Made by a program: the position numbers and the translations under genes
Notes under the pieces: model-generated
What the model was told of the DNA's origin: nothing
What the model saw: only the letters and a program-made list of their open reading frames with translations
Databases searched by the model: none
NCBI RefSeq assembly: GCF_002113885.1
Contig: NW_018408610.1
Location: forward strand, 564,648 to 628,647
Reading direction: 5' to 3'
Length of the DNA: 64,000 nt
Source: Mizuhopecten yessoensis
Lineage: Eukaryota
Shown: positions 1 through 64,000 of the stretch, in pieces
Position numbering within the stretch: the first letter of the stretch is position 1
How the letters are laid out: every line of letters begins with the position of its first letter

Positions 1-231
1 ACAGAAAAGAACATGGAGTGATGCACGGTTATCAGTTTTGCCTAGTGAAGTGTTATGTAAGATTAAAACAAGCGAAACGGTTGCGCGTGAGAAAGATGTT
101 GACTGAAGTCCGGTGAATGAGATTGGTAAAACGAGTGTTCATGTTGGATGTCTTCGTTTAAAATGTTTTGCAGTGTTGTCATTAAAACTGTAGAAACCAA
201 CTGTATCTTCCTTCTGTTTACGGATACAACA
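1..231 (+). mobile_element. Possible 3' end of a retrotransposon LTR cut by the window edge
   Basis: ATTAAA at 181, then a TACAACA terminus at 225-231 and a shift to T-rich sequence. No second LTR or TSD is visible. Confidence 0.25.
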
Positions 232-2899
232 GAGCAGTGAGATGCTCATTATTCTTATTTTTCTATTTTGTAATGTTTGTAACAGATTCTATCAAACTTT
301 CTTGAATATGGCTTTTGTTTTGCTATTTTCATATTGTTTCCATTGTTATTCATGTTCATGTATTTTCAATTCCTTTTTTGATGAAGAACTAGCTATCGTG
401 AACTAAATGGTTAAGCACAAATTAGTCTACTCTTACCATAACATGTCATTAAAACAAATTAGAAAAGCTAATCATTATAAAATATTTAGTTCAATTTGTC
501 CAGAAATCACTGCTTGGAAGATTGTCTGTCATAATGCTTTTCCGGAATATATTTTTAAGTTACTTTCAGGAAAACATGTCAAGAGGATCACCATCAAACT
601 GGCAAAGAAATTCCAACCAAATGGCTAGAACAAAGAAGGATATGACTGATGAAGAAATAAGTGGGGGGAGTGAAGAGTGAGGAGGGGCATCTCATAACGG
701 ATATAACAAAAATGGCATTGACACATTTAACCACACGAGACAGAGGTAGAACTAATCATCAGAGGAAATGCAATCACTAAGGTATAACTATTCTAGTATA
801 TATGCAAAGATTTACTCGAAACAACTCGAAGGAACATTGACCTTTTACAGAGAGCTGCTCCAGACAATTTGATGAAGAGACCTATATTCTGTCGAATTTG
901 TCATTATGTGAAGAAATTGATGGACATACATGTTTGCCTTTCATTACTTTCATGAATTGTTAACCTCTTGCAAAAGGATAAATTGATAAATAAAACTGTA
1001 ACTATACAGTAGAAACAGAACTAACATGGGTTTTGAACTCATTACCGCCAAACTCATGACATTCAATTAATCTAGCAAGCTGAGCTACATTGCCAATTTG
1101 TCATAGTAATCATATTTGCCCAATCCAACTACAATCATATTTCTAACTAATTTCAGGGAGGATCGTTCAATTTCAGAAAAACTACGGTCGAATTATCTAG
1201 TGTTTTGCATTAGGCAGTACAAGGATCCGTACGGCTATTGATTTCATTGCGATTATTACCTCAGTTCAGTTGAAAATTGGGTTGTACAGGTTTTAAAGTA
1301 AAACCGGCATCAATTTGTTTTTGTAATTACCTGAATGCATATCAACATTTCTAAGTTGAACAAAATATAATGAATTCATAGATAAGTTTAATATATAATA
1401 GGTTAACATTTAACATTTGTGAAAAAACAAATGACTCCTTTTTTTAATTTGTTGATAAAAGCAGTGAAGTTGAGGAAAATGCAATTATAACACTTTTTAT
1501 GGCCCAATAGCAAGAAAACCGATCGAGATAGTTATATTTTTTTCCATCTTTTTCTATCAACTGATAATGCTGAATAATGAAAACTTGATTATAAACATCG
1601 TAATTAACAGAAAAGTACATTGATCTCATTGCCAAGTTACCAAGGCCTGATTTAACAGAAATTCTTATCGAAACATCTGTGATCAAAACCTACCGAGCTA
1701 GCTATTTGTATTGTTAAACCTCAATGTTCCTTTGCATTCTCAATGTTATTTGCTCGCGGACAATCTTTGATTTTTCATTGACCGTTACATTGATACTGTT
1801 TTGTATATACTTCCTGAATATATTTACTAGTACAAGACGTCCATGATCACAAGAAGTGATTGTTCGGACATAGGCAATATTTCAGCTTTCTACGATATTG
1901 ATACATCCCAGTTGGGATAAGAATACTAGCTGGAATCTCCAGTGTGATACGGACCACGGGGGAAACGTCACGCATCTTAGTAAAATCAGCAATTAGTCGA
2001 TGTTTTCAATGGAATGTAAATTAATACATCTCAAGTGAATAATTTATAAGGAATCAATGATAAAACATGTTGCTGATATAAAAGTGGTATTTGTAGTAAG
2101 GTTTGACCTTTATATTAGATTTTATTGCATATTGAGAAATATTCAGAGCCCTATAGCATGAAAACCGATATGGATAGGTATATATTAGTTTGTTCTGTTT
2201 ACTAATGATGCCCAATTATGGACTGATCAGAAGGCTATCCAGCTATTATGCTCTGAAAGGAATGTTAATGCTGATTTTTCTTTGAAAATGATAAATAAAT
2301 ACTTGGCTTTTATGTTTACAAGCCTTTACTACTGTTGCCACGGAAACGAGATCGGTTACATATTATTTATATGAGTTTATTATAATGAGAATAAATCAAG
2401 TTATGTACCCCAAGTTTTAATTGACATTGTTGGACCAGGAAAAGGGAAAATGTTACATTACCGGTTGTCATAACAAGAAATTAACAAAAAACATCAAATT
2501 TTCCAAGTTCTTCTCCTCTGAAGTACAGGGAGAATAACCGTATGGTTGGCCATGTGAACCCGCAAGCAAAATGTATGCCTTGTTCAAACTTTGTTAACGT
2601 CTTCAGAAATAGAAAATCAGTTCCCTAAATATCCTTCAACTCAACACTAACTTTAAATAAATGCATATAGTATATCAGTCAAACATTAATATCAGTCTTT
2701 CGGTCGGCGATGAACATACTACAAAAAATTGTATCAGTCTCGTGTCTTTATTTTGGAGAAGAGCTACTTATGCAAACTTGATTTTGCAGGTCATGTACAA
2801 AACGTTATCGTACATTTTATCACAATTTTACCTGTGAGATATTGAAAACCATTTATTCTAAAAAAAAAAAAACGGTTTTGCTAATTTGACCATCTTTTA

Positions 2900-4090
2900 T
2901 GAGAATAATTGCTTTTCAGAAAGTCTGACATTTTACAAGTGGCCAATCTAGTAAAAGCCTGGTTAGCTTAACGATACGAAGGCGTCGAAAAAATCCGGCT
3001 GAGACATCAGCCCATTCTTCTGGCCAGAATAACCGTCTGATACCTACAAAGGGAAACTATTCTTTGGAGAAAATAAAATGTTTAATTCCATAGTGAACTT
3101 TCATTTCCATGGAAGGCATCAGGAAGCAATTCTAACTATTTGATCGAAGAAAACTCATGTCAAATGAAACACTGTCATCGGCTAAAAGTACAAAGTCAGA
3201 CTAAGCGATTTGCAAAAAGTATAAGAAAACTAGGGTCATCTCTCACAGTGGTGAAGTATCACTTACATCGGGTGTGTTGATATTCTATCATCAGGATAAA
3301 TAAATACATTGCGATAGTAATTTGGCATACTTAACATAACAGAGTGCATAGCTTTGAAACATTTGCGGTTGGAAGATCAATTTTCTTTCCCATATTGGGG
3401 AGCCTCAAAAACTAATCCTGAGCTGGCGCTTCGCGCCTCGACATATTGCTAACAGTAACATGATTTTGAACTCATATACAGATACAATAAAAACGAAACT
3501 TAAAAACTCTCCAACACCGACAGCATGGAGCTTGTATCGATATTGTCGGAACGAACAGCGAGGCCGTTTTACTGTTTGATTGTTCGGTGCCAAAATCTGG
3601 CCACAGCGTCTGAACATAAGAATGAACATCTACGAAGTGAATAAAAAGTACCGTTTTGAATGGACAATACCATAACATATATTTTTCAATGTGAAGATAT
3701 AGCATTTCGTATTTTTCTCATTCCTGTGCGTTTATGACAACACTGTTAAGGCTAGGAGAGGAGTGTAAACAATTATATATTACACGCAATTTCACTTGAG
3801 TGACCACACAATGGGACAAAGATGACGTGACGTCACAAAACGGGAGCCTTCCGTTACTACGATGCAGAAATTTCGACGCGTTCTATTGGTTTCTGAGCTA
3901 ATACTGCTGATTGGAATGAGAGAAAAAACACTCTTCCATGCCAAGTGTGTAGGCTAGGATCATTTTTAATTTCGGGCTTTTCAAATTGGTGCAAAATCCT
4001 TGTAAGCTTCGGATTTCACCTACTTTGAAAACTCTCCTAGTGGAATTCCCCGAGCGTATATCTCCGGGTATGAAAGAGACTAATAATTAT
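2900..4090. mobile_element. Possible degraded Crypton-like (DUF3504 tyrosine recombinase) DNA element remnant
   Basis: Plus-strand fragments TSGQSSKSLVS (~2935) and FGENKMFNSIVNFHF (~3063) resemble the C-terminus of DUF3504 proteins. GGCGC-TTC-GCGCC hairpin at 3425-3437 and an imperfect inverted repeat at ~3978-4031. No intact ORF. Confidence 0.25.
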
Positions 4091-6344
4091 TATTTATAAC
4101 ATAATGACATAAATACAACATATGATTTTAGTTAATAAAATATTACTTACATAAAACAAACAGCAACGTACGATGTATATCTGGAATGAAACATAACAAA
4201 TGTATAAGTTGTTGTTGTAAGACAGACATACAACTGTACGCATCTGTAACAATGTTGTTGTTGTTGAAATATTTATTTTGAATATTATTGCATTATAAGC
4301 TAGAATCAATCACAAGATTGATGATATTCTCAATATGGTGTATTGTTTGCATTAATGTTTCTTTGATACAACTATTTAAGAATAACTTATTATTCAAATA
4401 CGAACAATCCGAGGACATCTTCTATCTAGCTTATCGGGTTTAAAGATTGGTCTCTTGGAATTACGACAAGTCTTTACTTGATATTACAACGAGATGTCGT
4501 AATTAAGACATCAGTTAAGTAAAAAAAACAGCTTGGTTATGTTTTTTAGTACAAGTAAAAGAAAACTCCCTGAGTAACATAATATTTCTAGACATTAAAC
4601 TTAAACATACTCCACTTCACAGATTCATACTTAGATTTAAATATAATGGTTGATACTAATGGTCGCCTGATAGTAGAATGTAAAACATCACGACTTTCAA
4701 TTCACAATTGTAAACTTTCTTTTCTCAGTAGTAATAACGACGAATATGATTTTAGAGGATTCAATAATTTTATATGTTGAGGTGTACTCTGTTCTTGTGT
4801 CTGTCTTTTATATCGACTTTGTTTTCCTATTTCGTCCTATGTAAGTTCAAGATGTGTTTTATTCTGTTGACACTATACTCACGTGACTCATGGTATGTTC
4901 AGACCCCAAGATTTGCAAGAAAACCGGGATAGAAGGAAAAACACGTTTCCTTTCCAGTTTTAATGATTTTGTTTTGGGTCTATGCTGTTTATCCTTTTGT
5001 TTTAGTGTTTCCTCTAATTGTATTCGAGTTACATCTTTATCTTATTTTATCTACGTATTAAGAAATCATATAACCCTACGAGTTCTCTCTATCTCTCCTT
5101 GAAGAACAAATATTTCGACATTAAAATTGCCTTGATGAAAATACAGTCTAAAAAACCGTCCCACTTACCCTTCATTATGAAGTCCCCCCGGTCGGTTCTG
5201 TAAATGGGGTAATATTCCTCGGAAGTTTTATTACGACAACAAACACCTATACCTGTTATATTTCCCACTCCTTGCCGCAATGTATCTATAAGATTTTTTG
5301 AATGATATCTGTACTTGTACATTCAACGTTATCAGGGCGTATAACCCTATTGAGGCACACCACAGGAAATATTTACTGGGAACTTTGTCATTGTGTACAC
5401 ACAAGACGAAAAGGGCAACCACGTTTAAACCTCAATAAAAATAAAGGTATTGACAATAGTTTTGGCAAACTGCCATGCAAGAATTGTTTAAACATGTCAA
5501 ATATTCAAGCAAACAAAAATACTATATAAAATTAAACTTATTGACAACATAACTAAGTTAGCGTGTTGTCATATATAATATAAATACTTTTTTCTCTTTC
5601 AGCAATTTGATAAATGATCGCGTATTGTGCTTGGTGTCATGCATTTAATTTATTTATTTTTTAAACATATTTATGATTTTTATGTTTTTTGTTTGACTGT
5701 TAGTTAACATAATAGTAATATATATATATATATATTGTATTTTACGCAGTTTGCCTGACACGACTTTATTGTATTTTAAACAGTTTACCTTTTGAAAATT
5801 GATACGGTAAAGTAAGAATGCATTCATATATGTATATATATATATGAATGCATTTCCATACGTATCTCTTGTCTAAAATATGTATCGAGCTTATCTACAT
5901 GACCTGCTGTGACATTTATCGGTACATAAACTATAAATATGTTATATTATATATATCTTTATAGATAAAGAAGTGGACATTGCTGATCATGGAACATATG
6001 AATTTTTACAGAGTGATAGTAGTCAATTCTTTTGTATTTCTGTAATAGGCATACACATTTTGCAAATTATTTATTTCAGTTCCGTAATGGAGAAGTCTGT
6101 TAAATTTGTATAAAGAGGCAACCAAAATCGCATAAACGTTGTCTCTATAAAGAAATGGTCACGTTATAGAGACATAATTCAGTACACTGCTTGGTGAGGA
6201 TGAAAATAGGTGGTCTCCTAAAAGAGAATATTGCTTAATAGTATGGTTTTAAGCAGATTCGTCTGTGTTTTATATATTTCTGATATGACAACGGTATATG
6301 GTTATAATCCAACTGCAGGCAGTAATTACCGATGTCTTGAGATT

Positions 6345-6525
6345 TGAGAGGAATCATCATGATTGGTGTCAAAACCTCATTGAAGACTGGAACAACTCTA
6401 AAGTGATTAAAAGGGAAGACAACTGGAAAGTGAGAAATCATAAAACCCATCTGGGTAAGAAGTGGAATTGATGTGCAGGGACAAAGGGGGCCACCACTTG
6501 AGTCATCTGTATGACCCCATTTTAT
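6345..6525 (+). mobile_element. Penelope-like element GIY-YIG endonuclease C-terminal remnant
   Basis: Frameshifted translation DWNNSKVIKREDNWKVR / IKPIWVRS / MCRDKGGHHLSHLYDP matches the PLE C-terminal pattern IDW..KV..RE..W..R.IKEAIWIR..MNRD.G..LSH.YD. Confidence 0.6.
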
Positions 6526-6531
6526 CATCCT

Positions 6532-6890
6532 CTAAGGGTCATAATGGGTAAACATATACCCGTCCGTCTGGCTGCCTGCATTATCAGAGTGCTATTAGGA
6601 CTAAATATTTCAATAGTTTTGATAGCTGACTTAACTGACTCGGCATAACGTGAAATAGCGAGTTTTTTCCAGTGGTTAAGGGTCGAGACTATGGTTCTTT
6701 GCAATCTTTTCTTGACAAAGAAAACAGACGTTCGAAAGCTTGCAAAATAAGTTTTCAGTCACTATTTGTGTTTCAAAACGAACATTTACGATTCATACCA
6801 AACAGTAATCGCACTCCGAGTTCCTCACCCTGTCATCATAAAAATGTCCCCGATTTATTTGTCGATAAATTAAACACCAGAATAAATTGA
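6532..6890 (+). repeat. Dispersed repeat, copy 1 (probable non-autonomous DNA transposon end)
   Basis: Alignable by eye with 38861-39140 (ctaaggg..aatgggtaaacat..ctgcctgca..agctgactt..gtcgagac..gcaaaataagttttca). Confidence 0.6.
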
Positions 6891-8519
6891 AAAAAAATGG
6901 AAATATTGCTTTCGCCTAGAATCAACGCAAACTTTTTTTACCTTTATTGATTTATTTTGTTATTTATTTCATTCTACTCAGGTATTTAAACGAGAAAACA
7001 TGCGCTTTCAATGATTCTGATTTAAGAATCGTTAGTGTGTTTTACTTGGATACCAGCTCCGTTAGGAACCTCTACGTTACATAGTGTGAAATCAATAGAT
7101 AAGCATGGTGTATCAACATATATTTCAAGGTAAGGGCGAGGCTACCTTAAATGTGATATGGTATTTTGACAGGTTCATTGCGGAAGTCGTTGTCCCTTAC
7201 ACAGTAGGGTGTATGCGGTACACATAAAGCGATAACGCCCCAGGTATTACACCATAGTGTTGTATCTAAGATACACGTTCCCTTCTCCTTACCGGGTGGC
7301 ATGTCGATTGCAAAAACTATATTAAAATACCATTTGGCAAAATATAAATGCGATTTGTAAAACTGATTATAGTTATTTATTTTCTTAAACAGTATTTTTC
7401 AAAGTACACAATGACTAAGCTTATGTCTTAAAAAGTATGTGTTATTACGGGAAGGTCTACTATAAATACGCTTTTCTCGGGGGCGCACACATATAACACT
7501 CTTTATCGGTCCATCATCACCAAGTGGTTGAAGAGATACGTCTGATGCAGACATAAGCTGATCTTCTTTAGTGTTCTCTAATATATTCGGTTAAATATCC
7601 GTCATATGTTATACCCATGTTATACTTTAATGGAATATTTATTGTGAAATAATCTCATCCTTTTTGTTACATAAGTTATCTATTCTTCATATTCCTTTTA
7701 CATATTTATTATAATACAGATGTTTATATTTCCGTTGTTGACCTGATATCCAAAGCCGTATTTGTTCAGGTCAGACGTCCAGAAACTTTGTACCTAGGTT
7801 TTCCCCAAAAATATGAAAGTAGAAACAATGTTTACATCCTATAACTTTATTTGTTTCTTAAATATTTTTACTTACTAAAGAATTAGGGGTCCTAAATGTC
7901 TATGACCGATGACTTCATGTTTCTGAAGTACATTACTTTTTATATCGAATTAGGCTAGCTTTAAATAATTACTCGGATTATATACACTGCAATGAAATCT
8001 ACATATCTTTACAGCTATCTTTATACATTATGCTTTGACTGCATCTTTCTGACCAAATGTTATATTATTCCTTAGCAACAGGTAACGCGGGTCATACCTT
8101 TTAAGAGCACATTAAAGTTATAAATAGTTGCGCTTCATACCTAACCGATAAGTGTCAAATTGAATCCATCTGTGAATTCATGCTGTTTTATGTGTATTAC
8201 TGTTCATGTTCGTTTAAACAATAGTTCCTTACTACAATACCATGCACTTTTCAATTGCAAGGTCATTTATATTTGAATAATACAGACAAAAAAATAAAAT
8301 AATACCACACAGCATGCGTGGTTGAAGTTTACGTCCTGATATAATGGATGTAAGCTGTAGGGTAGTAGTGGGTTGGTTGCTGATAAGGGGAGTGTAAATC
8401 AATCAGTGTACTTGGTGTCGGAGTAGGCGTAGATGTTGGTAGGCTTTGTTGCAGTAGAAATGGTTGTGTTGTGAATGAGGTTGTAGTAGTTTTGGTTAAA
8501 GGGGATATCGCAGGATGTA

Positions 8520-9255
8520 GGGTTGTCGTAGGCGTGGTTATTGTAGGTGTTGTCAGATTAGGCGTGGTTATTGTAGGTGTTATCAGATTAGGCGTGATTA
8601 TTGTAGGTGCTGTCAGATTAGCCGTGGTTATTGTAGGTGTTGTCAGATTAGGCGGGGGTTATTATAGGTGTTATCAGGCTAGGCTGGGTTATTATAGGTG
8701 CTGTCAGATTAGGCGTGATTATTGTAGGTGCTCTCAGATTAGGCGTGGTTATTGTAGGTGTTGTCAGATTAGGCTGGGTTATTATAGGTGCTGTCAGATA
8801 AGTTGTGGTTAATATAGGTGCTGTCATATTAGGCGTGGTTATTGTAGGTGTAGTCAGATAAGTTGTGGTTATTGTAGGTGTAGTCAGATTAGGTGTAGTT
8901 TGTGTAGGTCTGGTCAGATGAGGCGTCGTTTTTGTAGGTCTGGTCAGATGAGGCGTCGTTTTTGTAGGTGTTGTCAGATTAGGCGGGGTTATTGTAAGTG
9001 CTGTAATATTTAGCGTGGCTTTTGAAGGTGCTGCCAGATTAGGCGTGTTTTTTGTAGATGCTGTCAGATTATGCGTGGTTTTTGTAGGTGCTGTCAGATA
9101 AGGCGTGTTTTTTGTAGATGCTCTCAGATTAGGCATAGTTATTCTAGGTGTTATCAGAGTAGGCGTGGTTATTGCAGGTGTAGTCAGATTAGGCGTGGTT
9201 ATTGTAGGTGCTGTAAGATAAGGAGTGGTTATTGTAGGTGTTGTCAGATTCTCAG
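8520..9255 (-). repeat. 30-bp coding-type minisatellite (10-aa unit NLTTPTITTP) of the mucin paralogue
   Basis: About 24 tandem units of gtcagattaggcgtggttattgtaggtgtt; extra G at ~8655 breaks the frame. Confidence 0.9.
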
Positions 9256-10362
9256 CCAAAGCGTAACTTGCCATATGAGTAGGAGTTATTGCACGTTCTT
9301 AACAGACCGCGTGCGTTATATGTACTCACTTTGTCTGTTATCTGTCATTTCAGCTTTTGAATACCCATGTTAATTAGTTTTGTTAGTTTCGACGCCTCTT
9401 TATAACAAGTATTCAGTACACTGCCAACGAAACACAGCACTCTAATAATGAATGATGATAATGATCTGCGAAATTAAGGTAGTAAAACAATACCTAAATC
9501 AAAACACCAATTTTTAAACAATGATAATTGTTTGTAACCATTCTAATGCAATATTTGTCCATAGCACCGAGATTGATTGCATGATGTATGTTCCATGGAT
9601 CATTAATGCTATATTTATACACAACAAAACAAAGAATTAAAGTTCAAAAATGTATTGAGTCTAAATTTAAAGTAACTTGTTCAGGTTATATTAGTTATCT
9701 TTTGGCATTCTTAGGGTCTGCTCTCTGTTACTTAGACTAACTACAACATAGTTGGTTACAAACATATCTATTTACAGCAAAACGAAATTAAAAAACAACA
9801 CACTTAACTTAAAAGAAGAGTGGGTCGATCCCCGGCTTGAGCGATCTCAAGCTTGTGACTAGAATAAGTTGTGGGGGGATCCCCAGGGCTTGAGCGATCC
9901 CAAGCTGTGGAGCGTGTAGCTAACAGGCGGCCCTGCAAACAGGCATCGAGCGACCCCGGTGCCTGAGTGTTCAGAGTATAAGTAAGAAACATGGTTTACA
10001 GGGCGATCCCCAACAGGCACTTACACATTTATACTCTGACTAGCTAAGCACGCCCTAAGTCACCTACCCTAAAACTATGTTAGATTATCAAAAAGCAAAC
10101 CAGGATTAAGAAATGTACGTGACTTAAAGGGGGTGCTCCCCGGCAGGCACACAAACTGGTTATGATTGCAAAAAAAAAATTTACAACAACAAGCATATAA
10201 TGAATTGGGGGTATAATTCCCGAATTACATGTCCAAATCGAACGAAGGTTACAGATACAAATGTAAATGTGAAGTAACAGAGCGAGAGCCCCCAAGAATT
10301 GTAAAACAGAAATATTACATAAAAAAATGGTTACACATATAAAAATACATACACGTGGTAGG

Positions 10363-11436
10363 TTACATAGATTCCGATATATTCATGTTTTCCTGGGCCT
10401 GTTTAATAATGGAAGGATGGGTGTGTATATAACGAGTGAAACAGTCAGACTTCCATCTACCCAAAACTTGGAGGACATGACCTTCGACCCCTCCTGCTGC
10501 CCCTGAGGTGCAGGCACCAATTCTAAAAGAATGGCCACTAAAAAATCTATCTTCATAGCCTAGTCTGCTCAAAGTATCTTTCAGGTAACACAAGAAGGTA
10601 GTCCTAGTCAGAGGTCTATAACTGCACTCATTTTCAAGAAATAAAGGTGCATCAACGTCAGCACCTTGTTGATGCCTCATGGTCAAATACTTGTGCATGG
10701 TATCAACAGGATATAGAGGCTTGTTTTCAAAAATAAAAATTGACACGCCTTTACCAAAAGGATCTGTTTTAGAAGATCGTAATCTTAGGGAAAATTTTGA
10801 CTTGTCATCTGCAATTACAATATCACCAACTTTAACAAAATTCCCATTGAATGATCTGCAAGTGAATTCCCCACATCGTAAAAAACCATAGAATGCAGTT
10901 TTAAAGGTGCATGCTAACATGAGGTCAACAAAAGGAGTAAATACTCCTGAATGAAGAGCCGTACATAAATTTGACAATATAGGAAAGGTAATAGGGAGTC
11001 GATGTACATTAGGAATATTGTTCTGTGTTCTCTTAACAGCACGTAGAATGTATGGCAGGCGTAGTGAATTACTTAAAGGATCACCTTGCCCTTGTCGGAT
11101 GTAGTGATAGCGTATGCCGGCCAAGTATAGCTTGATAGTATCAAATCTAAAGTTTAAAGATGCTTGGCAAAAAGTCACAAAAGCTAACAAAATGTCCTCT
11201 GAGATCACTGGAAGGGTTCCTGAAATCCAAGGTGCCACGAGGCAGCGCATGGCAAGAAATGACAGGAAACACGATAATGCTGACTTATAGGTTGCAAGTG
11301 TGGACTTGCTGAGGGAATGGTCCCACAAATGAGCGAGGTCTGCACTTAAGCCATCATCAGCTCCTGCATGGGGAGGCAAGGTGTGGGTTGCTGGTCTGCG
11401 TAGGGTGCCAGTTCCCGGAATCTGGTCATCTGCCAA
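10363..11436 (-). CDS. Tyrosine recombinase of the retroelement
   Basis: Catalytic set present: FLRCGE (R), SKTD (K), GHSFRIG (HxxR), LGRW (W), RYI (Y). Confidence 0.95.
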   Translation of the reverse strand: MADDQIPGTGTLRRPATHTLPPHAGADDGLSADLAHLWDHSLSKSTLATYKSALSCFLSFLAMRCLVAPWISGTLPVISEDILLAFVTFCQASLNFRFDTIKLYLAGIRYHYIRQGQGDPLSNSLRLPYILRAVKRTQNNIPNVHRLPITFPILSNLCTALHSGVFTPFVDLMLACTFKTAFYGFLRCGEFTCRSFNGNFVKVGDIVIADDKSKFSLRLRSSKTDPFGKGVSIFIFENKPLYPVDTMHKYLTMRHQQGADVDAPLFLENECSYRPLTRTTFLCYLKDTLSRLGYEDRFFSGHSFRIGACTSGAAGGVEGHVLQVLGRWKSDCFTRYIHTHPSIIKQAQENMNISESM

Positions 11437-12953
11437 CGAGAAAGAGCATCAGCTGTAGAGTTTTGCTTACCAGGTATGTGCTTGGCATGGATAGCAAAAT
11501 TGTGCTTAGCAGCATGAAAAGTCAAACGTCTCATAAGCTTCATAATGCTAGCTATCTTGGATCTCCCTTTATGAATGATTTCCACGGTAGCCAAGTTATC
11601 ACAGTAGAAAAGGATTCTCTTTCTACACCACAAATGCCCCCACACAACACATGACATCACTATAGGGTACAACTCAAAAAGTGCCATAGAGTGTTGCTCC
11701 TGGTGAAAATCAGGGGGGAAATAGCCTTGGAACCAGCTATTGCCATGTATTCCTCCAAAAGATGTGGGGGTAGCATCAGTGAAGATATCCATGTCTGCAG
11801 CTAATGTAATGTTGTCATCCAAAAAGAATGAAACACCATTCCATGAAGAGAGGAATAAGGACCACATAGCTAAATCTGAACGCACAGCTGATGTCAAAGT
11901 TACATGATGGTGCAGTTTGGGTACTGTGGTAGAGAGGCTGATGAGGTGAGATACGAAGGAACGTCCTGGACGTATGACTCTACTGGCAAAGTTCATATGG
12001 CCTAGAAGGGACAAAAGCTCGCGCTTCGTACATGTTTTCCGTCGGGCAAAACTGTCTAAAATCTCACGAATTCTGATAACTTTAGCCAAAGGAAGTCTTG
12101 CTTCCATTTTATCAGAATCTAGACACACACCTAAATACTCAAGAGCTGTACAGGGTCCCTCTGTCTTGTGTTTGGCAATGGGAATATTTAATCTATGAAA
12201 AATATTTAAAAACTTCTCCATGGTTGCATTCGCATCCGCTATAGAGGGTTCAAGCACTAAAAAGTCATCAAGCAAGTGTAATACATTGTCTATTTTGTAT
12301 ACATTGTGAGCAATCCAGCAAATAGCTTCAGAAAGGTTATCAAAAAGTTTAGGACTTGATCTACTGCCAAAAACAAGTCTTACAAAAAAATAAAACTTCT
12401 CTTCCCATGAAATACCATGTAAGGGCCACAACTCTGGTTTAATAGGTAAAAGCTTGAAAGCATCTGATATATCAGTTTTCATGAGCAGTGTGCCTTGACC
12501 CAGGCCTTTAATCAAGGTTATAGCATCATCAATCTTCACATATTTCAACGAGTGACTGTCTTTGTCTATTAGGCTATTCATGCTAGGATTATCTGGGTCA
12601 TTGTGAGGAGCAGACATGTCAACAATTAGGCGCTTCTTCTGTGAATATTTATGTACAGCAATGCCAATGGGATTTATTCTACTGGTAACAAACGGAATAG
12701 AGTCAAAAGGGCCTATCACAAAACCTTTAGCAATTTCTTTCTGAATTAAATCAGAAACTACAGCTGGGTCTTTTAAGGCGGACAGTAAGTTTCGGCACTG
12801 AAAAGACTGACCAGGTAGATATTCGAATCCAGTATCGAAACCTTGAGACAGACCCTCAGTCAACATAGCAACAAAATTTTGATCAGGGTGAGATTGCAGT
12901 TCACATTTAAGGGTCTCAATACACACTGGTGTAGTAGCCACTAAGTCTATCAT
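11346..12953 (-). CDS. pol: Reverse transcriptase / RNase H
   Basis: KKRLIVDMS, KTDISDAF, FGSRSSP, HLLDDF, EYLG; RNase H motifs FTDA, ELYP, CDN, HIPGKQNSTADALSR. Confidence 0.95.
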   Translation of the reverse strand: MIDLVATTPVCIETLKCELQSHPDQNFVAMLTEGLSQGFDTGFEYLPGQSFQCRNLLSALKDPAVVSDLIQKEIAKGFVIGPFDSIPFVTSRINPIGIAVHKYSQKKRLIVDMSAPHNDPDNPSMNSLIDKDSHSLKYVKIDDAITLIKGLGQGTLLMKTDISDAFKLLPIKPELWPLHGISWEEKFYFFVRLVFGSRSSPKLFDNLSEAICWIAHNVYKIDNVLHLLDDFLVLEPSIADANATMEKFLNIFHRLNIPIAKHKTEGPCTALEYLGVCLDSDKMEARLPLAKVIRIREILDSFARRKTCTKRELLSLLGHMNFASRVIRPGRSFVSHLISLSTTVPKLHHHVTLTSAVRSDLAMWSLFLSSWNGVSFFLDDNITLAADMDIFTDATPTSFGGIHGNSWFQGYFPPDFHQEQHSMALFELYPIVMSCVVWGHLWCRKRILFYCDNLATVEIIHKGRSKIASIMKLMRRLTFHAAKHNFAIHAKHIPGKQNSTADALSRWQMTRFRELAPYADQQPTPCLPMQELMMA

Positions 12954-14299
12954 TTCTTCTTGTGTTGAGTCCCAGTTCTCTCTAAAGGGCAGTTGGCTTT
13001 GGGATGACTGTTTTTACACGATAAACACACATGTGATTTAGAACAAGATTGCACTTGACAGCCCCTTTCCCCGTTAAAGTTATTGCAGATTTCTTTGCTG
13101 CCATGAAACATCCTAGGTCTGCCATGGGTATCAACTGTGTTGCCATAAACACGGTCCTTGGATGTTTTACTTGAACTGCTGTTAATAGGAGCACTATGGT
13201 TTGGTGGAGAAGCAGGGCAAAATGCAGACAGATGAAGGGAGCTGCCACAGTAACAACAAGAATTTGCCTGACGGTTGGTAAAAATGTTGCTGAAGAGGGT
13301 ATTGTCACGTATGGACCAGTCGACACAAACATTGTTGCATCGTAGGTAGGCTGCTGCGCGCAGAGAAAACTGGCAATGGTACTCATAAAAGCCAGAACCT
13401 TGGAAACGAGAAGCCATGTCAATTAGGTCCCTTTCGTACATGTCTAACTCGACTCGTCTATGGGGAAAGGTATTACACATCACATGTTTGTAAGTGCCAA
13501 AGGCTTGGATGAACTCCCCGATGCTAAGTGTTCGGTTAAGTCTATGATCTGGCTTAGCCTCCTGAAAGCCACTGTCCCCTGAACCTCTGTAGTAAGGGAT
13601 GAGGAGCGCCGCTAAATTTACATCCCTACCTGTTATGATACTGTTCCTAAGTGCCTGGGAAACGGTTTCCACTAGAGGCAGGGTGTGGGCAGCATATCCA
13701 AAAGTAGTCCTCGTGGCGGTAGTATCTGGCGTTTCCAACTGGGCGACGCTTCCTGCTGCCGCGCTGGGCGGGTTCCTTGCGAAGTTGTGGAAACGTGAGT
13801 AGGCAGTTGACAGTGAATACTCTCCAGTGTCGCGAGAGAAATCACGGAAGGTAGCAGGTGTGTTTACATCTGGGTAGTTCGGCCGATCTGAGGTAGAAAG
13901 TTCCCTGGCAAGCGGATTAGTAACCAGAGGCACAACAGAGTTCAATTTAGTTTCAAGTGAGTCCACTTTGTTTGTCAGCACCGTAACTGACTCGGCCAAT
14001 GTTGATATAATAGCTGCCAAATTGTTATTACCATGGGGGCCGCCATCTTGGCTGACGTTACGCACGGAACTCTGGGATCGCGCACCTTGAGGAAGAATGG
14101 AGTGACGCGGAGTTGACCCAGTTTCCTCGGGAGATCCCCGCTTCTCCCGAAGCAGCTTGACCAAAGCAAACCTACGAACGTTACTTGCGAACGAGATCCC
14201 TTGTTCTAAACAGGCGGTTTTCAACCTAGCTAACGTCCAATTTTCCAAGAGTTCAGGATCGTACGGCGCTGCTCGGGTTTTATTACTTTTAGGCGCCAT
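12950..14299 (-). CDS. gag: Gag-like ORF1 of the YR retrotransposon
   Basis: ATG at 14299 (MAPKS). CX2CX4HX4C knuckle CCYCGSSLHLSAFC, and C-terminal CNNFN..C..C..HVCLSC..H..C cluster. Confidence 0.85.
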   Translation of the reverse strand: MAPKSNKTRAAPYDPELLENWTLARLKTACLEQGISFASNVRRFALVKLLREKRGSPEETGSTPRHSILPQGARSQSSVRNVSQDGGPHGNNNLAAIISTLAESVTVLTNKVDSLETKLNSVVPLVTNPLARELSTSDRPNYPDVNTPATFRDFSRDTGEYSLSTAYSRFHNFARNPPSAAAGSVAQLETPDTTATRTTFGYAAHTLPLVETVSQALRNSIITGRDVNLAALLIPYYRGSGDSGFQEAKPDHRLNRTLSIGEFIQAFGTYKHVMCNTFPHRRVELDMYERDLIDMASRFQGSGFYEYHCQFSLRAAAYLRCNNVCVDWSIRDNTLFSNIFTNRQANSCCYCGSSLHLSAFCPASPPNHSAPINSSSSKTSKDRVYGNTVDTHGRPRMFHGSKEICNNFNGERGCQVQSCSKSHVCLSCKNSHPKANCPLERTGTQHKKK

Positions 14300-16278
14300 G
14301 ATACGTGGTTCAACAAATACACACACTTCGATCCAATAAAGTTGTTCAGAGGTCCAAAACTACTGCTCGAATAAAGAAGCGTCAATATAAACACACCAAC
14401 CGAAACACATAAACCGAAGTGCAGGGAAGTGCACAGAAATTCCAAGTAATCCTAGTTCCAACGATCAAGAACGTCCTTGACACAGTAATATCACGCGTGA
14501 AAATGACAACACAACACGTAGGCAACGTACGGAAACACTAGTTAGTCTGTCGTTGAAAACCAAGGCTTCCTAGAAAAAAAAATTGACGTCTGAAGGTAGA
14601 AGCTCTGCAAACAGTAACAGAAAATCCGTGTACTCCTTGAAAACCCCAACGAACACGAAACGTCCTTGACACAAAATCGCACGTGAAAAATGTCAACAAA
14701 AGCACGTGGTGAAACGCTACATAAACACGATAGTGAAGCGTAGTAAATCAAAGCTAAGTAGAATAAAAACTTAAACCTCGTAAGAAACTAGTGTTGTATA
14801 TGTAAACTGGCGGAAAAGCGTTAAAAAACTGGGAGAAACAAAAACAGACAGTGCTGATACTGAGACTGCTTAAAATGGCTGAAGACAATATCAATAGGGC
14901 TATCCCTATAGGCTGAATGACCATTGGTCAACCAGGTCACGTGACAAACTGTACACCTTACCAAATAAGGTAGCGTAGATGATTAGTAAATATTGTGTAC
15001 AAACAATTATTTAGGTAAACCCAAATAAACATAAAGACACAGTTCCAGAGTAACAAGGGAATGTACATTGGCTAGGTCTGAGAACAAATTCGTTCATTGC
15101 AGTGATTTTTCTCGACTTACAAACCACTTATGTAATTTTCAAAAAAGTAGACTCTATCAAAACAGTAATATATTCTTTATACTTTGTTTTATTTACTGTT
15201 GGCTGATTAGTTGAGGAGTACTTACAACATCTACAGGTATTCTAAGAGTTTGGTCCCGAAGTAAACGTGCCAAGTTGGTAATGGTTAAATGTATATCCGT
15301 TTGAGCTTCATTTAAAATCTGCATAACATCAATTTGATTTAGTTGTTTTTTCCTGAATCGGCCGAAGTATAATCACAATACAAACGATGAAGTGAAGCAC
15401 CAATTGACAATGAAGCCTGTAGATGCAGAAAGCCATACAAAATAAACATTTAAATGTACCATCCGTACGTTTGGACTTAGCAAACATAGAAATACTATAT
15501 ATATGAAAAGGCTCTCAAACGGAAGCATGAATGAGTAAATAGAAAAAATGAATTTAGATAATACGCAATACATTAAGATATATTATAACATTATCATAAG
15601 CAAAACTGTTTCATGGTCAAATTTCGAGAAATTTTTGAAAAGTTTGTATCTGGTAAGGTTTTTCTTTATTTAGGTTTTGAGAAATTAGGAGGTCGTTATT
15701 AGGAGTACAATTTAGTCCTTATTCTCTTCTGTGTTGTTTTAAAAGGGGATGTCTAATGTTGTTATTATACCTTCTTGTTTGTTGAAGCTCTGGTGTGGTA
15801 TCCACCTATACCTTTTCAATGGAAAGAGTTTAAGTGCACTCTTGTGATTTTATTCTGCCGATTTATGTGATCATGAATACATTGCACACTCAATGTTTCT
15901 GATTGATGAAAGTCGGTTAATCCTTCCCTACATATATAGTGTACCTTTTCCGATACAAATATCTTCGTTGCGATCTTTTATCGTTTGAATCCACCGACGA
16001 TAACACAGGTTTTCAACATACATGTCCAGGTAGGGACGTTGATAATTTAAATATTTTATGATACCTAAGCATAATCGTCCCTAACATGGTAGGGTGCAGG
16101 CAGTATCAATCAGACTGCAACACTCCACGTATCTTATCATAATTTTATGTGATAGAACCACTTGAAATTCGTTTAAATCTGACCGCACGCTGGTTTGCAA
16201 AATATTTATTAGGCAAACAAATGGTGTAAATATTTTGGGAACGTCCTAATGTTATTCATACTACAATCTATAAAATTG

Positions 16279-16403
16279 AAAGAGCTATGGCGGAAATCTG
16301 CCCATATTTCCATAAGTTGGCATTTATGAAAACAGTACACGGTGGCACATCGGTCTCAGCTTCAGGGGAAATAGGCATAGCAACCTGCCATACATAGCTC
16401 TTT
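16279..16403. mobile_element. Small MITE-like element
   Basis: Perfect 11-bp inverted termini AAAGAGCTATG ... CATAGCTCTTT. Confidence 0.4.
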
Positions 16404-19400
16404 GGTTTTATTTCAGAAAATGCTTCATTTAATATCAATTACTTAGATGATACCTTAAAACATGTTTTAACATGGAAACGCTAATACATAATATTATCTA
16501 TAAACCTTTAAACCTTGCTTTAACTCTCAAACAACTAACAATAGTACATAACATCTTATAATTGCATTATACACGTAACTTTTAGACGAAAAGATTTTGC
16601 CCAGATTAAATGAAATACAATGTATTCGATATATCATTTTCTCTGTTCAATATATAACTAAGACCACAATTTTACTATATGTTCCAATGCAATATTTTAT
16701 TTCATAACGAATTCCCAATATTTGATAGCTTACTTTCCATCTAACCTGGTTAAGAGCATCATATTGGGAGTAAAATATCAAAATTTTAACATAGCATGTA
16801 AGCCTTTTTCTTGAGATAATCGTCTGCATGTGTCACCAATGTCAAATATAAACTTCCGGGTCAGGGGTAAACACAGGACTTTCCACTCAGCACTCTGCAC
16901 CAAAATATGCACAATATAAAAATTGACACAAAACATGTTAGATTCGTTATCTTTAGAGTATTTCAACAGCAAACTTTTACACAAAAACCAAGTTCTGAGA
17001 GGCATAGTTTATTTTTACTAAAAAACCTATATTTCTAAGGGATTTCATTTGTGAATACTGAACCTGGAAGCATTTAATTGTGTACTCAGTCCTTGATACA
17101 CACTATGGCAGTAAACTATCGAAACCAGTACAGGGAGTTTACCTATTGAATATTTGAGGAGATCTTTAAAAGGCCCAGTTTTTAAAAGATTCGTTATCTT
17201 TGTTATTTTGATTTACTATGTTTACTATTAGATAAGAGTGTTCATCGTGAGTTACGATATAAAGGATGTAACCTTAATCATTGGGGGCCTACATGTACTC
17301 TTTTTTCTCCTCGTTTCGATTGGGATTATCATGATGGGTACATTTGGCTAGCTTAAAAATCTATAGCACATGATTTCAACTTTCAATTGATTTTCTTAAG
17401 TGGAGGCAGTTTTTGAGGTGTTAGTCAATGTTCCAATAAATTATACAATGGTTTGACACAACCTATATGTACATATAATAGTCGAGCAGAGGGCCCCAAT
17501 TTGCTTTTAATAAAAGCTGACCATCTCTGGATTTCCCTCGACACCTAGTAGGCTTCTAAGCATAAGGATACCCTGCCTCTGGATATCGATCACTTAAATG
17601 GGCAGCTGAACAATAGCTTGAAAACAGTTCATTAAACACGATATTAGTTATAACGATTGCAATTGTTACAGTATCTTTTCTCTCTTTAATGTTTTACGAT
17701 CGGCGTGATACAATAATATCTTCATTATGTAATATGTATACATGTTAGTTTCACATTCTGATTTAATTGCAAACCATTTTTGTCGAATTAATGCATTTTA
17801 CAAACAAATAAGTCAACAGATATAAAATAAATAATGAAAAAAAATAAAGAAAAATAGAATGAATAAATTAATAACCATTATATAATAAATAAAAATGGTT
17901 TGTTGCCATCTCTAAAATATATAAAGACATTTTGTTCTTTAAATAGTTAGGACAGATTTTCAGAAGCGATCGATTTAGAAACGTGGGAAAAAACAATATT
18001 GTACGTGTAATGTATACTGGCATAATCTACTGCTTGCTATGAGTATGCTGTCCCATATACACAGCTGCCTGTGGATAGCCTTCTTCAATTTGACCTCTCT
18101 GGCCAGACATTATTGCGCTAATCTGTAACTTAGCAACAGTAATATCAGGTCGTGATCTTTAGACAGAATCAAAATTTTACGTACATGTAGCTGAGCAACA
18201 CACATATGTTAAACCGATTAGTGACAGATTGTATACATCTTGAACCGTCCTGGTTTGTTACCTATTTTATCAGTCTGTGTTTTAATATTCAATATCACAA
18301 TGGATGTCAATACATGAGAAAGATTTTTGAAAATTTTGATATTTTTTCTGTAAGTGTAACTGAATCGATCAATTTCTAACATGAAGAGCTACGTAAAATA
18401 AGCAAAGGGAAATATATCACGAAAACAAGTATACAATCCGTAGACGAAACGAACCAAGAATAGATCGAATGTCAGGAATGATCTAAAGCAGCAAACAAAT
18501 ATCAGAGAAAAAATTCGACGAAGATCAGAACATACCTTCAATACCGCCGAAATGAAACTATGGTTGAGTAGTTCATTTGCAAATATGATGCATATATGAG
18601 GACATGTGCCTATGACTCTATGCTACGTACGAAGTACATTCAAAATCAACACAATCTATAGCAAACATGTACATACATTTCACCTCGCTGTTTACAGTTA
18701 AGCTGAAAGAGTGTAGCTCACACATTTAACTTAACGCCGACCTAGCTTATGTTCGTAATACGTAGATAGTGCAGCATCTTTGGGGTCGTTACCTCAAAGC
18801 CGTTGTAATATTGTTGTTTTTGCTTTAAATACATTGTTTTAGTATTATCGGTTGCCAAATGCTCTTGAAAAGCCGGATATATCCCAGTATGAAAATGAAA
18901 GTAATACAAATTGTGGTCAATCAAGTATTTGTAGTAAATGGGCAGTTAGATTTGCATACTATTTTGAATACTATTGTGTTTAGTATTTTCCTCTATTATG
19001 TATTCAAATTATTGCTAAAAGACTAATTGTAACTATTGAAAGAACTTAATTGTTTAAACTGTATAAAAACTTTCATCTCTCCTTTAATCTTCCTCTCTTC
19101 TTCATACATTTTCTTTTCACCTGTTTGTACGTATTATGTTCATCTTTTACAAATATTTCGTATCCATACCCGACTTCCCTTCATTCCTTTATCTCCTTAG
19201 TTGTCCCATCTCTCCTTCGAACCCCATATCATCCCTTATTCATACACTATAATTCGTTCATAGCCGATACCGTAGTCTCTTTTCCTCATCTCTACACCTC
19301 ATTCCCAAAACCTCCTTCATGCTTCATTGACAATACCTCCGTCATGCCTTCATGTTTCCGTCATGCTGCATCTCTCTTTCTTGTCCTATCTCTTCATTCT

Positions 19401-20931
19401 ACCATATCTTCCGCCAAACAAATATATCATTCACAACATATTTTCTCTTCATTGCGCTATCTCTGCCTCTACGGTTTGCTCAATCATTCCTTCCTTCCCG
19501 ATCTCACAAGATCTCACAAATGTATTAATTAGTTTCGTTTTAAGATTATATAATTATAGATTGACATTCAAACTTGAAGTTGTTATCATCTAAATGAAGA
19601 TTAATGGTTTTATTGTTCAAAATATCAAAAATAATCTATAAATGTTATACTGTAAACAAAAGTAATTTGTCAAACGATCACAACAGCATGTGACGGGACG
19701 CGGTGAAGATAAGAGATAATTACCAATTAAAGATTAATAATCAATGGATATTTTGACTTTTTCGTTTGTGTGGTCGTTTAAGTATTTTTATTTTATAGAA
19801 ACAACTTTCCAAACCTTATCTTTTGTTAATTTATCGATTACCTATTTCCTAATTTAGTAATTGCATTTATCACTGCGTCATATTCACTGTATTGGAACAT
19901 AGGACGGAATTGGTAGTATAAACCTAGCGGTCAATGTATCGAGATCTCTTGTAGATAATATAATTATAAACACAAGCGGAGATATTGGTTCACATTTTGG
20001 CTAACAACTGGAGGGTTACACCCTGAATGCGATTACACATGTCACATTTATGACGTCATGTTACTAACATGTATCTTCGATCTGGCATCTTTCAGTGTAA
20101 CCTCATGATTTAGGACAACTACTTTGTTTTCCTGATCGGAAAAAAGATACATATATTTACCAGAGAAACGTATGGTCTTCTAGATATAATACGAACTCTT
20201 TGAAACTCAGGATAGCTTGTTTCTATTTCCATCTCATCAATTAGCTTAAAAGGACAACAAATGGCACCACGATCTCAATAAAACCAAATGCAATGTGCAT
20301 GCATCATGATCAAACATACACAGAACAAGTGCATGCTTGTTCATATATTGTCTTATCAGCACACTCATGTTTAAATTAGAAACGCAGCTAATTTCAATAT
20401 AACCAAAATAAATTAGTATGGTAGGACCCCATATACAAATGTTGTTAAACTAGATCATTAGATTATACCTAAAGGTGTAACGCAAGACGGCAACTATTTG
20501 AGCTTATCTAAACAGGACATTCATCTTCAGTTAACTTGTAAAATCAAAACGATTTCCTCACAAAATGAAAGAATGATAGCTAGTTGTATTTCCTTACATC
20601 TGGTTGAAACTGTTGAAGTACACTACACTAGCATTGTGTAAATCAGAAACAGAACCTTCACAGCACCAACACACAAGGATTGGACCGATACGAAAATGAA
20701 ATGAAATAAACAGTTACATGCAAGTCATCGAAAAACAAGGGACCACCACAAACGACCACCAAATATCAAATTCCTAAATAGTTTTTTAACGTGTTAGTGT
20801 TTTTCATGAAATTGTACGAACACGGAGAGTAGCTTCATATTCCTACTCTCAGCAACTCACCCCATGTTTAAGATAGTTTACCGTTTGCGGTATTAAAGTG
20901 GACAGAACACTCAATGACAACGAAAAACAAG

Positions 20932-20937
20932 TTTATT
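20932..20937 (-). terminator. Candidate polyadenylation signal of the mucin gene
   Basis: AATAAA on the minus strand ~1.4 kb downstream of the stop, followed by GT-rich sequence. Confidence 0.4.
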
Positions 20938-22307
20938 TTTTAATAGATATATAACAATTTATATAACATATATTGAATTAATTGCTTACAGGAAACGTAT
21001 ACAAAAAAACAACGTTTTAATGGTACAAAATTAAACACATGAAGATTATACATATTTAACAAGATAAAGGAGTTTGATGTTAGATGAAATTGCACACATG
21101 ATATACAAGATGCTCAATAAAAAAGAAAGGATTTTTTGCTTATTCAATAAAAAAGACTGCACTTATTTAATAAAATATAATTAGATCATGAAGAAATATA
21201 AATGAAAATGGTGCAATTATCCCTGCTAGTATTTAAATCATGAAAGTATTACTGGTCGGATTCACTTCTATATTAACTTTCCAAAATTTATTTTATCAAT
21301 TACTGCCTTGGTTATATGAAAAAATGTCAATCTGTTTATATAATGAACTCATATACAAGTACCACTTGGTTGAAAATGATAATATTACATTCGCATCACC
21401 TAAAACTTCTATCCTTATTGGAAAATAAGCCGGCCCTAACAAGTCTGTGATTCCTTACAGTCAAATTCATCACAAACTTAAAAAAATAGTAGGCCAGTCG
21501 TAAAAAATGTCTTTGAATTTTTTATGTTTGAACCTGCTTAATAGTCTTTGAATTTTGAAAATAAGCCATATACTGCCTATTCGTTAATATCCTTCGAAAG
21601 TCAGACAGCATTGAAAAAAGACAAAAGAAAATATTTCTCACAGGATAATAAGTCGCGCCTTATCCGTAATTCAGGATATATGAACAATACACGATATCGA
21701 TAAATATTGACTTTTTAGCCACGCATATATTAGAAACATATTAATGTTAAGAATGTATAACAATATATCGCTGAACTACCTTACTACTGAATTGAGAATA
21801 CTTGGCTTTTTATAGTTTTAACATCCGTTCAAATATACCAGGTAATCAGTTCCATTAAATCAGCTTATCCAAGCGGCATCTCTTATTCTGGTTCTCCTGT
21901 CCAGCAGGCAAGACATATCCGATTCTACCATTTGAAAGATAGCTAGTAAGCCAGCCGTTCACAGACATTCCATTCTTTGCAGCGCTGCAGTGCCGTTCAC
22001 ATACATTTCATATATTGCAGTGCTGCAGTGGAACTTCCATTGGTAAGGTGACCGATGTCACACACCTGTTGTCCTCGTCTTTAGACCATCGTTTTTATAT
22101 CACAGACAAAATTAATAAGCTTTATCGACAACTAATTAGCTAAATTGCTAACCTGTTAATTATAGTGTGTCTAAAATGTTCACACGCCTGACCACAGAAA
22201 ATCATGAACAAACTTTTCTATGAGAATCCATCAATAATGTCGCAGGTTAATAAATTCGCAAAGCAATGTTATACTGTTAAATACCCGACAAAAGTCATCC
22301 ACACATC

Positions 22308-22329
22308 TTAAACGAATCGTTCCTGGTAC
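22308..22329 (-). CDS. Mucin exon 11 coding part (YQERFV*)
   Basis: tattacag acceptor in phase 2; TAA at 22308-22310. Confidence 0.7.
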
Positions 22330-23396
22330 CTGTAATATAGAGAACAGCAAAATTAGTTTTTATCAAATTTTGAACGAATGATTTTATGCAGAATCGGATT
22401 TAGTGAACAGTTGTTCAATACCATTGCTATTGCTGCTTAACGCTAAATGCTACAACATGCTAAATCTATTTTATCAAGAACGATACACCAGAAGGTATTG
22501 CACTGCATAGTCATTTTTACTGCAATAAACATTTTACAGGTAAGATATATCATTCTTTACCATTATACAGTATATTTACTAAAAATAACAGCACACATAC
22601 CCAAACATGTCGCTGTGTCGTGTTGACAACCTTGGGCGTCGGATATAAAGCTAAGGATTTAAACAAAATCATGACTGAATAATTATTCACATTATTTAAC
22701 AGTTTAAGATACTCATGACATATTTGAGTCTCGCAATCAGAAAACACGCAGTTTATTGAAATTGTGTAATTCAATATACACGAATGTCACAAATGACATT
22801 ACCCAAGGTTGAATAAAGTCACTCATATGTTACAATTTGCTCAATTTAGGTTGGTTGAATTATCATTGTCCATATATATATATATATGTTTATACAGCAA
22901 AACTTAATACGTGTACTCTATTCATTAATTTGCATATAAGGAATTACTTAAATGTTTTAAAATAAGATTTTGTTACGCATATGAAATCATCCTTCCATTG
23001 AAAGTAGTATATGTCATTAAAAACAAATTCAAGAATAGTCCAAGATTCTCAAGGTAAAATACGACTGCATCAGTTATAATCGCGAAGAATAGTTCCAATC
23101 AAGAGTCTTCCTATCTATATAGAAGATGAAGCAACCAAAAGAAGTTTTTCTAGCTGAGAGTAACGTAAATGCAATGTAAATATTTCATATTACACCTGCA
23201 ATTCTGTCAAAGGTATTGCAACATGGGATTTTGTTGAAAGATTTGTTTTGAAAGGTTTAAAACAAATATATCACAATAGTGACAGTAGCACCTTAAAAAG
23301 TCCTAATTCGAAAAACACAGAATATATTAATTTTCTTTGCATGACTCTGAGCATAACATTTGTTTCATATACATGTATCTGTTAATCATATGAAAC

Positions 23397-23427
<31 letters not shown>

Positions 23428-26400
23428 CCAAATTACAACTACACCATCTGATCAACGTGTAGGTAGGTGTATTTCATGTTAGACTGACCTGATTTTCTGT
23501 GTCTAATAATCTGTACGAGTCACCGGGTTCAACGTATTTGGGTCTTCTATGCTCATGTGCCGCTGAAGTGTGGTAGTCACGTGGCGGGTTCGATATTTCT
23601 ATTGGCAAATACATCCGAGACTTTTAAAAAAACAGTAAGAGACCGTTCTTAATTCATTTTACTCTAGTAGATGATGTGTTCTGTCAATTTTAGGTACGTA
23701 TGGTTAAAAATATTCAAAACAATGTTGTGTAATATGATAATTACCTTATAATCGTAAGATTAAGTATGATTTTGAATTAATATTTATCAACTGTCTATCG
23801 TTTTTATTTTATATTTTTTTATTTATAACTTCAGAAAACATTATTATGACAACGAACTTAAACTTTTGTTAAAAAAATGTGCATTACTTTTCAAAATTAT
23901 CAATTGAAACACAAATACAAAGAGTGTTAAACATTTTTTTGTATTTGTATTTTAAAAAACTATTGTGAAATTCCGTCTACAGAAAAAAGAGTACTGTGTC
24001 CTCTGAATCGGACGAAATCGACCGATAACGACAATTTCAGGAGCTGAGGACACTTTGGGGAAAATGAAAAAACAATAATAACTTACAACAGCGAACTTAA
24101 AAAATAATTCAATAATTTAAAATAGGTTATAAAAACACTATTAAAAATAGTGTAAAAGTACGCTATTTGTATTTTAATAAACTATTGTGAAAATCGCAAA
24201 TCTGTTCAGTGAGGTCTTTGACTTTACCGGTACAACTGGTTGGTCGCTGATTCTTTCCCAGCCGTTATAGTAGGCTGCCGGGCGTTCATTTTCGGAACTC
24301 CACACCATGTGTTCCCGTCTTGGTGGTCCCCGGTCCCCGGTCCCAATATTGTACGCCCTATTGGCCCTCAAGTTCTCCATTCTTGTTGGCATACTGATTT
24401 CACTGCCATAATCTCGATTATGTCTGTAGAAAAACGTCAACACGATCAAATATATTCAAGCTTTACCGGGTTATCTCCCCTTTGAGTATCATCAGAGTGT
24501 TTGATAGCAAAACAGTCTTAAAAAATAGCGTTTGAGTAATGAAAATAAATTTTAATGATTCATTTTGTTAATTCATTTCAACAGCAAATTGTATGCATAC
24601 CTTTAAAGAAAAGCTAAAAGAAACGGATTTAATACAAACGAGAATTTATATTTAATTATAGATATATTACACGAATACTTTGAGTATAGGTGCTCATTCG
24701 TTTAATTTCATTTCATTTAATTTCATTTCATTTATAACTACACTCGATAATTTATGATATACACTTTAAAAAAATCAAGGGGTCAGAACATACATTCAAT
24801 GTATAACAATCAGAAGTTTTCACTAACGTTTTTTCTCCGGGTTAATTCTTTTTTTCAGTGCGTACATTACACGTTAACATCATGAACATAGATGCGTACG
24901 GATTACACTATTTTAATTGCATTGATAAGCGTAAAGTTTACTTTCAATTCAAAAATCCATATTTCAAATACAAACGACCACTTTTTACAATCCTGAAAGT
25001 AACAATGTTAATTTACGTTTCAAATTCCTTGACGTCTGTCCGATGGAATACTACTTGCCTTGTACTACTATGGGTTTTCTTTGTTGTCCTTCTTTTCTTG
25101 CATACACATACGATGACGACTACGATGACGATGATAACTGCTCCTCCTAACCCTGCGGTAACTACCAGAATGTTTGTGAGGTCACTAGACTTTAAGCAGC
25201 TATCACTGTAATGCTCGAATACGGTGTCTGGGAGGCATCTGTAATACAAAGTTGAACCATGAAGCGGTACACCATACGCTCGTCACAGATTAGTTTGGCA
25301 GTTGTAATGATTGAAATGTAAAAAATATTTGGTTGGTTGGTTGATTGTATAGGGTTTAATGTTCTATCACCAGCTAATGTCATTCAAGGACGTACTTCCA
25401 TGTGAGTTGTGTGTGTGTGCTGGAGGCAAGGTTCATTGGTGTATTAGCCTCCTTGTGATAGCGCGGATCTGATGCAGACTTTAAAGTGCTATCTCACTGA
25501 GTTACTATGCCGAAGGCACCCAGCACAGAATTTCGTCCGGTCTCACCATACTGACAATGGATGAATCAGTTGTTGCAATAACCCTTAATGCTTAAAGTTA
25601 AGCAGGAAATAACAACTACCATTTTTAAGGAATTTGGTATGACCTAGCCTGGGGACAGAACCCATTACCTTCCTCACCTAGAAGAACGCTCTGCGTTAAA
25701 GCCAAAAGTGAGGTATTGCTAAGTGAGGCGCTAAGAAAAAATTGGAGGTGATTAGTTTAAAGAAGAAAGATATCAACTGTTGGAATTGAAAGAGTGAACT
25801 ACAACATAATTGAATGTATATACCCTTGATTTAATAAAATCACAAGGATAAACACCATACATTACGGCCGGATATAACGAAAGTTTTTATCAAAGTTATG
25901 TGTTTATGGTAATTATTCTTGTGTTTAAGTGAATCGGTTAGTAAACACCCCAGATATAAAGCGGATATCGTAATTCAGGGGACATAACTCGAAAGTCATA
26001 ACGGTCAAATAACAATGAAAATTTAAATTAAAATGTATAGGACTTTAAATTTAAGATTCCTTACTTTGTTTTTTTAGCGATAAATCTTTATGATATTAGC
26101 GATTTCTGCCACTTTATCCACATCACTTGAATGCAAAATACATGGTGATAAAATATCGTATTTAGTATATAAAATATGTATATACATATACAAAGAATTG
26201 ATACAAAATTAAAAACACTTTTTAACGTCAAAATTTGTGGAACAACAAGGATGGAAAAGAAAAAAAAATCATTTAGTTTCAAAGAAAACTGATATTAGTC
26301 TACACAATTATTTTTTTTATAAATAAATGTATTAAATCAAATTAACTTTAATTCATATTAATTTGTTTCTGTCGATATATTGAAAATTAAAAGAAATGTG

Positions 26401-29400
26401 CAATTTGGAAAAAAGTTGTATTGCTAATTGTTTTGAAGAAGAACCTTCTAAAATATTCATCGAAGCCACTGTAGATAAATTCTTGTTAGTGCATTTGAGT
26501 TGTCTTTCTTTGAAAACTAAATACAGTTTAAAAGACAGTTTTCAGTTGCTTATATTTTGTTTCCATTAGTACATTGTATACATGTCTGTGATAGTCATAG
26601 ACATTTTCAACAGTTTTCTGTTGATATGAATACAAAATTGCGGCTACTTCATAAGGGGGCGGAAACCGATGACGCAAGGATACAGATGATTTAAGAAAGG
26701 ACAATAATTTGTGCGATATTTATAAAGGTTATTGTATTCTTTTCAAATGGAAGTAAATGCTCTATATCATTTTATCGCAATGCCATCGTATTATAAGGTC
26801 TTTATGTGTTACTGTTTTGAATTTGTGAGCTTGTGAACTTATTCAACCGACTGTATCAGTCATTAATTCAGTCGATTCGCTGCTTTTTCAGACGTCACAG
26901 GAAACCATAATCAAATTCAATAAAATTACTTTCTGAAACTACCATCAACCTGTGACAGAACAGTTTCTCACGACGTAATGCGACGTCTGCAATTTATAGC
27001 GTTTTTACTAGTTATGCATAGAAGTATACGTTTAATTTCAACATCAATTATTTGTTTGGATTCTTCTTTAAATTCGGCGATTTTGATTAAAAAATCCACA
27101 CCAGACGTACGAAGAAATGAACCATCTTTTTGAAAATTTAGTTTGTAGATGTAGATGCAGAAGCTAAACAGGGTTACATCTCACAGCACAACATGGCCGT
27201 GTCTTTCGTTCAGCACTCAACACTTCATATTTAAACAGAATGAAAAATCCGTGTCTAATGTGTTCCGGTATATATTATGTAAAATACAGCTAAAGGGGAT
27301 AGGTGCCTCGAAAACCCTCTATAACAGTCATGCATGAAGTTCGGCGAGATATACAGTAGCTTTGTCATTGAAATCAACAAGCAGACCGACGTTACTTACA
27401 TGCACCTTGTGTTCCCTGACGGATGAAGTAAGCAAAGTCCGTAGTCACCACATAAATCGTACGTGCATTTCGAATTACAGATGAAAGGGTAATTTGATTT
27501 ATCACCTTCTTTGCAAATTTGGTATTCATTGCAGTTATCTTGTAAATCACAAATCCTTGAGTTTTTCGCTGAAAACAACGAATCAAATGAGTTATAGTGG
27601 ATATTTTTCAATTAATAATTAAATATATATATATATATATAAATGTAAACATGAAACATGCAGTAATGCTGTTGTTAGTAGTCAGTGTTAGTCAATGCAA
27701 TGTTTTCTTTTGTGAAATCAGATATCCTATGCTTCAAAGAGAGAAAACAATAAACTACACTACCATCAATAATTCTTCAAAAATTCAACTCAGATCATCA
27801 CCGAACAACGCTATATCTATATACATAAAATGTTTTACGAAAGTTATGATCAAATATATTTCACTTATGCATTAATGTTATAAAAGATAATACATTATTC
27901 ATTACTGTTCTTACTTACCTTTTTCTAAATCTATCTGCCATTTTGTGTTTGTCTTTGACTGATCAATGCCAACTGTTTTGTAACCAGGCAGGCTCACTTT
28001 CTCTTTTGCCCATTTATTATGTTTGACGGATTGCAGGATTGAGTCTTTCGACTTACCGGCAGCAAATCTAAGTCTATAGTTACATTCGACGCTACCGTTC
28101 CTACAACGTGGAATAATACAGGATGTTGTCGCTTTATTGACATAACTTCATAATAATACAATATATAAATAGCATGTCTGGTACTTTTACGGCAGGTACA
28201 TGAACTCTATTCGCAACTTAATACAAAAATTAACTCAGCATTTGATATAGTGTCATGTAATGGTAACTAAACTGAACCACAAACAAAACCGTCAGAACAT
28301 CGTGGGATCTTACAAAATACAACAATGTGAAAACCGTATTTAATTTATACAAAACATAGTTGTGTTCAAGAATCAGAATAAAGAAAATAAAGTTGTTGTT
28401 GAAATGATTATTTTCACAACATTTCAATTAAAATTGCATTTACCGTCCAAAACTATATACATTAAAACCTCGTTATACTGCCACATTGCAGAGAAATAGT
28501 GTCGATTTAATGGGGCTTTGGGCTGAACTGAGGGAAATGTATAAATATTTTTTAAGAAAATGGGGCATAGCAAGGGGACCTCTAATATGTTTGAAAAAAA
28601 GGTGGAACGAGGGACATTAGATCAGGGATTTTCCTGGTAACATCATCTCGCAATCAGATTAAAATTATGACGCTGACGAAAAGTGTAGGAAGCGATAGGA
28701 AGTAGAAATCTTATTGAGGAGTTAAATACTCACGTAAATCCGATGATAGTCACCCTCTCAAACCCATCTGTGCCATTGTACTTGGTATAAATCTGAAGAA
28801 ACAGAACACATAGAACATATGTTAACACTCAGCACAATCCGAAGGCTAAATTATGTTTAGAACAATCATCTAGAAGACGGAACTTAAATGAAATAATGGG
28901 GGGATGTAAGTAATGTAAGGAAAACAATCTGTAACCAACGTTGTTCGTTTTTAGCCGCGGTCACATATCTTACGGTCACACGTAGTTATAAACGTACTTT
29001 GAACTTCAAGAAACCCATGATTTAGCCGTGGTTAGGCAAAAATTGTTAAACATGTTCAAAATACTATTTCTACGGTGAATTTAGATGCCAGGACCCTACT
29101 GTCACCGTAGTATGAACATAGTTGACCCTATTTGGCCGTAATTGACCCTACTTGACTATAGTGTTTATCGTAGTTGACCGTTGTATCATGGCACTATGGT
29201 TAACACTAGGGTCAAGTAGGGTCAAATAGGGACAACTGCTAGAGTTGGACTACGTTTGAAGTACGTTAATAGTACTGTGACTAGGGTCAAGTGGGGCTAA
29301 ATAGGGTTAAGGGTTGAACTATGTTGAACTACGTCTAACTACGTTTAATACGTTTTACTAAGATCGCCTACGGTCTACAATTTGTACCACAGTCAACTTC

Positions 29401-32400
29401 GGTCATCCCCCACTACGGTCAACTACGTGCGTGACCGTAAGATGTGACCGCGGCATTAGCACGGCGTTCAGAAAACTGCGACATAACTGATCACTCACAT
29501 TCAACCAGGTACATGTTGTAAACATAAGTCAAAGATGGTATATGTGGGATAATGAGACAGATACTGGATAAGAAATGCTAGTCAACAGTCTGTTATTATC
29601 AGGGATAAAGTTATCAAATGAAAAAAAAACTTCGCGAGAACCCCTCTAGAAATTGTACCGACAATGTTGTCTACCAAAATAACTCGTCGCAGACAAAAAT
29701 AGTATAAGAAATACATATAAAAAATAGATACATATAAAACAAAATAAAAATATAAACAATTTCATATTATGTAAATATTATTTGCAGAGCGATATATTAA
29801 AACGGTTTAATAGGAAATTAGTTTCTCCTTTCTCTTCATGCTTTGTCCCTTTGTTCTATTTTCCATTTTCAATTTTTTCTCGTCTACTGAAAAGCCGCAA
29901 GGCCGTTATAGCGGACGTAAAACCATCAAATAATAAATAATAATAAAAGACTTGAAGGTGGTGTAGCTGTAGGTAATCGACCAATGTTGACCGCATTCGT
30001 TTATCGCGGTCCAAACGGTTGAACCGGTTGGGCCGGAGTCGTTCGTTGTTTAATAAGGTCAGACTTAGTAATCTGATGCTGCTTTCAGGCGAGCTCTGAC
30101 AAACCCTTGCAAGGGCTGCATAAACATTTGCAGGTCCGCCAGTGTTTATACCCGAAAACGTTACATTTAAAAACAGACAAACTGGTTGAACAGGATACGC
30201 GAACGGGGCTATGTCACAGACAGTGAGCCAGCGATACCTCCAATAAGTGGAAGCGTAAAAGTATTTGTCAATTTTCTACTTTTTTATATATATATATATA
30301 TTTGTAAGTAGTATATTATAATATATTTAATATACTTCTTCACTCACCATGTTACGGAATGACTCGCTATAAGTTTGATAAAGAGCAGACGATTTGTCCT
30401 TCAAGTCTTCGGGAAACACAATATCAACAACGACCGTCAACTTTACTGCAATGATTATTTGTTCTGAAATATAAAGTAATCAAGAAATAATCAGTTCCTA
30501 TTATTTCATAAATAATTCAATTATGCTCATACCATGTGACCAGTTGAATGAAACTGAAAACCCATTGAATAGGTTGGTCTCTGTTGACTTTGCAATTATA
30601 ATTTGGCACGATTTAAGCTTGCAAAACGACACCATAAATTAAATGTTTATGACAATGGTGTTTTAATACAAATGTACTTCGCGCGATAAAGATAATCTGC
30701 GATTTAAGAGGCAACAATATAGGCAAATCATGTATGTATAATGTAGTGAAAATTGAAAAAATGCTTCTTTCATGGATCAAAACGTCCCTTTGTGATTAAG
30801 TAATCCCCATTTTGGTACACCTCAACTACATTTCTCAGGCGACAACAACTTTTTTCAACTTATATTAAACTCTCTTGTTGGCCTAAAAGTTGGCGTGCGG
30901 GGGTCTTTATGTGGGAGGAAACCGGTGTACCCGGAGAAAACCCACGTGATCAGGCAGGTGACCCCAGCCCTTTACACGTCTGATCGAACCCCGGGCGCCT
31001 TGGTGAAAAGCAAATGAGCCATTCACTGTGTACCCAACCACCAAATTGATTTAGAATACATATTCGCATGATACAAACTATTTATTTCACAGAAGCTACT
31101 TTTGCGTTCAAATTTCATTTTGTTTAAATGAAAACAATCAACAATCTTCCCTGTTTCGTAACCTATCTTTTCGCACATGTGACGTCACGCTATCATAGAT
31201 CTTTCGGAGCGTAATCGATAAGTTTGTACTGGTGAGCTTTGCATTGATCGCATGTATATATCACAATTATTGATAAAATAACATTTTAATTCATTAGAAA
31301 AAAATGTAAAGGAATAACTATCATACTCATATTAAAATATAGGAAAATGGCACTACAATATTTATTTAATTGAGGGCAGTTGAGGTATAAACGTTAACAT
31401 TTCTAACTCTTACCTGCTGAAATAACAGAGCTACCAGGAGTAAGTGTGGTTGGTTTGATAGCAAAAGGCGTAGTTGTAGTAGGTATGGTCGTTGTAAGTG
31501 TCGTTGTTGTAGGTGTGGTTACAGTAGGTGTTGTTGTATTAGGTGCGGTTGTAGTTGGTGTGGTTGTAGTAGGTGTGGTTGTAGTAGGTGTTGTAGTAGT
31601 TGTGGTTATAGTAGGTGTTGTAGTAGGTGTTGTTGTAGTAGGTGTGGTTGTAGTTAGTGTTGTAGTGGGTGTGGTTGTAGTAGGTGTTGTAGTGGGTGTG
31701 GTTGTAGTAGGTTTGGTTGTAGTCGGTGTTGTTGTAGTGGGTGTGGTTGTAGTAGGTATGGTTGTAGTAGGTGTGGTTGCAGTAGGTGTGGTTGTAGTAG
31801 GTTTGGTTGTAGTAGTTGTTGTTGTACTAGGTGTGGTTGTAGCAGGTGTCGTTGTAGTAGGTGTTTTAGTGAATGTGCTTGTACTAGGTGTTGTAGTAGG
31901 TGTGGTTGTAGTAGGTGTTGTTGTAGTAGGTGTTGTTGTAGTAGGTGTTGTTGTAGTAGGTGTGGTTGTAGTAGGTGTTGTTGTAGTAGGTGTGTTTGTA
32001 CTATGTGTTGTAGTAGGTTTTGTTGTAGTCGATGTTGTTGTAGTTGGTGTAAGTGTAGTAGGGGTGGATGTAATAGGTATTATTGTAATCGGAGTAGTTG
32101 TAGTAGGTGTGGTTGTAGTAGGTTTGGTTGTAGTCGGTGTTGTTGAAGTGGGTGTGGTTGTAGTAGGTATGGTTGTAGTAGGTGTGGTTGCAGTAGGTGT
32201 GATTGTAGTAGGTTTGGTTGTAATAGTTGTTGTTGTAGTAGGTGTGGTTGTACTAGGTGTGGTTGTAGTAGTTGTGGTTGTAGCAGGTGTCGTTGTAGTA
32301 GGTGTTTTAGTGAGTGTTGTTGTACTAGGTGTTGTAGTAGGTGTGGTTGTAGTAGGTGTTGTAGTAGGTGTTGTAGTAGGTGTTGTAGTAGGTGTGGTTG

Positions 32401-35400
32401 TAGTAGGTGTGGTTGTAGTAGGTGCGGTTGTACTAGGTGTTGTAGTAGGTGTTGTAGTGGGTGTGGTTGTAGTAGGTGTTGTACTAGGTGTGGTTATAGT
32501 AGGTGTTGTAATAGATGTTGTAGTAGGTGTGGTTGTACTAGGTGTTGTAGTAGGTGTTGTAGTAGGCGTGATTGTAGTAGGTGTGGTTGTAGTAGGTGTT
32601 GTAGTAGGTGTTGTAGTAGGTGTGGTTGTAGTAGGTGTGGTTGTAGTAGGTGCGGTTGTACTAGGTGTTGTAGTAGGTGTTGTAGTAGGTGTGATTGTAG
32701 TAGGTGTGGTTGTAGTAGGTGTTGTAGTAGGTGTGGTTGTAGTAGGTGTGGTTGTACTATGTGTTGTAGTAGGTGTGGTTGTACTAGATGTTGTAGTAGG
32801 TGTGGTTGTACTAGGTGTTGTAGTAGGTTTGGTTGTACTAACTGTTGTTGTAGGTGTGGTTGTACTAGGTGTTGTTGTAGTAGGCGTGGTTGTACTCTGT
32901 GTTGTAGTAGGTGTGGTTGTAGTCGGTGTTTTTGTAGTAGGTGTGGTTGTAGTCGGTATTGTTGGAGTAGGTGTGGTGGTATTAGGTATTGTAGTTGGTG
33001 TGGTTGTAGTAGGTGTTGAAGTAGGTGTGGTTGTAGTAGGTGTTGTTGCCGTAGGTGTTGTAGTAGATATGGTTGAAGTCGGTATTGTTGTAGTAGGTGT
33101 GGTTGTACTAGGAGTTGAAGTAGGTGTTGTAGTAGGTGTGCTTGCAGTCGGTGTGGTTGTAGTAAGTGTGGTTTTAGTCGGTGTTGTTGTAGTAGGTGTG
33201 GGTGTAGTCGGTGTTGTTGTAGTAGGTGTGGTTGTCCTAGGTGTTGTAGTAGGTGTGGTTGTACCAGGTGTTGTTGTAGATGTGGTTGTACTAGGTGTTG
33301 TAGTAGCTGTGGTTGTATAAGGTGTTGTAGTAGGTGTTGTTGTACTAGGTGTTGTAGTAGGTGTTGTAGTAGTAGTTGTAGTGGGTGTGGTTGTAGTAGG
33401 TGTGGTTGTAATAGATGTGGTTGTACTAGGTTTTGTAGTATGTGTTCTAGTCGATGTGGTTGTAGTCGGTGTGGTTGTAGCAGGTGTGGTTTTTGTGGTT
33501 GTAGTAGGTGTTGTTGTTTTAGGTGTTGTTGTAGTCGGTGTGGTTGTAGTAGGTGTGGTTGTAGTAGGTGTGTTTGTAGTAGGTGTTGTAGTAGGTGTGG
33601 TTGTAGTAGATGTGGTTTTAGTCGATGTGGTTTTAGTAAGTATTAATGTAGTCGAAGTTGTTGTAGTAGGTGAGGTTGTAGTAGGTGTGGTTGTAGTAGG
33701 TGTGGTTGTACTAGGTGTGGTTGTAGTAAGTCTGGTTGTACTAGGTGTTGTAGTAGATGTTGTAGTAGGTGTTGTAGTCGGTGTTGTTGTAGTAGGTGTG
33801 GTTGTAGTGGGTGTGGTTGTAGTAGGTGTGGTTGTACTAGGTGTTGTAGTAGGTGTGGTTGTAGTCGATGTGGTTGTAGTAGGTGCTGTAGTTGTGGTTT
33901 TAGTAGGTATGGTTGTAGTCGGTGTGGTTGTAGTTGGTGTGGTTGTAGTCGGTGTGGTTTTAGTCGGTGTGGTTGTAGTATGTGTGGTTGTAGTATGTGT
34001 GGTTGTAGTAGGTGTGGTTGTACTAGGTGTTGTAGTAGGAGTGGTTGTAGTAGGTGTTGTTGTAGGTGTTGTTGTAATCGGTGTGGTTGTAGTGGGTGTG
34101 GTTGTAGTAGGCGTGGTTGTACTAGGTGTTGTAGTAGGTGTGGTTGTAGTCGATGTGGTTGTAGTAGGTGCTGTAGTTGTGGTTTTAGTAGGTATGGTTG
34201 TAGTCGGTGTGGTTGTAGTTGGTGTGGTTGTAGTCGGTGTGGTTGTAGTCGGTGTTGTTGTAGTAGGTGTTGTTGTACTAGGTGTTGTTTTAGGTGTTGT
34301 TGTAGGTGTTGTTGTACTAGGTGTTTTAGTAGGTGTAGTTGTAGGCTGTTTTGTCCTAGTAGGTGTGGTTGTAGTCAATGATGTTGTAGTAGGTGTGGTT
34401 GTAGTAGGTGTTGTAGTAGGTGTGGTTGTAGTAGGTGTGGTTGCAGTAGGTGTGATTGTAGTAGGTTTGGTTGTAGTAGTTGTTGTTGTAGTAGGTGTGG
34501 TTGTACTAGGTGTGGTTGTAGTAGGTGTGGTTGTAGCAGTTGTCGTTGTAGTAGGTGTTTTAGTGAGTGTGGTTGTACTAGGTGTTGTAGTAGGTGTGGT
34601 TGTAGTAGGTGTTGTAGTAGGTGTTGTAGTAGGTGTGGTTGTACTAGGTGTTGTAGTAGGTGTTGTTGTGGGTGTGGTTGTAGTAGGTGTTGTACTAGGT
34701 GTGGTTATAGTAGGTGTTGTAGTAGGTGTTGTAGTAGGTGTGGTTGTACTTGGTGTTGTAGTAGGTGTTGTAGTAGGTGTTGTAGTGGGTGTGGTTGTAG
34801 TAAGTGTGGTTGTAGTAGGTGTGGTTGTAGTAGTTGCGGTAGTACTAGGTGTTGTAGTTGTTGTTGTAGTCGGTGGAGTTGTAGTCGGTGTGGTTGTAGT
34901 CGGTGTTGTTGTACTAGGTGTTGTAGTAGGTGTGGTTGTACTAGGTGTTTTAGTAGGTGTGGTTGTAGTAGGTGTGGTTGTAGTAAGTGTTGTTGTAATA
35001 GGTGTGGTTGTAGTAGGTGTTGTTGTAGTAGGTTTGGTTGTACTATGTGTTGTAGTAGGTGTGGTTGTACTAGGTGTTGTAGTAGGTGTGGTTGTTCTAG
35101 CTGTTGTTGTAGGTGTGGTTGTACTAGGTGTTGTTGTAGTAGGTGTGGTTGTACTCTGTGTTGTAGTAGGTGTGGTTGTAGTCGGTGTTTTTGTAGTAGG
35201 TGTGGTTGTAGTCGGTATTGTTGGAGTAGGTGTGGTGGTATTAGGTATTGTAGTTGGTGTGGTTGTAGTAGGTGTTGAAGTAGGTGTGGTTGTAGTAGGT
35301 GTTGTTGCCGTAGGTGTTGTAGTAGATATGGTTGAAGTCGGTATTGTTGTAGTAGGTGTGGTTGTACTAGGTGTTGAAGTAGGTGTTGTAGTAGGTGTGT

Positions 35401-37252
35401 TTGCAGTCGGTGTGGTTGTAGTAAGTGTGGTTTTATTCGGTGTTGTTGTAGTAGGTGTGGGTGTAGTCGGTGTTGTTGTAGTAGGTGTGGTTGTCCTAGG
35501 TGTTGTAGTAGCTGTGGTTGTATAAGGTGTTGTAGTAGGTGTGGTTGCAGTAGGTGTGATTGTAGTAGGTTTGGGTGTAGTTGTTGTTGTTGTAGTAGGT
35601 GTTGTTGTAGTAGGTGTGGTTGTAGTAGGTGTGGTTGTTTGGTGTAGTTGTGTAGTAGGTGTGGTTGTAGCAGGTGTCGTTGTAGTAGGTGTTTTAGTGA
35701 GTGTGGTTGTACTAGGTGTTGTAGTAGATGTGGTTGTAGTAGGTGTGGTTGCAGTAGGTGTGATTGTAGTAGGTTTGGTGTAGTTGTTGTTGTTGTAGTA
35801 GGTGTTGTTGTACTAGGTGTGGTTGTAGTAGGTGTGGTTGTAGTAGGTGTTGTAGTAGGTGTGGTTGTACTAGGTGTTGTAGTAGGTGTTGTAGTGGGTG
35901 TAGTAGGTGTTGTACTAGGTGTGGTTATAGTAGGTGTTGTAGTAGGTGTTGTAGTAGGTGTGGTTGTACTAGGTGTTGTAGTAGGTGTTGTGGGAGGTTT
36001 TATTGCAGTATGTGCTGTTGTAATTCGTGTAAATGTAGAAGGTTTTATTGTAGTAGGTGTGGTTGTGAGACGTGTGGTTGTAGTAGCCATCTTTTTTGTG
36101 ATTGTCGTTCGTGCTGCAGTCGATTGTGACAGTCCATAGGCTACTGCCAGATATACCGTTATAAGGACTGAAATGACAAAGATATATTTACACTAATGAT
36201 GTTATAGGCAACAAAGTACATTTTTCGATATCTGGAGATTATGTAACTAATTTTTGCTTCGTAGATACACTTTTCTGATGATGTGCCTTTTTATTTGGTA
36301 AATTATTTTCTTTTGGCTTATCAGTTATACAAAAATCACGCTGATGTTGTAGTCATCTAAAAGGGAAGAACCTTTTAATTGGCGTATAATATTCATTATG
36401 CGGTACCAAAAGCGTAAACGGCTTTTTTTTATATTTTGATATTCATGGTAATACAGCGAAATGAATCCCCCTCCGCGAAATTTACCAATTTTGCAGTAAT
36501 AAGAAGCTAGAGTTGGTACAGTTAATTGCCTGTCGTGACTTCATCCACCCTTAATGGTTATTAATTATTAAAATGCATACAAAGATTATATAAGAGATAC
36601 TAGGTTTATATTTCATTATTGTTCCGTTCGATCAAAGCTGTAACTGTTGAGGATGTGATCCTGGTGATTCTAAGAGATTTAAGTCGCCTGCATGGTCACC
36701 ATTTTAATGTTATATTGGAGAAAACAAATTACAGTGCATGTTTAAGGTAACCGTAGTTTACTTTCACAGTCGACTGCAGAACACAAAAAAAATGTACTTC
36801 AATGTGTTAGTACCGTGGATATTTTACTATCATATCAAAGTAATCGTGGTAAAACGTAAATTCATTTCGTCCAGTAGAAATTTAGCAGTCTAAAAACAGT
36901 GAGATATCATGATTGAATAACACCAATTCAATACATGATACTAGATATATATAGTAACCAGTTAGTCACAAATTACATATTTGGTTATAATGTTGTACAC
37001 ATTCAATAACATTGCTGGTTACCTGTGTGTGAAATACTTTTTTAACTACATTATACATGAAATAGCAGCAAATAAAACCCTTTATTTATTGTCGGAAAGG
37101 CTTTACCTGGGGATAAATTGGGGGAAATCTCTAAGAGAAAGGTTCGCGAGAGGATCGATTATATTTGCTAAATGTCGGGCGTTCAAACATTGGTGTGATT
37201 TATCTGTTTACGTCCGAGAGAGGTGTGTTTTGTACTTACGGTGGAATCGCAT
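22308..37252 (-). CDS. Transmembrane mucin, MUC3/12/17-like architecture (SP-PTS-SEA-EGF-TM-tail), 11 coding exons
   Basis: Exons 37240-37252, 31414-36167, 30348-30463, 28734-28792, 27919-28100, 27400-27568, 25017-25238, 24228-24423, 23489-23620, 22601-22650, 22308-22329. All introns GT-AG with matching phases; one 1-bp deletion at ~35778. Confidence 0.9.
22601..22650 (-). CDS. Mucin exon 10: cytoplasmic tail
   Basis: ccttag|LYIRRPRLSTRHSDMFG|gtatgt; phase 0 to 2. Confidence 0.7.
23489..23620 (-). CDS. Mucin exon 9: cytoplasmic tail
   Basis: SRMYLP...DSYRLLDTENQ; 132 bp, phase 0 to 0; CAG|gtcagt donor, weaker AAG acceptor. Confidence 0.75.
24228..24423 (-). CDS. Mucin exon 8: cytoplasmic tail
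   Basis: ttctacag / gtaaag; HNRDYGSE...AAYYNGW...VVP; phase 2 to 0. Confidence 0.8.
25017..25238 (-). CDS. Mucin exon 7: end of EGF, TM helix and basic juxtamembrane segment
   Basis: CLPDTVFEHYSDSC..ILVVTAGLGGAVIIVIVVVIVCVCKKRR. Donor is either GT at 25016 or GC at 25058 (same phase). Confidence 0.88.
25331..25760 (-). mobile_element. tRNA-derived SINE with Meta-type core (mucin intron 6)
   Basis: Minus strand: B-box-like gggttctgtccc, then gtcataccaaa..aaaaatggtagttg..agcattaagg (Meta-domain-like), ending in a (CAAC)n tail. Confidence 0.65.
27400..27568 (-). CDS. Mucin exon 6: Cys-rich / EGF-like
   Basis: ICDLQDNCNEYQIC..FICNSKCTYDLCGDYGLCLLHPSGNTRC; tttcag / gtaagt; phase 1 to 2. Confidence 0.9.
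27919..28100 (-). CDS. Mucin exon 5: SEA C-terminal part with G-S-V motif
   Basis: NGSVECNYRLRF...IDLEK; ttgtag / gtaagt; phase 2 to 1. Confidence 0.88.
28734..28792 (-). CDS. Mucin exon 4: SEA middle (59 bp)
   Basis: IYTKYNGTDGFERVTIIGFT; cttcag / gtgagt; phase 0 to 2. Confidence 0.88.
28954..29454. mobile_element. PIF/Harbinger-like MITE, 501 bp (mucin intron 3)
   Basis: ~34-bp TIRs GCCGCGGTCACA(TA)TCTTACGGTCAC..CGTAGTT with TTA-like flanks; internal ttgacccta / tagggtcaa subrepeats. Confidence 0.8.
30348..30463 (-). CDS. Mucin exon 3: SEA domain N-terminal part
   Basis: EQIIIAVKLTVVVDIVFPEDLKDKSSALYQTYSESFRNM; tttcag / gtgagt; phase 1 to 0. Confidence 0.88.
30886..31042 (-). mobile_element. 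Truncated V-SINE (mucin intron 2)
   Basis: V-domain signature GTGGGTTTTCTCCGGGTACACCGGTTTCCTCCCAC preceded by B-box GGTTCGATC on the minus strand. Confidence 0.75.
31414..36167 (-). CDS. Mucin exon 2: rest of signal peptide plus Thr/Pro-rich PTS domain (~1,580 aa)
   Basis: Acceptor tttgtcatttcag, donor G|gtaaga; (TTTP/TTTTP/STTTP)n; frameshift at ~35778. Confidence 0.9.
37240..37252 (-). CDS. Mucin coding exon 1 (MRFH, start of signal peptide)
   Basis: aaacATG CGA TTC CAC C|GTAAGT joins exon 2 to give MRFHLLITVYLAVAYG-LSQST. Confidence 0.75.
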
Positions 37253-37839
37253 GTTTGACAGCGACCTGGCTTCTCTCCCTCTTGTTTACACTGCGAGGTA
37301 ATACAATATTAACATTGAGACTGTATGAATAGGATCTTACTTAATTTTCCACTTCATATGAGATTGATGAAGTTTTTTTTATTTAAAATTCCTTTAACAC
37401 ATGGTAGAGCATTTTTGCGAAAACGTTTAAAAAATGTAACTCGTTCAGTGTCATCTTGAAGCTTCCCCTCCAGCCTCGAACTTGAGATAAACGTTTAGAG
37501 AAAACATTTTGGTGACATTAGGCTGTTCCAGGAATCTTGTGTGTACTGTTGATAACAATACTTAAAAATATGAAAGATATGTAAAAGCATATATCAGATC
37601 ATTAATGACTAAAATATTAAACATGAAACTATACCGGCTATGTTGGGGAAAGGGCGTTCAATGCTTTTTTTATAAATCTATTCTCAGTTTTTGCGCTCCG
37701 AAAATATATATATCAACAATAATGATTGGCAAAATGACGTCAAGAACGGAATCATGACGTAATGTTAACATAGTATGAAATGCTGCCAAAGTATGCGGAA
37801 CTCCATTAACATGTACGTATACATAAAAAACAAGAGATA

Positions 37840-38375
37840 ACCGAAGTGCAAACAAAAAACATAAAGTGAACTTAAAATTGATAAAACTAAGAGAGAATAC
37901 GAACAATTTAAATATGTACATGGAGACCCTTCAAAAAGAACAAGGAGGATAAGACAAGGCGTTCCAGAAGGATAAGCGTTTTCTGCTTCATCGATGACAC
38001 AAGCCATGTAAATCTAGTAATGTTGTGTCTTCACATTAATAACTCGGGTATTGACAACATAACAGCATGGCGCGATTAGGAGCCTAATAAAAATCACCTT
38101 CATATCACACAAAGAACAAGCACATTTCCCTATGAGATGATGATGGCGCACGTAAAACTAGCCCATAGTCCTCATTCGCCTACATCTTCGGAACCCCTGT
38201 GTTGCAAATGTGTCTGCTAGCAGCTGACCTCTATTAAGGATGTTATGATATTGATGCAAGGTCTTGAATACCGATCAAACTGCGATTTGTAAACACGTTA
38301 GTATGGGAACCGGGATATCGCTATCAAGAAAAGGAAAGTTCATGATCAGAAAACCAAAGTCATGAAGCTTATCGA
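37840..38375 (-). mobile_element. Penelope-like retroelement 3' remnant (RT C-terminus plus terminal sequence; possibly Naiad-type)
   Basis: Degenerate DFGFLIMNFPFLDSDIP ... QGFRR..FYVRH; followed by an acgcttatcc-tctggaac terminal motif also seen at 47489 and 53498. Confidence 0.65.
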
Positions 38376-38860
38376 CTCAAGCACTGGCTGTCGTCACATT
38401 TTTATCTTGCTGAACCGTGAAATAAATAAAGTAATCTGGCGTCATATTTGAAACATTTATCAATCCGCCGAACCATTTTTTCACTGAGAGTTGTAAATAG
38501 ATATTTGCCAATAACACAATATGAGACATACAGATCTATTGAACATTTCATACCTAACGTATTACAATGATATACAGGGGAAATACACTAAAGCGGGAGA
38601 ACGCCAATGAAAGCCTACGTAATGTTACAAATTTACTATTGTTATCTACAACAGATATTTTTGAAATAAATATACGTGTATCATGCACAACGTGCCAGAA
38701 TAAATGGACTTCTTAAAGCATCAACTTGCACTAAGCTTCCTTGCATGACTTTTAAAAAGTTCATGTAAAAAATAAAAGCTAAGTTTGTTTTTAACACAAA
38801 CAGGAATTGAAAACTTATTTTGCAATCTTTCGAAATCGTCTGTTTCCTTTGTCAAACATA

Positions 38861-39140
38861 CTAAGGGGTGGAATGGGTAAACATGTTACCCGTTCCCCTG
38901 ACTGCCTGCAGTATTTGAGTGCAATTGGGCGAAATGCCTGTGATTTTTGACAGCTGACTTTACTGGTTTAGAGTCGAGACACCGGTCTTTTATACTCTTT
39001 GCTTGACAGAGGAGACAGACGTTTTAAAAACTCGCAAAATAAGTTTTCAATACCTATTGTGTCCAAAAAAACAAACGTAGACTTTATCATTCAAACCAAA
39101 CTGGTGAATCTTATTCCGAATATTCGTGTTAAAAAAAAGT
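38861..39140 (+). repeat. Dispersed repeat, copy 2
   Basis: Similar to 6532-6890. Confidence 0.6.
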
Positions 39141-40367
39141 TAAAATTCTAGGCACAACTCATATTATGACGACCAAGTACAACGTGAGAACAATCTGTTG
39201 TCGCGTGGTCATGTTCATTAAAAAGGGTTGGGTAGCTAGTAGACGCTGGACTACGTAAATAATGTACTAAGATACCAAAGACACGATATCACCCTCTAAG
39301 TGTTAGGGACAGGAACATAGCATACTTTCCAATAAATAATTTACAGGTGGCTAACATCTTATATCTTTCCTGTCATCGAACGTAATAGGGTTATCATTAA
39401 ATAGTATTGATTCTTATTGTTGTCTTTCATTTCAACCGGAGAAGATGCTGTATGCATTACGCTTAAAATGTGCGGTGACAACATTTCGCGTTTGTGCTTA
39501 CAGAACTTATTCGCAGGGTCCGATGTACACCCGCTAATGATATTTCGCGGATCTCTTATACATTGATAAAATTTGAAATCAGCTTTATTTCAGATTGTTG
39601 TGCAATGCATATTGAGTGTAATCGTAAATAGTAAATCAATTTTGAAACGGGTATACCGCCAGTCAATGTTTGCGTAAATTTGTGTTATGATTACAATGTT
39701 CCTGAGTGCTGTCATGCATATCCATTTTGAGAGTAAAAGAAATATTTACAGAATAATTATTAACGTTTGTCCCAATACTGAACCAATGAATTCAATCAGC
39801 TTCACATTGACATATGTTATCTTCGTGTTAAACTTGATTCACATTAACATTTTTTTTTTATCTTTTTGTCTTTTAATGTCACATTGACATGTTCTATCTT
39901 CAATGACAATGTATCAAATCGGCTTCGCATTGACAAATTTTAACTTTCACAATGACATATTTTATATATATAATGTATTAAATCAGCTTCACGTAGACAT
40001 ATTTTATCTTTAATGTATTAAATCAGCTTTATATAGACGGAGTTTATCATTGTTCAATCAAATCAGTTTCACATTGACATATTTTGTATTTAATTTATTA
40101 AATCAGCTTCACATAGACGGAGTTTATCATTGTTCAATCAAATCAGTTTCACATTAACATATTTTATATTTAATTTATTAAATCAGCTTCACATAGACAT
40201 ATTTATCTTAAATGTATTAAACCAGCTTCACATAGACGGAGTTTATCATTGTTCAATCAAATCAGTTTTACATTGACATAATTTATATACAATGTAATAA
40301 ATCAGCTTCACATTGACATATTATATATATAATGTATTAAATCCGCTTCACACTGACATATTATATT

Positions 40368-41930
40368 CACTGCCCTCCAAAAGTTCTGTTACATATGTAC
40401 AATTTTGCTGATAAATTATCTTTGACAAAACTATTGGAAAAAATAATTTTCTATAAATGTTTTTCTATTGATGAAAATGGAGATAATGTTATTGAGATGA
40501 TTTGCTATCAATGATTATCCAAATTCTCAAAAATCTATCAGATGTTTGAGAATTGTTAGATTTACTTAAATGTACTCGGTATTTAATCTAAATACTCATG
40601 AGAAGAAATGCAGCGAATGACAAGAGAAGACCGATTCCTGTGTGTTTTTTACCATCGCAATGGTATTGCTGCCGCCCAAACTGCAAGGATTCTTGTAACC
40701 AGCAGGTAAGTGAATGTTTTCATCGCGGATTTTGGTGCATTTGCATACTTTTCTTAATTAGAATCTGTCTATAGTTGATTAACTGTTTCTATTTTGTTGC
40801 AGACAGAACGTGTACAGGGCCATTAAACGGTTCCAAGATACCGGGAACTATGAGGATCGGGAACGTTCTGGCCGCCCACGGATTTCTACCCCTCGGGATG
40901 ATTGATTATTAGTCCGGGCCAGCCTCAGAAATCGCAAGGATGCCGTTCTGGAGCTTCTAACGGAGTGGATCCAAAATGGTGTGGTGGCGTCGAATACCAC
41001 AGTGAGGAGACGATTACACAACGCGGGATTGAAAGGTTGTGTTGCTGTCAAAAAAACACTTTTGACTGCTACCCATCGTCGGAAAAAGATTGACAATTGC
41101 ACAGAACCATGCAAATTGGACATTGGTGGACTGGTCGACTGTTTTATGGTCTGACGAGTCTAGGTTCACCATTTTCCAAACAGATAGCAGGACGTATGTT
41201 AGAAGAAGGGCAAATGAACAATTGCGGCAAGACTGTGTGGTGCCTACAGTTAAGTTTGGTGGTGGTGGTGGTGTGACAGTTTGGGGGGCAATGTTCTACC
41301 GAGGGACTCGATACCTCACTCCTTTGAAAGAAAATCTTAACGGAACCAAATACATTGACATTTTAGAAAACAGCGCGGTACCATCAGCACATCTGCTAGG
41401 CTATGGAAACAACTATTTCTTCCTGGATGACAATGCCCCATGCCACCGGGCAAGAATAGTGAACGAATGGAAGGAGGTCAACAATGGTTTGTCCTTGGAG
41501 TGGCTCCCACAGTCCCCCGACTTGAACCCGATAGAAAACTTGTTGAGAGATCTGGGTTTGGAAGTTCGCCGACACAAGAGCAGAAACCTAAGGGAACTTG
41601 AAGCTGCCATACAGCTTGCATAGGATGGAATACCTGCTAGGATATGTAGAACTTTGGTGAGGAGTATGCCTGAACGTATAAAGGCTGTGATTAGAGCTCG
41701 TCGAGGATACACTAAATATTAATGGAATTACAATGTTTTTACAATTTACATACTAACTCATTTTTGTAACATTATGTTAACTTAACATAATGAAATCAAC
41801 GGAAATAATTGTCAAATAACTTAGTTAATGATATACACAAATGATAATAAAAACAAGATTGGCATAATTCTGCACTTCTGTAATTATATATCGAAAAATG
41901 CAAATGTAACAGAACTTTTAGAGGGCAGTG
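40368..41930 (+). mobile_element. Full-length Tc1-family transposon (1,563 bp)
   Basis: 27-bp TIRs CACTGCCCTC(C/T)AAAAGTTCTGTTACAT; TA on the right flank, TT on the left. Confidence 0.93.
40608..41722 (+). pseudogene. Tc1 DD34E transposase, disrupted
   Basis: Intron 40706-40802; motifs GRPR, WSDES, DNAPCH-(34)-PIE, GYTKY*. Stops at 40903 and 41621, +1 frameshift at ~41085. Confidence 0.9.
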
Positions 41931-44900
41931 TATTAAAGGTGTTAAATCAGCTTCATATTGACACATTTTATCTGTAATGATTTTTAATCAGCTTCACATT
42001 GATATATTGTATCTATAATATGTTTAAACAGCTTCACGTTGACATATTTGATATTTAAGGTATTTAATCAGCTTTATATTGACATATTTCATCTGTACAT
42101 TTTTAATCAGCTTCATATTGACATATTTTATATTTAAGGTATTTAATCAACTTTACATTGACCTGTTTTATATTTAAGGTATTTAATCAACTTTACATTG
42201 ACATGTTTTATATTAAATGCATTTAAACAATTTCACATAGCATATGTTATCTATAATGTATCTAATCAGGTTAACATTGACTTGTCAGCTTCACATTGAC
42301 ATATTTCATATTTAATGCAATAATTTAGCTTCATATTAACATATTTTATCTGTAATGTTTTTAATCAGCTTCACATTGACATATTTTATCTATAATATAT
42401 TTAATCAGCTTCACATTGACATATTTTATTACCTTTAATATATTTAATCAGCTTCACATTGATATTTTTTATTATATATAATGTATTTAATCAGCTTCAT
42501 ATTGACATCTGTTTTTCTTTAATATGTTTAATCAGCTTCACATTGACTATTTTATATTTAATGTATTAAATTAGCTTCATATTGACATATTTTAATATCT
42601 ATAATATATTTAATCAGATTCATGTTGACACATTTTATTTGTTATGTTTTTAATCAGCTTCACATTGACATATTTTATGTTTAATGTAATAATTTAGCTT
42701 CATATTGACATATTTTATCTGTTTTATCCGTAAGGTATTTAATCAGCTTCACATTGACTATTTTATATTTAATGTATTAAAATAGCTTCATATTGACATA
42801 TTTTATTTGTGATGTATTTACTCAGCTTCACATTGACATATTTTATCTATAATGTATTTAATCAGCTTTACATCGACATCTTTTATCTTTATGGTACAGT
42901 TAGAATTACGCCCAAGTATCTATATAAAGAGACTGCACTGTTAATTAAGTGTATTTTTTGTATCTGTATTCAAGCGTGAAGGAGGTGTGAAATTTCCACA
43001 AAAAGTGTGATTGACACAATTAATACAGGCAAGGTCCAGGTGTGTTTTAATAGCTGCCAAATCATCGATGAACAATGCAATAGACAACGTATGTGTACTA
43101 GTACTGTACCTGACATTACAGCCGTATTACTAACAGTTGTACAGTCATTGTAATAACATGTAAATTGCATTGGAGAATTAGAAAAAGTGCACAATATACC
43201 AATCGAATATGAGGATTTGTTTTCATTTCGTAACATCTATCAACTGATCTTATCATATCGCACATATGTGAGCGCTTTTACATCGCATAGTTGTGATCAC
43301 TATGTGTGATGTGCGCAGGGTAAATATGATGCGGTTTGCAATCAACTGTAAATTGCAAGAGCAATGCATAACTTCTTTGTCATTAGGAGACAACAAAAAA
43401 AGCGATTGCTAAGACAACTACAAGAATAACATTATGACCACGTGCAGGAGTAACTTTTCGTATGGCTGATTAGTTTACCGTCCACGATACAGCCATATGA
43501 AGACGGGTGCCTAGGGAGAAAATGTTTGAAAGAGACTAAAAAAACACAGAAAGATTAGGAAGAGAAAAAACAGAAAATAATACATTCATTGTATTGCTAT
43601 GGGGCAGTTGATTAATGTTAGTCTTAGTAGAAGCCACGGTAAAAACAAAACTCTGTTTTTGCAGAGGGAGGGAGCACACAAGTCGCCTCTCATACACATG
43701 CACGATACACGGGCAATATGATTGGAATAGAATAAAATAGAATAGGACAGATCAATAATTGATTTCTCCAATAGCCCCTAATCAAGATACCCGGAAGAAA
43801 CTACCTCCGAATCTGCGGGGAGGGAGCGGAGTCACACATTAGCCGCCTCTTATGATTATAAACTGAGATACAACAGGCCTTATTTAAAACAGTTTAGCAA
43901 TGAGACATCAAAGATAGAAAATGTTTTATGAACATCCACTAACCATTTTCTTTATGATGAATAGAACTGAGGTATACAATTTCGTTATTAAGTTTTCAAA
44001 ATATACATAAACTTCGTAAAGTGTTTATCTTTGATATAAAATGACACATTTTCTTTACATGCGATATTGATTTTATGAGTAATCTTGCAGATAACATACA
44101 AGGAAGTGATCGAATGTGAAACACAGGTAAATTATATCCATTCTACATAGCTACGTAGGTATGTCTAGACAGCCTGTTTGTGTTGGATCATTCTGACAGG
44201 TATCCTAGTCAACATCTAAAGTAGCAACATATGTCGCGGGTCATGACCTTAAAATGTATTAACTCCCTGCTCTTATATGTATTATCTTCAATGTCTGTGT
44301 TTAAACAATCATTTGAACTCTCTAATACTTTTTCACTTGTATATTTATTGTTCTTTTTCAATGCAGCATCCTAGTCAGTATAAGTGAATTGTAAACATAA
44401 AATAAGTTTTTACTCATTTTTTTCCGTTTTGTGTGTGTGTTGATGACGTCATCCGTTTCATTCTTCCATTTGTTTTGGCATTATCTTGATTTATACTGTT
44501 ACAATTTTATAATTAAAATTAGAGCCATCATTTATTTGAATTCTGTTTTTTAAAACTTACTGTTTAAAATGCTCTAAAAATGTTGCGTGTCACATGTTAA
44601 CGGTGAAAGATTAAATGAAATGTGTACTTGATAAAAGGTTTACTGAATATTGCATGTCACATGCGATCCATTATTGATCGGGGTTTCTCTTTACCTGAAC
44701 TAATACATGCATGTAGGGGTACTTCACTATTACCTTTACAAACACTGATAACTCACACTGACACATAAGGAGGTGCAAGTAGCATTCATAGGTTTAAGCA
44801 GGTGTGACTTGTCTACAGACCAAGCGCCATGGATTTAAACATTAAGGGTAAGTCAAATTTGACAGATTTCAGAATATTCTTTGCATGTCAAATGTTCAAA

Positions 44901-45469
44901 ACATTTAATATTTTGATTGGAAACAAACGTTGCAAATAAACTGAAAATGAAGTTTCAAAGAGAGAGAGAAGGGGTGGGGTGGGGGGGTGTGTGTTCCAAA
45001 ATGACTTTTGGTGCATCCATAACTAGGGATATAAGATTATATAAAAGGGATATATGCTACAGTATATGTGTAAAAATATCTTGCTATGGTGATTTATCAT
45101 ATATTTACAGACAAATCAACAGCGGGAAGCCATCTGCAAAGATATTTTCCAGACAAATAATGTGTTCATCTTAGAATAAAAGTATCTTATAACTTTTGTA
45201 TACCAAACATATTTTGATGATAGAAGGACTAGGTCATGAACTACGAATGACAAAAAATATCAATCAAAAATATGTGGTGGAACATATTCAAAGGAGGGAA
45301 CAAATGACAATATGGTTTATAAATCAGAAAGCATGGCTACATGTAAAGTCTAATCATTATGACTGAAAACTAATGGAAAAGAAGAAAAAAATTGTTCCAG
45401 TTTAGACTTTTTTTACATTTCGTGTACCTTTACATTTACGAGATTTCTCTCTTCACTATGATATTTTTT

Positions 45470-46170
45470 TCATTACAATATATTTGATTAGATCAAATGA
45501 TTCAATGGGAATTGGGCAACAGGCTATGCCTATACAAGCCCTCTCCCATAGATTACATACATTTCAAACAATAAAATAATTATAATTTAGATATTAACAT
45601 ATAAGCACTGGCTTGGAACATTAAATAGTAATTAGTAGTCTCTATCTCTCTTTAAACTAAGCAAAATTAAAATTTAAAAAACATAAAATTACTGATGTAA
45701 AACAAATACAGTTGTTTTTATTTTGTTATTTTTTCTTTACATAGTAACCATTAGTAACACCAACAAGTCCTCCATCACCACTCCTACTCCCGATAACAAT
45801 TATAACTGGGCACCACTAAAATGTCAATACACACCACCACTGTGTGCTTACCCAGTCATTGATAATCCAGAGCAGGAGTCGTGTTGGAGGAGTATTCATA
45901 TATACATCTATACATACACATTGGAACTAATATTAACAGTTATTTCAAAGTCTGTTAGTAGACTCAGTATATTTCTGAACACAGACACAAATAGTAGATT
46001 TAATGAATATAAGGTCAGGATGTAGTCCATCAGTATTACGTTTGTTTGAAATTAGAAGGGCTTCTGTTTTGTAGGGATTAAAAAAAGTATATCCAATCTA
46101 TTTGCCCACATAGATATTCTGTAAGGATCAATATTTAAAATTTAGCAGTAGCTATTTTATCATTATCTAT
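45470..46170 (-). mobile_element. CR1-type LINE remnant
   Basis: ISMWANR..FNPYKTEALLISNKR..HPDLIF at ~45990-46130 and a CR1-like 3' end (ggagagggcttgtata..tgcccaattcc) at ~45500-45560. Confidence 0.6.
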
Positions 46171-46378
46171 TATCTTTTATCTATAATGTATCAAATCAGC
46201 TTCACATTGACATATTTTTATCGTAACACTTAATGTATTAAAACAGCCGCATGTTGACACATTTTCACGACTTTTCATCTTGACAGTTGAATCACACTAA
46301 AAGATACATGACATTTCAATATACAAGAACATCGTGCACTAAGAAACATTAAAACACCAAAGGACACAGAAAGACCAA

Positions 46379-47119
46379 AGGGCCTGTCATAACTAGTCGA
46401 TTGGGGCCGCCGGAGCTATATACTGGAGCACCAATTTGGCAATTTTCGGAGATCGGTACTAGTACGGCAGCGTAACGGTACCACAGCGATAAGAACGGCA
46501 GTATATCGTCAGAACATCGGCAACAAATTTAACAATGGCAGGCAACGGTATACAAAAAGATTTTGAACAGGCTCAAAAGAAATATCCGCCGTTGCGCGGC
46601 CGGAGCGAACAACGGGACTGCAACGGCAGTCCATCGGCAGTAGTCCGGTCTGTAGTATACCGGTTACGCACCGTAATGGACCGGCGGCTCTCAAGTGGCC
46701 TCAATGTGTACCGCACCGTTACCGATGTGATACCGTAGTTCTACCGAATACCACCATAGAAGTACTGATGCGATGCCGATATACTAACGATGTACTACCG
46801 TAACATCGGCAGCGCAATGATATCACTCCACTGTAGCTCCGATCAACGGTGGCATATCGGTAGAACAACGGCAGCTCATCGGTAGAACAACGGCGGCTCA
46901 TCGGTAACATTGAGGCGTCCGAAAAGTGGTATTCGGTAGCACATCGGCTCTTACATCGGTATCACAACGGGAACACCGGTACTACATCGATATTTCTACG
47001 TTAAATCTTAATTTCTCAAGTGCTTTCTTGCCGGAGCTCTGCCGATATTCTCGCCGTTGTAATTGTTTTCTCCGGTTAAGCCCCGGCGAGGTACATCGGT
47101 AGTGTGTGTGATAGGCGCT
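46379..47119. mobile_element. Harbinger-like MITE, CpG-rich
   Basis: Imperfect 13-bp TIRs AGGGCCTGTCATA / AGCGCCTATCACA with CAA / TAA flanks; many acggcag and catcggtag subrepeats. Confidence 0.6.
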
Positions 47120-47814
47120 TAAGCGGTGACTCCACAAAATAAAACTTTAATTTTAATTTTGATACGATGAAATCGCGACAAATTATGAATAAATCCCAGT
47201 TGTACAGGGAGATCCTTGAAAAACTACAATTTTACAGCGAGATAAAAGCACACAGTACACTTACACACAAGAAAGCTTAAACGAAACTAAAAACAAAAAC
47301 TCAAAATCGAGCTGTAGGTCTATGGTTAGATTATACCGGGTGTACATTGTTGTACGAGTTTAATGACACATGCAATTATCTTGCCTACTATGCAACTTTT
47401 GTTGGTGTTCACAAATAAATGATAAAGACTACTTACCTCTTATGGAGCAATCGGGATGTTGTTAACTAGGATCTTCCACGTGTTTTATGACGCTTACCCT
47501 CCCGGAACATATGGCCTTACCTTGTTTGTACTTTTCTAAACGTTTCCATGTAAAACTTTCCTCGTTGCATATGCTTTCCTAGTTTTATCAATTCTGAGTT
47601 CGAACAACTGTTTTGTGACGCTTTATTTCATTCAGCTTCACACATCAGAATAAGCTATTGAACCTAATTGCATACGAGGTACTGATTGAGTGATACCGTA
47701 GTCATGTGAGAACTAGACATTAGGTAAGAGAAAACATTTTTAATGACGTTTACTTTTTCCCATCAAACTCCGCTGAACTGCACAACGACATTTGAAAACA
47801 AATAATTTCACTTT

Positions 47815-48470
47815 ACTTAACAACGATATTGTTAACCACATCATGTCACTGAATTCAACGACAATATTTTTCACCATATGATGCCACTTAACTCAACAAC
47901 GATATTGTCGACCATATCGGACCACCGAAATCAACAACGACATTTTTAACCATATAATGCCACTGCACTCAACAATGATATTGTCGACCATATTATGCCA
48001 CCGAAATCAAAAACGAAACTTTCAACCATATAATGCCACCTAACTAAACAACAGTATTGTCCACAATATGATGCCACTTAACTCAACTGCGATAATGTCA
48101 ACTATAAAATGGCAACTTGAATCAACAACGAATTTGTCAACAATATAATGCCACTAACCATATCATATCATTGAACTTCCCAACAACATTGTAAACAATA
48201 TAATGCCACCGAAATCAACAACGATATTGTCAACCATATCATGCCACCGAAATCAACAACGATATTGTCAACCATAAAATGCCACCGAAATCAACAACGA
48301 TATTGTCAACCATATCATGCTACTGAAATCAACAGCGATATTGTCAACCATAAAATGCCACCGAAACCAACAACGATATTGTCAACCATATTATTCAACT
48401 TCACTCAACTGCGATATTGTCAACAATAAAATGCCACGTAACTCAACAACAATATTATCAACAATATAAT
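47815..48470. repeat. 38-bp minisatellite, copy A
   Basis: Unit aactcaacaacgatattgtcaaccatataatgccactg. Confidence 0.9.
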
Positions 48471-49249
48471 CGGATATAATCTTACGATATGTGTCATAAA
48501 GTTCAGCAAATATTAACATGCATAAAACGTAGTAACGAAAACATATGATAGTTTTACATTGAACTACGTGTAAAGAAATTGGAGAGAAAAATAATGAATA
48601 TTTATATTATGTATAAATAGTGTGAGAAAAATAAATAATTTTAAATGATATATTTTTGAAACTTAAGAAAAAATACATCTTCAAACTCACGAAAGGTTCT
48701 TTTTGGATTTCTGTTTCACCAATCTTGAAGAATTCCGGACTTTACGTAAGGTTTTCTTCCTCGAAAATTTGTATCAAAATTGTCAAACAGTATTAATACG
48801 CACTTTTAATATGTTATCCCGTTGTGTACACGGCTAAGGATATTTGTGATAGTATCAGAAATATAGCGCACCTTACGGGTGCATGTTTCAACATACTTAA
48901 TGACTTCACAAAGATAAATATCCTATAAAAGGCAGTCGATGTTATCATTACCGCATACGGGTTTATCAAATATGGGATAAATGAAGTAACCATTTTACTT
49001 TCCGATAACTTGCGCAGCTTAAAATAAACATCATAATCAAAAATCATTGTTGCACGAATGTAATTTAGTCGGCTTCTATATTTTCGATATTAAGATAATA
49101 TTTGAACGAAGGTAAACACGAGGAGTCACATTGTCCTGATACACTGCATGCACACCAGCGTAGACTGACATGAGAACAATACATTTGGCAGGATTCTAAT
49201 AACTGATGTGAACAATTCAAGGAGTACCTCAAGAAATAACCAAACAGAG

Positions 49250-52200
49250 AAAACAGGACAAATACAGAGAGAACAAACTATACACAAGACAAATACAGAC
49301 ACAACAAACTATACACATGACAAATACAGAGACAACAAACTATACATAAGACAAATACGGAGACAACAAACTATACATAAGACAAATACAGAGACAACAA
49401 ACTATACACGACAATTACATAGACAATGAACAATACACATACAAATACAGAGACAACAAACTATACACACGACAAATACAGAGACAACAAACTTAACACA
49501 CGACAAATACAGAGACAACAAACTGTACACACAAGAAATACAGAGACAACAAACTATACACATAACACAAACAGAGACAACAAACTATACACATGACAAA
49601 TACAGAGACAACAAACTATACACACGACAAATACAGAGACAACAATCTATACACATGACAAATACAGAGACAACAAACTATACACATAACAAATGCAGGT
49701 ACAACAAACTATACACAGGACAAATACAGAGACAACAAACTATACACATAACAAATACAGAGACAACAAACTGTACACATCACACAGATGGAAACAATAA
49801 ACTTTACAGAAAACTAAATAAGAGACAATAAACTATACAAATGACACATACAGAGACAACAAACTATACACGACAATTACAAAGACAATGAACAATACAC
49901 AAACAAATACAGAGTCAACAAACTATTCACACAAACAAATATACAGACAACAAACTATACACACGACAAATACAGAGACAACAAACTATACACATCACAC
50001 ATACAGAGACAACAAACTATACACATGACGCATACAGAGACAACAAAATTAATACACAGCAAATACAAAGACAACAAACTGTACACACGACAAATACAGA
50101 GACAGCAAACTATACACATCACACAAACAGAGACAACAAACTATACAAAGGACAAATACAGAGACAACAAACTATACACATGACACATATGGAAATAATA
50201 AACTATACACAAAACTAATTAAGAGACAATAAACTAAACACATGACACAAACAGAGACAACAAACTATACATAAGACAAATACGGAGACAACAAACTATA
50301 CATAAGACAAATACAGAGACAACAAACTATACACGACAATTACATAGACAATGAACAATACACACACAAATACAGAGACAACAAACTATACACACGACAA
50401 ATACAGATACAACAAACTTAACACACGACAAATACAGAGACAACAAACTGTACACACAAACAAATATACAGACAACAAACTATACACACGACAAATACAG
50501 AGACAACAAACTATACACATCACACATACAAAGACAACAAACTGTACATACGACAAATACAGAGACAACAAACTATACACATGACAAATACAGAGACAAC
50601 AAACTATACACATGACACATATAGAGACACCAAACTGTACACACAAACAAATATACAGACAACAAACTATACACACGACAAATACAGAGACAACAAACTA
50701 TACACATCACACATACAAAGACAACAAACTGTACACACGACAAATACAGAGACAACAAACTATACACATGACAAATACAGAGACAACAAACTATACACAT
50801 GACACATATAGAGACACCAAACTGTACACACAAACAAATATACAGACAACAAACTATACACACGACAAATACAGAGACAACAAACTATACACATCACACA
50901 TACAAAGACAACAAACTGTACACACGACAAATACAGAGACAACAAACTATACACATGACAAATACAGAGACAACAAACTATACACATGACAAATACAGAG
51001 ACAACAAACTATACACATGACAAATACAGAGACAACAAACTATACACATGACAAATACAGAGACAACAAACTATACACATGACAAATACAGAGACAACAA
51101 ACTATACACATGACAAATACAGAGACAACAAACTATACACATGACAAATACAGAGACAACAAACTATACACATGACAAATACAGAGACAACAAACTATAC
51201 ACATGACAAATACAGAGACAACAAATTATACACATGACACATACAGAGACAACAAATTATACACATGACACATACAGAGTCTACAAACTATACACATGAC
51301 ACATACAGAGACAACAAACTATATACATGATACATACAGAGACAACAAACTATACACATGACACATACAGAGTCTACAAACTATACACATGACACATACA
51401 GAGACAACAAACTATATACATGATACATACAGAGACAACAAACTATACACATGACACATACAGAGTCTACAAACTATACACATGACACATACAGAGACAA
51501 CAAACTATATACATGATACATACAGAGACAACAAACTATACACATGACACATACAGAGTCTACAAACTATACACATGACACATACAGAGTCTACAAACTA
51601 TACACATGACACATACAGAGACAACAAACTATATACATGATACATACAGAGACAACAAACTATACACATGACACATACAGAGTCTACAAACTATACACAT
51701 GACACATACAGAGTCTACAAACTATACACATGACACATACAGAGACAACAAACTATATACATGATACATACAGAGACAACAAACTATACACATGACACAT
51801 ACAGAGTCTACAAACTATACACATGACACATACAGAGTCTACAAACTATACACATGACACATACAGAGACAACAAACTATATACATGATACATACAGAGA
51901 CAACAAACTATACACATGACACATACAGAGTCTACAAACTATACACATGACACATACAGAGTCTACAAACTATACACATGACACATACAGAGACAACAAA
52001 CTATATACATGATACATACAGAGACAACAAACTATACACATGACACATACAGAGTCTACAAACTATACACATGACACATACAGAGTCTACAAACTATACA
52101 CATGACACATACAGAGACAACAAACTATATACATGATACAGACAGAGACAACAAACTATACACAGGACACATACAGAGTCTACAAACTATACACATGACA

Positions 52201-52440
52201 AATACAGAGACAACAATATATACACATGACACATACAGAGACAACAAATTATACACATGACACATACAGAGTCTACAAACTATACACACGACAAATACAG
52301 AGACAACAAACTGTACACATCACACAAACAAAGACAACAATCTATACACAGGACAAATACACAGACAACAAACTATACACATGACACAAATAGAGACAAT
52401 TAAGTGTACACATGACACAAACAGAGAAAATAAACTATAC
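49250..52440. repeat. 31-bp satellite, array A
   Basis: Unit acaaatacagagacaacaaactatacacatg, about 100 copies. Confidence 0.95.
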
Positions 52441-52477
52441 AGACGTCAGATACAGTGACAACAAAATATACCGATGC

Positions 52478-52660
52478 ACACACGGTAGATATAGACAATA
52501 TACACACACGGTAAATTTAGACAACATACACACACGGTAAATATAGACAATATACACACACGGTAAATATAGACAGTATATACACACGGTAAATATAGAC
52601 AATATATACACACGACAAATATGGACAATATACACACACGGTAAATATAGACAATATGTA
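52478..52660. repeat. ~25-bp minisatellite
   Basis: Unit cacacacggtaaatatagacaatata, about 7 copies. Confidence 0.85.
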
Positions 52661-53759
52661 TATAACGCCACAAATACAGGGACAGCAAATAATCATTTCG
52701 CACAAGATAAAACATATGACAAATACAAACGGCATGGATATTTGAAACCATATGACAGGGAAAACCCAACAGAAATGTATGAATAAGAAGCAAACAAGGA
52801 CTACACAGAGCCAACAAAAAGACAAGAAACACACCGGACAAACATGAAAAATACAATGGAAAACAAGCAGAAAAAAAACCAAGAAATATACACGGAAAAA
52901 AACAACAAGTAGTGCATTTCAATAAACGGAACGTTCCTGATATGATAACCTGGTCTGCTTAAAGGAACAGCGCGTTTCAAATTAATCTTGTGCGTTGGGG
53001 TCAAATAATCTAATAAGAAAATTTAAAAAACCTAATACGACTTTTCCTTAATAAACCTTAACAGTTTTAGGCGTTAAAAATTCAAACCAAATAAACCTTA
53101 ATTATCAAGCTTTTACATACTGTGACATTACTTGAGTCTGTAATAATATTTTGGACAGATTGTATACAGTTTAAGTTGTTACACGTAAACCAATATACAA
53201 TTTGGTAAATATTTCAAACGTGAACTGTTCACTCGCCGCCATGTTGTTTCCACCAACAATAAACAACAAGAAAATATAAAGCACACACGAAAAGTAAAAA
53301 GGCAAAGCATACACGACAAATTGAAAGACAAAAAAAGACGCACACAAAATAAGAAAAAAGATTTTTGTTCTCGTTTTGTTTGATGTTTAATTGTTAAGAG
53401 TAAGTATGGAAAAGTAAAAGACCTTTTTAACGGAAATTTGTTAGAATAAATTTAAAAAAACAACATCTTAATGCTTCCATTCTCTACTGAAACAGAAGAC
53501 GCTTACCCTCCCGGAAAGTTTGGCCTTACTCTGCTTGTACTTTTTCAAATGTTCCCATATAAATATTTCCTTAATTCATATGCTATCCTAGTTTTACCAA
53601 TTCTGTGTTCGAACTACCATTTTGTGACACTTTTTACATTCAAATTTATCACTTCAAAATAAACTATTGAACATAAGTGCATACAAATGACACCATAATC
53701 ATGTGAGAGTGTAAGAGAACACACTTTGAATGACGTGTACCTTTTCCCATCGAACCCGG

Positions 53760-54190
53760 CTGATATTGTCAACCATATTATGTTTCTTAACTCAACAACA
53801 ATATTGTCAACCATATAATGTTACTTAAGTCAATAATATTATCAATCTTATGATGCATCTAAAATCCACAGCAATATTGTCAACCATATAGGGTTACTTA
53901 GCTCAACAATATTATCAATCTTATGATGCATCTAAAATCCACAACAATATTGTCAACCATATAATGCCACTGAACTCAACAACGATAATGTCAACCATAT
54001 AATGCCACTGAACTCGACAACGATATTGTCAACCATATAATGCCACGTACATCTACAACGATATTGTCAACCATATAATGCCACATAACTCAACATTGTC
54101 AACCATATAATGCAACTGAACTCAACAACGATATTGTCAACCATATAATGTCATGTAACTCAACAACGATATTATCAACCATATTATTAG
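53760..54190. repeat. 38-bp minisatellite, copy B
   Basis: Same unit as 47815-48470. Confidence 0.9.
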
Positions 54191-54928
54191 ATATGGTCTT
54201 ACTATCTGTGTCGTAAACTTCAAGAAATATTAATATGCATAAAAGATAGTACAGAATGTAACGAAAACAGAGTTTAGTTTTTACATTTTATCTACGTGTA
54301 TAGAAAGTAGTGAGAAAACAATGAATATTGATATCAAATTATGTATAAATAGCGTGAGAAAAAATATTAATTTTAAATGATTTATTTTAGAAACTTAAGA
54401 CAAATACATTTTAAAACTCACCAAAGCTGTTGTTTTAGATTTCTGTTTAACCAATCTTGAAGAATTTCGGACCTTGCGCACTGGTAATATGTTATACCGT
54501 TATGTACACGGCTTAGGAAACTTGTGATAGTATCAGAAATATAGTGCACCTTACGTGTGCATGTTTTAACATACTTAATGACGTCACAAAGATAAATATC
54601 CTATAAAAGGTAGTCGATGTTATCATTAACGCATACGGGTTCATCAAATATTGGGTAAATGAAGTTACCATTTGACTTTTTGATGACTCGCACAGCTTGA
54701 ACTAAAAATCATAATCAAACATCATTGTTGCACGAATATAATCTAGTCGGCTTTTATGTTTTCGAGTATAACGATAATTTTTGAAAGAAGGTAAACATGA
54801 GGAGTCGCATTGTCCTGATACACTGCATGTACACCAGCATAGACTGACATGAGAACAATACATTTGGCATAACTCTAATAATTGATGTGAACAATTAAAT
54901 GAGTACCTCGAGAAATATACAAAAAACG

Positions 54929-57900
54929 AAAACAGAGACAACAAACTATACACATGACAAATAAAGAGACAACAAACTATACACAGGACAGAAACAGAGC
55001 CAACAAACTATACACAGGACAAATAAAGAGCCAACAAACTATACACAGGACAAATACAGAGACAACAAACTGTACACATCACAAAAACAAAGACAACAAT
55101 CTATACACAGGACAAATAAAGAGCCAACAAACTATCCACAGGACAAATACAGAGCCAACAAACTATACACAGGACAAAAACAGAGACAACAAACTATACA
55201 CATGACAAATAGAGAGCCAACATACTATACACAGGACAAATACAGAGACAACAAACTATACACAGGACAAAAACAGAGACAACAAACTATACACATGACA
55301 AATAGAGAGCCAACATACTATACACAGGACAAATACAGAGACAACAAATTATACACAAAACAAATGCAGAGAAAACAAACTATACACAGGACAAAAACAG
55401 AGACACCAAACTATACACAGGACAAATACAGAGACAACAAATTATACACAAAACAAATGCAGAGAAAACAAACTATACACAGGACAAAAACAGGGACAAC
55501 AAACTATACACATGACAAATAGAGAGCCAACATACTATACACAGGACAAATACAGAGACAACAATATATACACATGACACATACAGAGACAACAAATTAT
55601 ACACATGACACATACAGAGTCTACAAATTATACACATGACACATACCGAGACAAAAAACTATAAACATGACACATACAGAGACAACAAACTATACACATG
55701 ACAAATACAGAGCCAACAAACTATACACAGGACAAATACAGAGATAACAAACTATACACAAAACAAATGCAGAGAAAACAAACTATACACAGGACAAAAA
55801 CACAGACACCAAACTATACCCAGGACAAATACAGAGACAACAAACTATACACACGACAAATACAGAGACAACAAACTATATACATGATACATACAGAGAC
55901 AACAAACTATACACATGACACATATAGAGACCCCAAACTGTACACACAAACAAATATACAGACAACAAACTATACACACGACAAATACAGAGACAACAAA
56001 CTATACACATCACACATACAAAGACAACAAACTGTACATACGACAAATACAGAGACAACAAACTATACACATCACACATACAAAGACAACAAACTGTACA
56101 TACGACAAATACAGAGACAACAAACTATACACATGACACATACAGAGTCTACAAACTATACACATGACACATACAGAGACAACAAACTATATACATGATA
56201 CATACAGAGACAACAAACTATACACAGGACACATACAGAGTCTACAAACTATACACAGGACAAATACAGAGACAACAAACTATAAACATGACAAATACAT
56301 AGACAACAAACTCTACACATGACAAATACAAAGACAACAAACTATACACATGACAAATACAGAGCCAACAAACTATACACAGGACAAATACAGAGATAAC
56401 AAACTATACACAAAACAAATGCAGAGAAAACAAACTATACACAGGACAAAAACACAGACACCAAACTATACCCAGGACAAATACAGAGACAACAAACTAT
56501 ACAGAGGACAAAAACAGAGACAACAAACTATACACATCACACATACAAAGACAACAATCTGTACACACGACAAATACAGAGACAACAAACTATACACATC
56601 ACACATACAAAGACAACAAACTGTACATACGACAAATACAGAGACAACAAACTATACACATGACAAATACAGAGACAACAAACTATACACACGACAAAAA
56701 CAGAGACAACAAACTATACACATCACACATACAAAGACAACAAACTGTACATACGACAAATACAGAGACAACAAACTATACACATCACACATACAAAGAC
56801 AACAAACTGTACATACGACAAATACAGAGACAACAAACTATACACATGACAAATAGAGAGCCAACATACTATACACAGGACAAATACAGAGACAACAATA
56901 TATACACATGACACATACAGAGACAACAAATTATACACATGACACATACAGAGTCTACAAACTATACACACGACAAATACAGAGACAACAAACTATACAC
57001 ATGACACATATAGAGACACCAAACTGTACACACAAACAAATATACAGACAACAAACTATACACACGACAAAAACAGAGACAACAAACTATACACATGACA
57101 AATACAGAGACAACAAACTATACACACGACAAAAACAGAGACAACAAACTATACACATCACACATACAAAGACAACAATCTGTACACACGACAAATACAG
57201 AGACAACAAACTATATACATGATACATACAGAGACAACAAACTATACACATGACAAATAGAGAGCCAACATACTATACACAGGACAAATACAGAGACAAC
57301 AAACTATACAGAGGACAAAAACAGAGACAACAAACTATACACAGGACAGAAACAGACCCAACAAACTATACACAGCACAAATACAGAGACAACAGACTAT
57401 ACACGGGACAAATACAGAGACAACAAACTATACACATCACACATACAAAGACAACAAACTGTACATACGACAAATACAGAGACAACAAACTATACACATG
57501 ACACATACAGAGTCTACAAACTATACACACGACAAATACAGAGACAACAAACTATACACATCACACATACAAAGACAACAATCTGTACACACGACAAATA
57601 CAGAGACAACAAACTATACACATCACACATACAAAGACAACAAACTGTACATACGACAAATACAGAGACAACAAACTATACACATGACAAATACAGAGCC
57701 AACAAACTATACACAGGACAAATACAGAGACAACAAACTATACACAAAACAAATACAGAGACAACAAACTATACACAAAACAAATACAGACACAACAAAC
57801 TATACACAAAACAAAAAACACAGACAACAAACTATACACAGGACAAATACATAGACAACAAACTATACACAGGACAAATAAAGAGACAACAAACTGTACA

Positions 57901-60900
57901 CAGGACAAATACAGAGACAACAAACTATACACAGGACAAAAACAGACACAACAAACTATACACATGACAAATACAGAGCCAACAAACTATACACAGGACA
58001 AATACAGAGACAACATACTATACACAAAACAAATACAGAGACAACAAACTATACACAAAACAAAAGCAGAGACAACAAACTATACACAGGACAAATAGAG
58101 AGACAACAAAGTATACAGAGGACAAAAACAAAGACAACAAACTATACACAGGACAGAAACAGACCCAACAAACTATACACAGCACAAATACAGAGACAAC
58201 AGACTATACACGGGACAAATACAGAGACAACAAACTATCCACAAAACAAATGCAGAGAAAACAAACTATACACAGGTCAAAAACAGAGACAACAAACTAT
58301 ACACAGGACAGAAACAGAGCCAACAAACTATACACAGGACAAATAAAGAGCCAACAAACTATACACAGGACAAATACAGAGACAACAAACTAGACACAGG
58401 ACAAATACAGAGACAACAAACTATACACGAAACAAAAACAGGGAAATCAAACTATACACAAAACAAAAACAGAGACAACAAACTATACACAGGAAAAATA
58501 GAGAGACAACAAAGTATACAGAGGACAAAAACAGAGACAACAAACTATACACATGACAAATAAAGAGACAACAAACTATACACAGGACAAATACATAGAG
58601 AACAAACTATACACAGGACAAATAAATAGACAACAAACTATACGCAAAACAAATACAGAGAGAACAAACTATACACAAAACAAAAATAGAGACAACAAAC
58701 TATACACAGGGACAACAAGCTATACACAAAACAAATACAGAGACAACAAATTATACACAAAACAAAAACAGAGACAACAAACTATACACAGGAAAAATAG
58801 AGAGACAACAAAGTATACAGAGGACAAAAACAAAGACAACAAACTATACACAGGACAGAAACAGAGCCAACAAACTATACACAGGACAAATCCAGAGACA
58901 ACAAACTATACACAGGACAAAAACAGCCACAACAAACTATACACATGACAAATACAGAGACAACAAACTATACACATGACAAATAAAGAGACAACAAACT
59001 ATACACAGGACAAAAACAGCCACAACAAACTATACACATGACAAATACAGAGTCTACAAACTATACACAGGACACATACAGAGTCTACAAACTATACACA
59101 TGACACATACAGAGACAACAAACTATACACATGATACAGACAGAGACAACAAACTATACACGGGACACATACAGAGTCTACAAACTATACACAGGACAAA
59201 TACAGAGACAACCTATACACAGGACAAATACAGAGCCAACAAACTATACACAGGTCAAATACAGAGACAACAAACTATACACAGGACAAAAGCAGACACA
59301 ACAAACTATACACATGACAAATACAGAGACAACAAACTATACACATGACACATACAGATTCTACAAACTATACACATGACACATACAGAGTCTACAAACT
59401 ATACACATGACAAATACAGAGACAACAAACTATACACATGACAAATACAGAGCCAACAAACTATACACAGGACCAATACAGAGACAACAAACTATACACA
59501 GGACACATACAGAGTCTACAAACTATACACAGGACAAATACAGAGACAACATACTATACACAAAACAAATACAGAGACAACAAACTATACACAGGACAAA
59601 TACATAGACAACAAACTATACGCAAAACAAATACAGAGAGAACAAACTATACACAGGACAAATACAGAGACAACAAACTATACACAGGACAAATACAGAG
59701 ACAACAAACTATACACAAAACAAATACAGAGACAACAAACTATACATAGGACAAATACATAGACAACAAACTATACGCAAAACAAATACAGAGACAACAA
59801 ACTATACACAGGACAAATACAGAGACAAGAAACTATACACAAAACAAATACTGAGAAAACAATCTATACACAGGACAAAAACAGAGAGAACAAACCATAC
59901 ACAGGACAAATACAGAGACAAGAAACTATACACAAAACAAATACTGAGAAAACAATCTATACACAGGACAAAAACAGAGAGAACAAACTATGCACAGGAC
60001 AAAAACAGAGACAGCAAACTATACACAAAACAAATACATAGACAACAATCTATATACAGGAAAAATACAGAGAGAACAAGCTATACACAGGACAAAAACA
60101 GAGAGAACAAACTATACACAGGACAAATACATAGACAACAAACTATACACAGGACAAATACAGAGACAACAAACTATACACAAAACAAATACTGAGACAA
60201 CAATCTATACACAGGACAAAAACAGAGAGAACAAACTATACACAGGACAAAAACAGAGACAGCAAACTATACACAAAACAAATACATAGACAACAATCTA
60301 TATACAGGACAAATACAGAGAGAACAAGCTATACACAGGACAAAAACAGAGACAGCAAACTATACACAAAACAAATACAGAGACAACAAACCATACACAG
60401 GACAAATACAGAGACAACAAACTATACACAGGACAAATACAGAGACAGCAAACTATACACAGGACAAATACAGAGAGAACAAACTATACACAGGACAAAA
60501 ACGGAGACAGCAAACTATACCCAAATCAAATACAGAGACAACAATCTATACACAGGACAAATACAAAGAGAGCAAACTATACACAGGACAAAAACAGAGA
60601 CAGCAAACTATACACAAAACAAATACAGAGAGAACAAACTATACACAAAACAAAAATAGAGACAACAAACTATACACAAAACAAATACAGAGACAATAAA
60701 CTATACACAAAACAAAAACAGGGACAACAAACTATACACAGGACAAATACAGAGACAACAAACTATAAACATGACAAATACATAGACAACAAACTCTACA
60801 CATGACAAATACAAAGACAACAAACTATACACATGACAAATACATAGACAGCAAACTATAAACAGGACAAATACAGAAACAACAAACTATGTACATGACA

Positions 60901-63250
60901 CATACAGACACAACAAACTATACACATGACACATACAGAGACAACAAACTATATACATGATACAGACAGAGACAACAAACTATACACAGGACACATACAG
61001 AGTCTACAAATTATACACAAACTATAAACAGGACAAATACAGAAGCAACAAACTATGTACATGACACATACAGACACAACAAACTATACACATGACACAT
61101 ACAGAGAAAACAAACTATATACATGATACATACAGAGACAACAAACTATACACAGGACACATACAGAGTCTACAAACTATACACACGACAAATACAGAGA
61201 CAACAAACAATACACAAGACACATACAGAGACAACAAATTATACACATGACACATACAGAGTCTACAAACTATACACACGACAAATACAGAGACAACAAA
61301 CAATACACAAGACACATACAGAGACAACAAATTATACACATGACACATACAGAGTCTACAATTTATACACATGACACATACCGAGACAAAAAACGATAAA
61401 CATGACACATACAGAGACAACAAACTAAACACATGACAAATAAATACAGAAACATACTTTTTGTAAATGAGAACAAACTATACACATGACAAATACAAAG
61501 ACAACAAACTATACACATGACAAATAAATACAGAAACATACTTTTTGTAAATGAGAACAAACTATTCACATGACAAATACAAAGACAACAAACTATTCAC
61601 ATGACAAATACATAGACAGCAAACTATAAACAGGACAAATACAGAAACAACAAACTATGTACATGACACATACAGACACAACAAACTATACACATGACAA
61701 ATACAGAGACAACAAACTATATACATGAAACAGACAGAGACAACAAACTATACACAGGACAAATACAGAGACAACAAACTATAAACATGACAAATAAATA
61801 CAGAAACATACTTTTTGTAAATGAGAACAAACTATACACATGACAAATACAAAGACAACAAACTATTCACATGACAAATACATAGACAGCAAACTATAAA
61901 CAGGACAAATACAGAAACAACAAACTATGTACATGACACATACAGACACAACAAACTATACACATGACACATACAGATTCTACAAACTATACACATGACA
62001 CATACCGAGACAAAAAACGATAAACATGACACATACAGAGACAACAAACTATATACATGAAACAGACAGAGACAACAAACTATACACAGGACAAATAGAG
62101 AGACAACAAAGTATACAGAGGACAAAAACAGAGACAACAAACTATACACAGGACAAATACAGAGAGAACAAACTATACACAGGACAAATACAGACACAAC
62201 AAACTATACACATGACACATACAGATTCTACAAACTATACACACGACACATACAGAGTCTACAAACTATACACATGACAAATACAGAGACAACAAACTAT
62301 AAACATGACAAATACAGAGACAACAATATATACACATGACACATACAGAGACAACAAATTATTCACATGACACATAGAGAGTCTACAAACTATACACATG
62401 ACACATACAGAGTCTACAAACTATAAACATGACAAATACAGAGACAACAAACTATACACAGGACACATACAGAGTCTATACACAGGACAAAAACAGAGAC
62501 AGCAAACTATACACAAAACAAATACAGAGAGAACAAACTATACACAAAACAAAAATAGAGACAACAAACTATACACAAAACAAAAACAGGGACAACAAAC
62601 TATACACAAAACAAATACAGGGAAAACAAACTATACACAAAACAAAAACAGGGACAACAAACTATACACAAAACAAATACAGAGAGAACAAACTATACAC
62701 AGGACAAATACAGAGAGAACAAACTATACACAGGACAAATACAGACACAACAAACTATACACATGACAAATACAGAGACAACAATATATACACATGACAC
62801 ATACAGAGACAACAAACTATACACACGACAAATACAGAGACAACAAACAATACACAAGACACATACAGAGACAACAAACTATACACACGACAAATAAATA
62901 CAGAAACATACTTTTTGTAAATGAGAACAAGCTATACACATGACAAATACAAAGACAACAAACTATAAACATGACAAATAAATACAGAAACATACTTTTT
63001 GTAAATGAGAACAAACTATTCACATGACAAATACAAAGACAACAAACTATTCACATGACAAATACATAGACAGCAAACTATAAACAGGACAAATACAGAA
63101 GCAACAAACTATGTACATGACACATACAGACACAACAAACTATACACATGACACATACAGATTCTACAAACTATACACATGACACATACAGAGACAACAA
63201 ACTATACACATGACAAATAAATACAGAAACATACTTTTTGTAAATGAGAA
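54929..63250. repeat. 31-bp satellite, array B
   Basis: Same unit as array A, about 265 copies with variant blocks. Confidence 0.95.
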
Positions 63251-64000
63251 AACGAAACCGAAAATGTGATTTTATATCGCAGTATCGGTTAAGGAATTTT
63301 TGTCCAACCCTGAGGCCTTTGTTTGCTCAGCTTATCGTGTGTAAGCGCAGACATGTTGCTCCAAATGGATACTTAACTGATATATACCCAAGGTTGTATG
63401 TTCAATCTCCTGGCCAATAAAATATTTTGTGTACTGTTTTACACCACATTCCTCGTCTGCCCGTCTACACTAATCGTTGTTATCGATCCATTTTTTCAGG
63501 TATTAAATAGACAAATACCTTAAACGATTTCAAGATTTAGATTGCAATTTTGAAGTTTAATGTGATTTTATCTTTTTTTAAACAGATTTTATTGTGGTCG
63601 TTCTGTTATTATTTTTCTTCTTATTTTGTAACTTTTACATACATACGGAAAACATTTACCTCAAGTTGCGTTTCAGTGTCCCGTGTCGTAACTTTGATGT
63701 GCAGAAGGTGCGCTACCAGCGGGGGACCTTCTCGCAGACAACATATATGGTTTCTTATACTTCAAACAGCAAAACGCATATCTTAAATGCTTTTTGTCTT
63801 ACCTGTTTTTCAAAAGTATGTTATACCTGTCCGGTCCCAATTATTCACAAGTGAACAGCGTACATCATCATTTTTAAGACAATGGTAAAAATAAGGTAGT
63901 TTTGTAATAAACAATAATTTGACAATTGAAGGTCATTTATTAGAGGATGTCAGGGTTCTCAGGTGTACATACATGTAGGTTTCACTGTACATGTACCGCA

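Follow-up and report, generated by a model that had tools for sequence, protein, structure and literature searches.

Does the minus strand of a 64,000-nucleotide stretch of the Mizuhopecten yessoensis genome (the window) encode a single transmembrane mucin, and is that mucin related to the MUC3/12/17 family of vertebrates? In this Yesso scallop sequence, positions 37252..22308 of the window hold 11 phase-consistent exons on the minus strand, which encode, in this order, a signal peptide, a 1,582-residue Thr/Pro exon without Cys, a SEA domain, a 10-Cys module, a transmembrane (TM) helix, and a 146-residue tail. We consider it probable that the stretch is a single gene for a mucin-like type I transmembrane glycoprotein some 1,957 residues long, with at least four paralogues in the species, counting the studied gene (two of the copies lie in tandem on its contig), and a counterpart in Pecten maximus. 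Its layout resembles that of the vertebrate gut membrane mucins, while kinship with MUC3/12/17 is only a candidate relationship. An earlier note had described an invertebrate type I membrane protein composed of signal peptide, single-exon PTS domain, SEA domain, Cys-rich/EGF-like module, TM helix, and tail, encoded by 11 exons with consistent phases; all of these elements were found, as follows.

Exon 1, 37240..37252, minus strand: 13 bp, ATG CGA TTC CAC C, then a GTAAGT donor; encodes MRFH plus one base.
Exon 2, 31414..36167, minus strand: 4,754 bp; encodes the PTS/mucin domain, preceded by the remainder of the signal peptide (LLITVYLAVAYG...); phase-1 donor CAG|GTAAGA.
Frame change (single), 35765..35780, near 35772, minus strand: ACT ACA CCA AA|CCT ACT; a 17-nt unit against the 18-nt repeat unit.
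Exon 3, 30348..30463, minus strand: strand 1 and helix 1 of the SEA domain; the RefSeq model starts on the final ATG codon of this exon.
Exon 4, 28734..28792, minus strand: SEA strand 2, ending ...IIGF; equals residues 2 to 20 of XP_021370063.1.
Exon 5, 27919..28100, minus strand: turn of the SEA cleavage site, (T)NG|SVECNY, strand 3, helix 2, and strand 4.
Exon 6, 27400..27568, minus strand: 4-Cys module, followed by Cys 1 to 4 of the EGF-like unit.
Exon 7, 25059..25238, minus strand: final two EGF-like Cys, TM helix (AGLGGAVIIVIVVVIVCVC), KKRR stop-transfer sequence, and GC donor.
Exon 8, 24228..24423, minus strand: tail (RANRAYNIG, AAYYNGWE), 85 to 89% identical between paralogues.
Exon 9, 23489..23620, minus strand: tail (NPPRDYH, EPGDSYRLLDTENQ).
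Exon 10, 22601..22650, minus strand: tail (LYIRRPRLSTRHSDMF).
Exon 11, 22308..22329, minus strand: six final codons, YQERFV, then TAA.

Read base by base, the introns follow the GT-AG rule, intron 7 alone having a GC donor (AAG|GCAAGT); this donor is kept in all four M. yessoensis loci and is also used by the RefSeq model. The 1,582 codons of exon 2, which fall into two frame pieces, consist of 66.6% Thr, 17.6% Pro, and 4.9% Ser (89% for the three residues together), with 0 Cys, and the array contains approximately 327 copies of a 15-bp tandem unit. Its stop-free frame extends over 1,469 codons in DNA of about 40% G+C, a length far beyond chance. The exon lengths total 5,873 nt, i.e., 3n-1, which is consistent with the loss of one base. 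The gene cannot be called complete, as had been claimed, for its PTS exon carries a 1-nt frameshift in the assembly; at that site no GT..AG pair was found that could splice out the frame change. The frameshift is most likely an error of short-read assembly. It is known that PTS exons come out wrongly in short-read assemblies; that of human MUC3A measured 8.8 kb in GRCh38 versus 15.9 kb in the T2T assembly (PMC9578598).

Alternatively, the frameshift near 35772 might be real, and the mucin exon, if not the whole gene, a decaying pseudogene. PTS frame breaks occur in all four scallop loci (one in the studied gene and several in each paralogue) and in the P. maximus locus, and the dN/dS of the SEA/EGF exons is near or above 1 between three close paralogues, as decay would predict. 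Nevertheless, this explanation appears unlikely: every copy has intact splice sites and nine intact downstream reading frames, a RefSeq model exists, PTS exons are prone to the assembly errors described above, and the dN/dS values of the TM and tail exons (0.15 to 0.55) point to purifying selection on the tail. In exons 3 to 6, compared with locus C4239, synonymous sites are saturated and pN is just 0.30 to 0.48. We retain, as the more probable reading, a gene with an assembly error. Three M. yessoensis paralogues and one P. maximus locus share the exon order, the splice phases, and the 5′ end of the studied gene; specifically, for the nine 3′ exons, order, splice sites, and phases are kept in the three paralogous loci and in P. 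maximus.

At the 5′ end, the signal peptide, as read from the sequence, is formed by splicing of exon 1 to exon 2 (MRFH + LLITVYLAVAYG). On the 5′ side of each PTS array, the 13-bp exon 1 is kept, as is the start of the signal peptide in exon 2; loci C2813 and C4239 have exon 1 and both of its flanks in identical form, and the exon 2 acceptor and the hydrophobic start are kept in all four loci. A word search among proteins of 267 to 850 aa found no annotated protein with this N terminus, and one among proteins of 806 to 2,565 aa found none holding the end of the PTS domain.

The public annotation covers the other end of the gene. RefSeq XP_021370063.1 (“IMPG2-like,” 330 aa) begins with the final codon of exon 3 and matches exons 4 to 11 in order and residue for residue, down to T, A, I, R, and G as predicted at the split codons; since it spans exon 3 (last codon) to exon 11, eight of the ten junctions have been modeled independently. 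None of the public models found includes the signal peptide, the mucin exon, the initial third of the SEA domain, or junctions 1-2 and 2-3. The mucin nature of the gene is indeed hidden in the annotation, as the earlier note had it, in that RefSeq holds only this C-terminal fragment. Its suggestion that automated annotation could split the gene because of the 13-bp exon and this frameshift is less likely, because a paralogue with other frame breaks is cut alike; the PTS exon itself is the more likely cause of the truncated models.

The same annotation could be taken to indicate two transcription units, i.e., a secreted mucin consisting of signal peptide and PTS domain and ending three codons into intron 2 (...AGKS-stop), followed by a short membrane protein from exons 3/4 to 11. 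Both RefSeq and the original annotation model the 3′ part only, the P. maximus locus is annotated as two genes, and the unspliced exon 2 frame hits a stop just past the donor. However, the 3′ models begin within the SEA domain or use intronic open reading frames and have no signal peptide, although SEA and EGF-like domains must be extracellular; moreover, the entire unit from signal peptide to tail has been duplicated as one. At junction 2-3, a phase-1 GT donor closes the PTS frame 0.4 to 2.2 kb 5′ of the phase-1 acceptor of exon 3 in five of five loci, so that a phase-matched pair is conserved across two genera. We regard two separate units as quite improbable and continue with a single gene.

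Other candidate coding sequences in the window were rejected. Plus-strand open reading frames across the repeat (624 and 714 aa, Gly/Val-rich) are antisense artifacts of the A/C-rich repeat, and an A/C-rich block at 49 to 63 kb, considered as a second mucin exon, turned out to be satellite DNA, whose 31-bp unit is not divisible by 3. The neighbors of the gene inside the window are a satellite and transposons; tRNA and Rfam scans of the window found nothing.

The earlier reading depended on a SEA match for exons 3 to 5, and such a match was obtained. Exon 3 alone gave a weak Pfam SEA match (E 0.031, profile positions 9 to 36), exon 5 and the tail exons gave no Pfam match when searched singly, and the spliced exons 3 to 5 of a paralogue, rather than those of the studied gene, scored 33.5 bits against PF01390 (cut-off, 26.4). 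The paralogue protein is 84/89/60% identical to exons 3 to 5 of the studied gene. Exon 3 itself is 84/76/50% identical to its paralogues and 50% identical to P. maximus, and its splice sites are conserved. AlphaFold2 was used to model the paralogue SEA domain; the model (pLDDT 75.6) has a beta-alpha-beta-beta-alpha-beta layout, and its best five structural matches are all SEA domains, with Z values of 11.6 to 9.8, the next match following at Z 7.0 (Foldseek was also run). The Gly of the NG|S turn of this model coincides exactly with the last residue of the cleaved N-fragments of both MUC1 (6bsc_A) and GPR110 (8hc0_B). At the sequence level, the best SEA match in the PDB was that of ADGRF1, which spans the cleavage site (E 3e-5); no MUC1 or MUC16 chain was found at E <= 10, and a PDB profile search reached nothing further than ADGRF1. 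The cleavage motif reads GSVEC in the studied gene, GSVEC, GCVEC, and GSTEC in the paralogues, and GSVQC in P. maximus.

Next to the SEA domain, the four and six Cys of the earlier note and its TM helix were recovered. For the MUC3 segment CVTKCT, to which that note likened CNSKCT, a literature search gave no match. The last six of the ten Cys have the EGF-like spacing C-x4-C-x5-C-x9-C-x-C-x12-C. Matches of the EGF-like unit were weak both in Pfam (Pvs28 EGF, E 0.006 to 0.02, with 0.021 for exon 6; PF00008, E 3.1) and in Foldseek (EGF chains of factors Xa and IXa, E 0.06 to 0.16), and the Cys-rich/EGF module modeled by itself reached a pLDDT of 52.8, too poor for a structure search. The TM helix, assigned by its hydropathy (3.08) rather than by a dedicated predictor, is followed by KKRR. 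The tail, put at about 160 aa in the earlier note, comprises 146 residues past the TM helix and is the most conserved portion of the protein. A search of 1.84 billion representatives with an exon 8 profile yielded two true relatives, both from scallops, and no relatives of the tail outside scallops. A class I PDZ-binding motif needs Ser or Thr at position −2; the C terminus ...Q-E-R-F-V has Arg there.

From these parts, the following working may be proposed. The signal peptide would send the chain into the endoplasmic reticulum, and the Cys-free domain of approximately 1,580 residues, with 67% Thr, would be densely O-glycosylated and stand out from the cell as a stiff, extended surface brush. 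The adjoining SEA domain, judging by homology and fold, may cleave itself at NG|S while folding, leaving the brush held non-covalently on a membrane stub; alternatively, it could remain uncleaved, because GSVEC differs from the canonical motif. The stub would be held in the membrane by the 10-Cys/EGF-like module and the TM helix, and Tyr-based motifs of the tail (YYNG, YRLL) might couple the protein to sorting or signaling. Its role is likely that of a glycocalyx barrier or lubricant of mucosal epithelia that is released under mechanical load, which would make it a candidate surface-barrier gene for scallop gill, mantle, or gut.

The operational definition of a membrane mucin asks for one or more PTS domains, a signal peptide, and a single TM helix, all of which the predicted protein has. 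Lang 2006 defined SEA-type membrane mucins by PTS domain, SEA domain, and membrane anchor and reserved the term “strong candidate” for proteins whose SEA domain groups phylogenetically with that of known mammalian mucins (PMC1552070). For MUC3/12/17, the traits described are a single-exon PTS domain, two EGF-like domains with the SEA domain between them, the motif G|S[V/I]VV, and a class I PDZ end (PMC13643018, PMC9578598); the mammalian locus lies between ACHE and TRIM56 (PMC13643018, PMC9578598). Between phyla, such synteny would carry no information. The scallop PTS domain, encoded by one large exon (4,754 bp), has the first of these traits, and the gene plan of a small exon 1, a giant PTS exon 2, and about ten small exons for SEA, TM, and tail is shared (PMC9578598). 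In addition, chordate mucin-12 and mucin-17-like clusters are the nearest named Atlas clusters by language-model features (0.92, 186 to 190 shared features), above IMPG2 (0.85), which we take as a lead only. Against a true lophotrochozoan orthologue or co-orthologue of the vertebrate family, however, stand the three remaining defining features (PMC13643018), and the membership put forward in the earlier note could not be upheld. No Cys-rich/EGF domain precedes the SEA domain, given that exon 2 is free of Cys and exon 3 opens with SEA strand 1, so that Cys-rich units lie on the C-terminal side only; GSVEC takes the place of G|S[V/I]VV, its Gly-Ser nonetheless being at the correct structural position; and the end ...ERFV does not match the class I PDZ motif. 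The scallop-restricted tail and ADGRF1 as the closest PDB SEA domain by sequence argue in the same direction, as do the names given by NCBI, IMPG2-like for the studied gene and GPR116 for one paralogue. Domain shuffling, finally, can yield combinations of SEA, EGF, and TM. Membership as an orthologue or co-orthologue is unlikely.

A wider proposal, that the SEA, EGF-like, and TM module and the single-exon PTS domain preceding it are homologous in scallops and the vertebrate MUC3/12/13/17 (and IMPG2) lineage, is less doubtful but still tentative. If the homology of the module were true, SEA-type membrane mucins, which have been said to have “emerged in vertebrates” (PMC9578598), would be older than the protostome-deuterostome split. 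In either case, a small gene family of a bivalve, partly arranged in tandem, carries the complete operational signature, from signal peptide through conserved tail, and whether it arose by shared ancestry or convergence bears on the origin of cell-attached glycocalyx barriers. As the public models of the family all lose the mucin part, proteome-based surveys would miss these genes as mucins, and mollusc mucin inventories drawn from annotated proteins are undercounts.

Among known systems, the SEA domain of ADGRF1/GPR110 (7wxu, 8hc0) is the best sequence match among solved structures and has an identical F-x-N-G|S turn; its cleaved fragment superposes on the paralogue model at 1.4 Å over 57 residues with 33% identity, whereas the ADGRF1 protein is an adhesion GPCR with GAIN/7TM and without a mucin domain. 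The cleaved N-fragment of MUC1 (6bsc) ends on the equivalent Gly of the same paralogue model (rmsd, 1.6 Å; 25% identity), but MUC1 lacks the EGF-like module, has another tail, and gives no sequence-level match. MUC13 likewise places PTS, SEA, EGF-like units, and TM on a small scaffold, differing in an EGF domain before the SEA domain and, in the chicken, in a PTS domain spread over many exons instead of one (PMC1552070). The C terminus of IMPG2 (SPACRCAN), with SEA2, two EGF-like domains, TM, and a 121-aa tail, has the same module order and similar sizes (PMC10558372). IMPG2, described as vertebrate-specific (PMC10558372), has two SEA domains around a chondroitin-sulphate/hyaluronan-binding, mucin-like/proteoglycan core, whereas the scallop protein has a Thr-Pro tandem array with one SEA domain after it and only the signal peptide before it. 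Compared with MUC3A/B, MUC12, and MUC17 of the 7q22 cluster, the scallop protein has an extra 4-Cys unit and a longer tail (146 aa); like them, it is a type I protein whose small exon 1 is followed by a single exon 2 encoding the giant PTS domain (PMC13643018, PMC9578598), and it has a Gly-Ser turn in its juxtamembrane SEA domain, an EGF-like module between SEA and TM, and tandem paralogues whose PTS lengths are very unequal.

The 11-exon structure that the earlier note had proposed for this candidate membrane mucin gene was recovered in full by reading the minus strand, with exactly located boundaries and splice phases that chain across all 11 exons:

37252-37240, minus strand, exon 1: ATG plus 10 nt, donor GTAAGT
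36167-31414, minus strand, exon 2: remainder of the signal peptide, Thr/Pro-rich mucin (PTS) domain
30463-30348, minus strand, exon 3: SEA
28792-28734, minus strand, exon 4: SEA
28100-27919, minus strand, exon 5: SEA
27568-27400, minus strand, exon 6: Cys-rich module
25238-25059, minus strand, exon 7: end of the EGF-like unit, transmembrane (TM) segment
24423-24228, minus strand, exon 8: tail
23620-23489, minus strand, exon 9: tail
22650-22601, minus strand, exon 10: tail
22329-22308, minus strand, exon 11: last six codons, TAA

Intron 7 uses a GC donor in the classical context AAG|GCAAGT. Once spliced, exons 1 and 2 read MRFH-LLITVYLAVAYG-LSQ..., which would constitute a typical signal peptide. 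The exon lengths sum to 3n-1, consistent with what one missing base would give. A stretch of ~43 bp at 37329-37371, located ~80-120 bp ahead of the start codon, has at least 40 other genomic matches with 85-93% identity and is likely to be a piece of some dispersed repeat.

The plus strand displays a G-C skew of +0.86 at 31.4-36.1 kb, i.e., the minus strand is A/C-rich there. Tandem Repeats Finder located a 15-bp unit in ~327 copies at 31473-36086, whose minus-strand translation consists of TTTTP, TTTP, and STTTP units; the long Gly/Val open reading frames of the plus strand were rejected as genes, being mirror images of this repeat. On the minus strand, a first Thr/Pro frame extends from 36165 to ~35776, and a second one continues from the switch down to 31406 with 1,469 stop-free codons. 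The switch is located at ACT ACA CCA AA|CCT ACT, a unit of 17 nt instead of the usual 18 nt, and an intron was ruled out at this site, as no GT..AG pair is present there. Exon 2 comprises 1,582 codons (Thr, 66.6%; Pro, 17.6%; Ser, 4.9%; Cys, 0).

The window corresponds to C5283:564648-628647 of the M. yessoensis genome, in which three further copies of the gene are present:

C5283:~636.4-657.5 kb, same strand, ~34 kb away: tandem paralogue
C2813 and C4239, one on each contig: other paralogues

All M. yessoensis copies keep the order of the nine 3' exons; the splice dinucleotides AG/GT (or GC) occupy homologous sites, and the phases are the same throughout. In the two loci whose contig extends far enough, the 13 bp of exon 1 do not differ by a single letter, and the acceptor and hydrophobic segment at the start of exon 2 are common to all four loci. 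The Pecten maximus locus of XP_033728110.1 features an A/C-rich Thr/Pro array followed by exons 3 to 11 as in the gene studied here. In five of five loci, the Thr/Pro frame ends at a phase-1 GT donor, and exon 3 follows after 0.4-2.2 kb with a phase-1 acceptor; this pairing is our main reason for joining the mucin exon to the SEA-EGF-TM exons in what would be one unit. The P. maximus locus (LR736856.1:12073281-12103227) is annotated as two genes, one giving a Thr/Pro-rich product that extends past the end of the locus, the other a 263-aa protein starting after the SEA exons; SEA exons 3 to 5 seem to be absent from both models. The PTS exon spans 4.75 kb in this gene and 8.7, 11.8, and 16.3 kb in the other three M. 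yessoensis copies. Interrupted PTS frames, found in every M. yessoensis copy and in P. maximus, would fit a mis-assembly of repeat exons, a fault well known from human MUC3A and MUC12 (PMC9578598); decay of the mucin part is a less likely cause.

As anticipated from the sequence-only reading, exon 3 of this gene and the spliced exons 3 to 5 of its tandem paralogue showed similarity to Pfam SEA. Exon 3 alone matched profile positions 9-36 (E 0.031), and OWF42429.1, an older annotation of the tandem paralogue with exons 3 to 5 spliced as in the present model, reached 33.5 bits (gathering score, 26.4 bits), a score of the paralogue protein rather than of the gene's own joined exons. The two genes share 84, 89, and 60% identity in exons 3, 4, and 5, respectively. 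An AlphaFold model of the SEA-to-EGF part of the tandem paralogue (pLDDT 75.6) displays the SEA-type beta-alpha-beta-beta-alpha-beta order; its best five structural matches are all SEA domains (TMPRSS6, mouse membrane protease, MUC16; Z 11.6-9.8), the next match having Z 7.0, and Foldseek agrees with the assignment. As crystallised, the cleaved N-terminal fragments of MUC1 (6bsc_A) and of GPR110 (8hc0_B) each stop at the Gly of FTNG|S (residue 61 of the model), a superposition which supports the placement of the Gly-Ser. The ADGRF1 SEA, the only solved relative by sequence (E 3e-5), aligns across the same turn. The turn of the gene itself reads GSVEC and departs from the published autoproteolytic motifs GSxxV, in which x stands for V/I (PMC9478142), and G|S[V/I]VV (PMC13643018), so that self-cleavage is plausible, but not assured. 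In exon 5 of the C2813 paralogue, the turn is G-C-V versus G-S-V, with Cys at the expected position of the nucleophilic Ser. Most six-frame Pfam SEA matches across the M. yessoensis genome span only profile positions ~2-42, which suggests that many SEA genes of this species may share an intron at the place of the exon 3/4 boundary.

Exons 6 and 7 encode 10 Cys residues, the last six of which are spaced C-x4-C-x5-C-x9-C-x-C-x12-C. An EGF fold is weakly supported; modelled alone, the Cys-rich module gave an unusable structure. Behind the TM segment AGLGGAVIIVIVVVIVCVC come KKRR and a tail of 146 residues. Tail blocks kept between the two scallop genera (ANRAYN, YYNGWE, PPRDYH, EPGD-YR-LDTENQ, and the end FGY-ERFV) may represent sorting or SH2-type motifs. 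In all pairs, the exons encoding the TM segment and the tail had dN/dS of 0.15-0.55. Exons 3 to 6 showed saturated synonymous sites and pN of 0.30-0.48 against C4239, indicating constraint over the long term. When the three close copies were compared with one another, dN/dS of the ectodomain exons was ~0.55-1.4, with an outlier of 6.8 based on very few synonymous changes. Against C4239, dS is saturated in exons 3 to 6 and then falls sharply, to 0.41 for exon 7 and 0.15 for the tail, which suggests that the 3' ends were homogenised among family copies by gene conversion.

A profile of the exon-8 peptide identified only two real relatives among 1.84 billion representatives, both from scallops. 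Follow-up searches led to XP_021370063.1, a 330-aa protein named 'interphotoreceptor matrix proteoglycan 2-like', which corresponds to the translations of exons 4 to 11 in order, including the predicted split-codon residues; thus, 8 of the 10 junctions, GC donor included, agree with a public model built independently. That model takes the last codon of exon 3 as its first Met, and because it starts mid-SEA and lacks a signal peptide, it is truncated. No protein with the PTS-exon end, and none with the N-terminus, was found within the length window of the respective search. The earlier note, which had described the mucin as hidden, was right in substance.

Elsewhere in the window, a 14-kb satellite at 49253-63219 (31-bp unit, ~450 copies; plus strand A/C-rich) accounts for the marked skew seen towards the window's right end and is non-coding, since its period is not a multiple of 3. 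Three consecutive minus-strand ORFs of 357, 535, and 458 aa at 10363-14326 contain a reverse transcriptase (E 3.7e-11) and a weak tyrosine-recombinase match, and look like a DIRS-like retroelement. Adjoining it, an open frame of 208 aa made up of TPNLTTPTITTP-like repeats (8648-9274, minus strand) may represent a further Thr/Pro-rich exon or may have arisen as an artefact of the repeats. A DDE_3 transposase fragment (41090-41623, plus strand; E 6.9e-14) is flanked on either side by 40-bp tandem repeat arrays (40000-40366 and 41931-42891).

With the MUC3/12/17 cluster, as described in PMC13643018 and PMC9578598, the scallop gene has in common a PTS encoded by exon 2 alone behind a short first exon, a SEA in juxtamembrane position, an EGF-like unit ahead of the TM segment, and tandem paralogues differing in PTS length. 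However, three defining features of the cluster, i.e., an EGF-like domain N-terminal of the SEA, the canonical cleavage motif, and a class I PDZ end of the tail, are absent from the scallop gene, and the proposed membership in this family is not established. Among language-model neighbours, the chordate clusters of mucin-12 and mucin-17-like ranked first (0.92), ahead of IMPG2 (0.85), and the neighbours by shape included an 'mucin-17-like' SEA+EGF cluster from arthropods, among others; both searches serve as leads to kinship rather than as tests of it. IMPG2, the source of NCBI's name for the gene, differs in having two SEA domains and in lacking a Thr/Pro tandem array, whereas its C-terminal module, consisting of SEA2, two EGF-like units, TM, and a 121-aa tail (PMC10558372), fits the order of the scallop gene equally well.

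What the first reader, a model, noticed from the sequence alone, without database searches (positions are those of the whole stretch)
27919..30463. SEA intron positions and cleavage motif appear to match human MUC1
Seen: ..ESFRNM|(phase 0) 59-bp exon IYTKY..GFERVTIIGFT|(phase 2) NGSVEC. Recalled, needs checking: MUC1 has ..DISEM|(0) 56-bp exon FLQIY..GFLGLSNIKFR|(2) PGSVVV. Shared intron phases would imply the module is older than the protostome/deuterostome split. G-S-V is the SEA autoproteolysis site, but here it is GSVEC rather than GSVVV, so cleavage is uncertain.
Basis: partly seen in the sequence, partly recalled or inferred. Interest (0 to 1): 0.7.

Follow-up and report, generated by a model that had tools for sequence, protein, structure and literature searches.

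The report
Scallop mucin SEA domain, three exons
Three exons of a scallop membrane-mucin gene encode a genuine SEA self-cleavage domain, but their intron layout is shared by most other SEA domains in the same genome, so it marks an old SEA module and not a special tie to human MUC1.

Summary
**Observation: confirmed.** On the minus strand, exons 30463-30348, 28792-28734 (59 bp) and 28100-27919 have canonical splice sites and phases 1/0/2/1. Joined, they read ..ESFRNM|IYTKY..IIGFT|NGSVEC. The genome is Mizuhopecten yessoensis. NCBI's truncated model, two paralogues and the Argopecten orthologue keep the same layout.

**It is an SEA domain.**
- The Argopecten orthologue scores 27.5 bits against Pfam SEA (cut-off 26.4).
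- Its predicted fold has SEA domains as its five best PDB matches (Z 8.2-9.9; the next match is 6.8).

**The MUC1 link is only partly checked.** Papers say only that the exon 3/4 junction lies just upstream of the cleavage site. Exact human boundaries and phases could not be fetched.

**The layout is not MUC1-specific.**
- In 10 of 11 other SEA types in this genome, the first exon ends in phase 0 at the same Pfam position.
- Eight other types, and the window's own family, have the phase-2 intron three residues before the Ser.

The pattern therefore belongs to the SEA module. That the module predates the protostome/deuterostome split was already accepted.

**Cleavage is likely but untested.** Spacing around G-S matches the cleaved ADGRF1 and MUC1 domains, and G-[S/C]-V-E-C-N-Y is invariant across the family.

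The same scan separately noted this gene as a hidden mucin (s1-517164).

The parts
31414..35812 (-). Large Thr/Pro mucin (PTS) exon. The reading frame is open for 1466 codons and ends GCA G|gtaaga in phase 1. T/P-rich sequence continues upstream to about 36090 in another frame.
   Evidence: 67% Thr and 18% Pro. The donor phase fits the phase-1 acceptor of exon A. The splice itself is inferred and not shown by reads.
30348..30463 (-). SEA exon A (strand 1 and helix 1), 116 bp. It starts in phase 1 and ends ..ESFRNM in phase 0.
   Evidence: Pfam SEA E 0.031, profile positions 9-36. Conserved in the paralogues and in Argopecten.
28734..28792 (-). SEA exon B (strand 2), 59 bp, phase 0 to phase 2, reading IYTKY..IIGF plus two bases of a Thr codon.
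   Evidence: Present in NCBI model P0004.
27919..28100 (-). SEA exon C (strand 3, helix 2, strand 4), 182 bp. It begins with the last base of the Thr codon followed by N-G-S-V-E-C, and ends in phase 1. The putative scissile bond is Gly|Ser at 28096-28091.
   Evidence: In the orthologue model the Gly-Ser sits in the strand 2/strand 3 hairpin.
27400..27568 (-). Cys-rich EGF-like exon, phase 1 to phase 2. Together with the start of the next exon it carries 10 Cys, the last six in an EGF spacing.
25059..25238 (-). End of the EGF-like repeat, transmembrane helix and basic stop-transfer. NCBI's model leaves this exon through a GC donor.
22597..24425 (-). Three cytoplasmic-tail exons (about 24425-24228, 23620-23486, 22650-22597). 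They are strongly conserved among scallops and contain several Tyr residues.
   Evidence: tblastn of P0004 on the window.

Best explanation
**What it is.** The region encodes the SEA domain of a scallop (Mizuhopecten yessoensis) type-I membrane mucin. The order of parts is a roughly 1,500-residue Thr/Pro stalk, the SEA domain, EGF-like repeats, a transmembrane helix and a conserved tail.

**Gene structure.** The SEA domain is built from three exons with intron phases 1-0-2-1. This is the standard gene structure of SEA modules in this genome. Phase-1 borders suit exon shuffling. One phase-0 intron falls after helix 1. One phase-2 intron falls three residues before the nucleophile. The agreement with human MUC1 is therefore best read as inheritance from an old SEA module that was shuffled into many genes. 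It is not evidence that this gene descends from a MUC1-like ancestor.

**How it probably works (inferred, not shown).** During folding, strain in the strand 2/strand 3 hairpin lets the Ser of G-S-V-E-C attack the Gly carbonyl. The chain breaks but the two halves stay joined by the shared sheet. Force on the mucin stalk can then shed it without tearing the membrane.
For: **SEA identity**
- Exon A alone hits Pfam SEA.
- Orthologue P0005:1-115 scores 27.5 bits against a cut-off of 26.4.
- By sequence it hits the solved ADGRF1 SEA domain (E 0.0028) and the MUC1 SEA domain (E 0.13-0.2).
- The AlphaFold model (pLDDT 78) has the strand-helix-strand-strand-helix-strand order.
- Its five best structural matches are all SEA domains, Z 8.2-9.9, followed by a drop to 6.8.
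- All 10 nearest Atlas structures are SEA proteins.

**Generic layout**
- Fifteen exon hits of PF01390 in the genome fall into 11 sequence types.
- In 10 of the 11 types the exon starts in phase 1 and ends in phase 0 exactly after profile position 36, as in the window. The eleventh type has exons A and B fused.
- The phase-2 intron, followed by one residue and then G-S, is present in eight of those types and in the window family. Middle exons are 59, 68 or 74 bp.

**Cleavage**
- There are no gaps against the cleaved ADGRF1 domain across ..F-x-N-G-S-[VI]-x-x...
- The solved ADGRF1 and MUC1 chains end at that Gly.
- G-[S/C]-V-E-C-N-Y is invariant in four family members, although exon C is otherwise only 57-62% identical between paralogues.
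Against: - The window gene's own joined SEA sequence was never scored. Only exon pieces and the orthologue were scored, and exon C alone hits nothing in Pfam or the PDB.
- Splicing of the mucin exon to exon A is inferred from phase and open frame only. NCBI's model omits it.
- The human boundaries are unverified.
- The exon B and C partners in the other loci were found by my own rule-based script, not from transcripts.
- Glu and Cys replace the usual Val-Val after G-S-V, so cleavage could be slow or absent.
Confidence: 0.72

Rival explanations
1. The gene is a true orthologue, or close kin, of vertebrate SEA membrane mucins (MUC1, or the MUC3/12/13/17 group). On this reading the shared introns reflect descent from a bilaterian membrane mucin.
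For: - The order of parts, mucin stalk then SEA then EGF then membrane anchor, resembles MUC3/12/13/17 and IMPG2.
- NCBI names the product IMPG2-like.
- The intron positions align with those recalled for MUC1.
Against: - The same introns occur in at least nine unrelated SEA types of this genome, so they carry no gene-level signal.
- The best sequence match is ADGRF1, not a mucin.
- No relatives were found outside scallops in 1.8 billion representatives or in the word search.
- The tail has no known family.
- MUC1 has no EGF repeat, and its first SEA part is recalled to be continuous with the repeat exon, whereas here an intron separates them.
Confidence: 0.12
2. The SEA domain is real but does not self-cleave. 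It would serve only as a folded spacer between stalk and membrane, as most MUC16 SEA domains do.
For: - G-S-V-E-C departs from G-S-[VI]-V-V.
- A charged Glu and a lone Cys follow the site.
- No biochemical or read evidence is available here.
Against: - Gly and a nucleophile (Ser, or Cys in one paralogue) are kept in every family member, and the hairpin length equals that of cleaved domains.
- By strand alternation the Glu side chain should face solvent.
- From my own recall of Levitin et al. 2005, which was not checked here, Cys or Thr can replace the Ser in MUC1.
- PMC10556640 stresses that hairpin strain drives the reaction, more than the exact residues.
Confidence: 0.3
3. The agreement of intron positions with MUC1 is a coincidence or a parallel intron gain.
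For: - The human positions are not verified here.
- The domains are only about 20% identical, so alignments could slip by a residue.
Against: - Position and phase recur in many divergent SEA modules within one genome.
- The predicted exon size difference of 3 bp matches the single alignment gap.
- Reviews place the MUC1 exon 3/4 junction next to the cleavage site (PMC11533421).
Confidence: 0.05

Closest known systems
SEA domain (Pfam PF01390), autoproteolytic type, as in MUC1, MUC3/12/13/17, ADGRF1, IMPG2 and matriptase
   Same: - Same fold.
- Same position between an O-glycosylated stalk and the membrane.
- Gly-Ser sits in the strand 2/strand 3 hairpin, with the same spacing as in cleaved domains.
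   Different: - The motif is G-S-V-E-C, and G-C-V-E-C in one paralogue.
- Sequence is very divergent: exon C alone matches nothing, and the family is seen only in scallops.
Human MUC1
   Same: - A mucin stalk followed by an SEA domain and a single membrane anchor.
- The scallop introns align to the recalled MUC1 exon 2/3 and 3/4 junctions.
   Different: - MUC1 has no EGF repeats.
- MUC1 is reported as restricted to mammals.
- Its tail is unrelated.
- From recall, there is no intron between its repeat exon and the start of its SEA domain.
MUC3/12/17, MUC13 and IMPG2 (SEA followed by EGF and a membrane anchor)
   Same: The order SEA, EGF-like repeat, transmembrane helix, short tail is the same. 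In the mucins a giant single PTS exon lies upstream.
   Different: - There is no EGF repeat before the SEA domain.
- The tail is unrelated.
- No detectable sequence kinship beyond the domain folds.

Membership tests
SEA domain (PF01390) | Match to the family profile above the curated cut-off | tested here: met
   Argopecten orthologue P0005:1-115 scores 27.5 bits against 26.4, E 3.6e-6. For the window itself only pieces were scored: exon A 14.8 bits, exon C nothing. The joined window model was not searched.
SEA domain (PF01390) | Alpha/beta sandwich with the order strand-helix-strand-strand-helix-strand | tested here: met
   Orthologue model with pLDDT 78. The five best PDB matches are all SEA domains, Z 8.2-9.9. 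All 10 nearest Atlas structures are SEA proteins.
Autoproteolytic SEA subgroup | Gly followed by a Ser/Thr/Cys nucleophile in a short, strained strand 2/strand 3 hairpin (consensus G-S-[VI]-V-V) | tested here: inconclusive
   G-S is present and conserved, and the spacing is identical to cleaved ADGRF1 and MUC1. Positions +3 and +4 are Glu-Cys.
Autoproteolytic SEA subgroup | The chain is actually cleaved and the halves stay associated | not testable with these tools
   This needs protein expression with a Ser-to-Ala control.
MUC1 | SEA domain directly followed by the membrane anchor with no EGF repeat, plus the MUC1 cytoplasmic tail | tested here: not met
   Ten Cys in an EGF-like arrangement lie between the SEA domain and the helix. 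The tail matches no family. It was not compared directly with the MUC1 tail.
MUC1 | Introns at ..SEM|FLQ.. (phase 0) and in the Arg codon before P-G-S (phase 2) | tested here: inconclusive
   The scallop side and the alignment were tested. The human side rests on reviews (PMC11533421, PMC12958477) and on recall.
SEA-type membrane mucins (MUC3/12/13/17-like architecture) | Large PTS exon, SEA domain, EGF repeat, transmembrane helix, cytoplasmic tail | tested here: met
   All parts are present in order and are phase-compatible. A signal peptide was not established. This is an architectural resemblance and does not show kinship.

The most novel reading that the evidence does not exclude
The 1-0-2-1 three-exon layout, with the phase-2 intron fixed three residues before the nucleophile, may be the ancestral structure of all animal SEA modules. 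If so, it could serve as a sequence-independent marker to recognise very divergent SEA domains. Because the middle exon (59, 68 or 74 bp) is never a multiple of three, skipping it would switch a membrane-anchored mucin to a truncated secreted form. One paralogue may be a natural Cys-nucleophile SEA domain.
Probability: 0.3. Interest if true: 0.5.

Novelty: new member of a known kind. Interest (0 to 1): 0.3.

Why it matters
- **A possible marker for divergent SEA domains.** SEA domains evolve so fast that sequence searches lose them. Here the last two-thirds of the domain matched nothing. A conserved intron pattern could give an independent handle on homology.
- **A point against a vertebrate-only origin.** From my recall of Lang et al. 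2007, which was not read here, membrane mucins arose in vertebrates. This scallop family shows the stalk-SEA-EGF-anchor design outside vertebrates, whether by descent or by reshuffling of the same modules.
- **An annotation gap.** NCBI's model starts inside the SEA domain and misses the whole mucin stalk.

The point that the module predates the protostome/deuterostome split is not new.

Tried and rejected
**Searches for relatives**
- Exon C and exon A searched alone against the PDB gave nothing useful.
- The exhaustive representative search with exon C found only a paralogue and one unrelated repetitive protein.
- The word search with the orthologue's SEA part found only itself.
- For these reasons no route to deuterostome gene loci existed. 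The look-up of encoding contigs accepts only proteins returned by these searches.

**Literature**
- Nine paper searches and many look-ups were made for exon boundaries of MUC1, MUC16 and other SEA genes.
- They gave only coarse statements. Bork and Patthy 1995 and Pei and Grishin 2017 are not held.

**Reads**
One local script used window 21001-31000 as a private BLAST target.

**Other**
- A MAFFT alignment mixing exon A and exon C fragments misaligned them (A3). It was not used for a profile search.
- The joined spliced SEA model has no reference, so it was sent to no search or fold tool. It was only assembled inside scripts.
- No human contig was fetched.
Full report
**1. Observation**

The gene lies on the minus strand. 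Reading the sequence and translating it gave three exons:

| Exon | Window coordinates | Length | Boundaries |
|---|---|---|---|
| A | 30463-30348 | 116 bp | acceptor tttcag, two bases completing a codon, ends ..ESFRNM then gtgagt, phase 0 |
| B | 28792-28734 | 59 bp | cttcag, IYTKY..IIGF plus AC, then gtgagt, phase 2 |
| C | 28100-27919 | 182 bp | ttgtag, G completing a Thr codon, then N-G-S-V-E-C.., ends ..DLEK plus G, then gtaagt, phase 1 |

The sum is 357 bp, or 119 codons, with phase-1 borders on both sides.

**2. Whose gene, and is the model real**

- Names returned with the homologues identify the genome as Mizuhopecten yessoensis. The assembly size fits.
- NCBI's own product for this gene, P0004 (330 aa, called IMPG2-like), starts at the Met that closes exon A. 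It then follows exactly my exons B and C, the EGF-like exon, the transmembrane exon and three tail exons.
- Upstream, a Thr/Pro reading frame stays open for 1466 codons (35812-31414; 67% Thr, 18% Pro). It ends GCA G|gtaaga in phase 1, which fits the phase-1 acceptor of exon A. This splice is inferred.
- Two paralogues exist. One lies about 50 kb away on the same contig and one on contig C2813.
- The Argopecten irradians orthologue was fetched with its locus. All these copies keep the 116/59/~180 bp exons and phases, and Argopecten also has Thr-rich repeats upstream.
- No relatives outside scallops were found.

**3. Is it an SEA domain**

- By pieces the evidence is thin. Exon A gives Pfam SEA at E 0.031, and exon C gives nothing.
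- The joined window model has no reference, so I did not send it to any search or fold tool.
- I used the Argopecten protein P0005 instead. Its annotation starts inside exon A, so residues 1-115 cover nearly the whole domain.
- That stretch scores 27.5 bits on Pfam SEA (cut-off 26.4).
- By sequence it hits the solved SEA domains of ADGRF1 (E 0.0028) and MUC1 (E 0.13-0.2).
- An AlphaFold model (pLDDT 78, pTM 0.69) shows strand-helix-strand-strand-helix-strand, with Gly53-Ser54 in the hairpin between strands 2 and 3.
- An exhaustive structural comparison puts five SEA domains on top: mouse Muc16 at Z 9.9, TMPRSS6 at 9.5, human MUC16 at 9.2, a mouse membrane protease at 8.5, and another MUC16 entry at 8.2. 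The next match is at 6.8.
- Foldseek's first hit is also MUC16 SEA.
- The ten nearest Atlas structures are all SEA proteins.

The domain assignment is secure for the family, and by 35-45% identity for the window gene.

**4. The comparison with MUC1**

- The HMMER alignment to the solved MUC1 chain lines up scallop ..KKM|IRTQY with MUC1 ..SEM|FLQIY, and scallop ..LNFT with MUC1 ..IKFR.
- The alignment has one single-residue gap inside the exon-B span. A 59-bp scallop exon thus predicts a 56-bp human one, as recalled.
- I could not fetch any vertebrate gene structure. The genome collections are prokaryotic, and the contig look-up accepts only proteins returned by searches that found nothing outside scallops.
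- Papers gave coarse support only. MUC1-N is encoded by exons 1-4 and MUC1-C by exons 4-7 (PMC11533421). Exon 3 is said to encode the SEA cleavage region and exons 4-7 the C-terminal subunit (PMC12958477). These statements put the exon 3/4 junction just upstream of G|S.
- Each 156-residue MUC16 repeat is encoded by five exons, with Met24, Cys59 and Cys79 (PMC3431878).
- From my own memory, unchecked: O'Brien's exon limits (1-42, 43-65, 66-123) would put the MUC16 introns at the same two places, and the MUC1 secreted isoform diverges exactly after ..SEM. These are leads, not tests.

**5. The decisive local test**

I asked whether the pattern is special to this mucin. A six-frame search of the scallop genome with Pfam SEA gave 15 exon hits in 11 sequence types. 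I fetched all of them.

- **First intron.** In 10 of the 11 types the exon begins in phase 1 and ends with a canonical donor in phase 0, exactly after profile position 36. This is the position of the window's Met.
- **The exception.** The eleventh type (L020) has exons A and B fused. It ends ..IIKF plus two bases in phase 2.
- **Second intron.** Downstream I found, with good splice signals, a short phase 0-to-2 exon followed by an exon that starts with one base, one residue and then G-S-[VIL].
- **Middle-exon lengths.**

| Length | Loci |
|---|---|
| 59 bp | L012, L014 |
| 68 bp | L007, L013, L018, L019 |
| 74 bp | L017 |
| fused with exon A | L020 |

- **Third exon.** It ends in phase 1 in most cases.

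The 1-0-2-1 layout, with the phase-2 intron three residues before the nucleophile, is thus the general structure of SEA modules in this genome. It says that the module is old and was spread by exon shuffling. It says nothing specific about kinship with MUC1.

The gene also has ten Cys in an EGF-like arrangement between the SEA domain and the membrane. MUC1 lacks these, and the best sequence match is ADGRF1. In architecture the gene is nearer MUC3/12/13/17 or IMPG2.

**6. Cleavage**

- The alignment to ADGRF1 runs without gaps through ..F-T-Q-G-S-V-E-C.. against ..F-R-N-G-S-I-V-A...
- The solved ADGRF1 and MUC1 chains stop at that Gly, which is the mark of cleavage.
- Hairpin length is therefore as in cleaved domains. 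Hairpin length matters because strain drives the reaction (PMC10556640).
- G-[S/C]-V-E-C-N-Y is invariant in the three Mizuhopecten genes and in Argopecten. The rest of exon C is 57-62% identical between paralogues and less to Argopecten.
- One paralogue has Cys for Ser. Cys is also a competent nucleophile, from my recall of Levitin et al. 2005.
- By strand alternation the Glu should face solvent and the Cys the core.
- I put self-cleavage at about 0.65-0.7. It remains untested.

**7. Verdict**

The match to MUC1 is plausible, but the human side is unverified. The match is generic to SEA modules, and the evolutionary conclusion was already accepted.
- This is a new, badly annotated member of a known kind.

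One local script used window 21001-31000 as a private BLAST target.
- No human contig was fetched.
- The joined spliced model was left out of all search and fold tools.

Noticed in passing
L005:6822-6830 (G000:C2813, paralogue P0003): This paralogue reads G-C-V-E-C where the others read G-S-V-E-C. It may be a natural Cys nucleophile in an SEA domain. It is seen in one assembly only and could be a sequencing error.
   Followed up: partly
window 28944-29452: A foldback, MITE-like element of about 500 bp sits in the intron between exons A and B. It has terminal inverted repeats of about 33 nt (gccgcggtcaca..cgtagt) and internal inverted repeats.
   Followed up: partly
window 25057-25058: NCBI's model leaves the transmembrane exon through a GC donor (AG|gcaagt), not a GT donor.
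   Followed up: no
window 35790-36090: The Thr/Pro frame breaks near 35812 and continues upstream in another frame. This is either an indel in the assembly of the repeats or a real interruption. No clear signal-peptide exon was found between 35950 and 37700; the only candidate is a weak one at 36616.
   Followed up: partly
window 22597-30463 (P0004) and L006 (P0005): The NCBI models of this gene family in Mizuhopecten and Argopecten start inside the SEA domain and omit the whole mucin exon. The family is therefore annotated as short IMPG2-like proteins.
   Followed up: yes
A3 alignment: MAFFT aligned the exon C fragments (strand 3, helix 2, strand 4) onto the exon A fragments (strand 1, helix 1). 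This hints at the internal two-fold pseudo-symmetry of the SEA fold.
   Followed up: no
L007, L008, L009 (contigs C5460, C2344) and L010, L011 (C5507): A family of near-identical SEA first exons (FNTQFHLQNTTW..) occurs in at least five copies. This is a recently expanded SEA gene family with the motif G-S-V-N-V.
   Followed up: partly
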